Of a stretch of DNA of 32,000 nucleotides, positions 1 through 32,000 are shown one piece after another (positions within the stretch are counted from its first letter, which is position 1; each line of letters starts with the position of its first letter). Source of the stretch: Bdellovibrionales bacterium. GTDB lineage: Bacteria > Bdellovibrionota > Bdellovibrionia > Bdellovibrionales > UBA1609. The stretch covers positions 330,001 to 362,000 of the forward strand of contig OY843585.1 in assembly GCA_963692945.1 (NCBI GenBank), given 5' to 3'. Made by a program: the position numbers and the translations under genes. The notes beneath the pieces were generated by a model, which was not told the DNA's origin, searched no databases, and saw nothing but the letters and a program-made list of their open reading frames with translations.

Positions 1-1056
1 ACTTATAGCTTACCCAAAGCCTCTATGCCTTTTTTAAATTTACCACTTCTTTCCTACGGGTGGTTTTATTTAGAACAAATGGGTGTGTCACAATTTGTTT
101 TGAACAGTTATTTGTTTCCCGAGCGACTCAAAGAAGATGTAGAGTTTTTAAAATCTCCCTCTCAAACCACTGACCTTGTTTTAGAGGAGAAGCTTCTCGA
201 TTCAGGTGGTGGTTTTTATGAGGTGCGAGATCATTTTAAAAACGAAAACGAAATTTTTTATTTAAACGGAGATAGTCTTTTTTTCCCTTCCGATTTGAAT
301 TTGTTAAAACAATTTAAGGAGGATTTTATTCAAAACTCTTTTGAATCTTCTTTTTTTGGGGTGGCTGAAAAGACCAAAAATTTTGAAGCCGATAAGGGTT
401 ATCTTTGGGTGGATAAAGATTTTATCTTAAGGGGTATTGGTTCTGAAAACGAAATGCTTTCCAAAGGATTTTCTTTAAAGAGGACAAAAGATGTGGTTCA
501 AAAAGAGTTGCGTCCTGTTCAATTTAGTGGGTTGGCTTTATTTAAACCTTTATTTTTAAAATCTTTGGCTAAGGATAAATCTCATATCTTTTGGGATGTT
601 ATGCAGCCTCATTTGAGCAAAGGTAAGTATAAAGTTTTTGTAGATGAGCAGGGGGTTTTATTAGAAGGGGGAGATGAACAATCTTACTTACAGGCTTCGG
701 AGCTTTGTTTAAAATCTTTGTTTTTAGATTCCTCTCAAACGGAAATAAAAAGTATTTTGGAAAAAGTATTTTCTCGTTTTGATCCTGAAGATAAAAAAGT
801 AGGTCTGCAATTTGGAAAAAGCTTAAGTCAAAAACTAGGAGTTCCTCTCTTAGCTCCTTCGGATTTGAGAGGGCAGGAGCATTTAACAGTGGAAGGTTTT
901 GCTGTGTTAGGTTCTCAAGTTTCTATCATTGGAAAAAGTTTTTTGAAAAGATCTGTTTTAGGGAACTCTATTTCTTGGAGAGGGGATGTAACCAATAAAA
1001 TTCTGATTCAATCTAGCCATTTTCCAGATTGTGTAACCTCTAACAAAGAAGAATAA
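1..1056 (+). CDS. Sugar-phosphate nucleotidyltransferase family protein with C-terminal hexapeptide-like region; 5' end probably cut by the window edge
   Basis: Frame 1 is open from base 1 (TYSLPKASMPFLNLPLLSYGWFYLEQMGV). This resembles the PKPLLP..PL..Y.L..L...G segment that follows the GxGTRL loop of NDP-sugar pyrophosphorylases, so the ATG at 25 is probably internal. The C-terminus has short V/I-G-spaced repeats (VLGSQVSIIGKSFLKRSVLGNSISWRGDV). Confidence 0.55.
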   Translation, partial: TYSLPKASMPFLNLPLLSYGWFYLEQMGVSQFVLNSYLFPERLKEDVEFLKSPSQTTDLVLEEKLLDSGGGFYEVRDHFKNENEIFYLNGDSLFFPSDLNLLKQFKEDFIQNSFESSFFGVAEKTKNFEADKGYLWVDKDFILRGIGSENEMLSKGFSLKRTKDVVQKELRPVQFSGLALFKPLFLKSLAKDKSHIFWDVMQPHLSKGKYKVFVDEQGVLLEGGDEQSYLQASELCLKSLFLDSSQTEIKSILEKVFSRFDPEDKKVGLQFGKSLSQKLGVPLLAPSDLRGQEHLTVEGFAVLGSQVSIIGKSFLKRSVLGNSISWRGDVTNKILIQSSHFPDCVTSNKEE

Positions 1057-1133
1057 TATTTTTTTCTGTGTGATTAAAGTCCTAAACGATGGAATAATAA
1101 AGAAATAATTTTGAAAAACTATAGACATAGATA

Positions 1134-2288
1134 CTAAAAAAGAATTTCTAAAGCTTTTTGCCAATGGAGAGCACGGCAAGAACCAAAACGTCTTTCCAAA
1201 GGGTCTCTGGAGACAAGCCATTTTTTTGCCTTAGGATCAATGTCTTTAGCTAGAGATTCCAAGTTCTTTACATCTTCTTTCTTAACTCGATCTTTGGATT
1301 TGATCTCTATCAACAAAATATCTTTTGGACGCTGGATGATTAAATCAATTTCTACGTCATCTTTTGTTCTTAAATAGGAATAAGTCCAATCTTTTCTTTT
1401 ATAAGAAGCATTTTTTATAACTTCCAACAAGAACCAATGTTCAAAGGCTTCTCCAAAGGCTGAAGTTTGAGGAAGGAGTTCTACAGTTAAAGTTTTTGAA
1501 AGAGCCCTTTTTATTCCTGGATCAATGAAATAAAATTTAGGAGCTTGTTTCTGGGCTTTTCTGACAGAAAAATGAAAAGCTGGTAAAGTTATTCCTAACA
1601 AAGTATCTTCTAATATTTCAAAATAATTAGCAATTGTTACATCATCCACACCAGTATCTCTAGCTATTTTAGACTTGTTGATTATCTTTCCATTCATTTG
1701 AGCCACTATAGCTAAAAATTTACGGAAAGGTTTTAGTTTTCTAACCCACCGCTCTTGCTGTATCTCTTTTTCTATATAAGTTCCGACATAAGCATTTAAA
1801 TATTCTTTAGCACTTTCTTTATTTTTAGCTAAAGCCGCTTCGGGAAGAGTTCCCCATTCCAAAGCTGATTTGAGATTAAACTTTTTTTTCATTTCAAAAC
1901 TAGAAAACGGATACAGGTGATAAACCCAAGCTCTGCCAGCAAGTAAATTGACTCCTTTTTGTTTTAATTTACGGCTACTAGAACCAGTCAAAATAAACTG
2001 TCGTTTTTTCTTTTGTATTTGAGAATGGACAACATCTAAAATGCTTGGAAGTTTTTGCACCTCATCTATGATGACTATTTTGTTCTTGTTTTGTTTTGTA
2101 TTTATAAGATCTTCAAACCGACTAAAATCAAATAAAAACTCTTCAAATAAACTTACATTTAAGAGATCTATATAAAGAATATCTTTTTTTGAAAAAAGAC
2201 TTTGCAACAAAGTTGTTTTCCCTGTTCCTCTAGCTCCAAATAGAAAAAAACTATTGGTTTTAGAAAATTTGCAAGATCTCTGAATCAT
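1134..2288 (-). CDS. AAA+ ATPase of the AAA_14/DUF4143 type
   Basis: Walker A GARGTGKTTLL near the N-terminus and Walker B VIIDEVQKLP. The ~380 aa length and C-terminal region (FYFIDPG..., EIDLIIQ...LIEIKS) are typical of the stand-alone DUF4143 ATPases. Confidence 0.8.
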   Translation of the reverse strand: MIQRSCKFSKTNSFFLFGARGTGKTTLLQSLFSKKDILYIDLLNVSLFEEFLFDFSRFEDLINTKQNKNKIVIIDEVQKLPSILDVVHSQIQKKKRQFILTGSSSRKLKQKGVNLLAGRAWVYHLYPFSSFEMKKKFNLKSALEWGTLPEAALAKNKESAKEYLNAYVGTYIEKEIQQERWVRKLKPFRKFLAIVAQMNGKIINKSKIARDTGVDDVTIANYFEILEDTLLGITLPAFHFSVRKAQKQAPKFYFIDPGIKRALSKTLTVELLPQTSAFGEAFEHWFLLEVIKNASYKRKDWTYSYLRTKDDVEIDLIIQRPKDILLIEIKSKDRVKKEDVKNLESLAKDIDPKAKKWLVSRDPLERRFGSCRALHWQKALEILF

Positions 2289-2317
2289 ATTCAGAATTTT
2301 AACGCTATTCTCTGAAT
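2279..2317 (-). promoter_or_regulatory. Three copies of the heptamer TCTGAAT/ATTCAGA around the ATPase start codon (possible operator or alternative hairpins)
   Basis: TCTGAAT at 2279-2285, cat (the ATG on the minus strand) at 2286-2288, ATTCAGA at 2289-2295, and TCTGAAT again at 2311-2317. The central copy can pair with either flanking copy. Confidence 0.25.
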
Positions 2318-2344
2318 AGTGTCAAGACCTTAAACTGCTAAATT

Positions 2345-2611
2345 TTAGTTTTCATCAGAAGTTTCAGAGGGCTTCTTGATGGCTTGTTCAATCTTTGGTG
2401 GGTTGATCTTAACATCTTCCATTCCTAATTTATCCCTTACTTCATTCACAGCACCTGTTAGGGTTGTTAAACAATTTGTTGCTATAAAATTAACCGAATC
2501 AATTAAGTTCTTTTGATTCTCTTTTATTGGACCTAGCTGGTTCTTTAATTCCTTGCTAAATAGTCCCATTAGCTCATCTACATTAAAAAATTTCTTTCCT
2601 GTGTTACTCAT
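2345..2611 (-). CDS. Hypothetical small protein (88 aa)
   Basis: ATG-initiated ORF preceded by AAGGAG about 10 nt upstream (revcomp of 2622-2627). No recognisable motifs. Confidence 0.5.
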   Translation of the reverse strand: MSNTGKKFFNVDELMGLFSKELKNQLGPIKENQKNLIDSVNFIATNCLTTLTGAVNEVRDKLGMEDVKINPPKIEQAIKKPSETSDEN

Positions 2612-2855
2612 AAAACCACCAATGCTCCTTTTTTATTTGTTTTTTTAATATCACTAATATATCGGCTTGATCAAGACAAAACTTGAATGAAATTCCCCAG
2701 CTCATTACTTTAAGTATACTTGATTTTAAGTGCTTTTTCAACTATTTATTAGTGGTATAAATAGGTGTAGTTTAGTCACTCACCTAGAAAAATTCACTAC
2801 ACTGAGACGACAGAAAGACAAAAAAAATATTAGTAGCAAAGAGGATTCAATCTAT

Positions 2856-4277
2856 TTAAATTTTTTCTCTGGAAGAACTAAGAAGATGATTTAGTCCTTC
2901 TATAAATTGTTTGCTCTTTCTTCTTTCTTTGTAACGACGATTTACCATTAAAAAGATATTATCTTGAGCCACACCCACTTGGTCTTGTCCAACGGTGATA
3001 GATTTTTTAGATAAAAACTCTTTTCCATTTTTAAATTGGTCAAACAGACTTTTAAACTTTTTAAAAGAATTAGGGTTTCTATCTGGAGCGATACCTTCAT
3101 TTCCAATTGAGCCTGCTAAGGATCTTTCATCTTTTGGCAAAGCTTCTGCTTTTTTTGTAACAGAATCAGAACCAGTCTCTAGGTCTTCCCCTGCGTTTTC
3201 AACGGCTGCAAAAAATTTTGGATTTCGCTTTTTCAAACCATCCATAATTTTTTTGACAAGGGATTTGTTTTTGGGATTGAGATTATTTAAGTCTAAAGGT
3301 CTTTTTAAAATGTCCTTACAATCGGGACCTCCACAACCAATTAGGTTAGAGATGGCTGGGTTAAACCGAAGACTTCCATCTGGAGCGATTTTTACACACT
3401 CTTCTTTGCAACCAAGAATCTTACTGATTTTCTTTTGTTTATGTTTTGCTGAAAAGGTTTCATCCGCTAAAGTTGCAGATATTTGCTGTCCTTCAAGGCA
3501 TTCAGAAGTTGTGCATTTTATTTTAACATTTGAATTTGAGTTTAAAGTGGCACTGAGTTTGTTTTGTTTTTTTTTGAGTCTTAAATAATTCACTGCAAGA
3601 GCTCCCGCTGTAACTGCTGTTGCTATTCCAAATTTTGTAAGAGTTGCTCCTAATGCAGTTTTCTCAGCTGCTACCGCATCATAGGGTGGAGCCTCCGATG
3701 CACGACTGTTTGAACGCAAGAAGTTTGCTGCTGAGGTATTCTTTGCTGCTACTGCAAATGCTGCTTTCGCTTTCATAAAAAACACTTTTGAAGCCACTCC
3801 ATTGGCAGCTCCCCAAAGTAGAGTCTGTTTTTTTTGTTTTTGAACCTTGTTTTTTGCACTCTCTTGCTTTTGATTGGCAGCTGATGAAAGGGATTTTTTT
3901 TGTGAGGTTTCTTCAGCACCATTCACTTGGACCTGATTTTTAACATTAGCAGCCGAATCTTCAGCAGCATTCCAAGGTAAAAAACTAGCAGCGGTAGGGT
4001 ATTTTGGAATCTTAGGGATTGAAGCTTTTTGATTGAGAAGAAGTCTTTTTCTTTTCATTAAACGATCTAAATCGGCTTGTGGTGCTCTAAGTTGAGTTCT
4101 CGCACCTAATCTACAACTATGTGATCTACATCGGGCAAGTTGTTGTTGAATTCTATTAACATCTTGTCTTTTGTCTTCAATGCTTGAATCTAATAGGGCT
4201 AAAGCTCTTGCATGAGAGACAATGTCAGCTTGAGAAAGAGCTGGAAAAAAACAGCATATAAAAAATAAAACTTTCAT
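2856..4277 (-). CDS. Secreted protein, paralog C of the 2.8-7.3 kb cluster (473 aa)
   Basis: N-terminal signal peptide MKVLFFICCFFPALSQA. Shares several modules with the 4668-5843 product: a coiled-coil N-region with the CRSxxC motif, QKQESAK..V.KQK, a Gly/Ala-rich hydrophobic hairpin, a Cys-pair region, and a C-terminal box FKKF.SLFDQFK...TVG.D.VGV..DNIFL...RRY.ERRK.KQFIEGL. No SD is visible upstream of the ATG. Confidence 0.8.
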   Translation of the reverse strand: MKVLFFICCFFPALSQADIVSHARALALLDSSIEDKRQDVNRIQQQLARCRSHSCRLGARTQLRAPQADLDRLMKRKRLLLNQKASIPKIPKYPTAASFLPWNAAEDSAANVKNQVQVNGAEETSQKKSLSSAANQKQESAKNKVQKQKKQTLLWGAANGVASKVFFMKAKAAFAVAAKNTSAANFLRSNSRASEAPPYDAVAAEKTALGATLTKFGIATAVTAGALAVNYLRLKKKQNKLSATLNSNSNVKIKCTTSECLEGQQISATLADETFSAKHKQKKISKILGCKEECVKIAPDGSLRFNPAISNLIGCGGPDCKDILKRPLDLNNLNPKNKSLVKKIMDGLKKRNPKFFAAVENAGEDLETGSDSVTKKAEALPKDERSLAGSIGNEGIAPDRNPNSFKKFKSLFDQFKNGKEFLSKKSITVGQDQVGVAQDNIFLMVNRRYKERRKSKQFIEGLNHLLSSSREKI

Positions 4278-4389
4278 ATTTAATGGGGGGGGGGGTAAAA
4301 GTTTTTATTACAAAAATCTTTAGGATTTGACCTGTTATAAATTTTAGAATTTCAAATACAGTGTTTTTAAATTTTAGAATTTCATTCAT
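4225..4389 (-). CDS. Small ORF 1 of the tandem repeat array (54 codons in the present G-tract state); runs across the start of the 2856-4277 gene
   Basis: The ATG at 4389 overlaps the stop of small ORF 2 (TAATG). Encodes MNEILKFKNTVFEILKFITGQILKIFVIKTFTPPP..., reads through the C11 tract and stops 52 nt inside the downstream gene, out of frame. Confidence 0.3.
   Translation of the reverse strand: MNEILKFKNTVFEILKFITGQILKIFVIKTFTPPPIKYESFIFYMLFFSSSFSS
4285..4295. repeat. Homopolymeric G11 tract (C11 on the coding strand), 7 nt upstream of the ATG at 4277
   Basis: Direct read: taat-ggggggggggg-taaaa. The equivalent position in the other two repeat units has G5 (4419-4423, 4556-4560). Confidence 0.95.
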
Positions 4390-4526
4390 TAACATGTCTC
4401 CTTTAAATTTGTTGAGATGGGGGTGCAAGTTTTTATTACAAAAATCTTTAGAATTTGACCTGTTACAAATTTTAGAATTTTAAATACAATGTTTTTATTT
4501 ATTAAAAATTTTAGAATTTCATTCAT
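4389..4526 (-). CDS. Small ORF 2 of the tandem repeat array (45 codons)
   Basis: AGGAGG lies 8 nt upstream of the ATG. The ATG overlaps the stop of small ORF 3 (TAATG) and its own stop overlaps the ATG of small ORF 1. Encodes MNEILKFLINKNIVFKILKFVTGQILKIFVIKTCTPISTNLKETC. Confidence 0.3.
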   Translation of the reverse strand: MNEILKFLINKNIVFKILKFVTGQILKIFVIKTCTPISTNLKETC

Positions 4527-4654
4527 TAATAGGTCCTCCTTAAATTTGTTGAGATGGGGGTAAAAGTTTTTATTACAAAAATCTTTAGGATTTGACCTCT
4601 TACAAATTTTAGAATTTCAAATACAATGTTTTTATTTTTTAGAATTTCATTCAT
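4526..4654 (-). CDS. Small ORF 3 of the tandem repeat array (42 codons)
   Basis: AAAGGAG directly follows the TAA of the 4668-5843 gene, and the ATG at 4654 is 8 nt downstream of GGAG. Encodes MNEILKNKNIVFEILKFVRGQILKIFVIKTFTPISTNLRRTY. Confidence 0.3.
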   Translation of the reverse strand: MNEILKNKNIVFEILKFVRGQILKIFVIKTFTPISTNLRRTY

Positions 4655-4667
4655 TAACATGTCTCCT

Positions 4668-5843
4668 TTAAATTTGTTGTCTAGACGGTCTAGAATATTT
4701 TTTTAGTCCTTCTATAAATTGTTTGTTCTTTCTTCTTTCTTGGTAGCGACGATGCATCAATAAAAAGATATTGTCTTCAATCACCCCAACTTTATCTTTT
4801 CCTACAGTCACTGTTTTCCCAGATGTAGTGATTTTCTTTTTTTTGAATTGATCAAATAAACTTTGAAATTTTTTAAAAGTATCAGGGCTTTTCCTTTTTC
4901 TTTTTTTCTCACCTTCAATTTCAGATACAGACCCTATCAATCGGTTGCCGGGTTGGAAAGCTCCAAAACTTTTTGAAGGGTCTGAAGTAGAAGCTTCTTC
5001 TGTCTCTTCCTCTTCTTCATCAAAAAGATGTGGCTCTTTAGCTTTTATATCGTCCATCATTTTTTTAACTGCTTTTTGTTGGCTAGGATTTAAGTTCTTA
5101 AAAAGATCAGATCCTCGTTTAACTTTAATTCCGTTTTTACCATTAGGTGCTTCTGGTCCATTAAGAGAATCTAAAGAGGGACAATCTGCTGGTGGACAGC
5201 CTAGTATCTCGTTTAGTCCTCCTTGAAGCTCACCTGGTGAAGGGTTTGTTTCAATCAGGTCTGTTATTTTTTTACATATGGGTGTGTTGCAAGGATTTTC
5301 TGGTTCTGGATTTTCTTCATTTTGTAGAGAGTTGCTTCTATCACTAAATTTCTTTTCTTTATCCTGTATGGTTAGGTATTGTATTGCAAGAGCAGCAGCT
5401 AAACCACCCGTTGCCATGCCTGCCCATTCCCAATATGCAGCGGCAGGAGTGCCTGCTGCTTTTTTTGCCCTCATAAAAAACAAAGCAGATGCAATTCCAT
5501 TTATAACAGCCCAATCTTTTGTTTTTCTTTTTTGTTTTGTAACTTGATCTTTTGCACTTTCTTGTTTTTGAGCATCTATATTGTCAAGGGTGGCTTCCCT
5601 TTGATAATGATTTGATTCAGCTTCTTTAGCCTCTAACAAAGCTTCTTTTTGAGACAAGAGGACTTTTTCTGAAGCACAACTGCGACAATCTTGAAGTGTT
5701 GTTTTCAGTTCTCCTATTTCTTGTTTTAACTGCAAGATCTCTTGGCTTAAACCACTGGCTTTATCAGCATTAGAAGTTGTTGCTAGAGAAACAAATGAAA
5801 AAAGAAAGCAAAAAGCAAAAATAAAAACTCTAATCACTGACAA
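4668..5843 (-). CDS. Secreted protein, paralog B of the cluster (391 aa)
   Basis: Signal peptide ...FAFCFLFSFVSLATTSNA and the same module order as paralog C. The TTG start at 5843 sits 6 nt after AGAGGT and overlaps the end of the upstream gene by 10 nt. An in-frame GTG at 5837 gives a GTGA overlap as an alternative start. Confidence 0.8.
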   Translation of the reverse strand: MSVIRVFIFAFCFLFSFVSLATTSNADKASGLSQEILQLKQEIGELKTTLQDCRSCASEKVLLSQKEALLEAKEAESNHYQREATLDNIDAQKQESAKDQVTKQKRKTKDWAVINGIASALFFMRAKKAAGTPAAAYWEWAGMATGGLAAALAIQYLTIQDKEKKFSDRSNSLQNEENPEPENPCNTPICKKITDLIETNPSPGELQGGLNEILGCPPADCPSLDSLNGPEAPNGKNGIKVKRGSDLFKNLNPSQQKAVKKMMDDIKAKEPHLFDEEEEETEEASTSDPSKSFGAFQPGNRLIGSVSEIEGEKKRKRKSPDTFKKFQSLFDQFKKKKITTSGKTVTVGKDKVGVIEDNIFLLMHRRYQERRKNKQFIEGLKKYSRPSRQQI

Positions 5844-7318
5844 TTTTTACCTCTGTCTGTGCAATAAGATTTAATAAGAGTTGTCATATGCTCAAAAATA
5901 TTTTTATGTTTTCCATTAGCACTTGATAGTGTTCGTTTAGAACGAGAATCGCTAGAAGAACTGGCACTGCCAGATGTCTTTTTACCACTTCCCTTTCCTA
6001 AAGGGTCGTTTTCATGGTTGCTTGCTTCTCCCCCACCAGAGCGAACTCCTCCTGCAAAACTACCAAAACCTCTTCCATAAGAGCTTCTAGAAGATCTTGC
6101 TCCTTTTCCTAATCCCTCTTCATCATCGTCTGTATTTCCTGCTAAAGAACTTCCTGGTGCCAAAGGAGGAGAACCGGTTGGAGTTTTTGAATCTTTTTTA
6201 TCATTAGCTTCTGCTTCTGCTGTAGAGTCTTCTGTTCCACTTGATGGTGGGAGTTCATTACCAGGGTCTGGTGGTGTTTCTCCAGCACTGGGGTCGTCTA
6301 TGTTTGCAGTTAGACAATTACTTCCAGTACATGTTGATGGGTTTTCACCAAGGTCAAAAGTTGAACCACTACCTGGGACGGTAGGTCTATTAGGTGGTGG
6401 TGGAGTTTTATCTTTTTTGCCGTCGTTATCTTTTAAATGGTCAGCAATTGTATAATTTATAGCTGCATGTAAAAGATTCTCTAGACCTTGACCCATGGCA
6501 GCTGCTGCTTTTTCTCTTTCTTTTGAACATTTGGTTTTAAATTCTTCAGCACTTGTAATTTCTGATGAACATAACTTTTCAATGGCTTCATCTTTATTTT
6601 CAACTTCTTTTGTAATTTCTGATGATGTACAGGATTCTAAGGCTTGTTTTATTTCTTTATCTATTTCTTCTATATTTTGTACTAATCCTACAAAGTTTGT
6701 TTTTTTTGTTATCTTATCTATACAAGTTTCACAGGCTTTAATTTTTTCTGTACAGGCACTTTCACACTTACGAATGTCAGTGTAACACATACCTGATACA
6801 GCAGCATTTACACCAGCTAAACCAAGATTCAGATTACCTATTTTCTCAGTTACTTGTCCTCCATTACTTGGTTTATTAGCTGCTACAACAGCTCCGTACA
6901 TTGTTCCACCTCTTCCAAGGTATGTGGATGCTGTAGTCAACTTTCTTGCTGTACAAGTGTCTTCCACTTTCCCCGGAGCATCAGCATTACATTCTATTGG
7001 GTCACCATCACCTTCTCCTGCTTCAGCTTTATTAAATGGAGAGTAGGCCGTTAAAGGATTAGGACCAGTGTGCTGCCTCTTAGCACTATTAGGTACTTCT
7101 GTCTTAACAGAAGAGGAAGTTTGATAATAATTACAAAATTTATTTTCCTCACCACAGGCTTTCATTCTTTTTTGTTCTATTTGGAATGCTTTGACTGCAT
7201 CAACATTTTCAGATGAAGCTTGATGAGAGTTAAAAAGAAAGTTAGGATTAAACATAAACATAAACATAAACATAAACGATTTTAATAATTTAAAAATTAT
7301 TGATAAAAGATTTTTCAT
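5834..7318 (-). CDS. Secreted Cys-rich / low-complexity protein A, first gene of the cluster (494 aa)
   Basis: ATG preceded by AAGGATGGG. Hydrophobic N-terminus with an (FM)4 repeat, a Cys-rich central helical region (CESACTEKIKACETCIDK...), and a Pro/Gly/Ser-rich C-terminal half ending in NIFEHMTTLIKSYCTDRGKNCQ. Confidence 0.75.
   Translation of the reverse strand: MKNLLSIIFKLLKSFMFMFMFMFNPNFLFNSHQASSENVDAVKAFQIEQKRMKACGEENKFCNYYQTSSSVKTEVPNSAKRQHTGPNPLTAYSPFNKAEAGEGDGDPIECNADAPGKVEDTCTARKLTTASTYLGRGGTMYGAVVAANKPSNGGQVTEKIGNLNLGLAGVNAAVSGMCYTDIRKCESACTEKIKACETCIDKITKKTNFVGLVQNIEEIDKEIKQALESCTSSEITKEVENKDEAIEKLCSSEITSAEEFKTKCSKEREKAAAAMGQGLENLLHAAINYTIADHLKDNDGKKDKTPPPPNRPTVPGSGSTFDLGENPSTCTGSNCLTANIDDPSAGETPPDPGNELPPSSGTEDSTAEAEANDKKDSKTPTGSPPLAPGSSLAGNTDDDEEGLGKGARSSRSSYGRGFGSFAGGVRSGGGEASNHENDPLGKGSGKKTSGSASSSSDSRSKRTLSSANGKHKNIFEHMTTLIKSYCTDRGKNCQ
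7250..7278. repeat. Hexanucleotide repeat (AAACAT)4 plus a partial unit, encoding FMFMFMFMF in the signal peptide of protein A
   Basis: Direct read: aaacat x4 at 7250-7273, followed by aaacg. Confidence 0.95.
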
Positions 7319-7340
7319 ATTTTTCCCATCCTTAAAATTT

Positions 7341-7382
7341 CTTACTTCTTACTTCTTACTTCTTTCTTCTTACTTCTTTCTT
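7341..7382. repeat. Six tandem heptamers (CTTACTT/CTTTCTT) 23-64 nt upstream of the protein A start codon
   Basis: Direct read: cttactt x3 (7341-7361), ctttctt, cttactt, ctttctt. Confidence 0.9.
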
Positions 7383-7511
7383 ATTTCCCTATAAAACTTA
7401 TCGGAAATATAAGATTTATAAAAAAGTCGTTCTTTTATTTTAAGAGAAAAATCTTTTTCAGCCTAAATTTTTCATTTTTTTAGCTAAAAAGTGTCTCATT
7501 TTAATACATTT

Positions 7512-7816
7512 TAACAAAACTCTCGTTCAAAAAAGTATTTTCTACTCTTATTTTAACGAGCTTTTCATCACAAGAGGGGACACTCTTTTACAAAACTCTA
7601 GTGTTACCTTTCTTATTTTCTGACCTTTCATCGTAAAAGGGGACACTCTTCAAGCTCAAAAAGTAAAAAAGGTATTCCTAGAGAAAAACTTCTGTTTTTC
7701 GCACTTTTGTTTTTCGCATCACCGGTTTTCTGAGTTTTCATCGTAAGAGGGACACTCTTCAAATCTCGTTAAACTAAGAGTTACTTAATAGGCTTATATT
7801 TGAACTAGAGTTTTGT
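7512..7816. repeat. Cluster R1 of modular hairpin (MITE/REP-like) elements, three cores
   Basis: Termini are TAACAAAACTCTCGTTC (7512-) and TGAACTAGAGTTTTG (-7815), with an internal CAAAACTCTAG at 7591. Core copies TTTCATC(G/A)(T/C)AA.AGGG(G)ACACTCTT at 7563-7589, 7626-7653 and 7736-7762. Also holds the GGTATTCCTAGAGAAAAACTTCTGTTTTTCGCA module seen in R4 and R5. Confidence 0.85.
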
Positions 7817-7922
7817 AAAAACGACAGTATCCGAATTTACAAATAAAAAATGAAAAAAAGCCCTGCTTCTTGATAGTTTATTCATACTCTCTTTTTGCTT
7901 TATATAGATATTGAGAAAAACA

Positions 7923-8966
7923 ATGTCTAAAAAAGCTAAGCAAGTTTTAAATCTTAAAAATCAAACCTTAGAATTTAAAAAAGGAATTCATAAGAAAAAC
8001 ACAGCTTTTAGTCATGATAAGTTTTTTAAACTCTTCTATTCTAATCCTGACTTAGCTACAGAACTCTTTGAACTCATCTTTTCAAAAAAAGAAATGAAAG
8101 CTTATGATTGGAAAAAACTAAAAATAGAAAAAGATAGTTTTGAAGATAAAAGAGCTGATCTTATTTTCTCTGTTCCTTTTAAAAAAATTCCTAAAATGAA
8201 ACTCACCCTCTTTATTCTTCTAGAACATAAGTCCTATTATGATAAAAACCTCTTCCATCAACTTTTAGATTATCAAGTGTTAATTCACCGACATAATAAA
8301 GACCATCTTGGTTATTTACAACCTATAATTCCTGTTTTGTTTTATCATGGGAAACAAACTATGAAGTGGAAATCTTCTTTTTTAGAAGAGAATTTTAGAG
8401 ATTCTCTTTTTAAAATTCCTTTAGAAACAAGAAAAAACATGTTAAACTACAAGTTGAAAGTAATAGATGTGAATGCTCCAAGAGTCCAAAGAGCTGGTAA
8501 GGATAAAAGGTTTAAGGGGCGAGGGGCGTTGAGTTTATTGAGGGAAATATGGAGTTTAAAGAACCCAACAGATTCTAAGTTGCGTGAGATTGTTTTAGAT
8601 TTTAAGGAGTTGTTTAAAAGTATAGAAGGTCAACGAAAAGCGGATGTTTTGTTAGGAATTACTGAGTATCTGAAACAGAACACGGGGTTGAGTGCAAAGA
8701 ATTGGAAGAAGATTGAGGATTTGATGGTAAAAGAGGGATTTTTAAAAAGAGGAGGAACTATGATAAATATGAGAAAGATTATAAGAGAACGAGCTCTGGA
8801 AGAAGGACTGGAAGAAGGACAACGAAAAGGACGACAAGAGGGGCGACAAGAGTTTAAAAAAGTTATTTTGAATATGTTGAAGAAAAAACTTGATATCTCT
8901 TTGATTTCGGAAGTGACAGGTTTGTCTAAAGCAGAGATTAAAAAACTAAAAAACAGTCATAAGTGA
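7923..8966 (+). CDS. Rpn/YhgA-like recombination-promoting nuclease (PD-(D/E)XK, 'transposase_31' family), full-length form
   Basis: N-terminal HDKFFKLFYSNPDLATELFELIF, then RADLIFSV...LTLFILLEHKSYYDKNLFHQLLDY (a D...E-x-K nuclease motif in the YhgA-like arrangement), and a C-terminal VILNMLKKKLDISLISEVTGLSKAEIKKL helix-turn-helix-like tail. The ORF track starts at TTG 7911; the first ATG is at 7923. Confidence 0.8.
   Translation: MSKKAKQVLNLKNQTLEFKKGIHKKNTAFSHDKFFKLFYSNPDLATELFELIFSKKEMKAYDWKKLKIEKDSFEDKRADLIFSVPFKKIPKMKLTLFILLEHKSYYDKNLFHQLLDYQVLIHRHNKDHLGYLQPIIPVLFYHGKQTMKWKSSFLEENFRDSLFKIPLETRKNMLNYKLKVIDVNAPRVQRAGKDKRFKGRGALSLLREIWSLKNPTDSKLREIVLDFKELFKSIEGQRKADVLLGITEYLKQNTGLSAKNWKKIEDLMVKEGFLKRGGTMINMRKIIRERALEEGLEEGQRKGRQEGRQEFKKVILNMLKKKLDISLISEVTGLSKAEIKKLKNSHK
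8749..8762 (+). promoter_or_regulatory. Internal ribosome-binding site plus in-frame ATG inside the rpn-like gene
   Basis: AGAGGAGGAACT-ATG, with GGAGG at 8751-8755 and the ATG at 8760 in frame (residue 284). A second in-frame ATG lies at 8769. The same SD+ATG block heads the two downstream cassettes. Confidence 0.6.
8760..8966 (+). CDS. Candidate internally initiated C-terminal small protein (RpnS-like, 68 aa) nested in the rpn-like gene
   Basis: In-frame ATG with a strong SD. The product is MINMRKIIRERA + 19-aa linker (LEEGLEEGQRKGRQEGRQE) + conserved tail. The same architecture occurs as separate genes at 9013 and 9327. Confidence 0.5.
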   Translation: MINMRKIIRERALEEGLEEGQRKGRQEGRQEFKKVILNMLKKKLDISLISEVTGLSKAEIKKLKNSHK

Positions 8967-9012
8967 TTTTTTAAATGTCTTTAAAGAGGGGCTTTTAAAA
9001 AGAGGAGGAACT

Positions 9013-9261
9013 ATGATAAATATGAGAGAGATTGTAAGAGAACGAGCTCGGGAAGAAGGACGACAGGAAGAACGAAAAAAATGGTTTAAAAACGGACAAA
9101 CTAGGGGACGACAAGAAGGGTTTAAAAAAGGACGACGAGAGGGACGACGAGAAAAACGACAAGAGTTTAAAGAAGTTATTTTGAATATGTTGAAGAAAAA
9201 ACTTGATATCTCTTTGATTTCGGAAGTGACAGGTTTGTCTAAAGCAGAGATTAAAAAATAG
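9013..9261 (+). CDS. Free-standing RpnS-like C-terminal cassette, copy 2 (82 aa)
   Basis: Same AAAAGAGGAGGAACTATGATAAATATGAGA head as at 8745-8774. The 39-aa linker has 4-residue periodicity (REEG RQEE RKKW FKNG QTRG RQEG FKKG RREG RREK RQE). The 84-nt tail (9175-9258) is identical to 8862-8945. Confidence 0.6.
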   Translation: MINMREIVRERAREEGRQEERKKWFKNGQTRGRQEGFKKGRREGRREKRQEFKEVILNMLKKKLDISLISEVTGLSKAEIKK

Positions 9262-9326
9262 TCATAAGTGATTTTTTAAATGTCTTCAAAGAGGGATTTT
9301 TAAAAAGAGGAGGAACTATAATAAAT

Positions 9327-9662
9327 ATGAAAAAGATTATAAAAGAACAAGCTATGGATAAAGAGTTTCAAGAAACTCTTAAAAAAGGGTTTCAAACTTG
9401 GATAAAAGAGCGTCAAAAAGGGTTTGAAGAAGCACAACGAGAATGGTTTCCAGAAGAGTCTGAAAAAGGGTTTAAAAAAGGGTTTAAAAAAGGACGACAA
9501 GAAGGACAACAAAAAGGACGACAAGAAGGACAACAAAAGTTTCAAAAAGTTATTTTGAATATGTTGAAGAAAAAACTTGATATCTCTTTGATTTCGGAAG
9601 TGACAGGTTTGTCTAAAGCAGAGATTAAAAAACTAAAAAATAGTCATAGAACAAAACTCTAA
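9327..9662 (+). CDS. Free-standing RpnS-like C-terminal cassette, copy 3 (111 aa)
   Basis: Same head, but the first ATG is mutated to ATA, so the start is the second ATG. 62-aa linker and an identical 84-nt tail (9549-9632). The last codons ACA AAA CTC TAA lie in the terminus of repeat cluster R2. Confidence 0.6.
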   Translation: MKKIIKEQAMDKEFQETLKKGFQTWIKERQKGFEEAQREWFPEESEKGFKKGFKKGRQEGQQKGRQEGQQKFQKVILNMLKKKLDISLISEVTGLSKAEIKKLKNSHRTKL

Positions 9663-9742
9663 TTTTACTTTTTGAGCTTGAAGAGTGTCCCCTTTTACGA
9701 TGAAAAGCTCGTTAAAGTAAAAGTTCACACACGAGAGTTTTG
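9651..9742. repeat. Cluster R2: single hairpin element
   Basis: ACAAAACTCTAA...TTTTACTTTTTGAGC-[TTGAAGAGTGTCCCCTTTTACGATGAAA, 9678-9705]-GCTCGTTAAAGTAAAAGTTCACACACGAGAGTTTTG. The arms are self-complementary. Confidence 0.85.
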
Positions 9743-9783
9743 AAAAAGTTGACTTTTTCAAGAAAATTTTGCATTTTAACTTA

Positions 9784-10485
9784 ATGCCTATTGTTCTTAT
9801 TTTTCTTTGTTTTTTTTGTATGTTTGGCTGTGTGAATGCTGAAAAAACACAAGCTAGATTTACAGCAAAAAAATATTATGAGATATCTCTCCAATATAAA
9901 AAAGAAGGAAAGTTATCTAAAGCTCTTAAAACTTTAGAAGAACTTAAAAAACATTTTTCCTATGATTCTTACAGCTTGTCAGCCTCTTTACTTATAGCAG
10001 ATATTCATTTTGAAAGAAGAGACTATGTTCTTGCAGCTGGTCTCTACACACAATTTCAAAAAATTTATCCAAAAACGAAAAGTCAATATGTTCACTATCA
10101 GCTAGGACGTTCTTATTTTTATCAACTTCCTAAGTCTGCTGATAAAGATTTATCTGTAGGAGAGTTGGCTTTACAAAACTTTCAACCTCTTTTACGAAAA
10201 TCCTCTCCTTACAAAAAAGAAGCTAAAAAATATGTGAAAAAAATTCAGACTCTAAAATCTAAAAAAGATTTTCTAGCGGCTCTTTTTTATTCAAAGAAAA
10301 AATGGAATCCATCGGCTTGGAAGCGATTGCAAATTCTTATAAAAGAGTATCCTGAAAGTCCTTTTGTCCCAGAGGCTCTTTTGCTTAGCTATAAACTGGC
10401 TAAAAAAATGAATAAAAATCCTAGCTCTTTTAAAAACCGTTTACTCAAAGAATTTCCAAAATCTGAACAAGCAAAATCCTTATGA
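9784..10485 (+). CDS. bamD: Outer membrane protein assembly factor BamD-like TPR lipoprotein
   Basis: Signal peptide with lipobox (CMFGC). The TPR-like pattern and the ...YPKTKSQYVHYQLGRSYFYQ..., ...SSPYKKEAKKYVKKI..., ...EYPESPFVPEALLL... segments match the BamD/ComL layout. The ORF track starts at TTG 9769; the first ATG is at 9784. Confidence 0.65.
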   Translation: MPIVLIFLCFFCMFGCVNAEKTQARFTAKKYYEISLQYKKEGKLSKALKTLEELKKHFSYDSYSLSASLLIADIHFERRDYVLAAGLYTQFQKIYPKTKSQYVHYQLGRSYFYQLPKSADKDLSVGELALQNFQPLLRKSSPYKKEAKKYVKKIQTLKSKKDFLAALFYSKKKWNPSAWKRLQILIKEYPESPFVPEALLLSYKLAKKMNKNPSSFKNRLLKEFPKSEQAKSL

Positions 10486-10991
10486 AATCATCAACTGTTT
10501 TTTTAGCAGAGAAAGAGATTCAAAAGTTAGTTAAGGGCTTAGCTAAAGAAATCAATCATGAATATAAAGATATAAAAGAAGCCCTTGTTTTGATTTGTCC
10601 TCTTAAAGGGTCTTTGTTTTTTTTGGCTGACCTCATTCGCCATTTAGAAATACCTGTTGTTTTAGATTTTATTTCTATAGAGACAAGGCAAAAAGGAAAC
10701 TTTCATATTTTAAAAGACATAAAAGTTCCTATTAAAAATAAAAATGTTCTTATTATTAAGGAGATTTTAAATGCAGGGAGAAAATTACTTTTTCTCAAAA
10801 AAAGAATTGAAGCGAGTTCTCCTCAAAGTGTGAAAATAGCAACTCTTATTGATAAACCTTCTCAAAGACAGTTGAATTTACAATCTGATTTTTTTGGACT
10901 TTCTACAGATGATCGTTACATTTTTGGTTATGGCTTAGACCATGAAGAAAAATATAGAAATCTTAGAAGTTTTCATCTTTTCACTCAATAA
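10482..10991 (+). CDS. hpt: Hypoxanthine phosphoribosyltransferase family protein with an atypical PRPP-binding motif
   Basis: LKGSLFFLADLIR, ILKDIKVPIKNKNVLII, IATLIDKPSQRQ and YIFGYGLDHEEKYRNL align with HPRT. The motif normally read as VLIVEDI(I/V)D(S/T)G is VLIIKEILNAG here. The start overlaps the bamD stop (ATGA). Confidence 0.75.
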   Translation: MKSSTVFLAEKEIQKLVKGLAKEINHEYKDIKEALVLICPLKGSLFFLADLIRHLEIPVVLDFISIETRQKGNFHILKDIKVPIKNKNVLIIKEILNAGRKLLFLKKRIEASSPQSVKIATLIDKPSQRQLNLQSDFFGLSTDDRYIFGYGLDHEEKYRNLRSFHLFTQ

Positions 10992-11088
10992 CAAAACTCT
11001 AGTTCTTCCTTTTTATTTTTAATATTTCTTTATAAAACGAGTATAGTTTTTGTATATAGTTTATGGTAAACTAAAAGAAGGAGAAATA

Positions 11089-11826
11089 ATGAGTAATAAA
11101 TCTACTGTTTTGGAGGCTAAAGCTTATTTTGCAGAAATTCGGAAACTCTTCAAAGAACGAAAAGAGTGCGATAAAGAAATGGCAGAGGAGCGAAGAAAAG
11201 AACGAGAAGAGCGAAAAAAAGAACGAAAAGAGTACGATAAAAAAATGGCAGAAGAGCGAAGAAAAGAACTAGAAAAAGAGCGAGAAGAGTACGATGAAAA
11301 AGCAGCAGAAGATATTAAAGAACTCCGAGCTAGCCAAAAAGCAACTGCCAAACAAATAAAAGAGACGGATCTAAAATTCAATGATTACTGGGATAATTGG
11401 GATAATTGGGATAACTGGGATAACTTGATGGAATCTTTATATAAACGAGATTTAGTGAAACTTCTAAAACAAAAAGGTATCAAAGTTGATCTGACTGCAA
11501 CAAATATAGTGAAAAAACATGGGGAACCACAATTTGAATTTGATATTTTAGCTTCCAATGGGGAGGAGCTCGTTGTTGTAGAAGTGACAACAACTTTGTA
11601 TATTAAAGAGTTGAATTATTTCATTAAGAAATTAAATAGAGTTACGGATTTTATGCCAGAATTTAAAGGTAAGAAAGTTTATGGAGCCGTTGCGTATTTA
11701 AAAGCCAATAAATCTTCTGACAAAAGAGCTGAGAAAGAGGGTTTGTTTGTGATAAGAGCGACAGAAAGCAGTTCCAATATTGTTAATAAGCAGGATTTTA
11801 AACCCAAATCTTTTTCAAAACTCTAG
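11089..11826 (+). CDS. DUF3782-like protein: N-terminal coiled coil + C-terminal PD-(D/E)XK-type domain, copy 1
   Basis: AAGGAG lies 6 nt before the ATG at 11089 (the ORF track's TTG 11050 extension is unlikely). FEFDILASNGEELVVVEVTTTL is a D...E-V-(K/T) motif, read as EVK in copy 2. The layout (coiled coil, then the short nuclease-like domain, ...KVYGAVAYL...GLFVI) matches DUF3782-type proteins as I remember them. The last codons TCA AAA CTC TAG lie in the element terminus. Confidence 0.55.
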   Translation: MSNKSTVLEAKAYFAEIRKLFKERKECDKEMAEERRKEREERKKERKEYDKKMAEERRKELEKEREEYDEKAAEDIKELRASQKATAKQIKETDLKFNDYWDNWDNWDNWDNLMESLYKRDLVKLLKQKGIKVDLTATNIVKKHGEPQFEFDILASNGEELVVVEVTTTLYIKELNYFIKKLNRVTDFMPEFKGKKVYGAVAYLKANKSSDKRAEKEGLFVIRATESSSNIVNKQDFKPKSFSKL

Positions 11827-12093
11827 TTCAGTTCTACTAATACCCTTTTCTTTTTAGGAGATTTTCGTCGTAGGAGCTCCTCAAACACCTAAAAAGAAAA
11901 GGGCTCTTACTTATTGTTTGAACTAGAGAAAACCTACTGGTTTTCGCATTTTACTTATAATAAATTTGCGAAAAACATCAGTGCGAAAAACGAAGGTTTT
12001 CTCTAGGAATACCTTTCTTATTTTCTGAACTTGAAGAGTGTCCCTCTTACGATGAAAGGTCAGAAAATAAGAAAGGGTAACACGAGAGTTTTG
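11816..12093. repeat. Cluster R4 of modular hairpin elements, two cores
   Basis: Unit 11816-11928 runs CAAAACTCTAGTTCA...CCCTTTTCTTTTTAGGAG-[core variant 11863-11885]-CCTAAAAAGAAAAGGG...TGAACTAGAG. Unit 12001-12093 runs CTCTAGGAATACCTTTCTTATTTTCTGA-[core 12031-12057]-TCAGAAAATAAGAAAGGGTAACACGAGAGTTTTG. Between them lies a GTTTTCGCA...TGCGAAAAC hairpin and the CGAAAAAC module. Confidence 0.85.
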
Positions 12094-13152
12094 TTAAATA
12101 TTGTCTGTCACATGTTGATAAACAGTCATTATAGTAACCTTAAGAGCACTCACTAAAGGAATGCTAATAATCATTCCTAAAACACCCATAAACTGAGCTC
12201 CTGCAATAATAATCACAATCACAGTTAAAGGGTGAAGATCTACAATGCGAGCAAGAAGAATAGGAACTAAAACTATGGAATCAATAAATTGAGTGAAATA
12301 AAAAATACCTAACACAATAAGAATCTGGCTGGCTTCATAATCATTCACAAGAGCCACTAGAAAAATAACAATACTAGCGACAATGGGACCTACATAAGGA
12401 ACAAGATTAGCTAAAGCCGCAAAACCTGCAAGCAAAATAGCAAAAGGGAATTTGAAAAAAAACAAAGTGACTCCCACAATGATTCCTACAATAAGAGCTT
12501 CCAATAGACGACCTCTGATAAAGACACCAATTTGTTGATTGATTTTATAATGCAGACCTAGAAACATTTCAAAAAGCTGATTGGGAACAAGAGGGTATAA
12601 ATACCTTGTCAGCCCCCACTCATTTCTGACCATAAAAAAAGCAAAGAAAGGAGCTAGAAGTAAAATGGTAAAAGATTGGGCTAAAGTTGAAGGAAGGTCT
12701 TGTAAAAAAGCAGTTCCTAAAGATTGTAAAAAACTTTCTAAATTAGAAGACAAATCAAAACTTCTCATAAAAAACAAATGAGTTTCTAAACCCTCTTGCC
12801 AAGTTTTTATAAGGACAGTTGTTTTTTGAACATAATTTGGAAACTCCGTTTTTAAATTTAAGAATTGTTGAGATAAAAAGGGAAACATCCAGGCAATCAA
12901 ACCGGAAAGAGCCCCTATCGTGCTAACAAAAACAATGGATGCCGATAAAAGTCTTGGCAATCCCCACTTACAAAGAAGATTCACAAGGGGCAAAAGAATA
13001 AAACTTATCACAAAAGCAAGAAGTAAAGTTATAAAAAGCCCTTTGATAATGAAAAGAGCCGAGAGGAGAAAACTAAAAATAAGTAAGAAAAAAGAGATTC
13101 TAAAAAAATTTAACCGACGGATTCGTTTTTTTGTATCTAATAAAGGAATCAT
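12094..13152 (-). CDS. AI-2E family transporter (PerM/YhhT-like permease)
   Basis: Multi-pass membrane protein of ~350 aa with the characteristic ...LANLVPYVGPIVASIVIFLVAL... segment. Its stop codon directly abuts the R4 terminus. Confidence 0.75.
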   Translation of the reverse strand: MIPLLDTKKRIRRLNFFRISFFLLIFSFLLSALFIIKGLFITLLLAFVISFILLPLVNLLCKWGLPRLLSASIVFVSTIGALSGLIAWMFPFLSQQFLNLKTEFPNYVQKTTVLIKTWQEGLETHLFFMRSFDLSSNLESFLQSLGTAFLQDLPSTLAQSFTILLLAPFFAFFMVRNEWGLTRYLYPLVPNQLFEMFLGLHYKINQQIGVFIRGRLLEALIVGIIVGVTLFFFKFPFAILLAGFAALANLVPYVGPIVASIVIFLVALVNDYEASQILIVLGIFYFTQFIDSIVLVPILLARIVDLHPLTVIVIIIAGAQFMGVLGMIISIPLVSALKVTIMTVYQHVTDNI

Positions 13153-13652
13153 TTTGTGGAATGCACCTGAAGTATTTTTTGCTCTGCTTTTTTCAACCTA
13201 TGACTTAAAATAAGACAAAGTTGGTTTAAAATTTTTATACCCGTTAAAGGTCGTCTCTTTAAAATGAGATTCAAATCAGGTTTATAAAAAGCTAAAAGTT
13301 GAGAGTTTGTAGCGGATTGTGCAAACATGGTTTGATAAGCTTCATTTTGTAAGAGAGCAAGTTCTGCAAAAAAATCTCCCACCTTCAAGGAGGAAACAAG
13401 GGAGGGGTCTTCTTGGGAATCAGGTGATCCATGAAGAATATTCACTTGTCCTTTTAAAATAATATACATTCCATTTCCAGAAGAGGGTTTAAAAATAATT
13501 TCTCCTGTCGTATAAATTCTTTTATGAAAAATCTTTTGTATAAAGTGGAGTTCTTTATTGGTTAGATTAGAAAAGAGAGGGCAATCTTTAATGTATTTTA
13601 ATTCCCCATGCTTTTTTTTATTAAAAAAATTATTCCAAAAGATTTCTAACAT
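13149..13652 (-). CDS. Cyclic-nucleotide-binding domain protein (stand-alone CAP effector-type domain)
   Basis: FSNLTNKELHFIQKIFHKRIYTTGEIIFKPSSGNGMYIILKGQVNI...VGDFFAELALL... is the cNMP-binding fold signature, and no DNA-binding HTH follows. The preferred start is the ATG at 13652 (GGAG 5 nt upstream, 2 nt after the upstream stop) rather than 13694. Its stop overlaps the transporter start (ATGA). Confidence 0.7.
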   Translation of the reverse strand: MLEIFWNNFFNKKKHGELKYIKDCPLFSNLTNKELHFIQKIFHKRIYTTGEIIFKPSSGNGMYIILKGQVNILHGSPDSQEDPSLVSSLKVGDFFAELALLQNEAYQTMFAQSATNSQLLAFYKPDLNLILKRRPLTGIKILNQLCLILSHRLKKAEQKILQVHSTK

Positions 13653-13654
13653 TT

Positions 13655-14293
13655 TTACTCCAAAGTTTGAATAAGGTTTTCTTTTAAAAGCCAACCTTTT
13701 TTATGTTGAGAGGTTTTAACTTGTCCCCACTTACCCCGTTGTTTTAAAAAAACCAAATCAGATCCTTTTCTAATCGTTTCTACAGAAAGAGCTTTCTCAA
13801 AAGGAGAGTTTAAAAGTTCTAGCTCCTTTAAATTAGAAACTCTTTTTTTAAGGTTAAAAAAACCACTTAAAAAGACAATCGTCAAGCCACAAAACCAGAG
13901 AGCGATCATTTTAAAGTTTCTTTTAAAAAGGAAAGCTTGTTTTAGGGAAAAAACCAGACAAATTAAGGATAAAAGGGCAAAAAGCAAGCTTCCTATTTGC
14001 CAGATAAAAGGGGCTAAAGAGACCTCCTCTTTTAAAGTTTTTAAAGTCAGATAGGAAGGGAAGAAAAGAGATTGATAAAAATTTTTCCGAAATAAAATGA
14101 CGGCAGAAGTTTTATCTTCTGATTTAAGCTTTTGTAAAGCTTTATTGTGTAAGTCAACAGGGGATAAGGGTGGTTGATTTTCAAAAAGAGATTCCAAATC
14201 AGCGGATTTAGAGTCAGAGAAACCCGAAGCAGAAAGTCCATTAGAAAAACCGAAAGACAAATAGATATAAAAAAACATTCTCAAAAGAAGCAT
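13655..14293 (-). CDS. Hypothetical membrane protein with signal peptide, two or three TM segments and an SH3b-like C-terminus
   Basis: N-terminal MLLLRMFFYIYLSFGFSNGLSA, hydrophobic stretches (IWQIGSLLFALLSLICLVF, MIALWFCGLTIVFLSGFF), and a C-terminal GKWGQVKTSQHKKGWLLKENL that resembles bacterial SH3 motifs. Confidence 0.5.
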   Translation of the reverse strand: MLLLRMFFYIYLSFGFSNGLSASGFSDSKSADLESLFENQPPLSPVDLHNKALQKLKSEDKTSAVILFRKNFYQSLFFPSYLTLKTLKEEVSLAPFIWQIGSLLFALLSLICLVFSLKQAFLFKRNFKMIALWFCGLTIVFLSGFFNLKKRVSNLKELELLNSPFEKALSVETIRKGSDLVFLKQRGKWGQVKTSQHKKGWLLKENLIQTLE

Positions 14294-14316
14294 ACTTGGA
14301 CTATAATAGGATAATT

Positions 14317-15657
14317 ATGAAAAATGTTAAACCCTACAATTCATTATTAACTTCTTTTTTAAAAGAAATAGAAAAACAAAGTCTTTTTTTGAATAAGCCC
14401 AGAGATTCGGATCCCTCCAAACGAGAAAGTTACTACAAAAATCTTGAGCAAATCGCTCATTTAAGAGGACGCCCTGCTTATTATCCTTATATCAGTTCTG
14501 GTGTAGGTCATGGGGCTTTGGTTCAACTTCTTGATGGAAGTGTTAAGTTGGATTTTATTTGTGGGATTGGACCTCATATTTTAGGTCATTCTCATCCAGA
14601 GATTTTAAAAGCCTCTCTTCGTGGAGCTTTAGAAGATACAACCATGCAAGGTCATCTTCAGTTTAGTTCCATTTATAAAGAGTTTTTGGAAAAACTTCTA
14701 TTTTTAGCTCGTAGGAAGTCCCGATTGAGACAGGCTTGGTTATGTCCTTCAGGTTCTATGGCTAATGAGAATGCTTTAAAAGTGATTCGTCAAAAAAAAG
14801 AAGGAGCAAAAACGATCCTCGCTTTTGAAAGGGCTTTTGCGGGTCGGACAACTCTTATGGCAGAAATCACAGACAATCCAAGTATTAAACAGGGCTTGCC
14901 TTCTTACGATGAAGTGTTAAGAGTTCCCTTTTCTCCTGAAGATCCAGAAAAATCTTTAGAGGTGTTAAAAAAACATTGGAACCAAAAGGGAAAGGACATA
15001 GCTTGTTTTATGGTAGAGCTTATGCAAGGGGATGGAGGTTGTTATAGAGCTTCTAGAGATTTTTTTGTTCCGCTGTTTGAATTTTGTAGAGAAAAACAGA
15101 TAGCGATTTGGTTGGATGAAGTTCAAACTTTTGCAAGAAGTGGAGAGTTTTTTGGTTTTGAAAAATTAAATCTTGGAGAGTATGTGGATGTTTGCACTAT
15201 AGGTAAGGCCTTGCAATTATCGGCTTCGTTATGGACTAAGGAATACAACCCTAAGCCGGGACTGGTTTCAGGAACTTTTTCATCTAGCTCTACAAGTTTG
15301 CACAGTGGGCTAGAGGTTCTAAAAATTTTAGATGAAAAAAATTATATGGGGGAACAGGGAAGAATTTCTCAAATTTATGAACAATGGGTTTCTCGACTGA
15401 AAGTTTTAGAACAGGAGAATTTAGTGTCAGAAATAGAAGGTTGGGGCTTGATGATAGGAGTGACTCCTTTAGATGGAAATCCAGAAATGGTGAAAAAATT
15501 ATTACAGGTTTTATTTCAAAAAGGATTGATGTGTTATTCTTGTGGTTCTGATTTGAAAAAAAGACTTAGGTTTCTTTTGCCAGCTGTTGTTCAAAATGAA
15601 AATTTAGATCAAGCTTTAGAAATACTGAGAGAAGCTCTTTTAGAACTGAAAAAATAG
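14317..15657 (+). CDS. Class III (PLP-dependent) aminotransferase
   Basis: GIGPHILGHSHPEI, PSGSMANENALK, WLDEVQTFARSGEFFGFE and TIGKALQ (putative PLP lysine) follow the class III order. The substrate cannot be assigned. The ORF track starts at TTG 14296; the first ATG is at 14317. Confidence 0.75.
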   Translation: MKNVKPYNSLLTSFLKEIEKQSLFLNKPRDSDPSKRESYYKNLEQIAHLRGRPAYYPYISSGVGHGALVQLLDGSVKLDFICGIGPHILGHSHPEILKASLRGALEDTTMQGHLQFSSIYKEFLEKLLFLARRKSRLRQAWLCPSGSMANENALKVIRQKKEGAKTILAFERAFAGRTTLMAEITDNPSIKQGLPSYDEVLRVPFSPEDPEKSLEVLKKHWNQKGKDIACFMVELMQGDGGCYRASRDFFVPLFEFCREKQIAIWLDEVQTFARSGEFFGFEKLNLGEYVDVCTIGKALQLSASLWTKEYNPKPGLVSGTFSSSSTSLHSGLEVLKILDEKNYMGEQGRISQIYEQWVSRLKVLEQENLVSEIEGWGLMIGVTPLDGNPEMVKKLLQVLFQKGLMCYSCGSDLKKRLRFLLPAVVQNENLDQALEILREALLELKK

Positions 15658-15710
15658 AAAGTTCAATTTGAAGGAATGTTTTGAGAGTTTTTATTAGAGG
15701 GATTCAATTT

Positions 15711-16706
15711 ATGAAATTAAAAGTGTTTTTTTTAATCAGTCTTTGTCTTGCAGGTTTATTTGTTTATACTTTTTTTACTCCCATTCATTTCAAGGGTCAA
15801 AGTGTTATTTTAGATGTTTCACCCGGAAAAACTTTTTACCAATTGGCTGAGGAGTTGGAAGAAAAAAATCTTATTAGAGAGTCCTTTTATTTTAAATTAT
15901 TGATTCGTCTGTTTGGTTCTCCTATTTTACAGGTGGGGGAATACCGTCTTTCTCAAGGAGAATCTCTTTGGACACAGTTTCAAAAAATCAGAAATGGAGA
16001 TATTCATTATGTTTTTTTAACTTTTAAAGAGGGGTTGAATCATTATGAAATGGGACAAATACTTAAAAATTATGGTTGGAAGGAGTATGAAAATTTTTTA
16101 AATCTAATAGAGGATAAATCTTTTATTAAAAGTCTTTTAAAAGAAGACCTTTCTTCTTTGGAAGGATATTTATTTCCAGACACCTATGATTTAAGCAAGT
16201 ATATGACAGCAGAAATTCTTATAACTAGAATGGTTAAAAATTTTTTAAAGAACTATGAAAAGATTGTAAAAACACCAACTTCTTTTTCTCGTCATGAAAT
16301 TGTAACTTTTGCAAGTTTGATTGAAAAAGAAACAGGAGTCCCTCAAGAGCGTTCCATTATTTCTTCAGTCTTTTACAATCGTCTTAAGAAAAAGATGAGA
16401 CTTCAAACAGACCCCACTATTTTGTATAGTCTTTATTTGAAAAAGGGGTTTTCTATAGAAAAAAATATTCGTAAAAAAGATATTCTTATGCCCTCCCCTT
16501 ACAACACTTATGTGATTTATGGACTTCCTAAGGGACCTATTGCTAATCCAGGAAGGGCAAGTTTGCAAGCGGTTTTAAAACCAGCTTCAACGGATTATTT
16601 TTATTTTGTAAGTCGTAATGATGGAACTCATGTTTTTTCTAAAACTTATGAAGAGCATAAAAAATATGTTTATAAATATCAAATAAAGCCTTTTCAAAAA
16701 CTCTAG
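15711..16706 (+). CDS. mltG: Endolytic murein transglycosylase MltG (YceG-like)
   Basis: N-terminal TM helix, GEYRLSQGES, ASLIEKETGVPQERSIISSVFYNRLKKKMRLQTDPTILY, YNTYVIYGLPKGPIANPGRASLQAVLKP and YFYFVSRNDGTHVFSKTYEEH. The ATG at 15711 follows GAGGG. The last codons CAA AAA CTC TAG lie in the R5 terminus. Confidence 0.85.
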   Translation: MKLKVFFLISLCLAGLFVYTFFTPIHFKGQSVILDVSPGKTFYQLAEELEEKNLIRESFYFKLLIRLFGSPILQVGEYRLSQGESLWTQFQKIRNGDIHYVFLTFKEGLNHYEMGQILKNYGWKEYENFLNLIEDKSFIKSLLKEDLSSLEGYLFPDTYDLSKYMTAEILITRMVKNFLKNYEKIVKTPTSFSRHEIVTFASLIEKETGVPQERSIISSVFYNRLKKKMRLQTDPTILYSLYLKKGFSIEKNIRKKDILMPSPYNTYVIYGLPKGPIANPGRASLQAVLKPASTDYFYFVSRNDGTHVFSKTYEEHKKYVYKYQIKPFQKL

Positions 16707-17022
16707 TGTGTGAACTTTCATTTTCACGAGCTTTTCATCACAGGAGAGATGTTCTTCAAATCTCGTTAAAATGAAAGTTTTAACATAGAGAAAAACTTCT
16801 GTTTTTCGCAACTCTGGTTTTTGTATAGAAAAAACTTCGTTTTTTGCAGGGTTGTTTTTCGCACTTGAGCTTTCAGATTCAAAACTTTTTTAAAAACCAG
16901 TAGGTTTTCTCTCGTTCATTATAAGTAAGAATCTTTTTCTTTTTAGGAGTTTGAGGAGTGTCCCCTTTTACGACGAAAACCTCCTAAAAAGAAAAAGATA
17001 TTAGAACTGAACGAGAGTTTTG
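16695..17022. repeat. Cluster R5 of modular hairpin elements, two cores
   Basis: Unit 16695-16790 runs CAAAAACTCTAGTGTGTGAACTTTCATTTTCACGAG-[degenerate core 16733-16759]-ATCTCGTTAAAATGAAAGTTTTAACATAGAG. Next come the GAGAAAAACTTCTGTTTTTCGCA modules. The last unit runs CTCTCGTTCATT...CTTTTTCTTTTTAGGAG-[core 16951-16978]-CTCCTAAAAAGAAAAAGATATTAGAACTGAACGAGAGTTTTG. Confidence 0.85.
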
Positions 17023-17094
17023 TTAAATATTTTTTTATAAAACTTGGCATGGTTTTTGCATATAACTTATGGTAAACTAAAAAAAGGAGAAATA

Positions 17095-17715
17095 ATGAGT
17101 AATAAATCTACTGTTTTAGAGGCTAAAGCTTATTTTGCAGAAATTTGGAAACTTTTCAACGAGCAAAAAGAGTACGATAAACAAACGGCAATGGAGCGAA
17201 AAGAATATGAAAAAAAAGCAGCAGAAGATATTAAAGAGCTCCGAGCTCTCCAAAAAGCAACTGCCAAACAGCTAAAAGAGACTGATCTAAAATTCAATGG
17301 TCACTGGGGTAAGTTGATGGAGACTTTAGTTGAAGGAGATTTAGTGAAACTTCTAAAACAAAAAGGTATCCAAGTTGATCGGACGGCAACAAATATACTG
17401 AAAAAACACGGGGAACAACAATTTGAATTTGATATTTTAGCTTTCAATGGGGAAGAGATCGTTGTTGTAGAAGTGAAAACAACTTTAGATATTAAAGAGT
17501 TGAATTATTTTATTAAGAAATTAAATAGAGTTACGGATTTTATGCCAGAATTTAAAGGTAAGAAAGTTTATGGAGCCGTTGCGTATTTAAAAGCCAATCA
17601 ATCTTCTGACAAAAGAGCTGAGAAAGAGGGTTTGTTTGTGATCAGAGCGACAGGAAGCAGTTCCAGTATTATTAATAAGCAGGGGTTTAAACCCAAATTT
17701 TTTCAAAAACTCTAG
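17095..17715 (+). CDS. DUF3782-like coiled-coil + PD-(D/E)XK-type protein, copy 2
   Basis: Paralog of 11089-11826 with the same SD/ATG context. FEFDILAFNGEEIVVVEVKTTL gives an intact D...E-V-K. About ten mismatches over the last ~185 nt compared with copy 1 (by eye). Lacks the in-frame expansions of copy 1. Confidence 0.55.
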   Translation: MSNKSTVLEAKAYFAEIWKLFNEQKEYDKQTAMERKEYEKKAAEDIKELRALQKATAKQLKETDLKFNGHWGKLMETLVEGDLVKLLKQKGIQVDRTATNILKKHGEQQFEFDILAFNGEEIVVVEVKTTLDIKELNYFIKKLNRVTDFMPEFKGKKVYGAVAYLKANQSSDKRAEKEGLFVIRATGSSSSIINKQGFKPKFFQKL

Positions 17716-17876
17716 TTCTTCCCCTCCTTGTTTTCTGACCTTTCATCGTAAGAGGGACACTCTTCAAATCTCGTGAAAATAAAAATTCACACACTAGAGT
17801 TTTGTAAAAGAGTGTCCCCTTTTACGACGAAAATCTCCTAAAAAGAAAAAGATATTAGAACTGAACGAGAGTTTTG
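17704..17876. repeat. Cluster R6 of modular hairpin elements, two cores in opposite orientation
   Basis: CAAAAACTCTAGTTC..., core at 17741-17767, ATCTCGTGAAAATAAAAATTCACACACTAGAGTTTTG, inverted core at 17807-17833, then CTCCTAAAAAGAAAAAGATATTAGAACTGAACGAGAGTTTTG. It ends 1 nt from the stop of the 17878-20061 gene. Confidence 0.85.
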
Positions 17877-17877
17877 T

Positions 17878-20061
17878 TTAAGGACAATACTCCGACAAAT
17901 TATCAGGCTGAGGGTCTAAAGTGCTGACCAAATCGCAAGAAATTGTTTTTATAGAGTAACCACTTCTCCCTCCTCTTTCACAACCACTTGGTATGGGTTT
18001 CAGTTGTCTTCTAGAGCTATGGCTCGTGTGGGAATAGCATTTAGCAAACATTCGTTCTGGAAAACTATAGCTTTCATATCTGTCTAATTGTGTAGTTGGA
18101 GCCCAAGAGGTTAAAAAATGAGAAGGGTCTTTAACAAGATAAGGATAGCGAATGTTCTTATTGGAGTAAGCCATTGTTAGAGGGGATCGATTTATATCCA
18201 CTGGATTGCTGTTTTTGGCATAAAAGAAAGGGACAAAAGAGTTTGCAATTTTTGTTGTTGCTAAATTGAGTTCCAAATAATCTTTACTATAGGGGTAACC
18301 AAAATCTCCACGAATGTATCCTGGATATTCTCCAGAACGAGCAATCTTTTCTCTTATAAGAGGATCACAGATTTTTTTATTCTCACCAATCAATTTACAA
18401 ATTTTTGGGAAATAGACTTCCATATAATTATTGGAAATAGAGTAATGGGTGATATCAAATACATCTGGAAACACAGCCATCAGCTCCATCAATCTTACAA
18501 GGCCGAAAGCAGGGTCATTGCCGTCTGCAACAGCTAAAGGGTCTGGTGCCTTGCCAGTATTTAAATGGTCAAAAAAGGAAATATCAAACGGTGTTCTTAT
18601 AGAGGCAACAGCATCTGTTATTTGATGAATGTCACCATTATGACGAAGTAAAGCCGTTTTTATTAAAAAAGCTTTATGTGTGCCGTCTTTATGAAGTGTT
18701 TTATCAATAAGTCCCCATTCGTCTCCTGGGTAGCGAGAGTAATTGGGTTGCAAATTGTAAATTTGTAGTTGTGTTCTATTTGCGTCTGTAGCAGTCCCCA
18801 AGTCAATTTGATGTTTTAAAAGCAAGTCTTCATCTTTACCTGGTCCAATTCTCCCTCCAAAAGGTTTGGCAAAGGAGCTAGCCCTTAAAGGAGGAAGTTT
18901 TGTGTTCTCTAGTGGTGTAAAAAGTGGAGGGACTCCTCTGTAAGAAAAGCTTGCTTTCATTCCATAGTAAAGTATTAGGTTATCCTTTTTTTTATAGCCA
19001 AGGCTGAGCTTACCAAGATCGGGTTCAGGCGCTGGCCCGGTATTGAAATAAAAAAGATTTTTATGTGCATTAACAAAGGATTGAATAGTAGTGTTACTAG
19101 AAAAAGCATCTCTAGAGTCTATACCACCATCAATCAAATTTTGAATTTTTCCTCCACAACTGGCTTCAAATTTCATAAATTGCAATATGGGAAAAATATG
19201 TAAGGGTTCTAAAAACTCTGAGAAGTCTCTCTCTTTTAAAGAGTTATAAAATGTAGGGGGATTATAATTTTTTTTATTGGTGTAGTTTAAATTTTTACGA
19301 AATACTTTTTCAGCTCCTTTAGAAATGCTATAACCATCTAAGTCTTTTCCCACCTTTAAAGTTTTATTATAGAGGGTTTCTATCATGATCTTTCTATCTT
19401 TTTGGTCTAAGCGAAAGTGACTTAAAATCAAATTAGTCATCAACCAAGAAAGACCAGATTCTGAATTACAGATACCTTCAATAGCTCTTGCTGCGGCTTC
19501 TGTTTGAGCAGCAGCAGAGGCGTTCCAAGGTAAAAAACTAGCAGTGGGAGGATAGGTTGGAATCCTAGGGATTGAAACTTCATTATTTTTGCAATAGGAA
19601 TCACTACTATGACCATTCTGACCAACTCCTCTATTCCAGATAGCAGCATTGATACAAACGGAAAATGCTATATCACAATAGTTTCCATAAATACTATCAC
19701 TACAATTGTCAGGAGGTTCGGCTTTACATTCAATGCTTACCCCAGCACTGCCTGGACACCAGGCATTAGGGTCGGGAGAATGTCCTTCATATTTTTGTGC
19801 CATACCCCCTAAAATTCTATATCTCCAAGCCAGAAGCTTATAGTTTTGTCTCATTTGATAATTGATATGGGCAATGGCATTTAAAACCTCAGCTTGTTTT
19901 TTCGCTCCATATAGAGTTGCTAAGTCCAAAGAATTTTGCAGATTGATTTTGTCATGAACCACCAAAGCGACATTCAGAGTCATAGCAAATAAAATAAATA
20001 AAATTTGAAAGATAAAAACAAAAAAAATGGCCATTTGACCTTTAGAGTTTTTTAAAACCAT
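17878..20061 (-). CDS. Large TadG-like protein (Tad_N/TadE-G-like N-terminal domain), 727 aa
   Basis: The N-terminus SKGQMAIFFVFIFQILFILFAMTLNVALVVHDKINLQNSLDLATLYGA fits the pseudopilin-like TadE/G N-terminal pattern (G-x-x-A/V..hydrophobic helix..L-Q-N-x-x-D-x-A-x-L-x-G-A). The rest is Cys-containing with no family I recognise. Confidence 0.5.
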   Translation of the reverse strand: MVLKNSKGQMAIFFVFIFQILFILFAMTLNVALVVHDKINLQNSLDLATLYGAKKQAEVLNAIAHINYQMRQNYKLLAWRYRILGGMAQKYEGHSPDPNAWCPGSAGVSIECKAEPPDNCSDSIYGNYCDIAFSVCINAAIWNRGVGQNGHSSDSYCKNNEVSIPRIPTYPPTASFLPWNASAAAQTEAAARAIEGICNSESGLSWLMTNLILSHFRLDQKDRKIMIETLYNKTLKVGKDLDGYSISKGAEKVFRKNLNYTNKKNYNPPTFYNSLKERDFSEFLEPLHIFPILQFMKFEASCGGKIQNLIDGGIDSRDAFSSNTTIQSFVNAHKNLFYFNTGPAPEPDLGKLSLGYKKKDNLILYYGMKASFSYRGVPPLFTPLENTKLPPLRASSFAKPFGGRIGPGKDEDLLLKHQIDLGTATDANRTQLQIYNLQPNYSRYPGDEWGLIDKTLHKDGTHKAFLIKTALLRHNGDIHQITDAVASIRTPFDISFFDHLNTGKAPDPLAVADGNDPAFGLVRLMELMAVFPDVFDITHYSISNNYMEVYFPKICKLIGENKKICDPLIREKIARSGEYPGYIRGDFGYPYSKDYLELNLATTKIANSFVPFFYAKNSNPVDINRSPLTMAYSNKNIRYPYLVKDPSHFLTSWAPTTQLDRYESYSFPERMFAKCYSHTSHSSRRQLKPIPSGCERGGRSGYSIKTISCDLVSTLDPQPDNLSEYCP

Positions 20062-20164
20062 AGATGTATCTTATAAGATTTTTGAAAAAGAAAAAACAAG
20101 AAAAGACCAATGGCATTGTAAAAATGTCTTCTCAAAGAGCTTATCTCTAAGGACAATAAACGAG

Positions 20165-21082
20165 ATGAAAGTTTTTTTTAAAAAAAGTCTGATTCATTTG
20201 TGTGTTTTATTTATAATAGCTTCTTCCAGTTTTTTGCTTATTTATTTGATTCCTGGTGATCCAGTGGATTTTATTTTAAAAGAAGGGGCTGATTTACAAG
20301 ATAAGAATCTATTGAGGCAGGAATTGGGTTTAGATAAGCCTTTTATTCAGCAATACACAACTTTTTTAAACAAATTGATTCATTTAGATATGGGTCATTC
20401 TATTCCTACAGGAGAACCTGTTTTTGAAGTTTTAAAAACACAAGTGCCTTTCACTTTTAATCTCGCCTTTTTTTCTCTTTTATTATCTTTTTTATGGGGC
20501 ATTCCTTTTGGGATTTTATCTGCTCATCCTGCTTTTAAAAAATATGAAAAGTTTTTTGATCTCTTTCCTGTCTTATTTTTTTCTGTTCCAGCTTTTGTTG
20601 TTGCTCCTCTTCTCATTTGGTTTTTTGGGGTTTATCTTATGTGGCTTCCTATCAGTGGAGCGGGAGGGTTTTCTTATCTCATCTTGCCTGCCGTGAGTTT
20701 AGCCTTACCCTTAGGAGCTGTTTTAATGAAAGTCACAAGGGCTTCTATTTTAGAAGTGTTGCATTTAGATTATGTGAGAACGGCTAAAGCTAAAGGGGCT
20801 CGCCCCTTTGCTATTTATTTTCAACACACCTTAAAAAATGCCCTTATCCCTATTGTGACCATTATGGGTTTACAAATGGGAGCTCTTTTAACAGGAACGG
20901 TTATCATTGAAACTATTTTTGATAGACCGGGTGTGGGAAGTTTGCTTTATCGTGCCATCACCAGTCGGGATTACCCTCTCATACAGGCAACCGTTTTGTT
21001 TATTGCTTTGGTTTATGTTTTTGTAAATAGATTCACAGATTGGGTTTATACAAGAATCCATCCTCAAATGAGGGTTTCTTAG
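20165..21082 (+). CDS. ABC transporter permease, peptide/nickel (DppB/OppB-like) family
   Basis: Six-TM BPD_transp_1 layout with N-terminal LIPGDPVDFIL and the EAA-type loop LDYVRTAKAKGARPFAIYFQHTLKNALIPIVT. Confidence 0.85.
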   Translation: MKVFFKKSLIHLCVLFIIASSSFLLIYLIPGDPVDFILKEGADLQDKNLLRQELGLDKPFIQQYTTFLNKLIHLDMGHSIPTGEPVFEVLKTQVPFTFNLAFFSLLLSFLWGIPFGILSAHPAFKKYEKFFDLFPVLFFSVPAFVVAPLLIWFFGVYLMWLPISGAGGFSYLILPAVSLALPLGAVLMKVTRASILEVLHLDYVRTAKAKGARPFAIYFQHTLKNALIPIVTIMGLQMGALLTGTVIIETIFDRPGVGSLLYRAITSRDYPLIQATVLFIALVYVFVNRFTDWVYTRIHPQMRVS

Positions 21083-21084
21083 TG

Positions 21085-21876
21085 ATGAAGTGGTTTGGTC
21101 TCATAACTATTTGTTCTATCGCGTTGTTAGCTCTTCTTGCACCTTGGGTTTTCCCCTATGATTTTAACACTTTAAATTTGTCTCAAAGTTTTCAAATGCC
21201 AAGTTGGACTCATTTTTTTGGTTTGGATGAAAACGGGCAAGACCTTTTTGTAAAAATCATTTATGGAGCCAGATTGAGTTTGTTTGTGACTTTTTCCGTT
21301 GTGAGTATCAGTTTTATTGTGGGTCTTATCCTTGGGATTTTAGCTGGTTTTTTTGGATCTTATGTTGATATGTTGGTCATGGCTTTAGCAGATATTGTTT
21401 TGGCTTTTCCAAAATTTCTTTTGGCTTTGATTTTATTAGCTATGATGGGTTCTTCCGTTGGTCATTTGATTTTTGCTTTAAGTTTTTCAACTTGGGCTGG
21501 TTTTGCTAGGTTGGTGAGAGGGGAAGTGAGACATTTAAAAGAAAAGGAATTCGTATTGAATGCTAAAGCTTATGGAGGCAGTTCTTTTTTACAATTAAGG
21601 CAACATATTTTTCCAAACCTCTTAGGTCTTTTAGTCGTCCATGGAATGTTTCAAGGAGTGTCGGTTTTGATTGCTGAATCGGGGTTGAATTTTTTAGGTT
21701 TAGGAAGCTCCTTAGAAATACCATCTTGGGGAGGGCTTTTGAGTTCAGGAAGAGCTTATATTTTGGAGGCTCCTCATTTGAGTTTATTTCCTAGTTTGTT
21801 TTTGTTTTTGTTTTTATTGAGTTTAAATTTTTTAGGAGAATCTTTAAGGGATTATTTTGATCCTCATAGGAACTAG
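21085..21876 (+). CDS. ABC transporter permease, DppC/OppC-like
   Basis: HFFGLDENGQDLFVKIIYGARLSL and EFVLNAKAYGGSSFLQLRQHIFPNLLG are typical of this family. The ATG at 21085 lies 2 nt after the upstream stop, so the track's 21040 start is unlikely. Confidence 0.85.
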   Translation: MKWFGLITICSIALLALLAPWVFPYDFNTLNLSQSFQMPSWTHFFGLDENGQDLFVKIIYGARLSLFVTFSVVSISFIVGLILGILAGFFGSYVDMLVMALADIVLAFPKFLLALILLAMMGSSVGHLIFALSFSTWAGFARLVRGEVRHLKEKEFVLNAKAYGGSSFLQLRQHIFPNLLGLLVVHGMFQGVSVLIAESGLNFLGLGSSLEIPSWGGLLSSGRAYILEAPHLSLFPSLFLFLFLLSLNFLGESLRDYFDPHRN

Positions 21877-21967
21877 AGGTTTATTTTGTCTGTTCATTGT
21901 TTTAAAAGGGCTTGCCTTTGTAATAGGATTTTACAAAAGTTTGTTTTGATTTTTTAGGAGTTTTTTT

Positions 21968-22993
21968 ATGATAGGAAGTAGTCTCATGTTAGGTTTAGAA
22001 TCCGAATCTCTTTCAAAAAAAGAGCGATCTGTTTTTACCAAACAGAAAGTGGCAGGAGTGATTCTTTTCAAACGAAATTTAAAAAATTTCAAACAGATTC
22101 ATCGTTTATGCCAAGACATCAAATCCTTATCCTTAGATCATCAAGGGGAAGCCCCTTTGATAGCAATAGATATGGAGGGAGGTTCTGTCAATCGCTTGGC
22201 TCATATAAAAGAATCTCTTCCTTGGCCCTCAGCTCAAGAGCTCAGTCAAAAACCTTCCAATGAAATTTTTGAGATCGCTCAAATTCTTGGGGAACGGCTT
22301 CGGCTTTTAGGTTTTGATATCAACTTTGCTCCTGTTGTAGATCTTCCTGTTTTAGAAAGTCCTCTATTGAAAGGGCGAACTTTTGGAAACAGCCCGGAGT
22401 TCATCATAGAAAAGGCTTCGGCTTTTATGAAAGGTTTGCAGGCAGGAGGAGTGATTCCTTGTTTAAAACATTTCCCCGGTCATGGATCTGTTTTAGAAGA
22501 TTCTCATAAAGTTCTTCCAAAAGATTTTCGTTTGTTGAAAGATTTAGAACCTCAGCTCAGGATTTTTGAAACCCTTTTTCAACACAACCCTGTTTGTGTT
22601 ATGACGGCTCATATTGAATTTCCTAATATTGAAAAAACTCCAGCCAGTTTCTCGCAGATTCTTTTACAAGAAGAGTTAAAAAAGAAGAGAGGTTTTTCAG
22701 GTTTACTTGTTTCAGATGATATAGATATGGCTGCTTTAGATTCTTTTTCTCCAGGAGAAAGAGTGGCAAGGTCTCTTAGAGGAGGTTGTCATTTGATTTT
22801 AATTTGTCAAAAAGAAGAAACTTACATGGAGGTCTTTAGATATTTTGAAAATCATCCAGAGATTCAAAAAGAATTAGAGCCTTTGATAAAACTTTCTTGC
22901 CAAAAAATATCCGATTTAAAAAAAGAGCAGAAAAAAATTCCCTCGTTATCTTGGGAAGATGTTTTCCAGAAATTATCTTCTAAAAAGTATTAA
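21968..22993 (+). CDS. nagZ: Beta-N-acetylhexosaminidase (GH3, NagZ-like)
   Basis: IAIDMEGGSVNRL, NFAPVVDL, KHFPGHGSVLEDSHKVLP and LLVSDDIDMAAL. AGGAG lies upstream of the ATG. Confidence 0.8.
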   Translation: MIGSSLMLGLESESLSKKERSVFTKQKVAGVILFKRNLKNFKQIHRLCQDIKSLSLDHQGEAPLIAIDMEGGSVNRLAHIKESLPWPSAQELSQKPSNEIFEIAQILGERLRLLGFDINFAPVVDLPVLESPLLKGRTFGNSPEFIIEKASAFMKGLQAGGVIPCLKHFPGHGSVLEDSHKVLPKDFRLLKDLEPQLRIFETLFQHNPVCVMTAHIEFPNIEKTPASFSQILLQEELKKKRGFSGLLVSDDIDMAALDSFSPGERVARSLRGGCHLILICQKEETYMEVFRYFENHPEIQKELEPLIKLSCQKISDLKKEQKKIPSLSWEDVFQKLSSKKY

Positions 22994-23075
22994 AAACATA
23001 AATTTTAAAGTCTAGATTTTTTTAAGAATCCTTACCAAAAAGTTTTTTTCTTGTATCTTAAAAAAAGAGGCTTTA

Positions 23076-24032
23076 ATGAATTTAAGACTGTTTATTTATG
23101 TTTCTATTTTTATACATATTATAGGTGGAGCCGCTATTTTCTTGCATTATCGCCCTTTCAACAAGGCTCCAGAAGTTGTGAGTTCTTTTGAAGAAGAGTT
23201 GAATTTAGAAGAGAAAAATCTTTCTTTTCAAAAACCTAAAAAACAAAAACTCTTTCAAGCTAAAAAAATTAAAAAGAAACCAACAAAAAAACCTGTTTCA
23301 AAAAATCTTCCAGCAAAATCCTCTCTTACTAAAATGGAACCTTCTTTTATTAAAATTCCAGTTCCTAAAGCAGCTCTTCCTGAGGCTCCTCTATCCGGGG
23401 CGATAAAGGATTTGCAAGATGTGAGCCCACTTTCTCAACCAGAACCACCAGTGATAAAAGTTTCTGAGGAGGACAAAGAAGTTCAACAGGTTGCGAAGAC
23501 ACCAGAAGAGATAGAAGATATGGAAGAGGTAGAAGAGGAGGAGGCTCCAAAAGAAAAAGTTTCAAAGACTCCACCACCAAAGCTAGAACCAGAAGTCACA
23601 GAAGCTCAAAAGGTCGCAAAAACACTCAAAGAGATGGAGATGGAAGCTATGGAAGAAATAGAAGAGGAAGAAAAGGGTGTTGGAGAATCGGCTCAAGACA
23701 AAAACAAATCTAAAGTTAAAAACTTTTTTGATTTAAAGCAAAAGAGAGGAAATCCAGAAATCACTTATCCAGAATTTGCGAGAAAAAAAGGACTTCAGGG
23801 AAAAATAATTATCCGTTATTATGTTACAAAAGAGGGTTTGGTAGATCAAATCTCTTTGAGGCAATCCTCAGGTCATTCTGAAATGGACAACTATGTTTTA
23901 AGGCTACTAGCTCGTTATGAATTTTTACCCAATCAAGAAACTTGGATTGAACATGAAGTGAATTTTGTTTTAAAAGGTAAAGAAAAAGAAAGATTGCAAT
24001 TACGAAAAAAGGACGACCCTTCAAAAAACTAA
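23076..24032 (+). CDS. TonB-like energy transducer
   Basis: N-terminal TM anchor, a long Pro/Glu/Lys-rich spacer, and a C-terminal TonB_C-like ITYPEFARKKGLQGKIIIRYYVTKEGLVDQISLRQSSGHSEMDNYVLRLL. Confidence 0.7.
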   Translation: MNLRLFIYVSIFIHIIGGAAIFLHYRPFNKAPEVVSSFEEELNLEEKNLSFQKPKKQKLFQAKKIKKKPTKKPVSKNLPAKSSLTKMEPSFIKIPVPKAALPEAPLSGAIKDLQDVSPLSQPEPPVIKVSEEDKEVQQVAKTPEEIEDMEEVEEEEAPKEKVSKTPPPKLEPEVTEAQKVAKTLKEMEMEAMEEIEEEEKGVGESAQDKNKSKVKNFFDLKQKRGNPEITYPEFARKKGLQGKIIIRYYVTKEGLVDQISLRQSSGHSEMDNYVLRLLARYEFLPNQETWIEHEVNFVLKGKEKERLQLRKKDDPSKN

Positions 24033-24036
24033 GAGA

Positions 24037-24816
24037 TCAAATCAAAAGCTTGAAAATAAGAACATGCTGAAAAATAAAATGATCTTTTTCTATTCCATAA
24101 TCTAATTGCAACCGAGGTCCATAAAAAGAAAGACCGGCTCCATACACAACTTCTTTTGTTTGAAAATTCCAAGTGCTTCCTACTCTCAAAGATAAAAATC
24201 TTTTAAACAAAGTTTCAAAGGCTCCTCTTGCAATCCATTTGTCTTTTTGTGAGTAAGAAAAGTCTGTGCGAATACTAAAAGTGTTCAAGAGTTTTTGGTA
24301 GAAACCTAAAGTTGCAGATCGGTTGTTGATATTATCATTGATGAGAAGTTCATTTAAAGTCAGACCAATTCCTGTTTGAGGGCTTACGCGTAAAAGAGCT
24401 CCTAAGCTTCCATTCCAAAAAGTATCTTTTGTGTGTTTTTTCAAAGTTTCTCTGCGAGCTGTAATACCAAAAGCAAGAAATGGATTTAGAGCTGTTCCTA
24501 AAGAAACATGGAGGTGATCTTTATCACTTTTCATAAAACGAGAAGTCCAATATCTTTCATAATTTATACTTAGAGGAATTCCTGTATTAAGATCTGTAAC
24601 AACTAAACTCATCATTTGATTCTGCTCTTTTATAGTGTAGGCAAGAGCGGACTTGGATCGTTTATGAAAACCAAGAGTTGCGGGGTTTAAAATTTGAGAA
24701 AAATCTTCGGATAAAGAGCCCACTCCAGTATGGCTATAAGACAGATGAAAAGGAGCTGATAAGCGAGCAAAGGAGCTGGGTCCTATAAATAGAAAAATCA
24801 GTAAAAAATATTTCAT
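24037..24816 (-). CDS. Hypothetical outer-membrane beta-barrel-like protein
   Basis: Signal peptide MKYFLLIFLFIGPSSFA. The remainder alternates hydrophobic residues with frequent aromatic/Gly strand ends. No family recognised. Confidence 0.45.
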   Translation of the reverse strand: MKYFLLIFLFIGPSSFARLSAPFHLSYSHTGVGSLSEDFSQILNPATLGFHKRSKSALAYTIKEQNQMMSLVVTDLNTGIPLSINYERYWTSRFMKSDKDHLHVSLGTALNPFLAFGITARRETLKKHTKDTFWNGSLGALLRVSPQTGIGLTLNELLINDNINNRSATLGFYQKLLNTFSIRTDFSYSQKDKWIARGAFETLFKRFLSLRVGSTWNFQTKEVVYGAGLSFYGPRLQLDYGIEKDHFIFQHVLIFKLLI

Positions 24817-25060
24817 AAAATAAATCTCTCTATTCAAAGATTCCTCTAAAAATTTCTATCTGTCAAAACATAGATTTTTTATGCTCAAGGGTTATAAAAA
24901 AAGCTTAAAAAAGAATGAAATCCTTTTCTTGTAAAATAAAGCCTTATTTTTTAAGACAGCTCTCTTTTTGTAACTTTTATAAAAAACAAAAAGGACTTAC
25001 ACAAACAGATAAATAACTTGGACAGGTAGTAGAAGAATCAAGAATAAAGGAATAAAAAAA

Positions 25061-26233
25061 CTATCTTTTTACACAAACGGATAAATAACTTGGACAGAAA
25101 CGACCTCGACCTCCATTAAGGTGCGTGCATTTTTCATTTTCATCAAACTCTATCCGGTACATATTTTGTATTCCTGCATAACAATTGCTTCTAGTATCTT
25201 TAGGGACTATACAAGCTTTTCCTGTGCCTTCAAATTGCTCATTTTGAAAAATATGTGTTTCTCCCATAGTGAAAGAAGATCTTGTAAGGACCCTTTCTAG
25301 AAGCTTTCTATCTCTTTGTTTTGGAATTCTGTTTGATTCTAAACAGATTCCCTCTGTAGTTAGCTTTTTTTGAATAAAAAAAGGAGTGTTATTACTATAA
25401 ATGTATTCGGTTAAACTTCTATGTCTATGAATTAGAAAGCGAAGATTTTCAGGGCAATCCCAATCCTTTTCTGATTTTTCATTTGTGGATAAATTTCTTT
25501 CTTCAATTTTTTCTAAATAGCTGGTCCCATTTTCTCCTCCATCAAGGAAAGCATCGTAGGTTTTACCATAGAAGATACCAGGTTTTTGTTGGATAGGTTT
25601 TTTGTCGTTTTTACTATAAGTTAGAGTGAAAATGTAATTGTTACCAATGTGAGATTTAACAGTGGGGAGATGCTGTCTGGTAATAGGGACAATGGCTTCA
25701 AGATCTCTGTTTGGAGCTATACTTGAGGCTTTATACTGAGTTGTTATTTGATCTACAAATGCAGGATGAGAAAAGAGAGGATAAAAAAATCCGTAAAATT
25801 TGCCTGTACCATTTAGTGCTACAGCACTTTCAGGATTTCCTCTAGCACTAAAACCTATTTGTGCTTTTGTATTAAGATGAGGAGAGTTTCTTATTTGAGT
25901 ATTGATTTCTTGTGCTGTGTAAGGAGTTACATTATTTAGAAAAGGTTTTGAAAGTTTTATACCTTCAAAATAGGAAGCAAATTTAAAAGCAAAGAAGTTA
26001 GGATCTTGTAAAGCTAAAGCTCCAGGGCAATCCATAAAAGCGATGGTGTCAACCACCAAATCAAAAGGATAAGAGAGGTTTTTTTGTCGTGCATCTATAG
26101 TTGCACCTTGAGAAGGGAATTCTAGTGGTGTATTAGGAGGAAGAGGGTTGTTGACTTGAGGAGGCTGATAGACGCTACAAGAAACCCCTACAGTCACAAA
26201 AGAAAAAACAAAAATTTTTTTTATTAAACTCAT
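25061..26233 (-). CDS. Hypothetical Cys-containing lipoprotein (390 aa)
   Basis: Signal peptide ending in the lipobox-like VGVSC. No motif recognised. Confidence 0.55.
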   Translation of the reverse strand: MSLIKKIFVFSFVTVGVSCSVYQPPQVNNPLPPNTPLEFPSQGATIDARQKNLSYPFDLVVDTIAFMDCPGALALQDPNFFAFKFASYFEGIKLSKPFLNNVTPYTAQEINTQIRNSPHLNTKAQIGFSARGNPESAVALNGTGKFYGFFYPLFSHPAFVDQITTQYKASSIAPNRDLEAIVPITRQHLPTVKSHIGNNYIFTLTYSKNDKKPIQQKPGIFYGKTYDAFLDGGENGTSYLEKIEERNLSTNEKSEKDWDCPENLRFLIHRHRSLTEYIYSNNTPFFIQKKLTTEGICLESNRIPKQRDRKLLERVLTRSSFTMGETHIFQNEQFEGTGKACIVPKDTRSNCYAGIQNMYRIEFDENEKCTHLNGGRGRFCPSYLSVCVKR

Positions 26234-26337
26234 AAAACAACTCTGTTATATATAATCGGCAAAATGAAGTTTGAAATAAAGGGTTTTTTCATAAATTAAG
26301 TTGGTTTATAGTAGAATTTAAGGAATTGAAATAAAAA

Positions 26338-28314
26338 ATGTTAAAAAAAGGTTATTACTATGAAGTTGCGCTCAAAAGTCCCCTCTTTAAAACCTTAACT
26401 TACAGGTCTCTTGAACCCTTGTCCTTAGGTCAAAAAGTCCAAGTTTCTATGGGTAAAAAGAGATTATCGGCTGTTATTATTAAAGAAGACCCTGAAGCTC
26501 ATAAGTATAAAAATCTAAAAACACTTTTAAAAGTGGAGAAAGACTTTCCTCCTCTAAGTGAGCAACGATTGAAATGGTTGAAATGGTTGAGTCGTTACTA
26601 CTATTATCCTCTAGGTCTTATTGCAGACCTTAGCTTCCCTCCCCTTTCTTTTAAAGAAAAAAAACCTGAGACTTCAAAAAACTCCAATGGGGTAGAGAAA
26701 AAATCTGTTATTGAATTGAATGAACCACAAAAAGAATGCGTTAAAATGATTCTAGAAGATTTAAAATTTAAAACTCATTTGCTTTACGGAGTGACAGGGA
26801 GTGGAAAAACAGAAGTGTATAAAACTCTAGCTGAAGAGATGTTAAAACAAAAAAAGCAAGTTTTAGTTCTTCTTCCTGAAATTTTTTTGACTCCACAAAT
26901 TGTGGCAAGATTTTCTGCAAAATTTCCTGACCAAGTGGTTGTCCTTCATTCTCAAATTACGCCTAGAAAAAAAACGGAAACTTGGGAGCAGATTTTATTA
27001 CAAAAAAAACAAATTCTCATAGGAACTCGCTCTGCTCTTTTTTGTCCTATTCCTAATTTAGGAATGATTATTGTGGATGAAGAGCATGACGGAAGTTTCA
27101 AACAGGAAGAAAAATTTAGATACCATGCAAGAGATAGTGCTATTGTTCTTGCTAAAGAATTGGATATACCTATTGTTTTGGGTTCAGCCACTCCCAGTTT
27201 ATCTTCTTGGTATCAAGCCGATAAAGGAGTGTATAAACTGCATAAACTCAAAGAGCGTGCTTTTAAACAATCTTTGCCCTTAGTGAGTATTGTGGATTTA
27301 AGAAACAACAACAAAAAAGAGGGAAGGCCTTTTTGGTTCAGTGAAGAACTTTTTTCAAAGATGCAAAAAACTTTAGACGAAAAAAAACAAGTGGCTCTTT
27401 TTTTAAATCGTAGAGGAGTTGCAAATTCTTTAATGTGTTCAAGCTGTGGACACACTTTAACTTGTCCTAATTGTGATATCACATTGACTCTTCATAAAGG
27501 GAATCACCTCTTATGTCATTATTGTGCTTACATGGAGGGAAAACCAGAAAGATGTTCTAGCTGTCAAGAAAGTAAGTGGTTTGAAAAAGGCTTGGGAACA
27601 GAAGGGGTTGAACAATTTATGAAAACTTTATTTCCTGAAGTAAAAATCATAAGAGCCGATAGAGATGCTATTGATTCCCGAGAAGAGATGGAAAATTTTA
27701 TGAAAGTTGTAGAAAAACGAGAGGCTCAAATCATTATAGGCACTCAAATGCTTTCTAAAGGTTTAGACTTTCCGTCTATTCAATTGGTGGGACTTTTATT
27801 GGCTGATATGGGATTTCATTTTCCTGATTTTAGAGCGACAGAAAGGACGATGCAGATTTTATTGCAAATGGCAGGAAGAGCAGGAAGAAAAGAGGGTGGA
27901 GAAGTTCTAGTTCAAACATTCAATCCCGATCACTTGAGTTTAAGTTTTATGAAAGGTCATGATTATGAAGCCTTTTTCCGAGAAGAATTAAAGATTCGAA
28001 AAAAACTCTTTTATCCTCCTTTTTCTCGCCTTTGTTTGTTGGAAATAGATAGTCTTAAAGAAAAAGAAGGGAAGCAGTTTGCAGATCAATTGGTTCAATT
28101 GGCTCAAAAGAAAAAACCTGCAAGTGGTATGGTTATTTTAGGGGCTAGTCCAGCCCCTATTTTTAAAATCAAAAATCGCTACCGTTTTCAAATTTTGATA
28201 AAGAGTCTTCACCATGGACTTCTTCAGAATTTTTTAGACCCTTTTTTAAAATCCTTTAAAGAGAAACCTTTTGTCCGAGTGAAATTGGATCGGGACCCAG
28301 GTTCTATGATTTGA
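26338..28314 (+). CDS. priA: Primosomal protein N' (replication restart helicase PriA)
   Basis: Walker A GVTGSGKTEVY, DEEH box IIVDEEHD, the Cys-rich zinc region CSSCGHTLTCPNCDITLTLHKGNHLLCHYCAYMEGKPERCSSC, and QMAGRAGR. Confidence 0.92.
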   Translation: MLKKGYYYEVALKSPLFKTLTYRSLEPLSLGQKVQVSMGKKRLSAVIIKEDPEAHKYKNLKTLLKVEKDFPPLSEQRLKWLKWLSRYYYYPLGLIADLSFPPLSFKEKKPETSKNSNGVEKKSVIELNEPQKECVKMILEDLKFKTHLLYGVTGSGKTEVYKTLAEEMLKQKKQVLVLLPEIFLTPQIVARFSAKFPDQVVVLHSQITPRKKTETWEQILLQKKQILIGTRSALFCPIPNLGMIIVDEEHDGSFKQEEKFRYHARDSAIVLAKELDIPIVLGSATPSLSSWYQADKGVYKLHKLKERAFKQSLPLVSIVDLRNNNKKEGRPFWFSEELFSKMQKTLDEKKQVALFLNRRGVANSLMCSSCGHTLTCPNCDITLTLHKGNHLLCHYCAYMEGKPERCSSCQESKWFEKGLGTEGVEQFMKTLFPEVKIIRADRDAIDSREEMENFMKVVEKREAQIIIGTQMLSKGLDFPSIQLVGLLLADMGFHFPDFRATERTMQILLQMAGRAGRKEGGEVLVQTFNPDHLSLSFMKGHDYEAFFREELKIRKKLFYPPFSRLCLLEIDSLKEKEGKQFADQLVQLAQKKKPASGMVILGASPAPIFKIKNRYRFQILIKSLHHGLLQNFLDPFLKSFKEKPFVRVKLDRDPGSMI

Positions 28315-28395
28315 AAAGAATTCTTAAAATAGAAGTAAAAACTCACAAAGAGCACTTGCTTTTCTTTAAAAGTCTATGGTAGAGAAAGTAAGAAT

Positions 28396-29346
28396 ATGTC
28401 CGTGCAAGAGTTAAATATCAAAAATATGATAACAGCAGGAGTTCATTTTGGTCATGAAATCCAAAAATGGAATCCTAAAATGAAACCTTTTGTTTATGTA
28501 GAACAAGGTGGGATTCATATTATTGATCTTCAAAAAACACTTGCTTACACAAAAAAAGCTTTAAAATTTTTAGAAGAAGTGACTGCCCAAGGAGGAAAAG
28601 TCATTTTTGTAGGAACCAAAATGCAGGCTTTAGCAAGCACAAGAGAAGCCGCTGAAAAAAGTCAGCAGTTTTATGTGAATAAAAGATGGCTTGGAGGAAC
28701 TCTTACAAACTTTCTCACAATTAAAGTGAGTATTGATCGTATGAAAAAAATTCAACAAATGAAAGAGCGTTTTGATTTAGATCGTTATTCTAAAAAAGAA
28801 AGAAATAAAATTGAGAAAGAATATGTAAAAATGGACAAGTGTTTTTGTGGAATAAGAGATATGAAAGATGCTCCAGCGGCTTTATTTGTTGTAGATATTA
28901 AAAAAGAGAGGATAGCCATTAGTGAGGCGAAGCGATTGAAAATACCTGTTGTGGCTATTGTAGATACCAATTGTGATCCTACAGATATAGATTATCCTAT
29001 TCCTGGAAATGATGATTCCACTCGTTCTATCCAGTTTTTTACAGAACTTGCAGGAGAAGCCTGTAAGAGAGGTTGGGAAAAAATGGAAAAAAACTTACGT
29101 CATGGACAAGCTGTTTCTCATAAGCAAGAAGATAGTAGTGGGAAGGGTTCTAAAAGAGACGAGAGTCCAACGGTTGTTAAGTTGAATAAAAGTAGAACTC
29201 TTGTGGCAGCAGGAATGGCTGAAGATAAAGAGATTGAATTAGAATTAGATTCAGAAACAAAAGGAAGTGATGGTGTGCTAAAAGATTCCACAAAAAGTGA
29301 TGTATCTTCTAATTCTTCTGAAGAAATCAAAAAAGAAAATAAGTGA
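28396..29346 (+). CDS. rpsB: 30S ribosomal protein S2 with a ~70-80 aa acidic/Ser-rich C-terminal tail
   Basis: [19 protein letters not shown]..., [10 protein letters not shown] and [25 protein letters not shown]. Confidence 0.95.
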
Positions 29347-29352
29347 ATCACT

Positions 29353-30012
29353 ATGACGGTCAACTTTGAACATGTTAAAAAGCTAAGACAACAAACGGGT
29401 GCAGGAATTATGGATTGCAAGGAAGCCTTGTCTTCTAGCAATAATGATTTTGAAAAAGCGATTGTATGGCTAAGGAAAAAAAACTTAACTCAAGTTGCTA
29501 AAAAGTCACAACGACATGCGGCAGAAGGTTTAGTGTCTTCTTATATTCATGGGGAAGGCCGTATAGGTGTTCTTGTTGAGGTGAATTCAGAAACAGATTT
29601 TGTAGCTCGTAATGAAACTTTTAAAGACTTTGTAAAATATCTAAGGTTACATATTGCTGCTATGAATCCGCTTTTTATCCGAGAAGATGAAATACCAGCG
29701 AACACCTTAGAAAAAGAAAAAAAAGTTTTTTTAGAACAAGCTCAACAAAAAACAAAAAAAGAAGAAATGGTGGCTCGTATTTCTGAAGGTCTTTATAAAA
29801 AGTGGTTGGCAGAAGTTTGTTTGTTACATCAAGAGTTTATTCGTCCAGATTTAGAAAAAAAACAAACTGTTTTAGAATCTCTTAATGAACTCATTGCCAA
29901 ACTTGGGGAAAATATTGTCATTCGTCGTTTCGTTCGTTATGAATTAGGAGAAACAGATCCAAAACAACAACTTGATTTTGCAAAAGAAGTTCAAGAAACT
30001 TTAAAGGGGTAA
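29353..30012 (+). CDS. tsf: Elongation factor Ts (short form, 219 aa)
   Basis: [19 protein letters not shown] (UBA-like N-terminus) and [20 protein letters not shown]. Confidence 0.9.
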
Positions 30013-30017
30013 CATTT

Positions 30018-30746
30018 TTGCCCGCTACTAAACCTATTTATAAAAGAATTCTGTTAAAAATCAGCGGAGAAGCTCTTGCTGGAGACAAAGGCTTTGGAAT
30101 CAATGGTCAAGTTCTCAGGCAAGTTGCCTCAGACCTTAAGGCTGCTAAAAATCTTGGTATTCAAATTGCTGTTGTTATTGGAGGTGGTAATATTTTTCGT
30201 GGCTTATCGGCTGCGGAAGAGGGAATGGATAGAGTCAATTGTGATTATATGGGAATGTTAGCCACTTGTATCAATGCCTTAGCTTTACAAGATGTTTTAG
30301 AACAGCAAGGAGTTTCCACACGAGTTATGTCTGCTATTGAATTATCAGACATTGCGGAACCTTATATTCGTCGCCGAGCTCTTCGTCATTTAGAAAAAGA
30401 AAGACTTCTTATTTTTTCCGGTGGCACAGGTAACCCTTACTTCACAACGGATACGGCAGCCTCTCTTAGAGCGATGGAGATTGAGGCCGAAGTTCTTTTG
30501 AAAGCGACAAAAGTGGATGGTGTTTTTGATAAAGACCCTGAAAAAAATAAAAACAGTAAAAAGTTTGCTAAAATCAGCTATATAGATGTTCTCAACAAAG
30601 AATTAAAAATTATGGATTCAGCAGCTATCAGTTTATGTATGGATAATAGATTAACTTTAATTGCATTTAATTTAAAACACAAAGGCAATTTAGTGAAAGT
30701 TGTTTGTGGAGAAAAAATAGGTACAATTATTAATCATCAAGGTTAA
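30018..30746 (+). CDS. pyrH: UMP kinase
   Basis: [24 protein letters not shown] and [19 protein letters not shown] start 8 nt after AAGGGG. Confidence 0.95.
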
Positions 30747-30760
30747 ATAGAGGAGGTAGA

Positions 30761-31315
30761 ATGGAAGAGCAAAAACAAAAGGCTATAAAAAAAATGGAAG
30801 ATAATATAGAATCTTTTAGCTCTCGTTTACGTAAAATGCGAACAGGGCGAGCTCAAACCTCTTTGTTAGAAAGTATAAAAGTTCTCTACTATGGAGTTTT
30901 AACTCCTCTTTCTCAAATAGCTACCATTTCTGTTCCATCCCCTCGTAGTCTTGTTATCACTGCTTTTGATATAAAATCTTTGAAAGATATAGAGCAAGCC
31001 TTAGTCAAAGCCAATTTGGGATTAACTCCTCAAAATGATGGAAAATTGATACGACTTACAGTTCCTGAATTAACAGAAGAGAGAAGGAAAGATTTAGTGA
31101 AAGAGATTAAAAAAGAAGCTGAAAAATGCCGTGTGGATTTAAGAAACAATCGCCGAATCAGTAATGATGAAGTTAAAAAATCAGTTAAAGATAAAATCCT
31201 TAGTGAAGATGATCACAAACGATGGAATGAAGAGATTCAAAAAATAACTGATAAATTTATGGCTCAAGTTGAAACTATCTTAGAAGTAAAAGAAAAAGAA
31301 ATTATGGAGATTTGA
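30761..31315 (+). CDS. frr: Ribosome recycling factor
   Basis: LRKMRTGRAQTSLLE, ITAFD, GLTPQNDG..IRLTVPELTEERRKDLVK and RNNRR. Confidence 0.95.
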   Translation: MEEQKQKAIKKMEDNIESFSSRLRKMRTGRAQTSLLESIKVLYYGVLTPLSQIATISVPSPRSLVITAFDIKSLKDIEQALVKANLGLTPQNDGKLIRLTVPELTEERRKDLVKEIKKEAEKCRVDLRNNRRISNDEVKKSVKDKILSEDDHKRWNEEIQKITDKFMAQVETILEVKEKEIMEI

Positions 31316-31319
31316 GATT

Positions 31320-32000
31320 TTGTTAAAGCAAGACTCTTTAAAACATCTTGCCATTATAATGGATGGCAATGGTCGTTGGGCAAGTCAAAGAAATCATAGA
31401 AGACTTTTTGGTCATGTTAAAGGAGCCAAAACAGCTCAATCTATTATTTTTAAATGTTTGGATTTAAAAATTCCTTACTTGAGTCTTTTTACTTTAAGTA
31501 CAGAAAACACTTTGAGACCAGAGTCAGAGATTCGAGACCTCACCCATCTTTTTGAAAAAATAATTTTTAAGCATACAAAACAATTCATTGAGAAAGATAT
31601 ACAGCTTCATATTTTAGGTGATATTTCTATTTTTCCTTCTAAACTTCAAACCGATTTAAAGGCGATTCAAAAAAAGACGAAATCCAATAAAGGATTAAAC
31701 CTTATCGTTGCTTTAAACTACGGAGGTCGGCAAGAGATTGTAAATGGAGCTAAAAAACTAGTTCAAAAAATTCAGTCGGGAGATTTAAAAATAAATGAAT
31801 TAACAGAAAGTCAATTTGGCGAGCTTCTTTCTTCTTCTCAGTTTCCAACTCCTGATTTAATTATTAGAACGGGAGGGAATTTGCGACTTTCTAATTTTTA
31901 TTTATGGTCATCAGCCTATTCAGAGTTTTATTTTACAGAGACTTTATGGCCTGATTTTGATGAGAAATGCCTAGACTTAGCTCTTCAAAAATACTCTGTT
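31320..32000 (+). CDS. uppS: Undecaprenyl-diphosphate synthase (3' end beyond the window)
   Basis: Open frame from TTG 31320 (GGAG 10 nt upstream) to the window edge. Encodes HLAIIMDGNGRWA, ...STEN..RP..E..., LNYGGRQEIV and DLIIRTGGNLRLSNFYLWSSAYSEFYFTETLWPDF. Not listed in the ORF track because it has no stop within the window. Confidence 0.9.
   Translation, partial: MLKQDSLKHLAIIMDGNGRWASQRNHRRLFGHVKGAKTAQSIIFKCLDLKIPYLSLFTLSTENTLRPESEIRDLTHLFEKIIFKHTKQFIEKDIQLHILGDISIFPSKLQTDLKAIQKKTKSNKGLNLIVALNYGGRQEIVNGAKKLVQKIQSGDLKINELTESQFGELLSSSQFPTPDLIIRTGGNLRLSNFYLWSSAYSEFYFTETLWPDFDEKCLDLALQKYSV

Follow-up and report, generated by a model that had tools for sequence, protein, structure and literature searches.

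The minus strand of the 32-kb window, by which is meant the whole stretch of Bdellovibrionales DNA analysed, carries a putative operon beginning with a gene for 494 aa (5834..7318), followed by two paralogues, gene B (4668..5837, 389 aa, P0002) and gene C (2856..4277, 473 aa, P0001). Gene B begins with a GTG that shares bases with the TGA closing the 494-aa gene (GTGA). Gene C has no SD, and no terminator-like site was found between it and gene B. The intervening sequence is a tandem array of three units of ~128-137 bp, 86-91% alike (4278..4680, minus strand), each of which combines a single small ORF with a copy of gene B's final ~12-17 nt (CAACAAATTTAA), and close to the gene C end of the array is a homopolymer of 11 C (4285..4295 on the minus strand, G11 on the plus strand). 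Two further simple repeats are located at the other end of the operon: a heptamer (GTAAGAA/GAAAGAA) present about 6.3 times in the leader, its end lying just 5' of the SD that serves the 494-aa gene (7339..7382, minus strand), and a hexamer, TGTTTA, present 4.8 times within the 5' end of that gene where it encodes (FM)n (7249..7277, minus strand).

Small ORF 3 (4526..4654, minus strand; 42 aa from its conserved second ATG) has an SD, AGGAG, directly 3' of the gene B stop, small ORF 2 (4389..4526, minus strand; 45 aa, P0006) is led by AGGAGG, and small ORF 1 (4225..4389, minus strand; 54 aa in the C11 state, P0007) has AGGAG at 4402-4398 and, following an 8-nt spacer, which is ideal, an ATG at 4389. 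They are chained, the stop of small ORF 3 overlapping the ATG of small ORF 2 and the TAA stop of small ORF 2 the ATG of small ORF 1, in both cases as TAATG. Their anti-SD duplex energies, -8.7 to -12.1 kcal/mol, rank 2, 4 and 5 among the 20 starts scored; that of gene C, at +1.7 kcal/mol, is the weakest of the 20. The start ATG is conserved among the small ORFs, a 9-nt indel between units keeps frame, and the deposited annotation lists two of the three as genes. We infer that they are translated. Substitutions among the copies are, by synonymous/non-synonymous counts, mostly non-synonymous and too few in number to reveal purifying selection, and no homologues of the small ORFs were found outside the locus. 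The whole intergenic array folds no better than shuffles (z = 0.12), and there are no Rfam matches in 2500-8000 even with a permissive threshold. That the unit is a dispersed or mobile repeat was considered and discarded: just three copies of its core are present in the window, and searches of species-representative genomes, plasmids and phages gave no match, while five metagenome matches to it proved to be a chance 23-mer within unrelated coding sequence.

On the plus strand 4275-4302 reads CAT ATTTAAT GGGGGGGGGGG TAAAAGT, and the junction on the minus strand is ACTTTTA-C11-ATTAAAT-ATG, with the gene C ATG at 4277-4275. The tract specifies Pro-Pro-Pro among the final codons of small ORF 1 and is separated from the ATG by the 7-nt spacer ATTAAAT (4278..4284, minus strand). 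An earlier note had pointed to an 11-nt run 7 nt ahead of a start codon, had judged it improbable by chance in such AT-rich DNA, and had remarked that the paralogous repeat units have just a 5-nt run there. All of this was borne out. The genome is 33% G+C; all other G/C runs in the 32-kb window stop at 5 nt and the longest A/T runs are of 9 nt; four G8 windows, all within the tract, were observed against 0.10 expected from shuffles; and a first-order Markov model gives an expectation for runs of at least 11 of 0.002 per window, or about 0.1 per 1.56 Mb. At the aligned position both sister units have C5. Over-representation against base composition, a mark of phase-variable loci, is thus found for the tract within the 32-kb window. 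At 11 nt it also exceeds the mutable-length threshold for poly-G/C (at least 7-8; PMC6321876); a poly-G/C run of at least 7 is the accepted cut-off for calling phase-variable loci, and in C. jejuni every G/C tract of at least 8 was variable (PMC6321876). It is the sole long G/C tract in the 32 kb, and the window thus gives no sign of a genome-wide 'phasome'.

Tract variants from C5 to C14 were built in silico and the frames of small ORF 1 and gene C read. The outcomes are three and cyclic, with a change of one unit altering the reading frame at gene C, as in phase-variable loci. With C11, small ORF 1 reads ...TFTPPPIKYESF..., crosses the gene C ATG out of frame and stops at the TGA at 4227-4225, an overlap of 53 nt with the stop codon included. 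With C10 or C13 it is joined in frame to gene C, and with C12 or C9 it ends CAT TAA, 2 nt ahead of the gene C ATG, the TAA being that within the spacer. Pro-Pro-Pro is encoded by the tract in all three frames. The frames that the earlier note had worked out for C11, C10 and C12 agree with those of the in silico variants. Its suggestion that the C10 fusion would bury the signal peptide fared less well: the fusion frame is as described, but burial is a supposition and the cleavage site is kept in the fusion.

The gene C product looks like an exported helical protein, to judge from prediction. Its N-terminus, MKVLFFICCFFPALSQA/D, resembles a Sec signal peptide, and its AlphaFold model consists mostly of long helices (mean pLDDT 65), with no significant match among PDB folds (best E 0.7). 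Pfam and NCBIfam offered no family for it. A profile search brought in about 190 unnamed relatives, counted as cluster representatives, that have in common a conserved C-terminal motif, GxDQVGVxQDNIFLMVxRRYxERR. Because its N-terminus aligns with the N-termini of homologues, the ATG at 4277, not the fusion, is taken as the native start of gene C; the fusion as native form is ruled out, since the homologues all begin at the signal peptide. How do members of the family usually start? The 494-aa gene is homologous to a 403-aa gene that precedes a gene C-family orthologue in L001, and that orthologue begins 3 nt past the upstream TGA. As with the GTGA of gene B, the native starts of the gene C/B family are coupled to an ORF lying upstream.

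That native geometry, in which the start follows a stop by 2-3 nt, is what C12 would provide, and it gives some appeal to the thought that the assembled length is off by one and that a true C12 (TAA AT ATG) provides fixed coupling with no switching. Long-read consensus has its greatest difficulty with homopolymers of such length; the single 1.56-Mb contig suggests long reads, and an 11-nt homopolymer could be mis-assembled by one base. Nevertheless, although the window has 27 A/T runs of 8-9 nt, every gene checked is intact and of orthologue length, and homopolymer polishing therefore looks good, while a true C12 would in any case still be hypermutable. A miscounted but fixed tract is, on balance, improbable.

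The reading we favor, to which a probability of roughly 40% is attached, is that the C11 tract is prone to slippage and sets the frame of small ORF 1, and thereby the translation of gene C, making it a candidate switch. In this proposal small ORF 1 would be the last of three chained, SD-bearing, translated small ORFs with the tract at its 3' end and, because the tract sets its frame, tract length modulo 3 would decide the fate of its ribosomes at the gene C start. Termination-reinitiation coupling needs an overlap or very short distance, with about 20 nt nearly abolishing it (PMC10666635), and weakness or absence of an SD on the downstream gene, a feature of coupled pairs, is seen with gene C. 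At C12 or C9 ribosomes would terminate 2 nt upstream of the gene C start, a coupling geometry predicted to give the highest native, signal-peptide-first output. At C11, the sequenced state, or C8, they would pass over the ATG and reach their stop 53 nt into gene C, too far for re-initiation there, so that the start would be occluded and output is predicted to be low. At C10 or C13 they would enter gene C in frame and yield an N-terminal extension of 36-37 residues. One-base indels arising by slipped-strand mispairing would make switching among these states heritable and reversible. The stop-start distances of small ORF 3 to 2 to 1 (TAATG) and of gene B (GTGA) are within the range for coupled pairs; the sequenced C11 state, with its stop 53 nt inside gene C, is outside it, and only a hypothetical C12 or C9, at +2 nt, would fall within it. 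Both the dependence of gene C on the small ORFs and variation in tract length are presumed in this proposal. As a candidate contingency locus, a variant of simple-repeat phase variation, the tract is credible.

Gene C may, however, have less need of its small neighbors. About half of the genes here are without a clear SD, and its start region, rich in A/U, folds weakly, with a 51-nt fold of -4.5 kcal/mol (z -2.0) that is not significant in a 76-nt context; a 10-bp A/U stem, in which the bases just before the tract pair with the first gene C codons, is weak (-4.5 kcal/mol) and is lost in longer context. Basal initiation at gene C may therefore be SD-independent, and such a start could leave gene C largely insensitive to the frame of small ORF 1. 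The three-state switch of the earlier note is only partly sustained: the frame logic is exact, the small ORF SD is strong, gene C lacks one, family starts are coupled, the tract is long and further repeats are nearby, yet the tract is no more than a candidate for length variation and gene C may start SD-independently. The corresponding alternative, somewhat less probable than the proposed switch and on the unlikely side, is that the tract is a neutral by-product, a slippage expansion from C5 at a recent duplication junction that goes on mutating to no effect, with gene C translated independently and the small ORFs untranslated or irrelevant. The C5 of the sister units, the weakly structured start of gene C and the many SD-less genes fit such a history, as do the small ORFs themselves, which, with few substitutions to count, give no sign of selection and have no homologues.

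So too does the distribution of the locus, an insertion of ~3.6 kb that is rearranged, specific to the lineage and lacking in relatives. In the search for strains with which to compare tract length, no relatives at protein identity of at least 90% were present in a 15-billion-protein collection, in which 10/10 tested proteins were singletons, a genome scan of a species-representative collection gave 0 matches, no contigs were matched in exact-protein look-ups made for strain comparison, and no protein in an alternative tract state was present in the protein database. Against a neutral origin, other G/C runs stop at 5 throughout the 32 kb and an 11-mer would be difficult to maintain unless it had expanded recently or were under selection; the small ORFs have optimally spaced SDs that rank near the top of those in the window, with that of gene C the weakest; and the three frames lead to three distinct and interpretable outcomes.

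Heterogeneity need not be in the DNA. A +1 or -1 slip of tRNA-Pro on CCC-C, or a slip of RNA polymerase, would have each cell mixing the three products, with a +1 shift leading to the fusion and a -1 shift to a stop just before the ATG. CCC-C is a classic +1-slippery site for tRNA-Pro, restrained by m1G37 and EF-P (PMC4519876, PMC7577736), and the tract provides in every frame the ribosome-pausing motif Pro-Pro-Pro, at which ribosomes stall until EF-P relieves them (bioRxiv 10.1101/2024.08.03.606492). Weighing against such slippage, there is no stimulatory structure 3' of the tract. Counting in the same direction, cells with normal tRNA modification and functional EF-P show little natural frameshifting on CCC-C. 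Transcriptional slippage has been documented mainly on A/T runs (PMC3711429). A cellular mixture of this origin accordingly seems rather unlikely. A bolder version of the switch proposal, and one we regard as a long shot, has the tract as a dual-input device acting on an exported protein in a small-genome bacterium, its length modulo 3 choosing heritably, through the dedicated small ORF upstream, between coupling, occlusion and fusion and its length divided by 3 setting the proline count. Heptamer, hexamer and tract together would then make up the first contingency operon driven by repeats to be described in Bdellovibrionota. In a ribosome paused on Pro-Pro-Pro the P site would lie 13 nt 5' of the gene C ATG, so that the ribosome would cover the start, and the pause would tie gene C output to EF-P or translation status.

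Might the tract instead act on transcription, as a promoter-element spacer or binding site in the manner of the porA, opc and fim promoters? The repeat units are indeed enriched in promoter-like pairs of hexamers, with 9 counted against 3.7 expected. However, in the consensus-match scan no predicted pair flanks the tract, which ends 7 nt before the ATG with no room for a -10 element and leader, and which sits within an SD-led ORF. The same scan disposes of a spacer of the porA/opc/fim type specifically, the tract not being between a -35 and a -10. A transcriptional role is very unlikely.

Several well-studied arrangements are instructive in relation to the proposed switch. In lic1 of H. influenzae the number of CAAT repeats in licA determines whether upstream start codons are in register with the ORF (PMC2212159). 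There, as here, a simple-sequence repeat near a 5' end has three frame states, one of which puts an upstream ATG in frame. In contrast to the mononucleotide run considered here, the licA repeat is tetranucleotide and is inside the regulated ORF, 3' of all its starts, whereas gene C has its own ATG 3' of the tract, and the tract is part of another ORF, the small one upstream; what is proposed is therefore coupling or occlusion, with the integrity of the ORF unaffected. With the native gene C ATG downstream of the tract, an in-ORF switch of the licA type is ruled out. Closer is the C-terminal phase variation of Helicobacter canadensis, where tract change would merge HCAN_0660/0661 (PMC2823697): the tail of the upstream CDS changes with the poly-G/C tract at its 3' end, and one frame fuses it to the next CDS. 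Tract ranges were observed in sequencing reads in that organism, which sets it apart from the candidate tract here; no translational-coupling role was proposed there, and the upstream ORF here is a peptide of 36-54 aa in a tandem array. With the tlpB/RepG type there is in common a homopolymer just 5' of a coding start and, as proposed here, length-dependent post-transcriptional modulation, but in that type the repeat is untranslated poly-G bound by the C/U-rich loop of an sRNA for graded control. The mRNA here has poly-C within a putatively translated, SD-led small ORF, and 2500-8000 contains no Rfam family match.

The TAATG junctions of small ORF 3 to 2 to 1 and the GTGA of gene B are like those of ordinary coupled pairs (ATGA, TAATG; PMC10666635, PMC6728339), and the C12 state would resemble such pairs further in its +2 distance and SD-less downstream start. 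The 53-nt out-of-frame overlap of the C11 state, beyond coupling range, is unlike them, and so is the setting of the stop-start distance by a mutable tract. The 7-nt repeat present 6.3 times in the leader of the first gene recalls the 5'-UTR heptamer repeat of H. influenzae hmw1A (PMC12721329), from which it differs in sequence, being purine-rich on the mRNA.

An invariant tract would count as a curiosity of the duplication junction. If it varies and controls gene C, repeat-mediated phase variation would extend to Bdellovibrionota, for which a literature search turned up no report of it. The proposed switch, if real, would also illustrate a mutable tract acting via the frame of an upstream small ORF, by coupling, occlusion or fusion, with the regulated gene itself left unbroken, and would single out an uncharacterised family of exported proteins as variable factors, at the surface or secreted, that may bear on interaction with prey or host.

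A run of eleven G on the forward strand (4285-4295) stands 7 nt ahead of the start codon of gene C, which encodes a putatively secreted protein, just where the earlier note had placed it. Read on the minus strand the junction is ACTTTTA-C11-ATTAAAT-ATG, with the ATG (4277-4275) opening the 473-aa ORF at 2856..4277. The tract is a strong outlier: throughout the 32 kb the longest other run of G or C is 5 and A/T runs do not exceed 9, the four G8 windows all lie within the tract (0.10 expected from shuffles), and a first-order Markov estimate of 0.002 runs of at least 11 per window, or about 0.1 per 1.56-Mb genome, bears out the contention that chance is an improbable source.

When the tract was edited in silico from C5 to C14 and the frame of sORF1, the nearest to gene C of three tandem small ORFs, was read off against that of gene C, three outcomes recurred cyclically. 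With C11, C8 or C5, sORF1 runs through the ATG of gene C in another frame and ends at a TGA (4227-4225), overlapping the gene by 53 nt; with C12, C9 or C6 it terminates at ...CAT TAA, 2 nt upstream of that ATG; and with C10, C13 or C7 it is fused in frame to gene C. The frame arithmetic first proposed (C10 fusion, C11 run-over, C12 stop 2 nt before the ATG) was therefore correct.

Do these frames matter for initiation? When the 20 nt upstream of each of 20 starts in the window were scored against the anti-Shine-Dalgarno (anti-SD) sequence, the small ORFs ranked 2nd, 4th and 5th (-12.1 and -8.7 kcal/mol), whereas gene C, at +1.7 kcal/mol, came last. Its ATG at 4277 is nevertheless the native start, since its N-terminus aligns with those of its homologues; all of these begin at the signal-peptide-like segment, which rules out the fusion as the native form. 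Gene B, the paralogue of gene C, has an annotated GTG that shares bases with the TGA stop of the 494-aa gene before it (GTGA), and in L001, one of two syntenic Bdellovibrionales metagenome contigs, the single orthologue starts 3 nt past the TGA that ends the homologue of that 494-aa gene. From its gene arrangement the family is thus probably started natively by coupling to the upstream gene. No terminator-like site was found between genes B and C, and termination-reinitiation in Escherichia coli and Haloferax works only where the two genes overlap or lie very close together, a gap of about 20 nt nearly abolishing it (PMC10666635). Given the SD contrast, the native start, the family coupling, the lack of a terminator and these distance limits, C12 would be a coupled state with higher gene C output, whereas in the sequenced C11 state the start would be occluded and output low, and C10 would give a fusion; both the translation of the small ORFs and the reliance of gene C on that translation are putative. 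SD-independent initiation could blunt the frame effect, as the sequence around the start is rich in A/U with hardly any structure and about half of the genes in the window have no clear SD. We put the probability that the tract works as such a switch at roughly 0.4.

No sign of other tract lengths was found. The deposited genome is a single 1,561,448-bp contig (NCBI, ENA), absent from the species-representative genome collection; exact-protein look-ups gave no contigs, the protein database no protein of an alternative tract state, and at 90% identity there was no relative (10 of 10 tested proteins were singletons among 15 billion sequences). The sole return of a metagenome scan was a chance 23-mer within an unrelated gene. 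Might the true length be C12, with coupling fixed and the assembled C11 one base off? This is improbable: although the window contains 27 A/T runs of 8-9 nt, its other genes are all intact and as long as their orthologues. To a similar degree improbable is slippage at the RNA or ribosome level on the overlapping CCC-C sites (PMC4519876, PMC7577736), with Pro-Pro-Pro pausing. An action of the tract on a promoter is far-fetched, as no hexamer pair flanks it and only 7 nt separate its end from the ATG. A structured RNA at the locus was considered and rejected.

The 390 nt separating gene B (4668..5837, minus strand; P0002) from gene C are a tandem array of three units of about 128-137 bp, 86-91% alike. 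In each of them the last ~12-17 nt of gene B recur (CAACAAATTTAA), together with an SD (AGGAG or AGGAGG) and, after an 8-nt spacer, the ATG of an ORF of 42-54 codons (MNEILKF...IKTFTP...). The stops of sORF3 and sORF2 each overlap the next ATG (TAATG), substitutions between copies are few and mostly non-synonymous, and the sole indel within the ORFs is in frame, being 9 nt long. At the position of the C11 in unit 1 the other two units have C5, in keeping with the G5 first reported. Two of the small ORFs are annotated as genes in the deposited genome (P0006, P0007), and no homologues of either were found outside the locus. Every unit also contains sub-repeats (4313-4383, 4440-4520, 4577-4648), GAAATTCTAAAAT twice and a third related copy, read by eye as CAAATCCTAAAGAT, encoding EILKF/EILKF/QILKI; the exact GAAATTCTAAAAT copies are ~30 nt apart in units 1 and 3. 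It is just as conceivable that the sub-repeats serve as phased protein-binding sites on the DNA.

In L001 and L008, the second syntenic contig, a 403-aa gene and then a 390-aa gene face a convergent NTP-transferase-like gene; compared with them the window has ~3.6 kb extra (1134-4667) between gene B and that gene, comprising the array, gene C, an 88-aa ORF (2345..2611) and a DUF4143/AAA_14 ATPase gene (1134..2288). At the DNA level genes C and B share 76-82% identity over their 3' ends (2855-3078 and 4667-4890 respectively, at a constant 1812-nt offset), although their proteins are only 31-39% identical overall. The pattern is compatible with an ancient tandem duplication whose 3' end was later homogenised or constrained, and it points to gene conversion or to a conserved C-terminal motif under strong constraint. 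Given the insert, absent from the relatives, and the B/C duplication pattern, the duplication is specific to this lineage and the tract sits at its proximal junction. It could then be a neutral by-product of that junction, which we consider unlikely though worth keeping in view; the position fits such a scar and a selected switch equally well. The adjoining YfiO-Pribosyltran block is inverted relative to L001, and the region is therefore, with the insert, a rearrangement hot spot. A dispersed ~25-nt intergenic motif, AGAGTGTCCCCTTTTACGATGAAAA, has five matches with at most 3 mismatches against 0 expected: 7562-7586(-), 7625-7649(-), 9682-9706(+), 16955-16979(+) and 17809-17833(+), with another seen by eye only near 7735-7760(-), at approximate coordinates. 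Oppositely oriented copies flank the region of a YhgA-like (Transposase_31) gene and direct copies an Hjc-like nuclease gene (17044..17715); the motif may be a REP- or MITE-like element.

No family in Pfam or NCBIfam matched gene C. When a profile was run against 1.84 billion representatives, 190 relatives came up at E<=0.001, mostly of 300-560 aa, sharing the C-terminal motif GxDQVGVxQDNIFLMVHRRYQERR, with genomic matches in Bdellovibrionales, Bdellovibrionaceae and Pseudobdellovibrionaceae MAGs. Its AlphaFold model (mean pLDDT 65) is dominated by long helices and had no significant match in the PDB; the N-terminal sequence points to export. The L008 contig opens (1-16) with T7G9, inside the Gly/Pro-rich coding region of the gene C homologue; this run may be an artefact of the contig end or else a second homopolymer linked to the family.

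Poly-G/C tracts of at least 7 are the usual cut-off for phase-variable loci, and in Campylobacter jejuni NCTC 11168 every such tract of at least 8 varied (PMC6321876). The C11 tract has the length, rarity and frame consequence that mark contingency loci at the sequence level, and is a candidate for one, length heterogeneity and reversible switching being putative here. It is neither a promoter-spacer tract nor an in-ORF switch as these are defined. Its closest counterparts are licA-type translational switches, in which three frames put an upstream ATG in or out of register (PMC2212159), and the proposed C-terminal phase variation of Helicobacter canadensis, in which CDSs may merge (PMC2823697); unlike both, the tract belongs to a small ORF distinct from, and upstream of, the regulated gene and would exert its effect via coupling or occlusion.

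Elsewhere in the window in-frame tandem repeats of 21 nt, 12/24 nt and 36 nt (11152-11312, 9056-9153, 9463-9538), with K/E/D-rich low-complexity products, occupy an Hjc-like nuclease gene (11050..11826) and short ORFs between a transposase gene and yfiO. The putative operon itself runs from the 494-aa gene through gene B and the three small ORFs to gene C. Directly before the SD (AAGGATGGG) of its first gene ends a minus-strand heptamer repeat, GTAAGAA/GAAAGAA x~6.3 (7339-7382), a candidate second variable repeat reminiscent of the 5'-UTR heptamer of Haemophilus influenzae hmw, hmw1A being controlled by a 7-nt leader repeat (PMC12721329). A hexamer, TGTTTA x4.8 (7249-7277), lies in frame at the 5' end of the same gene, encoding (FM)n (SFMFMFMFMFNPN) and giving several in-frame ATGs within its hydrophobic N-terminus. 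Of the translational switch originally proposed the anatomy stands, and the SD contrast, the coupled starts of the family and these neighbouring repeats strengthen it; its function is putative. That heptamer and hexamer repeats share a putative operon with the tract raises the prior for reading it as a switch.

Follow-up and report, generated by a model that had tools for sequence, protein, structure and literature searches.

Chained short open reading frames and a C11 tract in a tandem-repeat spacer between two paralogous genes of a Bdellovibrionales operon: a candidate MIRU-like translated spacer

In the 32,000-nucleotide stretch of DNA analysed here (the window), from an uncultured Bdellovibrionales bacterium, the gap between two paralogous genes, B and C, is filled by three tandem units of 128, 137 and about 125 nt, each of which opens a short SD-led frame, and the last of which ends in a run of 11 C residues just ahead of gene C. 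We tentatively read the array, from its sequence features, as a locally made counterpart of the mycobacterial MIRUs: a translated spacer that may deliver ribosomes to gene C, with the delivery gated by a slippage-prone tract. Our confidence in this reading falls a little short of even. The chained-ORF spacer arrangement is in itself already known from the mycobacterial MIRUs.

The units are co-oriented with the genes of the operon, all of which lie on the minus strand. Gene A (5834-7318; 494 aa with a signal peptide) is the first gene, and its TGA stop overlaps the GTG start of gene B at 5837 in a GTGA junction. Gene B (4668-5837; 389 aa, likewise with a signal peptide) ends with the TAA at 4670-4668, and after a spacer of about 390 nt gene C (2856-4277; 473 aa) begins at the ATG at 4277 with the N-terminal signal peptide MKVLFFICCFFPALSQA. 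The paralogy of B and C claimed in the earlier note is borne out by an alignment of residues 132-391 with 41% identity (E 2.6e-35). Searches of Pfam and NCBIfam with genes B and C returned no match, and gene B as a query against 5.8 billion proteins recovered only itself; a HMMER search of 1.84 billion representatives yielded about 40 relatives, with the C-terminal 60-150 residues alone in common. A single-sequence AlphaFold2 model of gene B reached a pLDDT of 53.7 and was unfit for structure search. In one related genome, tandem paralogs are separated by a plain 46-nt spacer, which weighs against the reading given above.

TRF reports the repeats as a single array (4291-4679) with a period of 137 nt, 3.0 copies, 86% matches and a score of 603, and a repeat search places the copies of the junction segment at 4637-4679, 4509-4551 and 4372-4414, with spacings of 128 and 137 nt. 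The first unit (4552-4679, 128 nt) opens with the gene B tail proper and carries the SD motif AGGAG at 4667-4663. The second (4415-4551) is the longest at 137 nt, the other units being 9 nt shorter, and its SD is AGGAGG at 4540-4535. The third (4285-4414), with AGGAG at 4402-4398, is truncated and terminates in the C11 tract where the other units have C5. A copy of the gene B tail, CAACAAATTTAAAGGAG, recurs at the unit ends and is recognisable over about 17 nt, somewhat more than the last 12 nt noticed previously. The comparison of the units supports the origin proposed earlier, by successive duplications of the gene-B-end/leader junction: in a genome that forms tandem repeats with great ease, two tandem duplications copied a segment of about 130 nt made up of the final ~17 nt of gene B, an SD, an ATG and a short open frame.

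The repeat is confined to a single locus and occurs nowhere else in the 1.56-Mb genome. Permissive blastn of the genome with the unit gave only borderline AT-rich matches; the best of these, in an AT-rich part of a PBP-like gene, scored 49.7 bits where shuffled sequences reached 42.5 at most, and was judged a spurious candidate for the origin of the unit. The tail of gene A was likewise considered as a source, and inspection of its 3' end revealed only an ATTAAAT heptamer in common. Beyond this genome, a 23-mer of the repeat had no match in a genome contig collection, and its apparent presence in five metagenome contigs proved to be chance 24-nt matches to an organism of 41% GC; the collections searched contained no other strain.

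Each unit presents the same syntax: AGGAG(G), exactly 8 nt, an ATG and an ORF of 42-54 codons, with peptide lengths of 42, 45 and 54 aa as first described. ORF1 (4526-4654) has 42 codons and its ATG lies 13 nt from the stop of gene B, which directly adjoins the first SD. A second ATG lies upstream at 4660, from which the same frame would count 44 codons. The ORF1 stop (TAA 4528-4526) shares its last A with the ATG at 4526-4524 of ORF2 (4389-4526; 45 codons; AGGAGG 4540-4535 plus 8 nt ahead), and the ORF2 stop (TAA 4391-4389) in turn shares its last A with the ATG at 4389-4387 of ORF3 (4225-4389; 54 codons; AGGAG 4402-4398 plus 8 nt ahead), confirming both of the proposed TAATG joins. ORF3, which includes the peptide ...TFTPPPIKYE..., differs in its exit: it does cross the start of gene C, as had been stated, but this is no simple run-across, being an out-of-frame overlap of 53 nt, set by C11, that ends at the TGA at 4227-4225. 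Its stop does not overlap the gene C start, and there is no TAATG at this last link.

The C11 homopolymer (4285-4295; G11 on the plus strand) lies inside ORF3, 7 nt upstream of the gene C ATG, and its length fixes the frame of ORF3 relative to gene C. With C11, as assembled, ORF3 passes the ATG as described; with C12 or C9 it would end at a TAA 2 nt ahead of the ATG; and with C10 or C13 it would join gene C in frame. The homopolymer length in the assembly may be wrong by one base. The per-unit lengths of C5, C5 and C11 set the last tract apart, and C11 is far above the length expected from composition in a genome of 31.7% GC. This genome holds 20 G/C runs of at least 8 nt, and the run lengths are bimodally distributed (10 runs of 7 nt, one of 8, 12 of 9, three of 10, one of 11 and three of 12). 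Most of the runs of at least 8 nt lie either within promoter spacers or among an ORF's first ~30 codons, and paralogous tracts are unequal in length (8/9, 9/10 and 9/12). Besides such G/C tracts at 5' ends and in promoters, the repertoire includes repeats of 6-7 nt. A role of C11 as a promoter spacer was examined and rejected, as no fitting -35/-10 pair flanks it, though other sites in this genome offer clear examples. Lying outside gene C and any recognisable promoter spacer, C11 is contained in ORF3 and in no other gene. If the tract is a switch, the frame of ORF3 is its obvious target.

On the favoured reading, ribosomes completing gene B, or recruited by the strong SD of each unit, would translate ORF1, ORF2 and ORF3 successively by way of the TAATG joins. 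The resulting ribosome cover over the 390-nt spacer would limit Rho-dependent polarity, and the relay would carry ribosomes to the start of gene C, which has no SD and is preceded by CCCCCCCCCCCATTAAAT. The last hand-over would be governed by the C tract: the 53-nt overrun with C11 would make it poor, the stop 2 nt before the ATG with C12 or C9 would favour reinitiation, and C10 or C13 would produce a fusion of ORF3 and gene C. The assembled C11 thus corresponds to the unfavourable state for the last step of the relay. Slippage in the tract would then generate heritable variation in gene C expression, and the number of units may further tune the B:C ratio. What speaks for a relay, as judged from the sequence, is that frame and SD are retained while the peptide drifts. 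The one diverged junction, AAGGAGGACCTATTAATG versus AAAGGAGACATGTTAATG, has five differences, yet it preserves an SD at the 8-nt spacing, an unchanged length and the TAATG; the inter-unit indels are of 9 nt, and sub-repeats within the unit lie 30/39 and 27 nt apart. The operon setting also favours a relay: A and B are linked by GTGA, gene B ends directly before the first SD, stop/start overlaps are common genome-wide (100 of the xTGA and 27 of the TAxTG type), the spacer has no predicted terminator, and a rho gene is present.

There is precedent for such an arrangement in the mycobacterial MIRUs, short intergenic operon repeats with small ORFs coupled to the downstream gene (Supply et al., 1997, summarised in PMC12548453), and, more generally, short ORFs that deliver ribosomes to the next gene are known (PMC12548453). 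Like the MIRUs, which are often tandem, the B-C units are short repeats in an operon gap that run with the genes, and each contributes a small ORF in stop/start overlap with the next, presumed to pass on ribosomes rather than to code for a protein. There are also differences. The MIRUs are dispersed, apparently mobile and present at many loci, whereas the B-C unit is restricted to one locus and built from the tail of the neighbouring gene; their overlaps are of -4 against -1 (TAATG) here; and in the B-C array the last ORF is off-register with the downstream start, as assembled, and contains a long homopolymer. Their hosts belong to an unrelated phylum, and there is no sequence similarity between the MIRUs and the B-C unit. 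The array also resembles ordinary translational coupling and bicistronic designs (NTGA, TAATG; PMC12548453) in having an SD where the upstream cistron ends and a -1 overlap, with the A-B pair using GTGA; it departs from them in that its upstream cistrons are three serial repeated frames of 42-54 codons devoid of any sign of selection, and the coupling is putative. Leader-peptide attenuators such as trpL and ermCL share the short upstream ORF, and the Pro-Pro-Pro of ORF3 could pause ribosomes by the start. In contrast to these, the B-C spacer comes in three serial copies and shows no predicted alternative terminator/antiterminator structures; no terminator at all is predicted on the minus strand within it.

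The principal competitor holds that the whole chain is a neutral by-product: the SD, ATG and stop would simply have been copied along with the B-C junction, gene C would initiate independently, and the ORFs would perhaps be translated incidentally. We consider this a serious explanation, though on balance doubtful. It gains from the background of the genome, on which the coupled-leader relay proposed in the earlier note keeps a plausible architecture and the MIRU precedent (PMC12548453) but loses its argument from the missing SD of gene C, and in which ORF chains prove to be a common by-product. As a core SD precedes only 31% of 381 unambiguous starts, with about 70% of the genes lacking one, the SD-less start of gene C is unremarkable, and gene C may initiate alone on its own AU-rich start. 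The genome contains 362 tandem arrays, of which 32 have a period of at least 40 nt not divisible by 3, and mechanical, unit-spanning ORF chains are found in 6 of these 32. With the SD-less genes, these arrays make the necessity of a relay weaker than was claimed earlier. Of the intergenic ATGs, 9.7% open frames of at least 42 codons. By our reckoning, an upstream ORF arriving in two of the three frames would run into a stop no more than 12 nt from the ATG that follows, and a TAATG join is accordingly not improbable. At a unit divergence of about 5%, neutral drift would retain all SDs, starts and stops in roughly half of cases, and their retention therefore carries little statistical weight. 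In keeping with neutrality, one of the seven changes between copies is synonymous against an expected 22%, all frames show a codon usage resembling that of non-coding sequence, and conservation was found neither among the 5.8 billion proteins nor in 10 genomes of the genus.

Against a purely neutral origin stands the survival of the SD and its exact spacing through the five changes in one junction, together with the fact that every indel and internal spacing is a multiple of 3. AGGAG at the 8-nt spacing precedes 10% of real starts versus 1.35% of random positions, and among the 32 comparable arrays an SD plus ATG in every unit is seen in the B-C array only. Neutrality also leaves unexplained why the growth from C5 to C11 took place only in the last unit, at the gene C start, in a genome whose long G/C runs occupy expression-relevant sites.

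A more specific elaboration of the gated relay is a three-state heritable switch, in which slippage of the C tract in the last ORF would alternate gene C between a coupled ON state, an occluded low state and an N-terminally extended fusion, with the number of units setting the ribosome supply; as a complete scheme we regard it as unlikely. Homopolymer and short-repeat switches are known from other bacteria: poly-G slippage affects the 5' coding region of Neisseria pilC, and H. influenzae lic1 combines several starts with CAAT repeats in its phase variation. The B-C locus is comparable in having a long G/C run 5' of a gene for a secreted protein, in belonging to a genome-wide set of such runs, and in offering three frames with three predicted outcomes. 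It is unlike them in that the tract occupies an upstream ORF, outside both the regulated gene and its promoter, and its variability is putative.

An action at the RNA level, with the unpaired C run as the target of a G-rich sRNA, a Rho loading site or a spacer controlling access to the start, would make control graded by tract length and the ORFs incidental. The C tract is indeed predicted to be single-stranded at all lengths, the RNA fold being unchanged by tract length, and a rho gene is present in the genome. Expression graded by an sRNA according to the length of a leader homopolymer is documented for the G-repeat in the H. pylori tlpB leader, targeted by the sRNA RepG (PMC8295292), of which a C run with a G-rich sRNA would be the mirror image. 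We nonetheless rate this account as improbable: we identified no candidate partner RNA, the 11-nt length is small by the measure of Rho sites, Rfam gave no match at E <= 1, the array region folds no more stably than shuffled sequences (z -1.07), and the SD-led ORFs are left unexplained.

The notion that ORF1-3 are genuine genes, forming a multicopy array within the operon and encoding small cationic peptides with a membrane-active or signalling role, appears very improbable to us. Its attractions are the strength of the SDs, the 42-54 codons over which the frames stay open, a net charge of +3 to +6 combined with hydrophobic residues, and the prediction of ORF2 by a gene caller; ORF2, unlike ORF1 and ORF3, has an entry in the public protein collection that was searched. 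Yet the substitutions, the codon usage and the homolog searches all run counter to the multicopy peptide gene array that the earlier note had offered as its second option. The inter-copy changes comprise six non-synonymous and one synonymous, where neutrality predicts ~22% synonymous; were 60% of changes synonymous, a share of at most 1/7 would have a chance of ~0.02, and we see no purifying selection. The codon-usage scores of the three frames (-0.19, -0.12 and -0.25) fall within the distribution for non-coding ORFs (-0.26 +/- 0.23); genuine coding windows average +0.25 +/- 0.15, and over 99% of them score higher. A search of the 5.8 billion proteins with the peptide returned the self match only, and a peptide search of the 10 genus genomes noise only. 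The amphipathic character once ascribed to the peptides did not hold up, as their helical hydrophobic moment is not above that of shuffled peptides (p 0.09-0.49), and their richness in Lys, Ile and Phe follows from the AT content of the encoding DNA. Moreover, the C-terminus of ORF3 is out-of-frame signal-peptide DNA. ORF1-3 are thus probably not usual protein genes, and their products are probably irrelevant. A protein-binding site or promoter array in the DNA, for example the repeated GAAATTCTAAAATTT or antisense TACAAT promoters on the plus strand, is likewise very improbable, since the near-palindromic 15-mer that occurs 4-6 times in the array is absent in its exact form from the rest of the genome, which speaks against a regulon, and the weak promoter-like hexamers on both strands number 18, within the shuffle expectation of 13 +/- 4.

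Should the neutral account be correct, the array would serve as a warning that SD-led ORF chains can come about mechanically from tandem duplication in AT-rich genomes. If instead the ribosome relay is real, it would join the mycobacterial MIRUs as a second case of independent evolutionary origin, and would show that operons can tolerate, or even use, intergenic tandem repeats because such repeats bring their own coupled ORFs. A slippery tract placed in a ribosome-delivery ORF, rather than in a gene or promoter, would further add a mode of phase variation, and the three-state switch, if true, would unite VNTR-type with homopolymer-type variation, acting on translational coupling in place of a promoter or coding frame, in a lineage whose genomes abound in such tracts. 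The case further shows this little-known, small-genome Bdellovibrio-like lineage to possess a full repertoire of contingency loci, an indication that surface variability is under strong selection, such as a life attached to a host or prey would lead one to expect.

The source genome is a single contig of 1.56 Mb with 31.7% GC, and its PyrH is 87% identical to that of an uncultured 'Bdellovibrionales bacterium' MAG, the closest named relative. Three genes in head-to-tail order on the minus strand encode signal-peptide proteins: A (5834-7318), B (4668-5837, GTG start) and C (2856-4277), the stop of gene A overlapping the start of gene B as GTGA. Genes B and C are paralogs whose C-terminal 260 residues are 41% identical (E 2.6e-35). 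Pfam and NCBIfam hold no match for any of the three, and a HMMER search of 1.84 billion representative proteins recovered only about 40 relatives of gene C, with the likeness confined to the C-terminal 60-150 residues. Two simple-sequence repeats lie at the head of the operon. One, with the 7-nt unit AGAAGTA in gene-strand orientation (7339-7382, 6.3 copies, 91% matches), separates the likely promoter region from the gene A SD (ATG 7318) and would be a second simple-sequence repeat in the operon with the potential to vary expression. The other, a perfect 6-nt repeat TTTATG (7249-7277, 4.8 copies), encodes FMFMFMFMF within the gene A signal peptide and could vary the length of its hydrophobic core in frame.

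A tandem repeat (TRF: 4291-4679, period 137, 3.0 copies, 86% matches) that is confined to this one locus of the genome fills the 390 nt between B and C. Its units start at 4679, 4551 and 4414, and each carries a minus-strand ORF led by an SD with an 8-nt spacer: ORF1 (42 codons; AGGAG 4667-4663, ATG 4654, TAA 4528-4526), ORF2 (45 codons; AGGAGG 4540-4535, ATG 4526, TAA 4391-4389) and ORF3 (54 codons; AGGAG 4402-4398, ATG 4389, TGA 4227-4225). The first SD directly follows the TAA of gene B (4670-4668), with 13 nt from that stop to the ORF1 ATG, and a copy of the gene B tail (CAACAAATTTAAAGGAG) is found at the unit ends. The last A of the TAA of ORF1 is the first base of the ORF2 ATG (TAATG), the same holds between ORF2 and ORF3, and ORF3 passes the gene C ATG (4277) out of frame before its TGA. 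The SDs, starts, stops, TAATG overlaps and ORF3 crossing reported in the earlier note all hold when read on the minus strand.

The reading we favor, tentatively and with somewhat less than even confidence, is a translated relay that affects gene C and is gated by a C tract (C11, 4285-4295) inside ORF3. The operon context fits translational coupling: besides the GTGA overlap and the closeness of the gene B stop to ORF1, stop/start overlaps are frequent genome-wide (100 xTGA and 27 TAxTG), the B-C spacer has no predicted terminator, and the genome encodes Rho. Because of the latter, an untranslated 390-nt spacer would risk polarity, a mechanism for which PMC12548453 gives a description. At the last link, units 1 and 2 have ACCCCCAT where unit 3 has AC(11)AT, ending 7 nt before the gene C ATG. 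In the C11 state, translation of ORF3 would run through the gene C ATG as T-P-P-P-I-K-Y and end 53 nt into that gene. As derived from the sequence, C12 or C9 would yield P-P-P-H-stop, with a TAA 2 nt before the gene C ATG, a distance that would be favorable for reinitiation, and C10 or C13 would yield P-P-P-L-N-M-K-V, fused to gene C. Pro-Pro-Pro lies directly upstream of the gene C start in all three frame states (4285-4296); this motif causes ribosome pausing without EF-P, and a ribosome paused here could cover the start. Coupling is known to become steeply less efficient as the distance between stop and start grows (PMC12548453).

The closest precedent is the mycobacterial interspersed repetitive unit (MIRU), which, as Supply et al. 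1997 is summarized in PMC12548453, is a repeat in an operon-internal gap with a small ORF coupled to the downstream gene, its insertion being thought to affect expression little. The two share the principle but not membership: unlike MIRUs, the B-C array stands at a single locus, is built from the neighboring gene's own tail, uses -1 overlaps and has a last ORF that would be gated by a homopolymer.

A neutral by-product is a possible, though somewhat less probable, explanation of the array. With 362 non-overlapping tandem arrays in 1.56 Mb, the genome is unusually rich in such repeats, and many of them are near-perfect intergenic arrays with units of 40-214 nt, as seen around 718-731 kb. In 32 arrays the period is at least 40 nt and not divisible by three; a mechanical ORF listing also gives unit-spanning ORFs repeated at unit spacing in six of these 32. 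Of all intergenic ATGs, 9.7% start an open frame of 42 codons or more. The start region (ATGTTAATGAATGA) has a stop in two of the three arrival frames of an upstream ORF; therefore, a stop near the next start is expected after tandem duplication. The proposal that gene C needs help for want of an SD is weak, since only 31% of 381 unambiguous starts have a core SD (4-mer) and 10% have AGGAG, so that its lack is unremarkable. However, among these 32 the B-C array alone has both an ATG and, 8 nt before it, AGGAG(G) in each of its units. At true starts, AGGAG with this spacing is enriched 7-fold (10% versus 1.35%). Further, the single diverged junction, although it differs from the other two at 5/18 positions, is unchanged in total length and retains the TAATG as well as an SD that is moved by one base but still has the 8-nt spacing. 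The between-unit indels (9 nt) and the spacings of three internal sub-repeats (GAAATTCTAAAA, GAAATTCTAAAA, CAAATCCTAAAG; 30/39 and 27 nt) are all in phase. Frame, SD and start being kept as the peptide drifts is what a translated spacer predicts, but this is only suggestive because at about 5% unit divergence neutral drift keeps all signals roughly half the time. The relay of coupled leader ORFs proposed earlier is supported in part: its architecture is plausible and the context fits, but the SD argument is weak and background chains are common.

If the C tract is a switch, it would act via the ORF3 frame or at the RNA level. That it works as an RNA-level leader tract, the ORFs being incidental, is unlikely; such a tract would resemble the G-repeat in the Helicobacter pylori tlpB leader that is targeted by RepG (PMC8295292). 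The C tract is predicted to be single-stranded, with a fold unchanged by tract length, and no fitting -35/-10 pair was found around it.

The small ORFs are probably not genes for peptides, and the multicopy peptide-gene array suggested as an alternative in the earlier note is very unlikely. The shared 36-codon core has seven nucleotide changes among the three copies (I/T, E/K, V/I, R/T, F/C by two changes, and one synonymous ATC/ATT); one in seven synonymous accords with neutrality because 22% of random non-stop substitutions in this sequence would be synonymous, whereas ordinary purifying selection would rarely leave so few synonymous changes (probability about 0.02). By a codon-usage log-odds score trained on 695 long ORFs, ORF1 to ORF3 reach -0.19, -0.12 and -0.25. 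These values cannot be told apart from those of spurious intragenic ORFs (-0.26 +/- 0.23), are exceeded by over 99% of genuine coding windows of 45 codons (+0.25 +/- 0.15) and are no better than those of the five other frames. No homolog turned up among 5.8 billion proteins or in the genus (ten genomes). Although the peptides are cationic, their supposed amphipathicity is not borne out, the helical hydrophobic moment being no higher than in shuffled versions, and their Lys/Ile/Phe/Asn richness is expected from AAA/ATT/TTT/AAT-rich DNA. A DNA-level role for the array is likewise very unlikely.

Within the genus, the B/C homologs at L003 and L004 are single genes that adjoin the same nucleotidyltransferase gene. 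In the source genome a DUF4143/AAA_14 ATPase gene (1134-2288), probably inserted, separates gene C from this direct neighbor. Another genome of the genus (L011) has two tandem B/C-type paralogs with a plain AT-rich 46-nt spacer (1744-1789) containing neither repeat nor small ORF, which probably resembles the B-C junction before triplication. By this comparison, the repeated spacer is a novelty of the source lineage; the collections searched contained no second strain. At L004, a B/C homolog has a T7G9 run (1817-1825) at the very end of the contig, at or near its 5' part, which hints that the family is linked to homopolymers in other species too.

In the source genome, G/C runs show a bimodal length distribution (10 of 7, 1 of 8, 12 of 9, 3 of 10, 1 of 11 and 3 of 12), and most of the 20 runs of at least 8 lie just upstream of genes or in the first 30 codons. 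Some occupy promoter spacers, as in TTGACA-aaaaat-G8/G9-TAAACT at two paralogs and TTGACT-cta-C9-att-TAAAAT at three, and look like classic phase-variable promoters. Such runs of 8-9 (e.g. 1509214-1509221, 1510188-1510196, 1088805-1088813, 1093256-1093264 and 1127619-1127627) give 14-15-nt spacers between good -35 and -10 hexamers and precede paralogous small exported-protein genes. The 5'-coding tracts occur both in and out of frame; paralogous pilin-like or fibre-like genes have C9/C10 (261683-261691 and 737626-737635) and C12/C9 tracts (943597-943608 and 1140780-1140788) a few codons after an upstream ATG, the copies being partly in and partly out of frame. Tract lengths differ between paralogs (8/9, 9/10 and 9/12). 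Long runs of G or C are frequent, too, in relatives throughout the genus, the family and the order, and the gene C tract is not an isolated oddity in its genome.

Follow-up and report, generated by a model that had tools for sequence, protein, structure and literature searches.

A family of foldback repeats with inverted termini and exchangeable arms next to nuclease genes of a Bdellovibrionales genome

The hairpin repeats in the Bdellovibrionales DNA analysed here (a stretch of 32,000 nucleotides, in the following called the window) are a previously undescribed family, but they belong to a familiar class of bacterial "junk" repeats and are no new kind of system. They probably form a lineage-specific, non-coding and non-autonomous foldback family of the MITE/BIME kind, which is a substrate of insertion and recombination and carries nuclease genes along. 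The termini of the repeats, their absence from relatives, an insertion, an inversion and the lost pairing of part of the units are hallmarks of mobile or recombinogenic repeats and not of a conserved host RNA. The family is a clean, small example of short palindromic repeats that reshape a reduced genome: within 10 kb, they provide genes with stop codons, have moved formerly overlapping genes apart, lie on both sides of duplicating nuclease genes and are found at the ends of an inversion. The first-pass annotation of this DNA was right about the repeats and their modules, but overlooked the termini, the half-element (10992-11020), the genes around the repeats and the synteny.

Core copies and architecture of the elements

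The core occurs at ten sites, which are all located between positions 7512 and 17876. Exact copies of the 27-mer are found at 7736(+), 12031(-) and 17741(+), with a chance expectation of 0. A profile built from the ten sites recovers all of them with E values from 5e-10 to 3e-4 (7559-7591, 7623-7657, 7733-7767, 9674-9709, 11859-11888, 12026-12060, 16729-16764, 16947-16982, 17738-17772 and 17803-17835), which confirms the ten positions reported in the first-pass annotation. The same profile revealed no eleventh site in the window and none in 1.46 Mb of other loci.

Inverted pairs of an 11-nt terminal inverted repeat, CAAAACTCT[A/C]G, surround every cluster of cores, and 13 copies of it could be identified within 7515-17876. 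In the whole window the terminus has 14 matches compared to 1.7 expected by chance; the fourteenth is a one-mismatch match at 26820. The end of the element can also be given as (T)TTTACAAAACTCTAG. The units are polar and follow the order terminus, arm, core, arm, CTAGAG and module M2. The basic unit of 70-115 bp comprises the terminus, a pyrimidine-rich arm, the 27-nt core, a complementary purine-rich arm and CTAGAG, and the full element of about 280-330 bp (278-327 bp in the composites) consists of two inverted units around M2 and is closed by both termini. Two clusters, C and D, represent the complete composite with the order unit(+), M2, unit(-), for which the earlier comparison with BIME-like chaining is apt. 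The second module that had been proposed exists as well: GTTTTTCGCA and near copies of it are located at eight positions (7694, 7709, 11939, 11967, 11982, 16801, 16839 and 16854). The open reading frames inside the elements are spurious only and do not exceed 44 aa, which makes the elements non-coding.

The flanks read (c)TTTT(a/t)(a) toward the element on both sides. This symmetry is restricted to T-rich and A-rich tracts; no direct repeat rises above the A+T-rich background and no target-site duplication is readable. An "inside-out" model, with the genes as insertion sequences and CTAGAGTTTTG as their outer end, fails because CAAAAC is outermost at all five junctions with housekeeping DNA. 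The coordinates of all features are given in Table 1. All ten cores fall inside three blocks bounded by termini, and each of these blocks carries one accessory PD-(D/E)XK nuclease gene (one Rpn, two Hjc-like).

Table 1. Repeat clusters, units and associated genes in the window.
Feature	Position	Strand or core orientation	Description
Cluster A	7515..7815	.	u1, u2, M2, u3; in the spacer that separates rpn from the divergently oriented gene 5834-7318(-)
u1	7515-7590	core +	Right arm absent
u2	7591-7683	core +	Arms match partly; cluster A
M2 of cluster A	7684-7718
u3	7719-7815	core +	Chimeric arms
Block 1	7515-9742		rpn as putative passenger
rpn	7923..8966	+	Rpn/YhgA-like PD-(D/E)XK recombination-promoting nuclease; PF04754, E = 2.5e-23
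Two extra rpn C-terminal copies	9013-9261, 9327-9662 (9013..9662)	+	Repeat families D1, D3; ORF translations; TIGR01784 partial
Cluster B (single u4)	9652..9742	core -	Bounded by CAAAACTCTAA and CGAGAGTTTTG; fold z = -3.6
bamD-hpt block	9743..10991	+	Inverted relative to L001, L006 and L007; tblastn synteny
Half-element	10992..11020	+	Left terminus and type II-like left-arm fragment; repeat family D14
hjcA	11089..11826	+	Hjc-like PD-(D/E)XK nuclease; PF01870, alignment with hjcB
Cluster C	11816..12093	.	Complete composite: u5, M2 palindrome, u6
u5	11816-11928	core +	Type III arms
M2 palindrome of cluster C	11929-12000
u6	12001-12093	core -	Type II arms
Cluster D	16696..17022	.	Complete composite: u7, M2 region, u8
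u7	16696-16790	core +, degenerate	Type I arms
M2 region of cluster D	16791-16908
u8	16909-17022	core -	Type III arms
hjcB	17095..17715	+	Hjc-like PD-(D/E)XK nuclease; PF01870, E = 3.4e-9
Cluster E	17705..17876	.	u9, u10
u9	17705-17804	core +	Chimera of a type II left arm and a type I right arm
u10	17794-17876	core -	Second arm absent
Block 3 (cluster D, hjcB, cluster E)	16696..17876	.	1,181-bp insertion relative to L001

Arms, folding and covariation

At least three unrelated arm types had been described from the letters, and a complementarity matrix confirms that they are real. The scores are 13-29 within a type and 4-9 across types, and the latter correspond to the level of shuffled sequences (5.5 +/- 1.1). 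That most cores sit between pairing arms was overstated, since the own arms match fully in only four of the ten units (u5, u6, u7 and u8) and partly in two more (u2 and u4). The units u3 and u9 are chimeras, which combine a type II left arm with a type I right arm and change the arm type at the core, and u1 and u10 are without a right arm.

The folding of the units was borne out in part. In single-strand folding, the arm hairpin of five of the ten units surpasses shuffled controls (z from -2.8 to -7.2), u1 reaches z = -3.6 with a fold that differs from the arm hairpin, and the remaining four are no better than shuffles (z from -1.5 to +0.5). The single strand of the whole cluster C adopts a structure of three hairpins that the termini close (-60.1 kcal/mol, z = -10.6), and for the composite of cluster D a z of -6.5 was obtained.

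In an alignment that was registered by hand and comprises about three arm lineages, 14 of the 19 arm pairs change on both sides. Pairing was found for 79.5% of the cells compared to 68.3% in shuffles, none of which reaches the observed value (0 of 500), and to 36-57% in slid controls. This shows that the stems evolve under a pairing constraint around a conserved centre. As the covariation stems from about three arm lineages, it speaks for such a constraint during propagation and does not separate RNA from ssDNA or cruciform. The combination of conserved ends and a conserved loop with exchangeable paired stems points to the recognition of folded DNA or RNA.

Nuclease genes and gene ends

The source genome belongs to a small-genome relative of Bdellovibrio (Bdellovibrionales, 33% G+C, 1.56 Mb). 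Its rpn gene in the window scores 53.1 bits with TIGR01784 (cut-off 52.1 bits) and has a paralogue (P0121) of 95% identity on the same 1.56-Mb contig. The hjcB product is 100% identical to P0001, and in an alignment its D...E-V-K motif coincides with that of the Hjc structure 1GEF.

The elements are placed exactly at gene ends, where they supply stop codons. The stop codons of the second rpn C-terminal copy, of mltG and of hjcB are located inside the left termini of clusters B, D and E, respectively, and the left terminus of cluster C contributes the last codons of hjcA together with the stop (K-L-stop). The right terminus of cluster C lies directly next to the stop codon of the gene for the AI-2E transporter, and that of cluster E stops 1 nt short of the stop codon of tadG. 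The half-element begins directly after the stop codon of hpt and is fused to the upstream region of hjcA.

All five hjc paralogues of the source genome end with F(Q/T/S)KL-stop, the in-frame translation of the terminus, while the hjc homologues in other genomes end with ...KPKAFS-stop. Therefore, at least three further termini have to be present elsewhere in the genome, and the shared tail indicates that gene and terminus were duplicated together. No link of hjc-like or rpn genes to hairpin ends was found in the other genomes inspected (L081, L091 and L092), which contain plain duplications and no comparable repeat family. The hjc-like genes of other genomes multiply as plain duplications of 0.85-0.96 kb without such hairpins, and the rpn locus of a relative has no such hairpins either.

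Insertion and inversion relative to related genomes

Compared to the closest relative, L001, block 3 is a clean insertion of 1.18 kb between mltG and tadG. The junction of these two genes is empty in L001, where they overlap by 11 bp, and occupied in the window, where they are 1.18 kb apart and the block is bounded by AAAAACTCTAG and CGAGAGTTTTG. The empty site of L001 is too diverged for a placement of the junction. In three relatives the bamD-hpt block has the opposite orientation; the inverted segment extends precisely from a right terminus (9742) to a left terminus (10992), and cluster B represents the left breakpoint of this inversion.

Searches for further copies

No match to the core pattern was found in genome contigs (185,579 species genomes), metagenome contigs and viral contigs, and blastn searches with the composites found no match in plasmids, phages or E. 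coli either. No copy of the repeat is present in 80 related loci, blastn and profile scans of 90 such loci were likewise negative, and the units are absent from the orthologous spacers of the closest relatives. The pattern of a terminus pair has nine matches in metagenomes, which is chance level, and none of the nine contains the core. Peptides translated from the repeats gave no match in a protein search. In Rfam 15 no model reaches the gathering score, on which ground a known RNA family was rejected, and below that score only chance-level matches to models of miRNA precursors appear, which are generic hairpins. The earlier statement that the family is not recognised thus holds for Rfam, phages, plasmids, E. 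coli, species genomes and metagenomes. An origin as tRNA-derived repeats was rejected, as the window is without a tRNA gene.

Origin of the repeats

The first-pass annotation favoured a folded structure over the decay of a MITE. The folded structure agrees with the covarying stems around the conserved core; the opposition to a MITE is not supported as put forward, because the termini are inverted, the repeats are missing from the spacers of relatives, the insertion is bounded, the inversion lies on termini and four of the ten units have lost their pairing. According to our preferred reading of a mobile foldback family, the element would be copied or moved via a folded intermediate, either a single-stranded hairpin or a cruciform. 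The base and the loop of this intermediate would be read by sequence and the stem by pairing only, which would explain the compensating arms. The mobilising enzyme is presumably encoded elsewhere; among the genes of the window there is no transposase whose ends match. Through homologous recombination at conserved sequence blocks, the arms may have been reshuffled, the chimeras created and the DNA between copies inverted, and nuclease genes trapped between two elements may have been duplicated by recombination, similar to a composite transposon. It counts against the foldback family that no target-site duplication is readable, that the window is without a matching transposase, that the covariation stems from about three arm lineages in an alignment registered by hand, and that every copy seen lies within 10 kb of the 32-kb window, which is also compatible with a local recombination hot spot. 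The full genome could yield the copies for a statistical test and could show if the nuclease genes are passengers or drivers.

We regard it as unlikely that the repeats are structured RNAs in 3' UTRs which are selected by the host and serve as insulators, as terminators in both directions or as hairpins that stabilise mRNA, with the core as a protein- or RNA-binding loop. The stems covary, four of the five clusters come after the 3' ends of genes, and clusters C, D and E present a core(+) unit first to a transcript from either side, followed by M2 as a 7-bp hairpin and a T-rich tract. However, cluster A precedes the 5' ends of the genes on its two sides, and u4 runs antisense to the gene before it. 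As hairpins, the M2 copies are weak and A+T-rich (-2.3 to -8.8 kcal/mol; z from +1.2 to -2.8), and a site scan showed no enrichment of promoters or terminators: the number of terminator-like sites is 10 compared to 6.4 +/- 2.7 expected, and one of them lies in a repeat (11928-11945, M2). The missing Rfam match, the loss of folding in four of ten units and the absence of the units from the orthologous spacers of relatives argue in the same direction.

Clearly less probable still is a role of the hairpin clusters as ends of autonomous cassettes, whose own Hjc-like or Rpn PD-(D/E)XK nuclease would cut the extruded cruciform or hairpin with the core as its specific site. Such cassettes would agree with the ten cores in three terminus-bounded blocks that each hold a nuclease gene of this fold, with the retained motif of hjcB that aligns with 1GEF, with the gene-terminus junction common to all five paralogues and with the insertion of block 3 as a whole. 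Yet every cluster has a complete pair of termini of its own, which gives the genes the appearance of passengers enclosed by two elements, and neither the hjc-like duplications elsewhere nor the rpn locus of the relative comprise such hairpins. The survey of rpn genes by Zhong et al. 2023 (PMC10400941) also speaks against cassettes, as these genes were described without terminal repeats or target duplications and no autonomous transposase of this fold is known. We consider it highly improbable that the blocks are a new class of mobile cassettes with hairpin ends cut by the PD-(D/E)XK nuclease they carry and the core as specificity site; if true, an enzyme of the PD-(D/E)XK fold would for the first time be the driver of an autonomous mobile element.

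The least credible of the alternatives is that the units are sites of a site-specific or single-strand recombinase like integron attC or Xer, and the blocks gene cassettes. The attC sites have conserved ends and variable yet paired stems and are recognised by structure. The repeats follow this logic, and the genes sit as discrete blocks between them. The termini ACAAAAC...GTTTTGT do not fit the R''/R' boxes of attC (RYYYAAC/GTTRRRY), on which ground an attC identity was rejected. Moreover, the units occur single, doubled and inverted and not one per cassette, the window contains no integrase or recombinase gene, and to our knowledge attC sites have no conserved central 27-mer.

Similarity to known repeat families

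As a probable mobile foldback family, the repeats resemble the foldback MITEs (Correia/NEMIS, ERIC/IRU, RUP, MITEAba12) in being small and non-coding, in their terminal inverted repeats and long hairpin potential, in their presence or absence between relatives and in their association with rearrangements. They also share the fusions with neighbouring ORFs that supply stop codons, as reported for MITEAba12 (PMC6382973). In contrast to the foldback MITEs, the repeats show no readable target-site duplication, the window contains no parent insertion sequence, the arms fall into three types, and the conservation peaks at the ends and the centre and not at the ends alone.

With BIME-1/RIP and REPIN doublets they have in common the extragenic location at the 3' ends of genes or between convergent genes, the two inverted hairpin units around a distinct central module and the mosaic chains of modules. 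REP units, of about 35 bp, have a conserved stem, a loop that varies and a 5' tetranucleotide similar to GTAG. The units described here are 70-115 bp long, with a conserved centre and exchangeable stems of three non-complementary types; E. coli genomes contain no matching sequence, and the window is without a RAYT gene.

To attC, IS200/IS605 and REP hairpins there is a mechanistic analogy only, in which sequence is read at the foot (here also at the loop) and pairing along the stem; the repeats lack the defining boxes, and no cognate enzyme is encoded in the window. The BOX elements of Streptococcus pneumoniae are composed of boxA-boxB(n)-boxC modules, whose number varies. The repeats seem comparable to them in their modular build with complementary outer modules and a variable composition, and differ from them in sequence, host and the compensating stem types. 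Although no duplication flanks the blocks and transposition was never observed, the blocks resemble composite transposons of two small elements: each nuclease gene is enclosed precisely by a right terminus on one side and a left terminus on the other, block 3 was inserted whole, and the paralogues share the junction of gene and terminus.

Repeat units, arm types and folding

The exact 27-mer core occurs three times in the window, where none is expected. The first-pass annotation had listed ten core sites (u1 to u10), and a profile built from them recovers exactly ten; it detects no further core, either in the window or across 1.46 Mb from other loci. Its three unrelated arm types are also real. 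The complementarity matrix of left against right arms splits into three groups (Table), with scores of 13-29 within a type, whereas cross-type scores (4-9) are the same as those of shuffled arms (5.5 +/- 1.1). The proposal that most cores lie between pairing arms holds in part: u5-u8 match fully with their own arms and u2 and u4 partially, but u3 and u9 are chimeras of a type II left arm and a type I right arm, and the right arm is absent in u1 and u10. The chimeric units change arm type inside the core, as expected if subfamilies recombine in the conserved block.

In five units the arm hairpin forms more favourably than in shuffled sequences (z -2.8 to -7.2), while four fold no better than these; u1 reaches z = -3.6, but via a different fold. 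Eight units, which represent about three independent arm lineages, were aligned and registered by hand. In this alignment both sides have changed in 14 of 19 arm pairs. The proportion of pairing cells is 79.5% compared with 68.3% in shuffles, a value which none of 500 shuffles reaches, and pairing is only 36-57% when the partner is slid by 1-3 columns. Within the limits of a hand-set register, eight sequences and some three arm lineages, pairing is thus maintained as the sequence changes. Such covariation fits RNA, single-stranded DNA or a cruciform alike.

Features of the window (u, repeat unit; M2, second module)
Feature	Position	Content
Cluster A	7515-7815	u1, u2, M2, u3
Cluster B	9652-9742	u4
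Cluster C	11816-12093	u5, M2, u6
Cluster D	16696-17022	u7, M2, u8
Cluster E	17705-17876	u9, u10
Extra half-element	10992-11020
Block 1	7515-9742	Rpn/YhgA-like gene, with its C-terminal part in two additional copies
Block 2	10992-12093	Hjc-like paralogue (hjcA)
Block 3	16696-17876	Hjc-like paralogue (hjcB)
Full rpn	7923-8966(+)
rpn 3' part	8694-9662	tandem triplicate
rpn-fragment ORFs	9013-9261, 9327-9662	free-standing
N-terminal repeats of hjcA, hjcB	11152-11425, 17158-17214	21-23-nt repeats
Inverted segment	9743-10991	bamD-hpt
Promoter-like site	9740-9767	TTGAAA, 16 nt, GAAAAT
Type I arms		left: u1, u4, u7; right: u3, u7, u9, loosely u4
Type II arms		left: u2, u6, u9; right: u2, u6
Type III arms		left: u5, u8, u10; right: u5, u8
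Housekeeping genes		rpsB, tsf, pyrH, frr, priA, bamD, hpt, mltG

Termini and composite plan

An 11-nt inverted terminus, CAAAACTCT[A/C]G, delimits each of the clusters. Thirteen copies lie within 7515-17876 and a one-mismatch match elsewhere, which gives 14 in the window versus 1.7 expected. In the core(+) orientation a unit consists of terminus, pyrimidine-rich arm, core, purine-rich arm and CTAGAG; next comes either TTTTG (the other terminus) or M2. The plan unit(+), M2, unit(-) is common to clusters C (278 bp) and D (327 bp), and as single strands both fold into hairpin sets (z = -10.6 and -6.5), that of C being closed by its two termini. Clusters A, B and E seem to be this composite in rearranged or shortened form. 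Independent of arm type, the left ends of clusters B-E read CTAG or CTAA and the right ends CGAG. Termini, unit polarity, composite plan and end asymmetry had all escaped the first-pass annotation.

Nuclease-gene blocks

All ten cores are contained in three blocks with termini as outer ends, each with one PD-(D/E)XK nuclease gene. At the outer termini housekeeping genes begin or end within a base or two: CAAAAC directly follows the hpt TAA, the right terminus of cluster C directly abuts the stop codon of an AI-2E transporter gene, and the tadG stop lies 1 nt past the right terminus of cluster E. For mltG, hjcA, hjcB and the last rpn fragment, the stop codon is inside a terminus (...AAA CTC TAG, K-L-stop).

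hjcA and hjcB are homologous over a stretch whose two limits are exactly at termini. A database protein (P0001) encoded on a contig of 1,561,448 bp is 100% identical to HjcB, so the source genome is small. That contig encodes three more paralogues (P0002, 94% identity; P0003, 86%; P0004, 82%). All of these end in F(Q/T)KL, compared with ...KPKAFS in homologues from other genomes, and the additional K-L-stop results from in-frame reading of the terminus. The rest of the genome thus contains at least three more termini, and the junction of gene and terminus is older than the duplications.

The nuclease domains of hjcA and hjcB are 93% identical at the DNA level; the genes differ chiefly by indels in the N-terminal coiled-coil region, and only hjcA has a 9-nt GATAACTGG x4.8 tract (DNW repeats). 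Multiple hjc-like (DUF8196) copies, arisen by 0.85-0.96-kb duplications, are also found in two other small genomes. One (L092, 2600-7096) has four within 4 kb, enclosed by the copies of a 111-nt inverted repeat with 95% complementarity, the other (L081) two (2458-3397 and 9722-10681), 96% identical and 7 kb apart. The window also encodes an AAA_14/DUF4143 ATPase (1134-2288(-)) with a match to PDC-S01, a candidate defence family of PADLOC (E = 3e-65); a homologue adjoins hjc-like genes in L081 as well.

The two ORFs behind the full rpn code for the variable C-terminal domain only, with 12-nt (four-residue) repeats that differ in number. Translated from an internal start, this domain is in E. 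coli RpnS, the antitoxin of the Rpn nuclease (PMC10400941), so by analogy both ORFs may be extra antitoxin genes.

Comparison with relatives

The window (33% G+C) is ordinary chromosome, and its aminotransferase (14296-15657) assigns it to the Bdellovibrionales. The closest available relative is a sea-cave MAG (L001; 74% amino-acid identity), and several small genomes (1.9-2.2 Mb) come next with 65-67%. No part of the repeats was found in 80 related loci. The gene order in L001 is hpt, bamD, AI-2E transporter, cNMP-binding protein, hypothetical, aminotransferase, two further genes, mltG and tadG. There mltG and tadG overlap by 11 bp, whereas they are 1,181 bp apart in the window, and the additional DNA is exactly block 3, which by this comparison is an insertion. 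In L001 and two other relatives (L006, L007) bamD and hpt are on the strand of the AI-2E gene; in the window they are inverted as a segment, with a right terminus at one end (9742) and a left terminus at the other (10992).

The promoter-like site spans the right terminus of cluster B and lies immediately upstream of inverted bamD-hpt, whose former upstream operon context is gone, so that the element may now supply their promoter. The two genes between aminotransferase and mltG in L001 (5001-7434; similar-sized gap in L006 and L007) are missing in the window (15657-15681), where 23 bp separate the neighbours, as if this reduced genome had lost genes locally.

Nature of the repeats

We consider it reasonably probable that the repeats are a lineage-specific family of foldback MITE/BIME-like elements. 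Their inverted ends are conserved, they are small and non-coding, orthologous sites lack them, one insertion is bounded and some copies have decayed; all five argue for this and are features of small mobile or recombinogenic repeats. The family is undescribed, yet of a known kind. Flanks are A+T-rich at the element ends, and no target duplication is readable there. As foot and loop are conserved and the stems are free but paired, a folded intermediate may be what is recognised. Such logic is known from attC sites and from hairpins read by single-strand transposases, to which the repeats are likened by analogy only; as attC-like sites proper they fail on the defining boxes and for want of an integrase.

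A host RNA element, acting as terminator or stabiliser, is a possible but much less probable alternative: the repeats have no Rfam match and no counterpart in relatives, terminator-like sites are not enriched, the M2 hairpins are weak and four units do not fold. The presence of one nuclease gene per block might point to cassettes mobilised by their own PD-(D/E)XK nuclease. This reading is weakened, since every cluster possesses its own complete terminus pair, and hjc-like or rpn genes of three other genomes are without such ends and are multiplied by plain duplication. Moreover, Zhong et al. (2023; PMC10400941) argued against Rpn proteins being transposases and noted that an autonomous transposase with this fold is not known. 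Under the foldback-element reading, the simplest view of the nuclease genes is that they are passengers which became trapped between two elements and were duplicated along with them.

Other repeats in the window

A 137-bp tandem repeat (4291-4679; three copies, 86% matches) lies between the genes 2856-4277(-) and 4668-5843(-), which are paralogous and lack known domains, and each copy has a ribosome-binding-site-plus-start-like sequence at its end. The product of the gene at 5834-7318(-) is Cys-rich and without family match. The heptamer TTCTTAC x6.3 (7339-7382), 21-64 nt upstream of its start codon, is a candidate slipped-strand switch.

Follow-up and report, generated by a model that had tools for sequence, protein, structure and literature searches.

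A predicted gene within a gene in an Rpn-family nuclease locus of a Bdellovibrionales genome

For RpnA-E and the plasmid-borne RpnP2 of E. coli, and for a gene of C. difficile, it has been shown by experiment that an internal start within the rpn reading frame yields a small C-terminal protein, RpnS, and that the full-length protein, RpnL, is toxic and cleaves DNA, while RpnS blocks both of these activities (Zhong et al. 2023, PNAS, PMC10400941). The solved RpnAS (7TH0) is a three-helix dimer, the dimerisation helix of RpnS carries four-residue repeats that start 8-20 residues after the internal Met across the family, and the number of these repeats sets the specificity between the long and the short protein, such that in E. 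coli RpnL is neutralised only by an RpnS with a matching repeat number (PMC10400941). RpnP2 protects against phage, stand-alone RpnSs copies located downstream of an rpn gene (ypaA) as well as tandem rpn arrays have been published, and E. coli RpnESs (YpaA) is expressed (PMC10400941). It was also reported that rpn is found in 34 bacterial phyla, with repeats in Leptospira, Bacteroides, Bacillus and Clostridioides (PMC10400941). A preliminary description of the DNA studied here had given an account of the toxin, the antitoxin, the repeats and the phage defence of the E. coli system that agrees with that paper, and had proposed that the locus is a distant member of the same arrangement in an unrelated genome. 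Given the 34 phyla this is not surprising, and since every sequence-level feature of the locus matches what Zhong et al. (2023) described, the proposal is supported.

The rpn gene and its predicted nuclease domain

The stretch of DNA that was analysed, called the window here, is 32,000 nucleotides long, and the gene in question occupies 7923-8966 on its plus strand, starting with the ATG at 7923, with a TTG further upstream at 7911, and ending with the stop codon at 8964-8966. It encodes a protein of 347 amino acids, the predicted toxin RpnL. The preliminary description had placed this protein in the Rpn/YhgA family, and the profile search bears this out: PF04754 (YhgA-like, Transposase_31) was matched at E 2.8e-23 over residues 31-197, with a score of 83 bits where the cut-off is 21, and TIGR01784, the NCBIfam model of an Rpn subfamily, was matched over residues 31-342 and model positions 2-273 of 273, although its score of 53.2 bits barely exceeds the cut-off of 52.1. 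In a database search 492 homologues were obtained, and those that had been named by their source, from Bdellovibrionales/Oligoflexia assemblies, were labelled 'Rpn family recombination-promoting nuclease/putative transposase'. PF27070 appears in the precomputed annotations of homologues.

The PD-(D/E)XK nuclease domain, the extent of which is taken from the Pfam match, spans 8013-8513. When 44 homologues of 46-96% identity were aligned, D79, E101, H102 and K103 (RADLIF ... LLEHKS) were invariant. The candidate catalytic residues, called from this alignment by the superfamily motif (D...E-x-K) and not by mapping onto RpnA, are D79 (8157-8159), E101 (8223-8225) and K103 (8229-8231). In the AlphaFold2 model the nuclease domain is a confident alpha/beta core with a pLDDT around 90. 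When the full protein was searched by sequence against the PDB no match was obtained, and when the full-length and the 68-residue models were compared with the PDB by Foldseek nothing was found at E<0.05 and 7TH0 was not retrieved; what Foldseek gave was a weak likeness to XisH/nickase/McrC-type structures and to the resolvase helix-turn-helix. PADLOC returned sub-threshold, unrelated matches only, and no recognisable defence island was seen around the rpn gene. By its sequence the 7923-8966 reading frame belongs, as an intact member, to the Rpn (YhgA-like, PF04754/TIGR01784; COG5464) family of PD-(D/E)XK DNA endonucleases.

The predicted internal ribosome start and its small protein

The preliminary description had pointed to a GGAGG at 8751-8755 followed by in-frame ATGs at 8760 and 8769 ahead of the last 68 codons of this gene, and direct reading of the DNA confirmed it: the site reads AAAAAGAGGAGGAACT-ATG-ATAAAT-ATG, and both ATGs are in frame with the 7923-8966 ORF. 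The internal Shine-Dalgarno sequence (SD), AGAGGAGGA, lies at 8748-8756 on the plus strand and is encoded by R-G-G codons. The predicted intragenic antitoxin gene, rpnS, extends from the conserved ATG at 8760 to 8966 and would give 68 residues, MINMRKIIRERA-LEEG-LEEG-QRKG-RQEG-RQEF-KKVILNMLKKKLDISLISEVTGLSKAEIKKLKNSHK, or 65 if translated from 8769. The distance from GGAGG to the ATG is 4 nt for 8760 and 13 nt for 8769, both of which are off the usual optimum. When the internal in-frame ATGs of the long ORFs of the same genome were examined, using a crude set of 1168 such ORFs from a genome of 1.56 Mb and 31.7% GC, GGAGG was found 4-10 nt upstream of 41 of 6159 (0.67%). The bare motif is therefore not unusual, and it was dropped as evidence in itself; the case rests on position and conservation. 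Two other candidates for the true start were rejected. The Met encoded at 8769 is not conserved in homologues and is private to the copies in its own genome, and the ATG at 8727 (MVKEG..., with GAGG upstream) also encodes a Met that is not conserved; only Met280, the codon at 8760, is invariant.

At the main start of rpnL there is no 4-mer of AGGAGG upstream (GATATTGAGAAAAACAATG), and among the main rpnL starts of 26 relatives AGGA alone is present in 12 and an SD is absent in 9. A weak or absent SD at the main start against GGAGG at the internal one would tend to yield more of the short product than of the long. In the predicted RNA fold the SD and the ATG at 8760 are unpaired, and the structure around the site is insignificant (z 0.7). 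A consensus scan for an internal promoter near 8600-8750 gave nothing convincing, and a scan for terminators in 7600-9800 found none.

When the internal start was followed through the 44 aligned homologues, Met280 and Gly278 were invariant, and K/Q/R-G-G-x-M is found at this place in nearly all of the 120 closest homologues. At the level of DNA the motif GGR-GGN-NNN-ATG is present in all 29 distinct relatives for which DNA was available. The A of GGAGG is supplied by the third position of the first Gly codon, whereas the third position of the adjacent Gly codon lies outside this core and serves as an internal control. The first Gly is encoded by GGA in 25 relatives and by GGG in 4, and never by GGT or GGC; the second Gly is encoded by GGA in 12, GGG in 9, GGT in 5 and GGC in 3. 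Elsewhere in these genes the four Gly codons are used at about 25% each, and the GGA bias at the first Gly has a binomial p of about 9e-12, a value that overstates independence because these relatives are kin to each other. This contrast between GGA and GGN is unusually clean evidence, at the level of codon choice, that the internal ribosome-binding site and not the protein alone is under selection. In homologues from other genera of the phylum, which are only 27-36% identical, the residues at this place differ (KGERIM, EEERIM, GEDRIM, QEDWIM) but an AAGGAG, GAGGAG or GGAGG core is kept 6-9 nt before an in-frame ATG that is 63-80 codons from the stop. In a set of 82 distinct Rpn ORFs, drawn from genomes and metagenomes and for the most part distant, an SD-preceded ATG is found 45-110 codons before the stop in 64; an SD precedes 75 of the 198 ATGs in this region (38%) as against 20 of the 258 in the N-terminal part (8%; Fisher p 3.7e-15). 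Taken together, the invariant Met, the synonymous constraint on the SD, the enrichment of SDs at the domain boundary and the presence of the same head on free-standing copies strongly support an internal start, as far as comparison of sequences can indicate one.

The tail that would be made from this start is predicted to be helical. In the AlphaFold2 model of the full-length protein (pLDDT 81) a coil at residues 271-279 is followed by a 41-residue helix, 280-320, that starts exactly at Met280, and then by two short helices; the 68-residue protein modelled alone also gives three helices (pLDDT 83). On its own the 68-residue tail matches the last 58 positions (216-273) of TIGR01784 at E 6e-9. 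No Pfam match to DUF4351 (PF14261) was found in the window proteins, and in a profile search with the tail the gamma-delta resolvase helix-turn-helix (E 0.012) scored slightly better than RpnA, 7TH0_A, which is a weak match at E 0.07. The conserved end of the tail, VILNMLKKKLDISLISEVTGLSKAEIKK, at 8862-8945 on the plus strand, is helix-turn-helix-like and does not differ between the three modules of the window. Ahead of it, at 8796-8855 and from residue 13 of RpnS, are the hypervariable four-residue repeats, the translation across them being ...RERA LEEG LEEG QRKG RQEG RQEF KKVILNML. The preliminary description had noted a four-residue period encoded by 12-nt repeats in this linker, and Tandem Repeats Finder does report a period of 12, with a perfect repeat of CTGGAAGAAGGA, 2.1 copies, confined to 8796-8820 and imperfect, degenerate units after it. 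The same period is seen in the length of the linker, as the conserved Met and the NML motif are 21, 25 ... 53 or 26, 30 ... 54 residues apart, and steps of 4 residues hold in 112 of the 114 distinct tails of relatives.

Free-standing tail genes and the duplicated cassette

Downstream of rpnL on the same strand are two short genes that resemble rpnS, one of 82 amino acids at 9013-9261 and one of 111 amino acids at 9327-9662, each with the same SD head (GGAGG at 9004-9008 and 9309-9313, respectively). Their heads and tails are 90-100% identical to 8744-8966, and the SD/ATG head is the sole start signal available to either of them. The linker from Met to NML is 57 residues in the first and about 80 in the second, compared to 37 in rpnS. 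In the first gene an 8-nt deletion near 9251 removes one of two TAAAAAAC units, with the loss of 6 codons. In the second the first ATG is changed to ATA (9318), so that the start is 13 nt from the SD, and this is the same in both genomic copies of the cassette described below. Among relatives a stand-alone copy is located downstream of rpn in 10 of about 25 loci; its linker is equal in length to that of the adjacent gene in 5 and is off by 4 or 8 residues in the others. There are also mosaics among the relatives, in which an identical linker is joined to a foreign tail, and the reverse. The two downstream genes are probably stand-alone copies of the RpnSs type that would have arisen when the tail and its SD head were duplicated in tandem.

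The whole cassette, which consists of the promoter region, rpnL/rpnS and the two free-standing tail genes (7804-9662, plus strand), is present twice in the genome. When window positions 7401-9900 were compared by blastn with the reverse complement of C1:1141800-1144700, an alignment of 1866 nt with 97.6% identity was obtained over window positions 7804-9661. The second cassette, at C1:~1142389-1144124 on the minus strand, has the same three-gene layout. Its counterpart of the 9013-9261 gene is intact and encodes 88 amino acids, and its RpnL has one repeat unit fewer. Of the 51 positions at which the two cassettes differ, 28 are within 8804-8856, a 12-nt indel among them. On the left flank in the window there is a hairpin-repeat core at 7736-7762 with an inverted partner at 9678-9705 (ttttcatcgtaagagggacactcttcaaa / cttgaagagtgtccccttttacgatgaaaag). 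In related genomes of 1.4-2.5 Mb there are up to 19 or more rpn copies per genome, and the rpn arrays of relatives look like tandem duplications.

What the stand-alone copies might do is suggested by a comparison of the linkers. Identical SD/ATG heads and identical 84-nt tails bracket linkers of differing length; the intragenic linker of the second cassette carries sequence of the type found in downstream copy 2 (GGGTTTCAAAAAGG ... GGACAACAAAAGTTTCAAAAAGTT), and it shares with its own copy 2 an SNP (ATGTTAAAG) that is absent from the window cassette. Together with the mosaics of linker and tail in relatives, these are hints that the copies could be more than spare antitoxins and form a small set of recombination donors, and that gene conversion or unequal exchange could change the repeat helix in RpnL and RpnS at once and so reset their pairing. 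We put this forward tentatively, as a reading that has rather less than an even chance of being right and is for now on the doubtful side. The logic of such a donor library is comparable to that of the silent pilS cassettes that feed pilE. If it is true, the pairing specificity of toxin and antitoxin would be reset in one step. That RpnL itself may promote recombination events of this kind is an idea raised by Zhong et al. (2023; PMC10400941).

Alternative explanations and comparison with known systems

The SD-like sequence might be a by-product of a Gly-Gly-x-Met linker that the protein needs for its structure, in which case no separate small protein would be made. GGAGG is exactly two Gly codons, the spacing from SD to ATG is short at 4 nt, and many of the 41 other internal ATGs in the genome that are preceded by the motif are at Gly-Gly; these points are in favour of a by-product. 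But a requirement for Gly does not account for a first Gly codon that ends in A or G in 29 of 29 relatives when the next Gly uses all four codons, nor for the distant homologues, which hold the purine-rich core despite wholly different residues. It is also hard to see a structural reason for a solvent-exposed helix to begin with a Met that never varies, the free-standing copies keep the same head outside of any longer ORF, and the internal starts of E. coli and C. difficile have been validated experimentally (PMC10400941). We consider it very improbable, considering these points, that the SD is such a by-product.

We give similarly little credence to an explanation in which a mobile element uses Rpn as its enzyme, as the label 'putative transposase' implies, and the tail is an inhibitor of transposition like Inh of Tn5 and not a defence antitoxin. 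Mobility would accord with the presence of two copies of the 1.86-kb cassette, 97.6% identical, in one genome, with the inverted copies of a hairpin repeat on either side of it, and with the very large number of family members in related small genomes; against this, Zhong et al. reported variable ends, saw neither terminal inverted repeats nor target-site duplications, and found no autonomous PD-(D/E)XK transposases (PMC10400941), and the arrays of relatives resemble the products of tandem duplication. More serious is the possibility that the two free-standing copies alone are decaying, functionless remnants of duplication, even if the intragenic rpnS is real. Copy 1 in the window has been truncated by slippage, copy 2 is without the conserved ATG, and compared with the adjacent RpnL their linkers have 20 and 43 extra residues, whereas E. 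coli needs a matching repeat number (PMC10400941). Yet both ORFs are open in both genomic cassettes with heads and tails that are nearly identical, stand-alone copies recur after rpn in the loci of relatives, and YpaA is expressed in E. coli (PMC10400941). Decay of the two copies is thus a possibility to be taken seriously, although we think that it is the less likely outcome.

The reading that we favour, and that we regard as likely, is that the rpn locus of the window is a gene within a gene, in which a weakly started RpnL encloses an internally started RpnS antitoxin, and that it is an antiphage module by homology. The family, the catalytic residues, the conservation of the internal start with its synonymous constraint, the length steps of 4 residues and the duplications were seen here. 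Translation of RpnS, toxicity, neutralisation and phage defence would follow by homology. A probable course of events is that one mRNA gives two products, RpnL being translated weakly from 7923, a start with a poor ribosome-binding site, and RpnS strongly from 8760, where the SD and the ATG would drive a translation of the final 68 codons that is separate and probably more efficient. RpnS would consist of the long helix of four-residue repeats and a small helix-turn-helix-like pair, and, by homology with E. coli RpnA-E and RpnP2, it may pair, by way of the repeat helix, with the C-terminal domain of RpnL, which is identical to RpnS, and hold the nuclease inactive. A trigger, presumably derived from a phage, would then free RpnL. 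In this way the module may act as an antiphage system of the toxin-antitoxin type, in which the repeat number would set the specificity of pairing, as it does in E. coli.

With this locus a Bdellovibrio-like, AT-rich lineage with small genomes would join the taxa that preserve the "antitoxin inside the toxin" design of Rpn. Annotation pipelines give one product per gene of this kind, and the 68-residue protein and the two small genes would therefore be missed or left unnamed. The clade could also be a natural data set for studying how the repeat number and the stand-alone copies evolve, considering that it offers up to 19 or more rpn copies per genome, a ladder of 4-residue steps and common mosaics of linker and tail.

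Compared to other nested genes, the arrangement is like that of the Tn5 transposase and Inh and of Cas10d and Cas11d (cited in PMC10400941), in that one ORF gives two nested products, the shorter of which binds or regulates the longer, but the folds and activities are unrelated and the analogy is a formal one only. The likeness to the rpnE-ypaA (rpnESs) and rpnC-rpnCSs pairs is closer, as in each case a tail-only gene that is a local duplicate of its own rpn lies directly downstream with its own start signal. The window differs from these pairs in having two successive copies, with linkers of 57 and about 80 as against 37 in RpnL, in the truncation of copy 1 by slippage and the absence of the primary ATG from copy 2, and in that the three-gene unit is itself duplicated. 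When the comparison is made with E. coli RpnA-E and RpnP2 themselves, the sequences are far apart. Identity to the E. coli equivalog models is about 25-30% at best, and one of them, NF007361, matches over the N-terminal part and no further, at E 7e-9; after E-H of the catalytic motif (LLEHK) the residue is replaced by K; the window tail falls below Pfam DUF4351, with the 7TH0 RpnAS sequence reached at E 0.07 only; and, unlike in E. coli, no internal promoter was found near 8600-8750. What is shared is a YhgA-like PD-(D/E)XK N-terminal domain, an internal ribosome-binding site with an in-frame start where a small C-terminal domain, helical by prediction in the window, begins, four-residue repeats composed of one hydrophobic residue with charged residues or Gly, which vary in number between paralogues and relatives and in the window begin at residue 13, and a patchy distribution with variable copy number. 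These sequence features, the stand-alone copies included, are already published for E. coli Rpn, and the locus brings no change to the mechanism known from that system.

Mini-ORFs and repeats around the rpn cassette

A mini-ORF of 7 codons stands ahead of both free-standing tail genes. Its sequence is ATG TCT TTA AAG AGG GGC TTT TAA at 8973-8996 before the tail gene at 9013-9261 and ATG TCT TCA AAG AGG GAT TTT TAA at 9278-9301 before the tail gene at 9327-9662, and the stop codon of each mini-ORF falls shortly 5' of the SD of the tail gene. Both mini-ORFs are a frameshifted leftover of the MVKEGFL coding sequence that lies upstream of the internal start of rpnL.

On either side of the rpn cassette, at 7736-7762 and 9678-9705, lies a hairpin-repeat core of about 27 nt (..catcgtaagagggacactcttcaa..), the two copies being inverted relative to each other, and further copies of this core are found at 7563-7589 and 7626-7653. 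The second rpn cassette in the genome also has similar hairpin repeats at its flanks, as seen in short blastn matches. Further downstream, the plus-strand ORF at 11050-11826 encodes 258 amino acids with an N-terminal charged repeat (EERRKE...) and a DNW repeat present four times. PADLOC returned Csx1 matches to this ORF, all of which were sub-threshold, and its C-terminal segment (..EFDILASNGEELVVVEVTTTLYIKE..) resembles a PD-(D/E)XK nuclease.

Rpn expansion, a tandem array and a possibly rearranged array

The Rpn family is strongly expanded in a clade of small genomes (G416-G474) made up of the genus of the window (g1) and its sister genus g220, where the scored Rpn copies reach at least 19 per genome in genomes of 1.4-2.5 Mb. 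Rpn was found in just 4 of the 35 genera of the taxonomic family and in just 6 of the 401 genomes sampled across the phylum. The genome of the window itself has only two full-length copies.

At G339:C12:75226-80367 at least five rpn genes lie in tandem with a spacing of about 1.4 kb (loci L012, L026, L006 and L021), and these near-identical genes differ in the number of GRQE repeats in the tail, which ranges from 1 to 5 units. At locus L004 (2907-4090 of the Bdellovibrionales MAG contig JACOND010000004.1) an RpnS-like module (..KQGGLMDVIENIKEKGIWEG..) is fused in frame upstream of the rpn N-terminal part, and the gene carrying this fusion is split by a frameshift. The locus has the appearance of an rpn array that has been rearranged or is in decay.

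Pfam annotation of the homologues

The precomputed annotations of many homologues (P0001, P0004, P0007 and others), including the paralogue of the window protein, carry the Pfam family PF27070.1, which may be a new Pfam model of the Rpn tail.

Follow-up and report, generated by a model that had tools for sequence, protein, structure and literature searches.

We examined a 32,000-nt stretch of DNA (the window) in which a Bdellovibrionales-like rpn gene is followed, on the same strand, by two short genes that repeat its 3' end. The features of the locus are given below. Throughout, copy 1 denotes the 3' module within rpn, copy 2 the ORF 9013-9261, and copy 3 the ORF 9327-9662.

7544-7790: three copies of a dispersed palindromic repeat upstream of rpn, with the core TTTCATCGTAARAGGGGACACTCTTCAA
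7923-8966, plus strand: rpn gene (RpnL, 347 aa), encoding a PD-(D/E)XK nuclease domain and then a C-terminal repeat helix with a helix-turn-helix (HTH)
8748-8756 and 8760, plus strand: internal Shine-Dalgarno (SD) site AGAGGAGGA and in-frame ATG, both read from the sequence
8760-8966, plus strand: putative intragenic RpnS, 68 aa from the predicted start ATG at 8760
8802-8861, plus strand: copy 1 repeat tract, five dodecamer (4-aa) units (EGLE EGQR KGRQ EGRQ EFKK)
8862-8945, plus strand: tail 1, 84 nt, encoding the helix-turn-helix part (VILNML...AEIKK)
8939-8954, plus strand: 8-nt direct repeat TAAAAAAC, present twice in copy 1
8967-9012, plus strand: spacer 1, with the duplicated junction AGTGATTTTTTAAATGTCTT / AAAGAGGG and an SD at 9001-9009
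9013-9261, plus strand: RpnSs-1 (copy 2), 82 aa, with a 10-unit tract (9055-9174) and tail (9175-9258), lacking the conserved C-terminal LKN
9262-9326, plus strand: spacer 2, with the same junction as spacer 1, an SD at 9306-9314, and ATA at the conserved-ATG position (9318)
9327-9662, plus strand: RpnSs-2 (copy 3), 111 aa, with a 16-unit tract (9357-9548), tail (9549-9632), and an altered C-terminus (NSHRTKL)
9648-9749: inverted copy of the dispersed repeat, abutting and overlapping the end of RpnSs-2

The product of 7923-8966 matched the YhgA-like PD-(D/E)XK family PF04754 (E = 2.8e-23; 83 bits against a cutoff of 21) and the NCBIfam model TIGR01784 (53.2 bits; cutoff 52.1). Residues D79, E101, H102, and K103 of the RpnL nuclease motif showed no variation in an alignment of 40 homologues; from general knowledge of the fold, we take D79 and E101-H102-K103 to be the catalytic PD-(D/E)XK residues. 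In the same alignment, G277, G278, and M280, which are encoded by the internal SD and start ATG, were invariant, and the repeat tract differed in length among homologues. As predicted from its sequence, 7923-8966 is organized like the rpn genes of Zhong et al. (2023; PMC10400941), in which RpnS has a start site of its own within the gene. No Pfam match to DUF4351 (PF14261) was obtained at E ≤ 1; homologues of the cassettes carry PF27070 (HTH_Rpn_C) in its place. The DUF4351 annotation was given for "some species" only (PMC10400941) and is hence not defining. PADLOC returned nothing meaningful for Rpn or the cassettes, and the neighbors of rpn are housekeeping genes (BamD/YfiO-like and Hpt), not a defence island.

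Both extra ORFs are predicted stand-alone RpnS-type cassettes. Each matched the C-terminal positions of TIGR01784 (E = 8e-7 and 2.5e-7), and all three copies share the tail peptide VILNMLKKKLDISLISEVTGLSKAEIKK; a 38-nt tail probe had exactly three matches, against 0.00 expected from shuffles. The distance from start codon to tail is 34, 54, and 77 codons in copies 1, 2, and 3, respectively, and the linkers are made up throughout of 12-nt units that encode E/K-G-x-x (5, 10, and 16 units), with a 12-nt period detected in each copy by Tandem Repeats Finder. These results agree with much of what the first-pass annotation had described, namely two further ORFs (9013-9261 and 9327-9662), linkers of 19, 39, and 62 residues (our codon counts minus a 15-aa head), and a 4-residue period in the linker, which in fact runs through all of it. 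The RpnS-like identity that it proposed was likewise borne out by the TIGR01784 C-terminal positions, by PF27070 in homologues, and by a profile match to YpaA. The SD/ATG head that it assigned to all three copies was found as far as the SD is concerned, whereas the first ATG is not common to them.

Compared with the family consensus, there are small lesions in each extra copy, although its SD is unchanged. Copy 2 keeps both ATGs and ends six residues early, because one of the two TAAAAAAC units is missing and a premature TAG results; by its pattern, this truncation is an 8-nt slippage-type frameshift, and it removes the nearly invariant L342 and K343. In copy 3, the first ATG, an invariant Met codon in the family, is replaced by ATA, and the next ATG (9327), which lies 13 nt from the SD, serves as the ORF start. 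The older units of its tract are degenerate, and its end is changed from ...NSHK-stop to ...NSHRTKL-stop, with the dispersed palindromic repeat beginning at approximately 9648, within the last codons. This repeat takes the place of the spacer seen after copies 1 and 2, and no third copy of that spacer was found downstream of copy 3. Two further candidates were rejected. The purine-rich repeat gives rise to ORFs on the minus strand (8995-9162 and 9300-9545) that are not genes, and a programmed frameshift fusing rpn to copy 2 was discarded because copy 2 lies in the +1 frame, out of reach for a −1 slip on A-runs.

The dispersed repeat is intergenic and occurs in eight copies within the 32 kb, at 7561, 7625, 7735, and 17740 on the plus strand and at 9678, 12031, 16951, and 17805 on the minus strand. 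Its core, TTTCATCGTAARAGGGGACACTCTTCAA, is 28-30 nt long and conserved, and in at least four copies it caps a long hairpin; the stems vary in sequence from copy to copy yet remain complementary (CTTTCTTATTTTCTGA/TCAGAAAATAAGAAAG, TTTTTCTTTTTAGGAG/CTCCTAAAAAGAAAAA, and TTTTACTTT..CGAGC/GCTC.AAAAGTAAAA). A 5' motif, AACAAAACTCTCGTG, goes with the repeat, and certain copies lie nested within, or are truncated into, others. The rpn locus is flanked on its two sides by oppositely oriented copies, although flanking inverted repeats are reported to be absent from published rpn genes. The stem was seen when copies were folded singly and was missed by RNAalifold on the alignment, in which the arms were misaligned; Rfam and tRNA scans of the window returned nothing, including for this repeat. 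A MITE-like element is one possibility, a structured RNA or DNA site another. Elsewhere in the neighborhood, a heptamer tandem repeat (TTCTTAC, 6.3 units, 7339-7387) lies just upstream of a minus-strand gene starting at 7318, which encodes a 494-aa low-complexity protein with the N-terminus ...MFMFMFMF..., and could be a slippage-prone control region. A 258-aa plus-strand ORF at 11050-11826 contains a Hjc-like PD-(D/E)XK nuclease domain (PF01870, E = 3e-5) and follows four WDN repeats and a strongly charged repetitive stretch (EERRKE...), with weak PADLOC Csx1-type matches.

An AF2 model of copy 3, built from a 52-sequence alignment, has helices at residues 12-40 and 43-81, separated by a break at 41-42, and an HTH at 86-110, with a mean pLDDT of 76. 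Confidence was low at residues 41-60 (pLDDT approximately 50), where the helix break is associated with a proline. In a Foldseek search of the PDB, the top matches to this model were serine-recombinase HTH domains, none of them significant; Escherichia coli RpnA-S (7TH0) ranked seventh, also without significance (E = 1.6; 35% identity; target-normalised TM 0.62). With this limit on the 7TH0 match, the predicted architecture, a long alpha-1 helix followed by two short helices, may resemble that of intragenic RpnS. A profile search of the PDB found the gamma-delta resolvase C-terminal domain, a resolvase-type HTH only (hmmsearch E = 0.006); sequence searches of the PDB with the full-length protein and copy 3 gave nothing usable, and Foldseek with the full-length AF2 model gave nothing significant. 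The RpnS tail together with the preceding G-rich repeat (8850-8966, and likewise in copies 2 and 3) aligns to the gamma-delta/Tn3 resolvase C-terminal arm plus HTH, and NCBIfam returned weak FliH-repeat matches to the xxxG tract.

Stand-alone downstream copies of RpnS have already been reported as RpnSs, namely ypaA after rpnE (RpnESs) and RpnCSs after rpnC in some strains (PMC10400941). According to the same work, YpaA is synthesised in E. coli, RpnSs copies descend from their own upstream gene, and rpnSs has been lost in E. coli strains by fusion with the rpn N-terminal part. The 4-aa repeats are hypervariable and their number sets specificity, and a one-repeat mismatch abolishes neutralisation of RpnC (PMC10400941), a repeat-matching rule established for E. 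coli RpnC only. Repeat variation is noted to insulate paralogues from one another (commentary, PMC10400984).

In the E. coli K-12 locus (L013), ypaA begins 12 nt after the rpnE stop, the duplicated segment starts at the SD (AAAAGGAGAGATTAATG), and YpaA has one additional 4-aa unit, KLEG, compared with the RpnE C-terminus. Using hhalign, a cassette profile built from the window cassettes and 49 related small proteins was matched to E. coli YpaA with 95.2% probability (E = 2.5e-8, 57 columns). The E. coli rpnE module never exceeded two per genome among 5,420 genomes; about half had two copies and the rest had one. RefSeq calls the K-12 ypaA (L013, 16905-18002) a pseudogene, and elsewhere in E. 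coli the ORF is named 'hypothetical protein' or 'Rpn/YhgA-type helix-turn-helix domain-containing protein'.

Because the anatomy is shared and the cassette profile aligns to YpaA, the window locus is, in its predicted organization, the same kind of object as E. coli rpnE-ypaA. As in rpnE-ypaA and rpnC-RpnCSs, a stand-alone C-terminal module lies directly 3' of rpn on the same strand; as in rpnE-ypaA, the duplication takes in the internal SD and start codon, and the repeat number departs from that of the upstream gene; and, as with RpnSs in general, the copies are most similar to the C-terminus of their own upstream gene (tails 84/84). The window locus differs from rpnE-ypaA in having two stand-alone copies instead of one, linkers of 10 and 16 units instead of 5, no Pfam DUF4351 match at E ≤ 1, and a Bdellovibrionales-like host. 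Its rpn gene resembles RpnA/B/C and RpnP2 with their intragenic RpnS in carrying a conserved SD and ATG ahead of the repeat helix, whereas the two cassettes, unlike those intragenic proteins, are separate genes and not internal translation products. Tandem rpn arrays arising by direct duplication are also described (PMC10400941, as cited from SI Fig. S1B), and the window shares with them, to the extent of that description, tandem direct duplication with a common junction; unlike in those arrays, as cited, the 3' module alone is repeated here and the nuclease domain is not. The suggestion that tandem stand-alone RpnS arrays had not been described was overstated, since single RpnSs are published (PMC10400941). 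What the main text of that paper lacks is two or more such copies in a row, as seen here and at the related loci L004 and L012, and this is a modest extension.

Homology between the units begins at AAAGAGGG (8730, 8983, and 9288), about 30 nt 5' of the internal start site, and stops after AGTGATTTTTTAAATGTCTT, approximately 16 nt beyond the stop codon; both duplication junctions are the same. The shared junctions suggest a single initial duplication that was later amplified by unequal crossing-over, and the position of the unit start means that every copy carries its own ribosome-binding site and start codon. No terminator-like site was found in 7300-9900, hence none between the copies, and promoter-like sites in that interval were no commoner than in shuffles, which suggests that the three reading frames are probably carried on one transcript. 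We consider it likely that the window contains an Rpn toxin-antitoxin-type locus of a Bdellovibrionales-like organism, in which the RpnS 3' module was tandemly duplicated twice, giving two rpnSs of the rpnE-ypaA kind. The extra genes would most likely be co-transcribed RpnSs paralogues whose origin lies in tandem duplication, with unequal recombination and slippage of the repeats. The founding event would have been a tandem duplication of the RpnS-encoding 3' module, including its SD and start codon, and amplification by unequal crossing-over would have followed. Tract lengths would shift through slippage and recombination within the repeats, while recent unequal crossing-over or gene conversion would keep the tails alike.

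Divergence between the copies is distributed unevenly. The tails (8862-8945, 9175-9258, and 9549-9632) differ at 0/84 positions in every pair, as had been noted in the first-pass annotation; the heads, also taken there to be identical, proved to be similar only, differing at 5/69, 5/69, and 10/69 positions (86-93% identity; 7-14% divergence). The spacers differ at 2/29 positions, and the 36 nt preceding the tail differ at 5-9/36 (14-25%). At no head position does copy 1 depart from the consensus. By rough estimates, two unaltered 84-nt tails would be very improbable under approximately 7% neutral divergence per copy, and protein-level constraint alone would still allow roughly a 5% chance of zero synonymous change in the tails. 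Tail homogenisation by gene conversion or recent crossing-over is therefore likely but not proven. The earlier argument that conserved flanks beside a diverged middle indicate cassette exchange holds in part: divergence is indeed non-uniform, and exchange between cassettes is plausible given an array elsewhere (L012) with incongruent head and tail relationships, but the middle is largely the known hypervariable, slippage-prone dodecamer tract.

To place the locus among its relatives, we considered a small-protein search, which returned 104 stand-alone relatives (56-194 aa), often several per genome, and a survey of related loci, which was small and partly biased, as several loci were found via the small proteins themselves. 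Adjacent C-terminal-only ORFs, which the survey proposed earlier was to look for in other genomes, were found at L003-L006, L009-L012, and E. coli rpnE-ypaA, and none was found at L008. Among full-length homologues chosen regardless of their neighbors, 2/3 had a downstream stand-alone copy (L009 and L010, not L008). One stand-alone copy each was present at L003, L005, L006, and L011, and full-length and partial copies were mixed at L005 and L012. No close relatives of the window locus were recovered: a genome-contig scan gave two distant loci, and a metagenome scan with a 40-sequence profile gave one weak locus.

The longest array among these related, Bdellovibrionales-like loci, at L004 (2529-4935; another organism, 53% GC), has rpn followed by four tandem stand-alone RpnS-type genes. 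Its periods of 367, 355, 379, and 343 nt are apart by multiples of 12, with unequal repeat numbers, and its stand-alone copies have a common head, unlike the in-gene head. In the tails, pS was 0.24-0.41 and pN/pS was 0.2-0.45 in most pairs (from 44 codons only), which points to the stand-alone copies of L004 being maintained genes under purifying selection.

These values bear on the view that the extra copies in the window are non-functional debris, by-products of recent tandem duplication that are decaying in a recombination-prone repeat region. We regard this as unlikely, though a serious contender. Each of the eight coding substitutions found in the copy 2 and copy 3 heads alters an amino acid (8/8 nonsynonymous), so purifying selection on the extra copies is not evident within the window, and the head changes of copy 3 (4/5 G-to-A, the fifth C-to-A) are such as AT pressure would give. 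Decay would also account for copy 2 being cut short by slippage, the loss of the conserved start ATG in copy 3, the degenerate units of copy 3, whose long helix has a proline and a low pLDDT around it, and the pseudogene label of K-12 ypaA. Conversely, the frames are open over 82 and 111 codons at approximately 32% GC with the SD kept in both, YpaA, their E. coli equivalent, is made as a protein (PMC10400941), and the L004 stand-alone copies have diverged synonymously with low pN/pS. The open frames are weak evidence either way, because an indel of 12 nt leaves the frame intact in any case. An assembly artefact, for which the repetitive nature of the region might argue, is extremely improbable: the units are unequal in length (253, 305, and approximately 360 nt) and sequence, exact repeats are at most 84 nt and thus below sequencing-read length, and the architecture recurs in independent assemblies (L004, L012, and L009-L011) and in E. 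coli.

Neisseria pilE/pilS and Borrelia vlsE/vls are silent-cassette variation systems. By analogy only, the window locus resembles them in having an expressed gene followed by partial copies, with conserved flanks around a variable middle, and the array could be read as a reservoir of C-terminal modules, in line with the donor cassettes of the first-pass annotation: recombination across the shared head and tail would place one of the stored linkers in the nuclease gene and so alter RpnL/RpnS specificity. A relevant case is L012 (1-7259), where rpn+S is followed by rpn+S+S, adjoining KAP NTPase and AbiTii genes. The tails of full-length rpn1 and stand-alone S2 are identical at 95/96 positions, their heads at 98/126, and heads group by gene class; this head/tail mosaic implies recombination breakpoints within the repeat tract. 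The fusions reported from strains of E. coli, in which rpnSs is joined to the N-terminal part of rpn (PMC10400941), and the identical 84-nt tails of the window, a substrate for recombination, fit the same idea. However, mosaics show that recombination took place, not that there is a selected or programmed switch, and the window cassettes are not silent in layout, as each has its own SD and start codon, unlike the donor cassettes of pilE/pilS and vlsE/vls. We consider a reservoir of this kind improbable.

A second Rpn protein, P0001 (343 aa), is 95% identical to the window RpnL and probably belongs to the same genome. Its differences from RpnL are concentrated in the repeat tract, which has one unit fewer and other unit sequences, and its last repeat unit, KFQK, is that of copy 3 and not of copy 1, which hints at exchange with copy 3 and is, like the tract-centered differences, in keeping with a module reservoir. 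The existence of at least one more close paralogue in what appears to be the same genome, together with the insulating effect of repeat variation (PMC10400984), raises the alternative that the stand-alone copies act in trans, as cognate antitoxins of other RpnL paralogues whose repeat numbers match theirs. This is highly improbable, as P0001 has 30 residues before the tail, compared with 54 and 77 in the stand-alone copies, and fits neither; furthermore, no other Rpn paralogue of this genome was present among the 120 matches listed.

Returning to co-transcribed RpnSs paralogues as the preferred reading, each small protein would resemble RpnS in consisting of a long alpha-1 helix and an HTH, with alpha-1 as the dimerisation surface. 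Under the published repeat-matching rule, the 10- and 16-unit proteins would pair poorly with the 5-unit RpnL. The earlier suggestion of spare antitoxins conflicts with the one-repeat-mismatch result, and because the rule predicts poor pairing, a back-up antitoxin role is less likely for the extra copies than one as orthogonal RpnS paralogues that could supply new C-terminal modules. Decoys and donor cassettes, also put forward there, are candidate roles.

How and why Rpn C-terminal repeats vary so fast is a question raised by the 2023 work (PMC10400941). To this question, the window adds a clear example from a distant phylum and no new principle. There is an outside chance that arrays of two to four stand-alone RpnS genes with differing repeat numbers are a selected feature in such Bdellovibrionales-like organisms, a standing library of specificity modules that feeds the nuclease gene by recombination. 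If so, recombination in the dodecamer tract or across the head and tail would change which RpnS silences the nuclease, and possibly also what releases it. Multi-copy loci of different lengths beside one nuclease gene offer natural material on repeat number as a determinant of RpnL/RpnS pairing, and on whether module recombination yields new specificities.

Follow-up and report, generated by a model that had tools for sequence, protein, structure and literature searches.

A lineage-specific family of palindromic repeats with a mosaic structure is the source of the short motif that meets the 3′ ends of seven genes in the window (the whole 32 kb stretch of DNA that was analysed): the motif, (A)CAAAACTCT(A/C)G, forms their inverted ends. 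We tentatively favour, at a probability of roughly 0.45, the explanation that these ends were joined to the genes at short A/T-rich microhomologies and that only edges sparing a stop codon or promoter survived, which would make the coincidence with stop codons a by-product. All seven junctions reported in the preliminary description were present at their coordinates, but six at most are independent because the two DUF3782/Hjc-like genes are paralogs that inherited a fused end. In four genes the stop lies inside the motif, and all four proteins end in -KL. The junctions are:

9651–9662: end of the third RpnS-like copy, ACA AAA CTC TAA
10989–11002: hpt, TAA followed directly by CAAAACTCTAG
11815–11826: end of DUF3782/Hjc-like copy 1, TCA AAA CTC TAG
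12083–12096: AI-2E transporter (minus strand), CGAGAGTTTTG followed directly by TTA
16695–16706: end of mltG, CAA AAA CTC TAG
17704–17715: end of DUF3782/Hjc-like copy 2, CAA AAA CTC TAG
17866–17880: TadG-like gene (minus strand), CGAGAGTTTTG, then T, then TTA

The terminus motif CAAAACTCT(A/C)G, searched as CAAAACTCTMG with at most one mismatch, occurs 14 times in the 32 kb window against 1.71 ± 1.37 expected, an eight-fold enrichment that none of 100 shuffles reached, and 13 of the 14 occurrences fall inside three repeat clusters. Eleven termini face non-repeat DNA. Seven of these sit on a stop codon, and the other four face the 5′ sides of genes, 26–197 nt before the start codon; every edge that faces a gene 3′ end (7/7) is inside the stop codon or within 1 nt of it. 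TAA stands immediately before four of the 11 outward termini (binomial P ~5e-4; its frequency in intergenic DNA is 3.6%), a fifth has TAA at 1 nt, and four of these five contexts read TTAA. At two junctions, 7512–7514 and 17023–17025, TAA directly precedes the terminus where there is no native stop, the former being a non-genic TTTTAA in a promoter-side spacer.

Within the window the repeats are confined to three insertions, A (7515–9742), B (10992–12093) and C (16701–17876), of 2.2, 1.1 and 1.2 kb, respectively, each carrying a PD-(D/E)XK nuclease gene of the Rpn or Hjc/DUF8196-like type. Every repeat copy adjoins one of the three nuclease loci, and copies lie on both sides of the genes. This confinement to nuclease-bearing insertions, the inversion flanked by repeats and the paralogy of two cases were missed in the first reading of the region. 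The features are:

7515–7590, plus strand: half unit of terminus CAAAACTCTCG, arm and core, with TTTTA joining it to the following terminus; forms the left edge of insertion A, just after TTTTAA
7591–7815, plus strand: long mosaic element with a central CTAGAGAAAAAC/TTTTTCGCA module, in the order terminus, arm, core, arm, central module, arm, core, arm, inverted terminus
7923–8966, plus strand: Rpn / Transposase_31 (PD-(D/E)XK) gene of insertion A, with native C-terminus ...KKLKNSHK
9013–9261: second copy of the Rpn C-terminal region
9327–9662, plus strand: third copy of the Rpn C-terminal region (RpnS-like)
9652–9742, plus strand: short element of 91 nt, a long hairpin closed by the conserved loop, which forms the right edge of insertion A, touching the conserved bamD promoter (TTGACT at 9749)
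9743–10991, plus strand: bamD-hpt segment, inverted compared with both relatives and flanked by inverted termini
10992–11020, plus strand: terminus CAAAACTCTAG and truncated arm at the left edge of insertion B, flush with the hpt stop (0 nt)
11089–11826, plus strand: Hjc/DUF8196-like PD-(D/E)XK gene, copy 1, ending ...FSKL, with KL and TAG within the terminus
11816–12093, plus strand: long mosaic element with its inverted terminus flush (0 nt) against the native AI-2E TAA
12094–13152, minus strand: AI-2E transporter gene
15711–16706, plus strand: mltG, native through ...CCT TTT CAA AAA (16700)
16701–17022, plus strand: long mosaic element, left part of insertion C
17095–17715, plus strand: Hjc/DUF8196-like PD-(D/E)XK gene, copy 2, with EVK intact, ending ...FQKL
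17705–17804, plus strand: short chimeric element of 100 nt with two arm types
17805–17876, minus strand: half unit (terminus, arm and core), its terminus 1 nt away from the native TadG TAA; right edge of insertion C
17878–20061, minus strand: TadG-like gene

The repeats measure 90–330 bp, with eight units of 91–327 nt in the 32 kb. Each unit runs from an end through an arm of 20–35 nt and a conserved 27-nt loop, TTTCATCGTAAAAGGGGACACTCTTCAA, to a complementary arm, and the long copies add a central palindromic module. Arms of three unrelated sequence types occur, and six of the eight units close the same loop; the chimeric units at 7719–7804 and 17716–17793 form no hairpin. In five complete elements, one end carries CAAAACTCT(A/C)G and the opposite end the reverse complement. 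A basal stem of CTCTAG/CTAGAG is followed by TTTTG at the foot of an AT-rich hairpin of 70–300 nt. The short elements fold better than shuffled sequences (z ~-2.8). Like MITEs, the repeats are short, non-coding and present in multiple copies within the window, with no open reading frame conserved among copies. A search of Rfam 15 gave no match at the gathering threshold, only sub-threshold matches to generic hairpins (miRNA precursors).

We judge the repeat family to be new, while its behaviour, the overlap with gene stops, is already known for small mobile repeats elsewhere. The closest parallels we considered include QMITE1 and QMITE2 of Coxiella burnetii, small inverted-repeat elements with a stable stem that overlap the 3′ ends of functional genes by 1–50 bp (2 bp in ubiB, 1 bp in kdgK and 6 bp in ruvB), can supply C-terminal residues and a stop (enhC) and are hot spots for mobile genes (IS1111) (Wachter et al. 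2018, PMC5896051). The repeats described here share the inverted-repeat stem, the 3′-end overlap, the added residues or stop and the nearby mobile genes. They differ in having no sequence similarity to the QMITEs, in their mosaic make-up (three types of arm, a large conserved loop and a central module), and in neighbouring PD-(D/E)XK nucleases rather than an IS110-family transposase; the direct repeats found at QMITE ends were not found here. REP/BIME sequences with a RAYT gene (REPtrons) in proteobacteria are extragenic palindromes of alternating orientation in mosaic clusters, often found behind stop codons or in convergent spacers, and on either side of the gene for the enzyme presumed to mobilise them; effects on translation have been reported for REPs that lie no more than ~15 nt from a stop codon. 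Alternating orientation and mosaic clusters are seen here too, but REPs are imperfect palindromes of 20–40 nt, whereas the units here are hairpins of 70–100 nt, 3–10 times longer, with inverted ends of 11–12 nt and a 27-nt loop. No open reading frame of the window matched RAYT (Y1_Tnp/HUH), and the flanked genes are PD-(D/E)XK nucleases, which have a different fold.

MIRUs (mycobacterial interspersed repetitive units) are intergenic repeats with ends that extend over stop and start codons in the genes on either side; they are direct tandem units with small ORFs, located inside operons between co-directional genes, unlike the palindromes with inverted ends found here. The attC site of integrons is an imperfect palindrome that starts at or overlaps the stop of the cassette gene and is conserved in structure, not sequence. 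Its RYYYAAC/GTTRRRY pattern was found in our repeats only as GTTAAAT at two right-hand junctions, the left junctions do not fit, the stems and 27-nt loop are far larger than those of attC, and the window contains no integrase (IntI) gene. The parallel with Correia elements of Neisseria and other bacterial MITEs such as RUP and ERIC lies in terminal inverted repeats, a length of ~100–160 bp, long hairpin transcripts, a position near gene ends and reading frames rich in stop codons (review PMC2229807). A TA duplication and an IHF site are typical of Correia elements, but neither the duplication nor an IHF-like site could be demonstrated here, and no parent insertion sequence is visible in the window, which encodes no DDE, HUH, serine or tyrosine transposase. 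A comparison of the flanks of the copies gave no constant direct repeat; what often stands just outside is TAA/TTAA or a T-run. These flanks may have been reshuffled by inversion and by recombination between copies. Inverted ends do not regularly enclose the neighbouring Rpn and Hjc-like genes.

Two syntenic relatives, L005 and L006 (MltG 79% and 77% identical, respectively), share a collinear layout with the window between 5831 and 27933, apart from the three insertions, the inverted bamD-hpt segment, which the repeats bound, and a lost astA/aldehyde-dehydrogenase pair. All three insertions are absent from both. The terminus motif was not found in either relative, and the repeat core was found neither in L005 nor at these sites in L006, where a single diverged copy lies in another spacer. 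This copy fills the convergent spacer between a TonB gene and a 270-aa gene, which is 4 nt in the window and L005, and it touches a stop codon by its truncated core side and not by a terminus, which argues for trimming to the stop over terminus-specific insertion. Spacers between convergent genes are tiny (4 nt at 24033–24036 in the window, 6 nt in the relative L029). The mltG-TadG spacer is 47, 57, 6 and -11 nt in four relatives versus 1171 nt in the window, and ~160–190 nt of spacer near hpt is gone from the window. The insertions replaced all the dispensable spacer DNA, with the edges towards gene 3′ ends all on a stop codon and those towards 5′ ends all just outside a promoter.

These empty sites allowed native sequence to be separated from repeat sequence. 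Three genes, namely hpt, the AI-2E transporter gene and the TadG-like gene, keep their native TAA stop: repeat-free relatives stop at the same place (CAATAA in the window and L005 for hpt, with TGA in L006; ATTTAA for AI-2E and ...CCT TAA for TadG in all three). For mltG the relatives read CCTTTTCAAAAA followed by TAA and the window reads CCTTTTCAAAAA followed by CTCTAG, so that CTC TAG (16701–16706) is repeat-derived, replaces the native TAA and adds L. Orthologs end ...PFQK-TAA and the window gene ...PFQKL-TAG; MltG orthologs mostly end ...PF(Q/K)K, some with a few extra residues, and none of the 60 examined ends in -KL. The motif match begins at 16696, and 16696–16700 is native mltG sequence. 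Some of the sequence that the preliminary description counted as terminus belongs to the genes themselves: CAAAAA in mltG, and the TAA in hpt, AI-2E and TadG. Its own proposed refutation, orthologs that keep the same ending without the element, was partly realised: repeat-free mltG orthologs already end ...TTT CAA AAA-stop, and most of the mltG "terminus" therefore belongs to the gene. Wherever a junction could be checked, the outermost 3–10 nt of what looks like terminus belong natively to the gene: TAA in hpt, TTTAA in AI-2E and TTTTCAAAAA in mltG.

The suggestion that the repeat brings its own stops holds in a narrow sense: its TAG or TAA now ends mltG (adding L), the Hjc-like genes (adding KL) and the third RpnS-like copy (adding RTKL), the only three independent gene families that use it. 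Stops in the other two frames lie 18–171 nt in, which is unremarkable at 34% G+C. Among the best 120 Hjc-like homologs the -KL end occurs only in four from the source contig, and 34 others end ...FS. In copy 2, as in copy 1, KL and TAG lie within the terminus. The RTKL and TAA of the third RpnS-like copy are supplied by the repeat terminus, and an Rpn paralog and Rpn orthologs end ...KKLKNSHK or ...KNGS, not RTKL. In some cases the insertion edges give neighbouring genes their last 1–3 codons and stop.

In the microhomology explanation, illegitimate recombination or deletion would join a gene end to the outer end of a repeat (TTTWW-CAAAAC), either during insertion or later, and selection in a compact 1.56 Mb genome would keep only events that spare the reading frame and promoter. 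Where a junction falls just upstream of the native stop, the TAG or TAA of the terminus does become the stop, adding L, KL or RTKL; on this explanation, meeting a stop codon would not be a function of the terminus. Some observations sit uneasily with this. The termini are intact and nearly identical, which random erosion would not obviously yield, and TAA precedes termini at the non-stop junctions 7512–7514 and 17023–17025, suggesting a real target or end sequence. Microhomologies of 3–5 nt are weak evidence at 34% G+C, with only that at mltG (9–10 nt) strong, and the explanation draws on six or fewer independent junctions in 32 kb, with a mobility enzyme and mechanism that are hypothetical.

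True target-site-specific insertion, in which the repeat or its carrier unit would transpose beside TAA/TTAA-like sequences with TAA stops as the commonest tolerated targets, seems rather unlikely. The excess of TAA before outward termini (4/11, P ~5e-4, with a fifth at 1 nt) speaks for it. Native stops account for two or three of these TAAs and the non-genic TTTTAA for one, four of five contexts read TTAA, and the inverted repeats at the ends are intact, like those of MITEs. The preliminary description had offered integration at such a target; this is partly supported, and TAA does abut the termini at hpt, AI-2E, TadG and the non-genic 7512–7514. No consistent direct target duplication was found at any element or insertion, however, the mltG, Rpn and Hjc junctions are not at TAA, the window has no transposase gene, and in L006 a truncated, non-terminal part of a copy touches a stop. 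Native spacers of 47–190 nt were lost, not split, and with whole spacers missing simple insertion is insufficient as an explanation. We also regard as unlikely the third option of the preliminary description, a selected 3′ module in which the palindromes would be kept after stops as bidirectional terminators or stabilisers of mRNA 3′ ends. The symmetric layout of A-tract, stem and U-tract (CAAAA-CTCTAG...CTAGAG-TTTTG), the placement after 3′ ends and between convergent genes (hpt/AI-2E, mltG/TadG and, in L006, TonB/270-aa gene), the retention of hairpins with three arm sequences around one loop and the better-than-shuffled folding would fit. Yet a terminator scan called none of the elements, whose stems are AT-rich and whose loop is 27 nt, unlike the short G+C-rich stem-loop with a U-tract of an intrinsic terminator, the same gene ends do without repeats in relatives, copies also occupy the divergent promoter region at 7515–7815 with several piled per site, the two chimeric units form no hairpin, and no Rfam family matches.

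It is quite doubtful that the termini are recombination or cleavage sites of the neighbouring PD-(D/E)XK nucleases (Hjc/DUF8196-like, Rpn), with palindromes extruding as cruciforms, the nuclease cutting at the base, and genes and repeats moving or inverting jointly. All copies adjoin the three nuclease loci, homology between the paralog flanks ends at the terminus, inverted termini bound an inversion, Hjc is a family of four-way-junction resolvases, and five Hjc-like paralogs of the source genome (four in the protein database, one being window copy 2, plus window copy 1) have a terminus fused to the 3′ end. Set against this, the association is based on 32 kb, the termini around copy 1 are direct and those around copy 2 outward-facing, Hjc similarity is weak (37 bits; PDB E = 0.07), DUF8196 paralogs in another genome end without such a motif, and copy 1 has lost its catalytic lysine (EVK to EVT) and has a WDN repeat insertion. 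Similarly improbable is the broader proposal that palindromes and Hjc/DUF8196-like (and Rpn) nuclease genes form one mobile system, in which a structure-specific nuclease would cut the cruciform base at CAAAACTCTAG ends and so drive gene-end insertion, cassette exchange at termini and inversions; this would be a REPtron-like arrangement with a Holliday-junction-resolvase fold replacing the Y1 transposase. Pure coincidence, whereby a short A-rich motif containing TAG often touches stops in an AT-rich compact genome, is already disfavoured and very improbable: only about six junctions are independent, TAA, TTTAA and CAAAA are common words at 34% G+C and convergent spacers are tiny, but the motif's eight-fold enrichment, the 7/7 edges and the TAA adjacency all speak against it.

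In a compact genome, the ends of genes can be rebuilt by small palindromic repeats and selfish nuclease genes, which here replace spacers, swap stop codons, add short C-terminal tails and set up the bamD-hpt inversion. For annotation, -KL tails together with the motif flag repeat-derived gene ends, and since apparent element "termini" may hold native gene sequence, boundaries should be set against the empty sites of relatives. If the link between nucleases and palindromes were true genome-wide, it would represent an undescribed way to mobilise repeats.

The terminus T (CAAAACTCTMG) forms the inverted ends of palindromic mosaic repeats in this 33.7% G+C window, and it meets the 3′ ends of genes at the seven positions reported in the preliminary description. 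In four genes the stop lies inside T, so that their proteins end in -KL as had been claimed, and in three a TAA stop precedes it. We conclude that the coincidence of T with stop codons is real, but in our reading a by-product.

Gene ends that meet T
9651-9662, ACA AAA CTC TAA, stop inside T: third Rpn C-terminal copy
11815-11826, TCA AAA CTC TAG, stop inside T: Hjc-like copy 1
16695-16706, CAA AAA CTC TAG, stop inside T: mltG
17704-17715, CAA AAA CTC TAG, stop inside T: Hjc-like copy 2
10989-11002, TAA stop, then T at 0-1 nt: hpt
12083-12096, minus strand, TAA stop, then T at 0-1 nt: AI-2E transporter
17866-17880, minus strand, TAA stop, then T at 0-1 nt: TadG-like gene

With up to one mismatch, CAAAACTCTMG occurs 14 times in the window against 1.7 expected, a count reached by no shuffle (a single 32 kb window and four relatives underlie all statistics here). 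Thirteen of the 14 matches lie within three clusters, and the fourteenth, at 26820 inside priA, looks like chance. Eleven copies face non-repeat DNA; all seven directed toward a gene 3′ end are inside the stop codon or at most 1 nt from it, and the four directed toward a 5′ region end 26-197 nt before the start codon.

The basic repeat unit consists of T, an arm of 20-35 nt, the conserved asymmetric core TTTCATCGTAAAAGGGGACACTCTTCAA (eight good copies in the window) and the complementary arm. In short elements a single unit is closed off by an inverted T; in long elements two units in inverted orientation enclose a central module that is itself palindromic (CTAGAGAAAAC...TTTTTCGCA).

Repeat elements in the window
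7515-7590, half unit
7591-7815, long element
9652-9742, short element
10992-11020, stub
11816-12093, long element
16696-17022, long element
17705-17804, short element
17805-17876, half unit

The arms are of three sequence types, unrelated to each other, and their pairing closes the same loop in six of the eight units. Since differing arm types pair around the same loop, structure, loop and ends are conserved and the stem sequence can vary freely. A role in termination or RNA stability, close to the selected 3′-UTR or terminator module of the preliminary description, is possible; the short elements fold better than shuffles (z ~ -2.8), the intrinsic terminator scan called none of the repeat elements, and Rfam gave zero family matches at gathering or permissive thresholds. 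The window holds no tRNA or tmRNA genes.

The MltG of the window is 100% identical to a protein of the 1.56 Mb source contig, and its named homologs belong to Bdellovibrionales or Oligoflexia. MltG homologs led us to two syntenic loci of relatives, L005 (MltG 79% identical) and L006 (77%), which are collinear with window 5831-27933 apart from insertions, an inversion and gene loss. Three segments are absent from both loci and contain all the repeat copies of the window.

Insertions absent from L005 and L006
7515-9742, insertion A: Rpn/Transposase_31 gene and two free-standing copies of its C-terminal region
10992-12093, insertion B: one Hjc/DUF8196-like gene
16701-17876, insertion C: one Hjc/DUF8196-like gene

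Each insertion thus carries a PD-(D/E)XK nuclease gene; T and the core are absent from the insertion sites in both L005 and L006, and there are no transposase or integrase genes in the window. The bamD-hpt segment (9743-10991) is inverted relative to L005 2659-3863 and L006 2570-3840, where it lies downstream of the AI-2E gene on the same strand, and the breakpoints coincide with inverted T copies at 9732-9742 and 10992-11002. Native DNA has also been lost. In L005, L006 and a further relative's locus (L030), the aminotransferase gene and mltG are separated by an astA-like and an aldehyde-dehydrogenase gene that are gone from the window, with only 23-53 nt left at 15657-15681; a short contig from another relative (L029) covers only the aldehyde-dehydrogenase gene beside mltG. 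The mltG-TadG spacer is 47, 57, 6 and -11 nt in four relatives, compared with 1171 nt in the window, made up of repeat and nuclease DNA. Next to hpt, the hpt-proximal 160-190 nt of the spacer are missing in the window and the hpt-distal 196 nt, beside the next gene, are kept; alignment ruled out that this spacer was retained entire at the inversion breakpoint.

The preliminary description had proposed comparing orthologs at the ends of mltG, hpt and the AI-2E gene, and both native ends and empty sites could be read in the relatives. For mltG, relatives have CCTTTTCAAAAA followed by TAA (..PFQK*), whereas the window has CCTTTTCAAAAA followed by CTCTAG (..PFQKL*); because CCTTTTCAAAAA is shared, the "CAAAAA" of this T belongs to the native coding sequence and CTCTAG alone is new. 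It had been considered that orthologs lacking the repeat might end in ...QKL as well, placing the similarity in the gene. None of 60 MltG orthologs examined ends in -KL (most end in ...PF(Q/K)K, some with a few extra residues), yet the CAAAAA part does belong to the gene. The hpt end is CAATAA in L005 and the window and TGA in L006, and the AI-2E end is (A/T)ATTTAA or ACATTTAA in the window, L005 and L006; in both genes the stop is native and T runs from the next base. The TadG-like gene ends in ..CCT TAA in all three, and in the window T ends 1 nt away. On the bamD side AAAAAGTTGACTTT directly adjoins an inverted T, and the relatives share the conserved promoter-like TTGACTTT...TTTTGCAT.

As a separate observation at the TadG-like gene, L029 has an exact T copy (CAAAACTCTCG, 2770-2780) antisense to the ortholog's last codons (CGA GAG TTT TGC TCT TAA) despite being without repeats at that gene end, L006 has 9/11 identity to T at the last codons, and in the window the stop codon is flanked by an inverted repeat made of the inverted T and the TadG end. 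The match may be a chance effect of codons for E-F-C, or it may hint at where T came from.

Among the best 120 homologs of the Hjc-like proteins, -KL ends are confined to four source-contig proteins (FFQKL, AFTKL, AFQKL), and 34 others end in ...FKPKxFS. Because -KL occurs only in source-contig proteins, T was fused once to an Hjc-like gene and then inherited by five paralogs, namely these four (one being window copy 2) and window copy 1; the T ends of copies 1 and 2 are not independent events. Copy 1 (11089-11826) has EVT in place of the E(V/A)K found in 88 of the 120 homologs, so the catalytic lysine is lost, and the protein is probably inactive; an insertion of (TGGGATAAY)x4 in this copy encodes WDNWDNWDNWDN. 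After the full-length Rpn/Transposase_31 gene of insertion A come two tandem copies of only its C-terminal ~80 residues (9013-9261 and 9327-9662; whole tract 7923-9662), each with its own ribosome-binding site and ATG; these copies resemble free-standing versions of small RpnS proteins. Ends of ...KKLKNSHK or ...KNGS are found in the full-length gene, in a paralog 95% identical to it and in orthologs; the third Rpn C-terminal copy ends in ...NSHRTKL. A comparable motif was not found at the stop codons of DUF8196 paralogs of another genome (43% G+C). Two of these paralogs lie 7 kb from each other and have ~280 nt of upstream sequence and the first 13 nt past the stop in common; in one of them a 127-nt insertion follows, a different small element located directly behind the stop (L027 6673-6800 vs L028 6652-6690).

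Scanning genome and metagenome collections for the core pattern GAGTGTCCCN{3,4}TACGAYGAAA gave only single chance matches in unrelated high-G+C contigs with T not nearby, and the repeat family was therefore not found elsewhere in those collections. Nothing similar to insertion C turned up in phage and plasmid collections, and in the literature we found no description of this repeat; DUF3782 is mentioned in two unrelated papers. One diverged copy is present in L006 (17253-17372), with a core 26/29 identical and an alignment score of 47 against a shuffle maximum of 28, so the family predates the source species. At its start the copy has a 17-nt direct duplication (AATACCTCATCCAAAAT); it further contains a T-like CAAAATCCCTAG and a part resembling the central module, and it fills the spacer between a TonB-like gene and a convergent 270-aa gene, which is 4 nt in the window (24033-24036) and 4 nt in L005. 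The copy is again between convergent stops, and since its stop-abutting side is a truncated core, flushness with a stop codon does not need T. It was the only real copy among the relatives' spacers tested by alignment; the impression by eye that the empty-site spacers are degenerate copies was unsupported against shuffles (L005 mltG-TadG spacer 0.05, L005 AI-2E spacer 0.21, others >=0.09). Downstream of hpt in L006 (~2400-2560), two ~40-nt repeats with AGATCTAG(A/G)GTT(C/T)TAAC loosely resemble an inverted T, and their alignment test was not significant.

Other repetitive tracts occur in the window. Three tandem ~137-nt repeats (68-100% identical) lie at 4241-4642 between ORFs 2856-4277 and 4668-5843, which have a similar 158-nt 3′ end (2855-3012, 4667-4824). 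A CTTCTTA/CTTACTT-type short tandem repeat (7335-7385), absent from the L006 spacer, is just upstream of a 494-aa gene (5834-7318) whose product contains the run MFMFMFMF at its N-terminus; the two tracts are slippage-prone.

REP/BIME-RAYT, MIRU and integron attC sites offer analogies to the window repeats, and on the features tested the repeats fall outside REP/RAYT, attC, intrinsic terminators and any Rfam family. Inverted ends and hairpins are shared with Correia, RUP and ERIC-type MITEs (PMC2229807); the assignment of the window repeats to the MITEs is incomplete, since neither target duplication nor a parent transposase was found in the window. The closest parallel is Coxiella QMITE1/2 (PMC5896051). 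These elements extend 1-50 bp into the 3′ ends of functional genes, to which they can supply C-terminal residues and a stop, and they serve as insertion sites for another mobile gene.

Transposition targeted to TAA/TTAA, as raised in the preliminary description, is a serious rival. TAA directly precedes T in 4 of the 11 outward-facing copies (P ~5e-4), one of them non-genic (TTTTAA, 7509-7514, aligning with native sequence of relatives), and the repeat ends are intact; target duplication was not found, however, and native spacers were lost. The 5 nt outside T are TTTWW in most copies, and the native AI-2E (TTTAA) and mltG (TTTTC-AAAA) ends fit the extended TTTWW-T consensus. The suggestion that the repeat carries its own stops is borne out in part: the TAG/TAA of T is used independently in three gene families, alongside three junctions at native stops. 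Reading inward from the AG-type end, frame 2 stops at TAG after 11 nt. In the other frames a stop comes 18-171 nt in, as is ordinary for DNA of this composition. The idea of CTAG avoidance or of a restriction site was rejected, since neither the window nor the relatives are unusually poor in CTAG. The palindromes may also be functionally linked to the Hjc-like and Rpn nucleases beside them, a possibility raised by their co-location within 32 kb.

Where genes and repeats join, the last bases of the gene and the outer end of the repeat share short A/T-rich stretches (TAA, TTTAA, TTTTCAAAA). We infer that the joining was illegitimate and guided by microhomology, and that it took place on insertion or during subsequent deletions. 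Junctions would then have been filtered by selection to keep reading frames and promoters intact, and where a junction removes the native stop the TAG/TAA of T takes its place. On this reading the coincidence is a by-product, with the insertions of repeats plus nuclease genes taking up the only DNA that a compact genome can spare.

Follow-up and report, generated by a model that had tools for sequence, protein, structure and literature searches.

Correia elements and RUP are TA-targeting bacterial MITEs of about 100–300 nt, with terminal inverted repeats and hairpin-forming potential, that have TA beside their termini and insert near gene ends, where they affect coding ends. MITE-bounded composites carrying passenger genes have also been documented (PMC4133298, PMC13367494, PMC3934969) and, together with mobile insertion cassettes, they include integron mobilization units, TIME-COMPs and the MITE-flanked integrons of Acinetobacter (PMC4133298, PMC13367494, PMC3934969, PMC5444012). 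Rpn proteins are reported to be toxin-antitoxin defence nucleases rather than conventional transposases, with genes that are not autonomously mobile, hitchhike on mobile elements and have stand-alone RpnS genes downstream (PMC10400941).

The window, by which we mean the whole stretch of 32,000 nucleotides that was analysed, contains three islands, recent insertions in a small symbiont genome (island 1, 7510–9747; island 2, 10992–12093; island 3, 16701–17877). Each has an inverted 11-mer at its bounds and one double-hairpin, MITE-like array of about 300 nt inside, and the array and further full or partial copies of the element enclose a putative passenger gene (Table 1). An earlier sequence-only reading of this DNA had described an Rpn locus bracketed by repeats, and this was borne out for 7911–9662, with the Rpn gene lying between X1 and H1; copy 1 of an Hjc-like nuclease gene lies between a solitary terminus and X2, and copy 2 between X3 and X4.

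Table 1. Coordinates of the repeat elements, nuclease genes and neighbouring features in the window.
Feature	Position	Strand	Remarks
Left repeat block of island 1	7515..7815		Truncated element 7515–7590, then array X1 7591–7815: terminal 11-mer, chimeric hairpin with core, S module (7671–7718), second core, inverted 11-mer 7805–7815
Rpn (YhgA-like, Transposase_31) PD-(D/E)XK nuclease gene	7911..8966	+	Pfam PF04754, TIGR01784; putative passenger of island 1
Tandem copies of Rpn C-terminal segment	8694..9662	+	162-nt units at 8800, 9113 and 9487
H1, 91-nt short-form hairpin element	9652..9742		Inverted 11-mer at both ends, core in loop; folds as single-stranded DNA at −14.5 kcal/mol (z = −3.6); closes island 1 on the right and marks the left inversion breakpoint
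bamD–hpt block	9748..10991	+	Ancestral, outside the islands; inverted relative to three relatives (blastn)
Solitary left terminus CAAAACTCTAGTTCTTCC and short A/T-rich tail	10992..11022	+	Left end of island 2; directly adjoins hpt stop codon (TA/ACAAAAC); 18 nt also start X4 at 17704
Copy 1, coiled-coil and Hjc-like PD-(D/E)XK gene, 245 aa	11089..11826	+	Stop codon within 11-mer
X2, double-hairpin array, reverse orientation	11816..12093	-	Hairpins 11843–11903 and 12012–12076 (z = −4.5, −5.1); S palindrome 11923–12006; collinear with X1 and X3; closes island 2 on the right, adjoining AI-2E transporter gene stop codon at 12094
X3, double-hairpin array	16695..17022	+	Hairpins 16713–16779 and 16931–16999 (z = −4.9, −6.3); left end of island 3; first 11-mer provides the mltG stop (KPFQKL-stop here, KPFQK-stop in relatives)
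Sigma-54-type promoter-like motif TGGCATGGTTTTTGCA	17045..17060	+	50 nt upstream of copy 2 start codon; pattern match only
Copy 2, coiled-coil and Hjc-like PD-(D/E)XK gene, 206 aa	17095..17715	+	Intact; stop codon within 11-mer
X4, rearranged array	17704..17876	+	11-mer, core, inverted 11-mer 17794–17804, second core, inverted 11-mer 17866–17876; part 97% identical to 16956–17027; closes island 3 on the right, one base short of the Tad gene stop codon at 17878

A hairpin repeat and the islands it bounds

The terminal 11-mer, CAAAACTCT[A/C]G, has 14 matches in the window at up to one mismatch where 1.34 are expected, and 13 of these fall within 7515–17876. The four window matches to a 24-nt core compare with an expectation of zero. 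Copies of the repeat are confined to six of the 22 intergenic regions in the window, those flanking the two Hjc-like genes and the Rpn locus, with none in the other 16, so the physical link between genes and repeats that the sequence-only reading had proposed is non-random. All repeat copies in the 32 kb touch a nuclease gene, an association tighter than a purely passive passenger model needs.

A full element is about 280–330 nt long and runs from a 12-nt terminal inverted repeat, ACAAAACTCT[A/C]G, through a hairpin of 17–21 bp, a spacer module and a second hairpin to the inverted terminus. The terminus, of 11–12 nt, is found inverted at the ends of H1, X1, X2, X3 and X4, and the repeat units, of 91–327 nt, contain no open reading frame of at least 50 aa. 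A conserved core of about 28 nt, TTGAAGAGTGTCCCCTTTTACGAYGAAA, occupies the loop of each hairpin. The sequence of the stems varies by subtype while their complementarity is kept, with compensatory changes in 9 of the 23 consensus pairs, and single-stranded DNA folds give z-scores of −3.6 to −6.3. The hairpins are real and maintained. The repeat blocks of islands 1, 2 and 3 are collinear homologues of a single array, and chimeric elements joined at the core are also present. The elements form a previously undescribed, non-coding, MITE-like family, and no copy was found outside this genome in 79 homologue loci, GTDB representative genomes, JGI metagenomes or plasmids.

The window was compared with three syntenic relatives of conserved gene order, L080 and L081 (~78–80% nucleotide identity) and L086 (~70–75%). 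Across 21, 21 and 11 kb, respectively, these contain neither the 11-mer nor the core, and both the Hjc-like and the Rpn genes are absent from the syntenic positions; the window therefore holds three lineage-specific islands. In L080 and L081, 48–58 nt separate mltG from the Tad gene that comes next. Homology to the relatives stops at ~7508, where alignment to L081 places the end of ancestral sequence left of island 1, and resumes at 9748–11000 (inverted), 12094, 15703–16700 and 17878. The breaks coincide with the 11-mer at 7515, 9732–9742, 10992, 12083–12093, 16696 and 17866–17876. With blastn, 9748–11000 matches L080 7774–6523 reversed, and L081 and L086 agree, showing that the bamD–hpt block, which separates islands 1 and 2, has been inverted at 11-mer breakpoints. 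The fallback proposal of the sequence-only reading, that gene and hairpins form a mobile cassette, thus gains from relatives that lack both and from insertion bounds that fall on inverted 11-mers.

A TA lies next to the 12-nt terminus at 7512–7513, 10989–10990 and 12095–12096, and the stop codons of hpt and the AI-2E gene are formed across the element junction. No clean target-site duplication was found, and no pair of ends matches a single empty-site TA. The left side of island 3 is without TA, its junction lying in CAAAA microhomology with the ancestral mltG end, and one junction beside the inversion is irregular.

The termini had been placed correctly before, with CAAAACTCTAGTTC at 10992 and 11816, GAGAGTTTTG at 17013–17022 and CAAAAACTCTAG at 17704. 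The first of these forms an exact 14-nt direct repeat around copy 1, and it could serve an unseen recombinase as an att-like crossover site, in which case gene integration would have left the direct repeats and inverted sites would have flipped the bamD–hpt block, and copy 2 relative to its array. Inverted sites do flank the block and copy 2, and the CAAAA stretch at the mltG junction is common to target and element. We nevertheless regard such recombination as very improbable, as the window has no recombinase or integrase gene, the 11-mers double as the ends of short hairpin elements, much like the termini of ordinary TIR elements, the junctions are by inspection unlike integron attC core sites (GTTRRRY) and inversions between short inverted repeats require no dedicated system. 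An integron cassette (attC) was rejected for want of an integrase in the window and for termini that miss RYYYAAC ... GTTRRRY save by chance at one junction.

Nuclease genes of the islands

The bounds assigned to copies 1 and 2 by the sequence-only reading are right, as are the housekeeping genes that it named upstream of them, which Pfam identifies as hpt (Pribosyltran) and mltG (YceG). It had described the two genes as near-identical duplicates. Duplication holds, with a unit of ~11023–11829 against 17024–17718 that is 92% identical over ungapped columns, a common upstream leader from TTTATAAAAC to the Shine-Dalgarno and nine differing positions in the last 185 nt, where about ten had been counted; near-identity does not, as the proteins are 70% identical overall. 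Two in-frame indels separate the copies in the N-terminal coiled coil, and pN/pS in the nuclease domain is ~0.8.

The label DUF3782-like had to be replaced. The Pfam match of both copies is Hjc (PF01870; 37.3 and 24.4 bits, cut-off 21.1), neither matches the DUF3782 profile (PF12644) at E ≤ 0.1, and among 37 relatives DUF3782 matches are weak and limited to eight, with a best E of 0.0028. The PD-(D/E)XK nuclease fold, on the other hand, is supported by profile search, by an AlphaFold2 model (pLDDT 84.6 for copy 2) and by Foldseek, which matches copy 2 in the PDB to AF1548, the Can2/Card1 nuclease domains and NucS/EndoMS with a probability of 1.0. Copy 2 also matches CARF_PDDEXK in PADLOC (1.4e-8). 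It keeps E111, D113, E126 and K128, the last three in alignment columns that are invariant or nearly so. In copy 1 the catalytic lysine is replaced with a threonine (K128T, EVK to EVT), so that copy 1 lacks the catalytic D...(D/E)-x-K; nearly invariant residues are changed as well (G72D, G81R and G187E), and the sigma-54-like promoter consensus is lost. Copy 1 is probably decaying. By pattern match, the sigma-54-type motif seen ahead of copy 2 recurs in L008, L017, L022, L027 and L028, 57–76 nt upstream of the family genes there.

Five Hjc-like paralogues are known in this genome, copy 1, copy 2 (P0001) and P0002–P0004. All five end in KL-stop, a tail that the 11-mer encodes in the two window copies, while homologues elsewhere end in FS-stop; this indicates that gene and terminus propagated together. 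The family has many members, found in several phyla with GC contents of 30 to 70%, and a defence or toxin role would seem likely for it. A homing endonuclease gene was rejected, since such genes occupy a conserved target within a host gene, intron or intein, whereas these are intergenic and lie between repeats.

The Rpn gene matches PF04754 with 83.2 bits and TIGR01784 with 53.1 bits against a cut-off of 52.1. It also matches a PHROG transposase family (3e-28), the sole transposase-class match among the scanned ORFs; no transposase with matching termini is visible in the window. A second Rpn paralogue in the genome, P0241, on which PF27070 is recorded, is 95% identical, and its repeat region differs from that of the window gene, EEGLEEGQRKGRQEGRQ. 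The ORF at 9327–9662 encodes an RpnS-like C-terminal domain on its own, in which the 4-aa repeats vary, and its stop codon lies within the 11-mer at 9652–9662. The tandem arrangement of C-terminal segments is also found in the Rpn relative L085, where these hairpin elements are absent.

The sequence-only reading had suggested that it could be the PD-(D/E)XK proteins that spread the elements, by recognising their core. In such a partnership the Hjc-like nuclease or Rpn would recognise the hairpin, cruciform or core and cut, spreading the elements or homing its own gene, and the short elements would be deletion derivatives of a nuclease-encoding parent. Each repeat copy in the window does adjoin an Hjc-like or Rpn gene, the stop of the Hjc-like genes is fused to the 11-mer, the fold is that of junction- and structure-specific nucleases (Hjc, NucS/EndoMS), a conserved loop on covarying stems resembles a protein recognition site, and two rearrangements have their breakpoints at termini. 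Elsewhere, long hairpins are weakly enriched near family genes, about twofold (0.59 against 0.31 per kb, p = 0.05), but 85% of the intergenic regions adjoining these genes have no long hairpin and flanking inverted repeats are enriched through tandem arrays only. The repeat, moreover, is confined to this genome while the proteins are 45–58% identical across phyla, Rpn is reportedly no transposase (PMC10400941) and its relatives (L085) are without the elements, one type of island holds two unrelated nuclease families, and copy 1 has kept its flanks despite the loss of its catalytic lysine. The suggestion is thus unsupported, and we consider a partnership improbable. Of the three outcomes that the sequence-only reading had set out as refuting it, none was wholly observed, the genes being absent from syntenic positions in relatives and the fold being supported. 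We know of no PD-(D/E)XK enzyme that mobilises TIR-type MITEs, which also counts against it.

Origin of the islands

We favour, with a probability of roughly 55%, the reading that the islands are MITE-bounded composite cassettes with defence- or toxin-like nuclease genes as passengers. They would behave as composite transposons, much like integron mobilization units, TIME-COMPs or mobile insertion cassettes; insertion would use the inverted termini on the outside as joints, and the moving enzyme would presumably be supplied in trans from outside the window. Insertion appears to be at TA. The terminus starts with A and ends with T, and an element inserting at the TA within a TAA stop codon would regenerate the stop, which would be why the islands end exactly on stop codons. 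Two unrelated nuclease families in the same type of island fit passengers better than drivers. Islands 2 and 3 are not simple copies of a single composite, as the array lies beyond the 3′ end of copy 1 but ahead of the 5′ end of copy 2. The dispersed inverted termini may later have served as substrates for rearrangement, giving the bamD–hpt inversion, the flip of gene relative to array between islands 2 and 3 and the chimeras joined at the core. The element is found in one genome only, and the case for its mobility thus rests on three sites.

It is also conceivable that a compact genome has few intergenic sites that tolerate insertion, and that MITEs and selfish or defence genes landed in them independently and repeatedly. 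The 3′ ends of hpt, Tad and mltG and the bamD/AI-2E spacer are points of rearrangement or insertion in element-free relatives too: in L086 a fragment of a methyltransferase gene separates bamD from the AI-2E gene, and Tad and mltG are ordered differently. A family gene in another MAG carries a TA-flanked insertion of 160 nt at its stop codon (L060 compared with L040), and the chimeric elements point to frequent local recombination. However, all three islands are bounded by one outward-facing pair of termini, their collinear arrays are not predicted by independent accretion, the gene–terminus junction is common to all five paralogues, and the remaining 16 intergenic regions are free of copies. 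Coincidence of this kind seems to us possible, if unlikely.

Comparison with known systems

As in MITE-bounded composites, the islands have short non-coding TIR elements flanking non-transposase genes, outer repeats that are the ends of the inserted segment and no transposase in the unit itself. They differ in that their mobilisation is putative, with no clean target duplication found, that their elements consist of paired hairpins whose loops share a conserved core and that their presumed passengers are nuclease genes on a symbiont chromosome instead of resistance genes on plasmids. The elements share with Correia elements and RUP the size, terminal inverted repeats, hairpin-forming potential, TA beside several termini, position near gene ends and effects on coding ends described above, with TA targeting as a candidate feature here; we know of no sequence similarity to either.

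Like REP/BIME (REPINs), the repeats here are intergenic palindromes in mosaic clusters whose hairpins are kept by compensatory change, and in both cases a dedicated enzyme acting on folded DNA has been proposed. RAYTs, however, are HUH/Y1 enzymes and the genes adjacent here have the PD-(D/E)XK fold; REP has a short stem and a GTAG head, where the elements here have genuine terminal inverted repeats and a conserved loop of 28 nt. A REP/RAYT system was rejected, no RAYT (Y1/HUH transposase) domain being present in the scanned ORFs of the window.

Archaeal Hjc, NucS/EndoMS and the Can2/Card1 nuclease domains, the best Pfam, PADLOC and fold matches of the Hjc-like genes, have the PD-(D/E)XK core with D...E-x-K in common with copy 2. 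The Hjc-like proteins lack a CARF or other sensor domain and carry a long helix at the N terminus whose repeats vary in number; in marine host-associated MAGs the family occurs in multiple copies, often arrayed in tandem, and its activity is predicted. Among Rpn (YhgA-like) systems, the window gene passes the Pfam and TIGRFAM cut-offs and has the variable 4-aa repeat region, and it has stand-alone C-terminal (RpnS-like) copies downstream as do E. coli rpnC and rpnE (PMC10400941). It differs from known Rpn loci in lying inside a repeat-bounded island and in the tandem triplication of its C-terminal segment.

Islands, empty sites and an inversion

The window has a GC content of 33.7%, and the genes around the features described here are unremarkable chromosomal ones: bamD, hpt, mltG, priA and rpsB-tsf-pyrH-frr, with an AI-2E-family transporter, a class-III aminotransferase, a Tad-like gene and opp-type permeases. 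The protein encoded by copy 2, one of the two Hjc-like genes in the table, is matched exactly by a recorded protein, P0001, from one 1,561,448-bp contig, and its closest relatives are found among MAGs with the label Bdellovibrionales or Oligoflexia. Syntenic loci were found via the adjacent aminotransferase and three were fetched: L080 (protein identity 81%, nucleotide identity ~80%), L081 (protein identity 78%) and L086 (72%). The 11-mer that ends the hairpin elements is absent from all three, as are the core of these elements and any Hjc-like or Rpn gene. Relative to these loci, homology is lost at ~7508 and regained at 9748-11000 (reverse), 12094, 15703-16700 and 17878, and the gap between mltG and the Tad gene is 48-58 nt in L080 and L081 compared with 1,172 nt in the window. 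These gaps in homology therefore represent three insertions in the window, referred to here as islands. Each has the 11-mer at its start and the same 11-mer in the opposite orientation at its end, and the physical association of gene and repeat is real.

The order hpt(-)-bamD(-)-AI-2E(-) is found in all three relatives, whereas the window has bamD(+)-hpt(+). The bamD-hpt block was therefore inverted in the window lineage, with breakpoints at the terminus of the element copy H1 and at the terminus at 10992.

Features of the window and their positions
Feature	Position	Description
Island 1	7510-9747	Rpn locus
Island 2	10992-12093	Copy 1
Island 3	16701-17877	Copy 2
Rpn gene	7911-8966	Rpn/YhgA-like
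Rpn 3' part in tandem	8694-9662	162-nt units at 8800, 9113, 9487
Stand-alone C-terminal ORF	9327-9662	From Rpn tandem copies
Copy 1	11089-11826	Coiled coil and Hjc-like PD-(D/E)XK, 245 aa
Copy 2	17095-17715	Coiled coil and Hjc-like PD-(D/E)XK, 206 aa
Hairpin elements	7510-7770, 9663-9748, 11816-12102, 16697-17031, 17718-17878	
H1 terminus	9732-9742	
12-nt terminus		ACAAAACTCT[A/C]G
Larger element		Terminus, hairpin, spacer with ...CTAGAGAAAAACTTCTGTTTTTCGCA..., hairpin with core in opposite orientation, inverted terminus
Sigma-54-type motif	17045-17060	TGGCA[CT]-N5-TTGCA
Aminotransferase-mltG spacer	15658-15680	23 nt
Tandem repeats	4241-4679	Three 137-nt units
Paralogous gene pair	2856-4277, 4668-5843	Minus strand
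AAA_14 / DUF4143 ATPase gene	1134-2288	

The same region differs between the genomes in other ways. L086 (5379-5432 and 6755-6964) has an inverted mltG, a Tad gene that converges on hpt, and a fragment of a DNA methyltransferase gene in the spacer of bamD and the AI-2E gene; rearrangement in this genome, which is without elements, has thus struck the junctions that carry islands in the window. Just the short spacer listed in the table separates the aminotransferase from mltG in the window, where astA-like and aldehyde dehydrogenase genes are missing that are present between them in L080 (11379-13870) and L081 (11396-13883), so that either the window lineage has lost them or the relatives have gained them. 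The 137-nt tandem repeats, each unit of which includes a Shine-Dalgarno sequence together with a coding-sequence start, are unrelated to the hairpin elements; they lie between two paralogous genes of unassigned function, and the paired stretches 2855-3012 / 4667-4824 go with them. The AAA_14 / DUF4143 gene gives a strong PADLOC match (3e-65) to PDC-S01, a candidate defence family. This further accessory gene has a nuclease-like C-terminal domain, and its flanks are without a hairpin element.

Hairpin elements and their junctions

The 11-mer CAAAACTCTAG occurs 14 times in the window with at most one mismatch, against 1.3 expected, and 13 of these lie within 7515-17876. There are 4 copies of the 24-nt core, where none would be expected, besides degenerate copies. 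Self-comparison confines the elements to five stretches (table) and, with a terminus stub at 10992, they occupy 6 of the 22 intergenic regions, exactly the flanks of the Rpn locus and of both paralogs, confirming the bracketing described in the sequence-only reading. Intact units fold as long hairpins whose loop holds the core (z-scores relative to shuffles of -3.6 to -6.3). Their stems, of 17-21 bp, are of three sequence types in which complementarity is kept, with compensatory change in 9 of 23 consensus pairs. The repeat blocks at the three loci align as collinear copies of one larger element, and about half of the element copies are truncated or chimeric, with the chimera joints at the core.

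Rfam returned nothing beyond sub-threshold miRNA-precursor look-alikes, which are generic hairpins. The hairpins do not qualify as typical terminators, and counts from a promoter and terminator scan were at the level of shuffles. A reading as integron attC sites was rejected, there being no integrase and the core sites being unfit. The core pattern gave zero matches in GTDB representative genomes and three in JGI metagenomes. As this number is close to what we estimate by chance for so specific a pattern, all three are judged to be chance matches; two are one tgt coding stretch (LDECPPYDES) and the third is a terminator-like hairpin between convergent genes on a 63% GC contig. The version of the core at 12030-12058 is identical at 27 of 29 positions to L082 852-880, a tgt stretch encoding LDECPPYDES on an unrelated metagenome contig, and is likewise put down to chance.

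Several island ends coincide with stop codons. The end of mltG reads ...TTTTCAAAAATAA (KPFQK*) in the relatives and ...TTTTCAAAAACTCTAG (KPFQKL*) in the window, the stop codons of hpt (CAA TA|ACAAAAC) and the AI-2E gene (GTTTTGT|TA AAT) directly adjoin termini, and that of the Tad gene is one base from a terminus. A 12-nt terminus starting with A, were it inserted in the TA of TAA, would restore the stop codon, and we infer that this is why islands end there. TA is found next to several ends, consistent with a candidate TA target duplication.

Copy 1, copy 2 (P0001) and the other Hjc-like proteins recorded from this genome (P0002-P0004) all end in ...KL, a tail encoded by the 11-mer in copies 1 and 2, whose DNA is in the window. 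The ending is ...FS in homologs from elsewhere, and the junction of gene and terminus therefore arose once and was then copied with the gene. The array lies 3' of copy 1, and the same type of array is inverted and 5' of copy 2, which fits with a gene segment having flipped between inverted termini. In L040, from another Bdellovibrionales MAG, the stop codon of a family gene is directly followed by AAAAACTCTATCTTCTTC (4649-4667), 2 edits from CAAAAACTCTAGTTCTTCC in the window. At L060 4646-4826 a 160-nt TA-flanked insertion lies exactly at the stop codon and alters the C-terminus, while the near-identical L040 is without the insertion. The 3' end of the family gene may be a recurrent insertion site.

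The nuclease genes and their family

Both nuclease genes lie where the sequence-only reading had placed them. The near-identity it reported holds for the last 185 nt, where there are 9 differences, but not for the proteins overall, which are 70% identical with two in-frame indels in the Lys/Glu-rich N-terminal region. The duplicated DNA unit starts at ~11023 and 17024, ends with CTCTAGTTC immediately beyond the stop codon and is 92% identical over ungapped columns. Neither copy is matched by Pfam DUF3782, the family originally suggested; both match Hjc (PF01870) with scores over the gathering threshold, and this, with Foldseek matches to nuclease domains, bears out the nuclease fold. An AlphaFold2 model of copy 2 (pLDDT 84.6) has an N-terminal helix of 86 residues followed by an alpha/beta domain, for which Foldseek finds AF1548, NucS/EndoMS and, in Can2 and Card1, the nuclease domains. 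CARF_PDDEXK nuclease models in PADLOC were also matched. Solved structures searched by sequence gave designed coiled coils alone, via the N-terminal helix.

In an alignment of 37 relatives Glu111, Asp113 and Glu126 are invariant and Lys128 nearly so, and copy 2 retains all four. In copy 1 the catalytic lysine is replaced by threonine and three further nearly invariant glycines are gone; a DNW x4 repeat and more Lys/Glu-rich repeats have been added, with the reading frame open. Given these losses and a pN/pS between the copies of ~0.8, copy 1 is likely to be an inactive or decaying paralog.

Among P0001-P0004 and the two copies the nuclease domains are nearly identical, P0004 being the same as copy 2 from GHWGKL through to the C-terminal end, and the N-terminal helices vary in length and sequence. 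In this mosaicism they are reminiscent of Rpn proteins, which have a helix of variable length. The sigma-54-type motif, a pattern match only, is 50 nt 5' of the start codon of copy 2. It is also found 57-76 nt 5' of the family genes at L008, L017, L022, L027 and L028, from three other Bdellovibrionales MAGs, and its GG/GC consensus is lost at copy 1 (GTATAGTTTTTGTATA).

The gene in island 1 is a bona fide Rpn gene. Its 3' part is repeated in tandem, giving a stand-alone C-terminal ORF in which the number of a 4-aa repeat (KKGF/QEGR type) differs. An Rpn locus from another symbiont genome (L085 3029-5032) also has tandem C-terminal copies, with a period of ~580 nt, and no hairpin elements of the window's kind are present there. 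The C-terminal tandem copies in the window have their match in E. coli, for which RpnS antitoxin genes that stand alone have been described (PMC10400941).

The Hjc-like family is large, with 2,479 matches in a word-indexed search, ~550 clusters at E <= 1e-30 in an exhaustive search and no fewer than 569 loci among the GTDB representative genomes. It occurs in many phyla, in bacteria that live with marine hosts (MAGs of Spirochaetia, Bdellovibrionales, Gammaproteobacteria, Thermoanaerobaculia, Nitrospirales, Bacteroidota and Thiosymbion; GC 30-70%), the N-terminal helix is of variable length and the genes are frequently in tandem arrays, with a maximum of eight copies per 8.5 kb. The window's repeat was found at none of the 79 family loci fetched. 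Long hairpins occur at 0.59 per kb in intergenic regions adjoining family genes compared with 0.31 (p=0.05), and 85% of these regions have none. Flanking inverted repeats are seen in 15% against 5.7% of controls, an enrichment arising through tandem arrays only. No relative of the nuclease was found in 2.9 million viral contigs or in PLSDB plasmids and a plasmid search with the array gave no match, so a phage or plasmid origin was rejected. Like Rpn, to which it would be comparable, the family may serve in defence or as a toxin.

The heptamer GGGGACA/TGTCCCC, part of the window core, shows a 4-fold enrichment in the 300 nt on either side of family genes, with flank matches at L006, L012, L019/L021, L057 and L075. 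As a motif shared across phyla it is no more than a lead: the matches are mostly duplicated spacers of the tandem array at L019, and with these allowed for the signal is marginal.

Probable cassettes and their probable cargo

The sequence-only reading had offered two possibilities, a gene-plus-hairpin unit that is itself mobile, or nucleases that spread the elements. The island ends being termini, the collinear arrays and the gene-terminus junction common to all paralogs favour the first, and argue for composite cassettes with MITEs at their bounds over accretion by independent events. That the nuclease itself drives the elements would be in keeping with a fold shared with structure-specific nucleases and with every element copy in the window touching a nuclease gene. 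However, islands of a single kind hold nucleases from two unrelated families, the repeat is limited to one genome but the proteins occur widely, and Rpn proteins have been reported (PMC10400941) to be defence nucleases of toxin-antitoxin type and hitchhikers on mobile elements. These observations argue that the nucleases are cargo, and we consider a driving role unlikely.

A long shot is a form of homing on palindromes. Here the coiled-coil and Hjc-like protein would act as a structure-specific endonuclease on extruded cruciforms or hairpins of the repeats, the chromosome break at an element would lead to the nuclease gene being copied into other repeat sites during repair, and the inversions at termini would be caused by the same nuclease. 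If so, repeat and nuclease would be the two parts of one selfish system, of a type as yet undescribed, and this could explain a multi-copy family in repeat-rich symbiont genomes. Any action of the nuclease on the hairpins would make this a new type of mobile-element partnership.

The islands are a cleanly delimited case, with empty sites in sister genomes, of accessory nuclease genes entering and rearranging a small symbiont chromosome via hairpin repeats. They show how insertions at stop codons can be tolerated and draw attention to a large uncharacterised nuclease family. MITE-bounded composites with passenger genes on board are already known (PMC4133298, PMC13367494, PMC3934969), and those in the window would be a new family of this kind.
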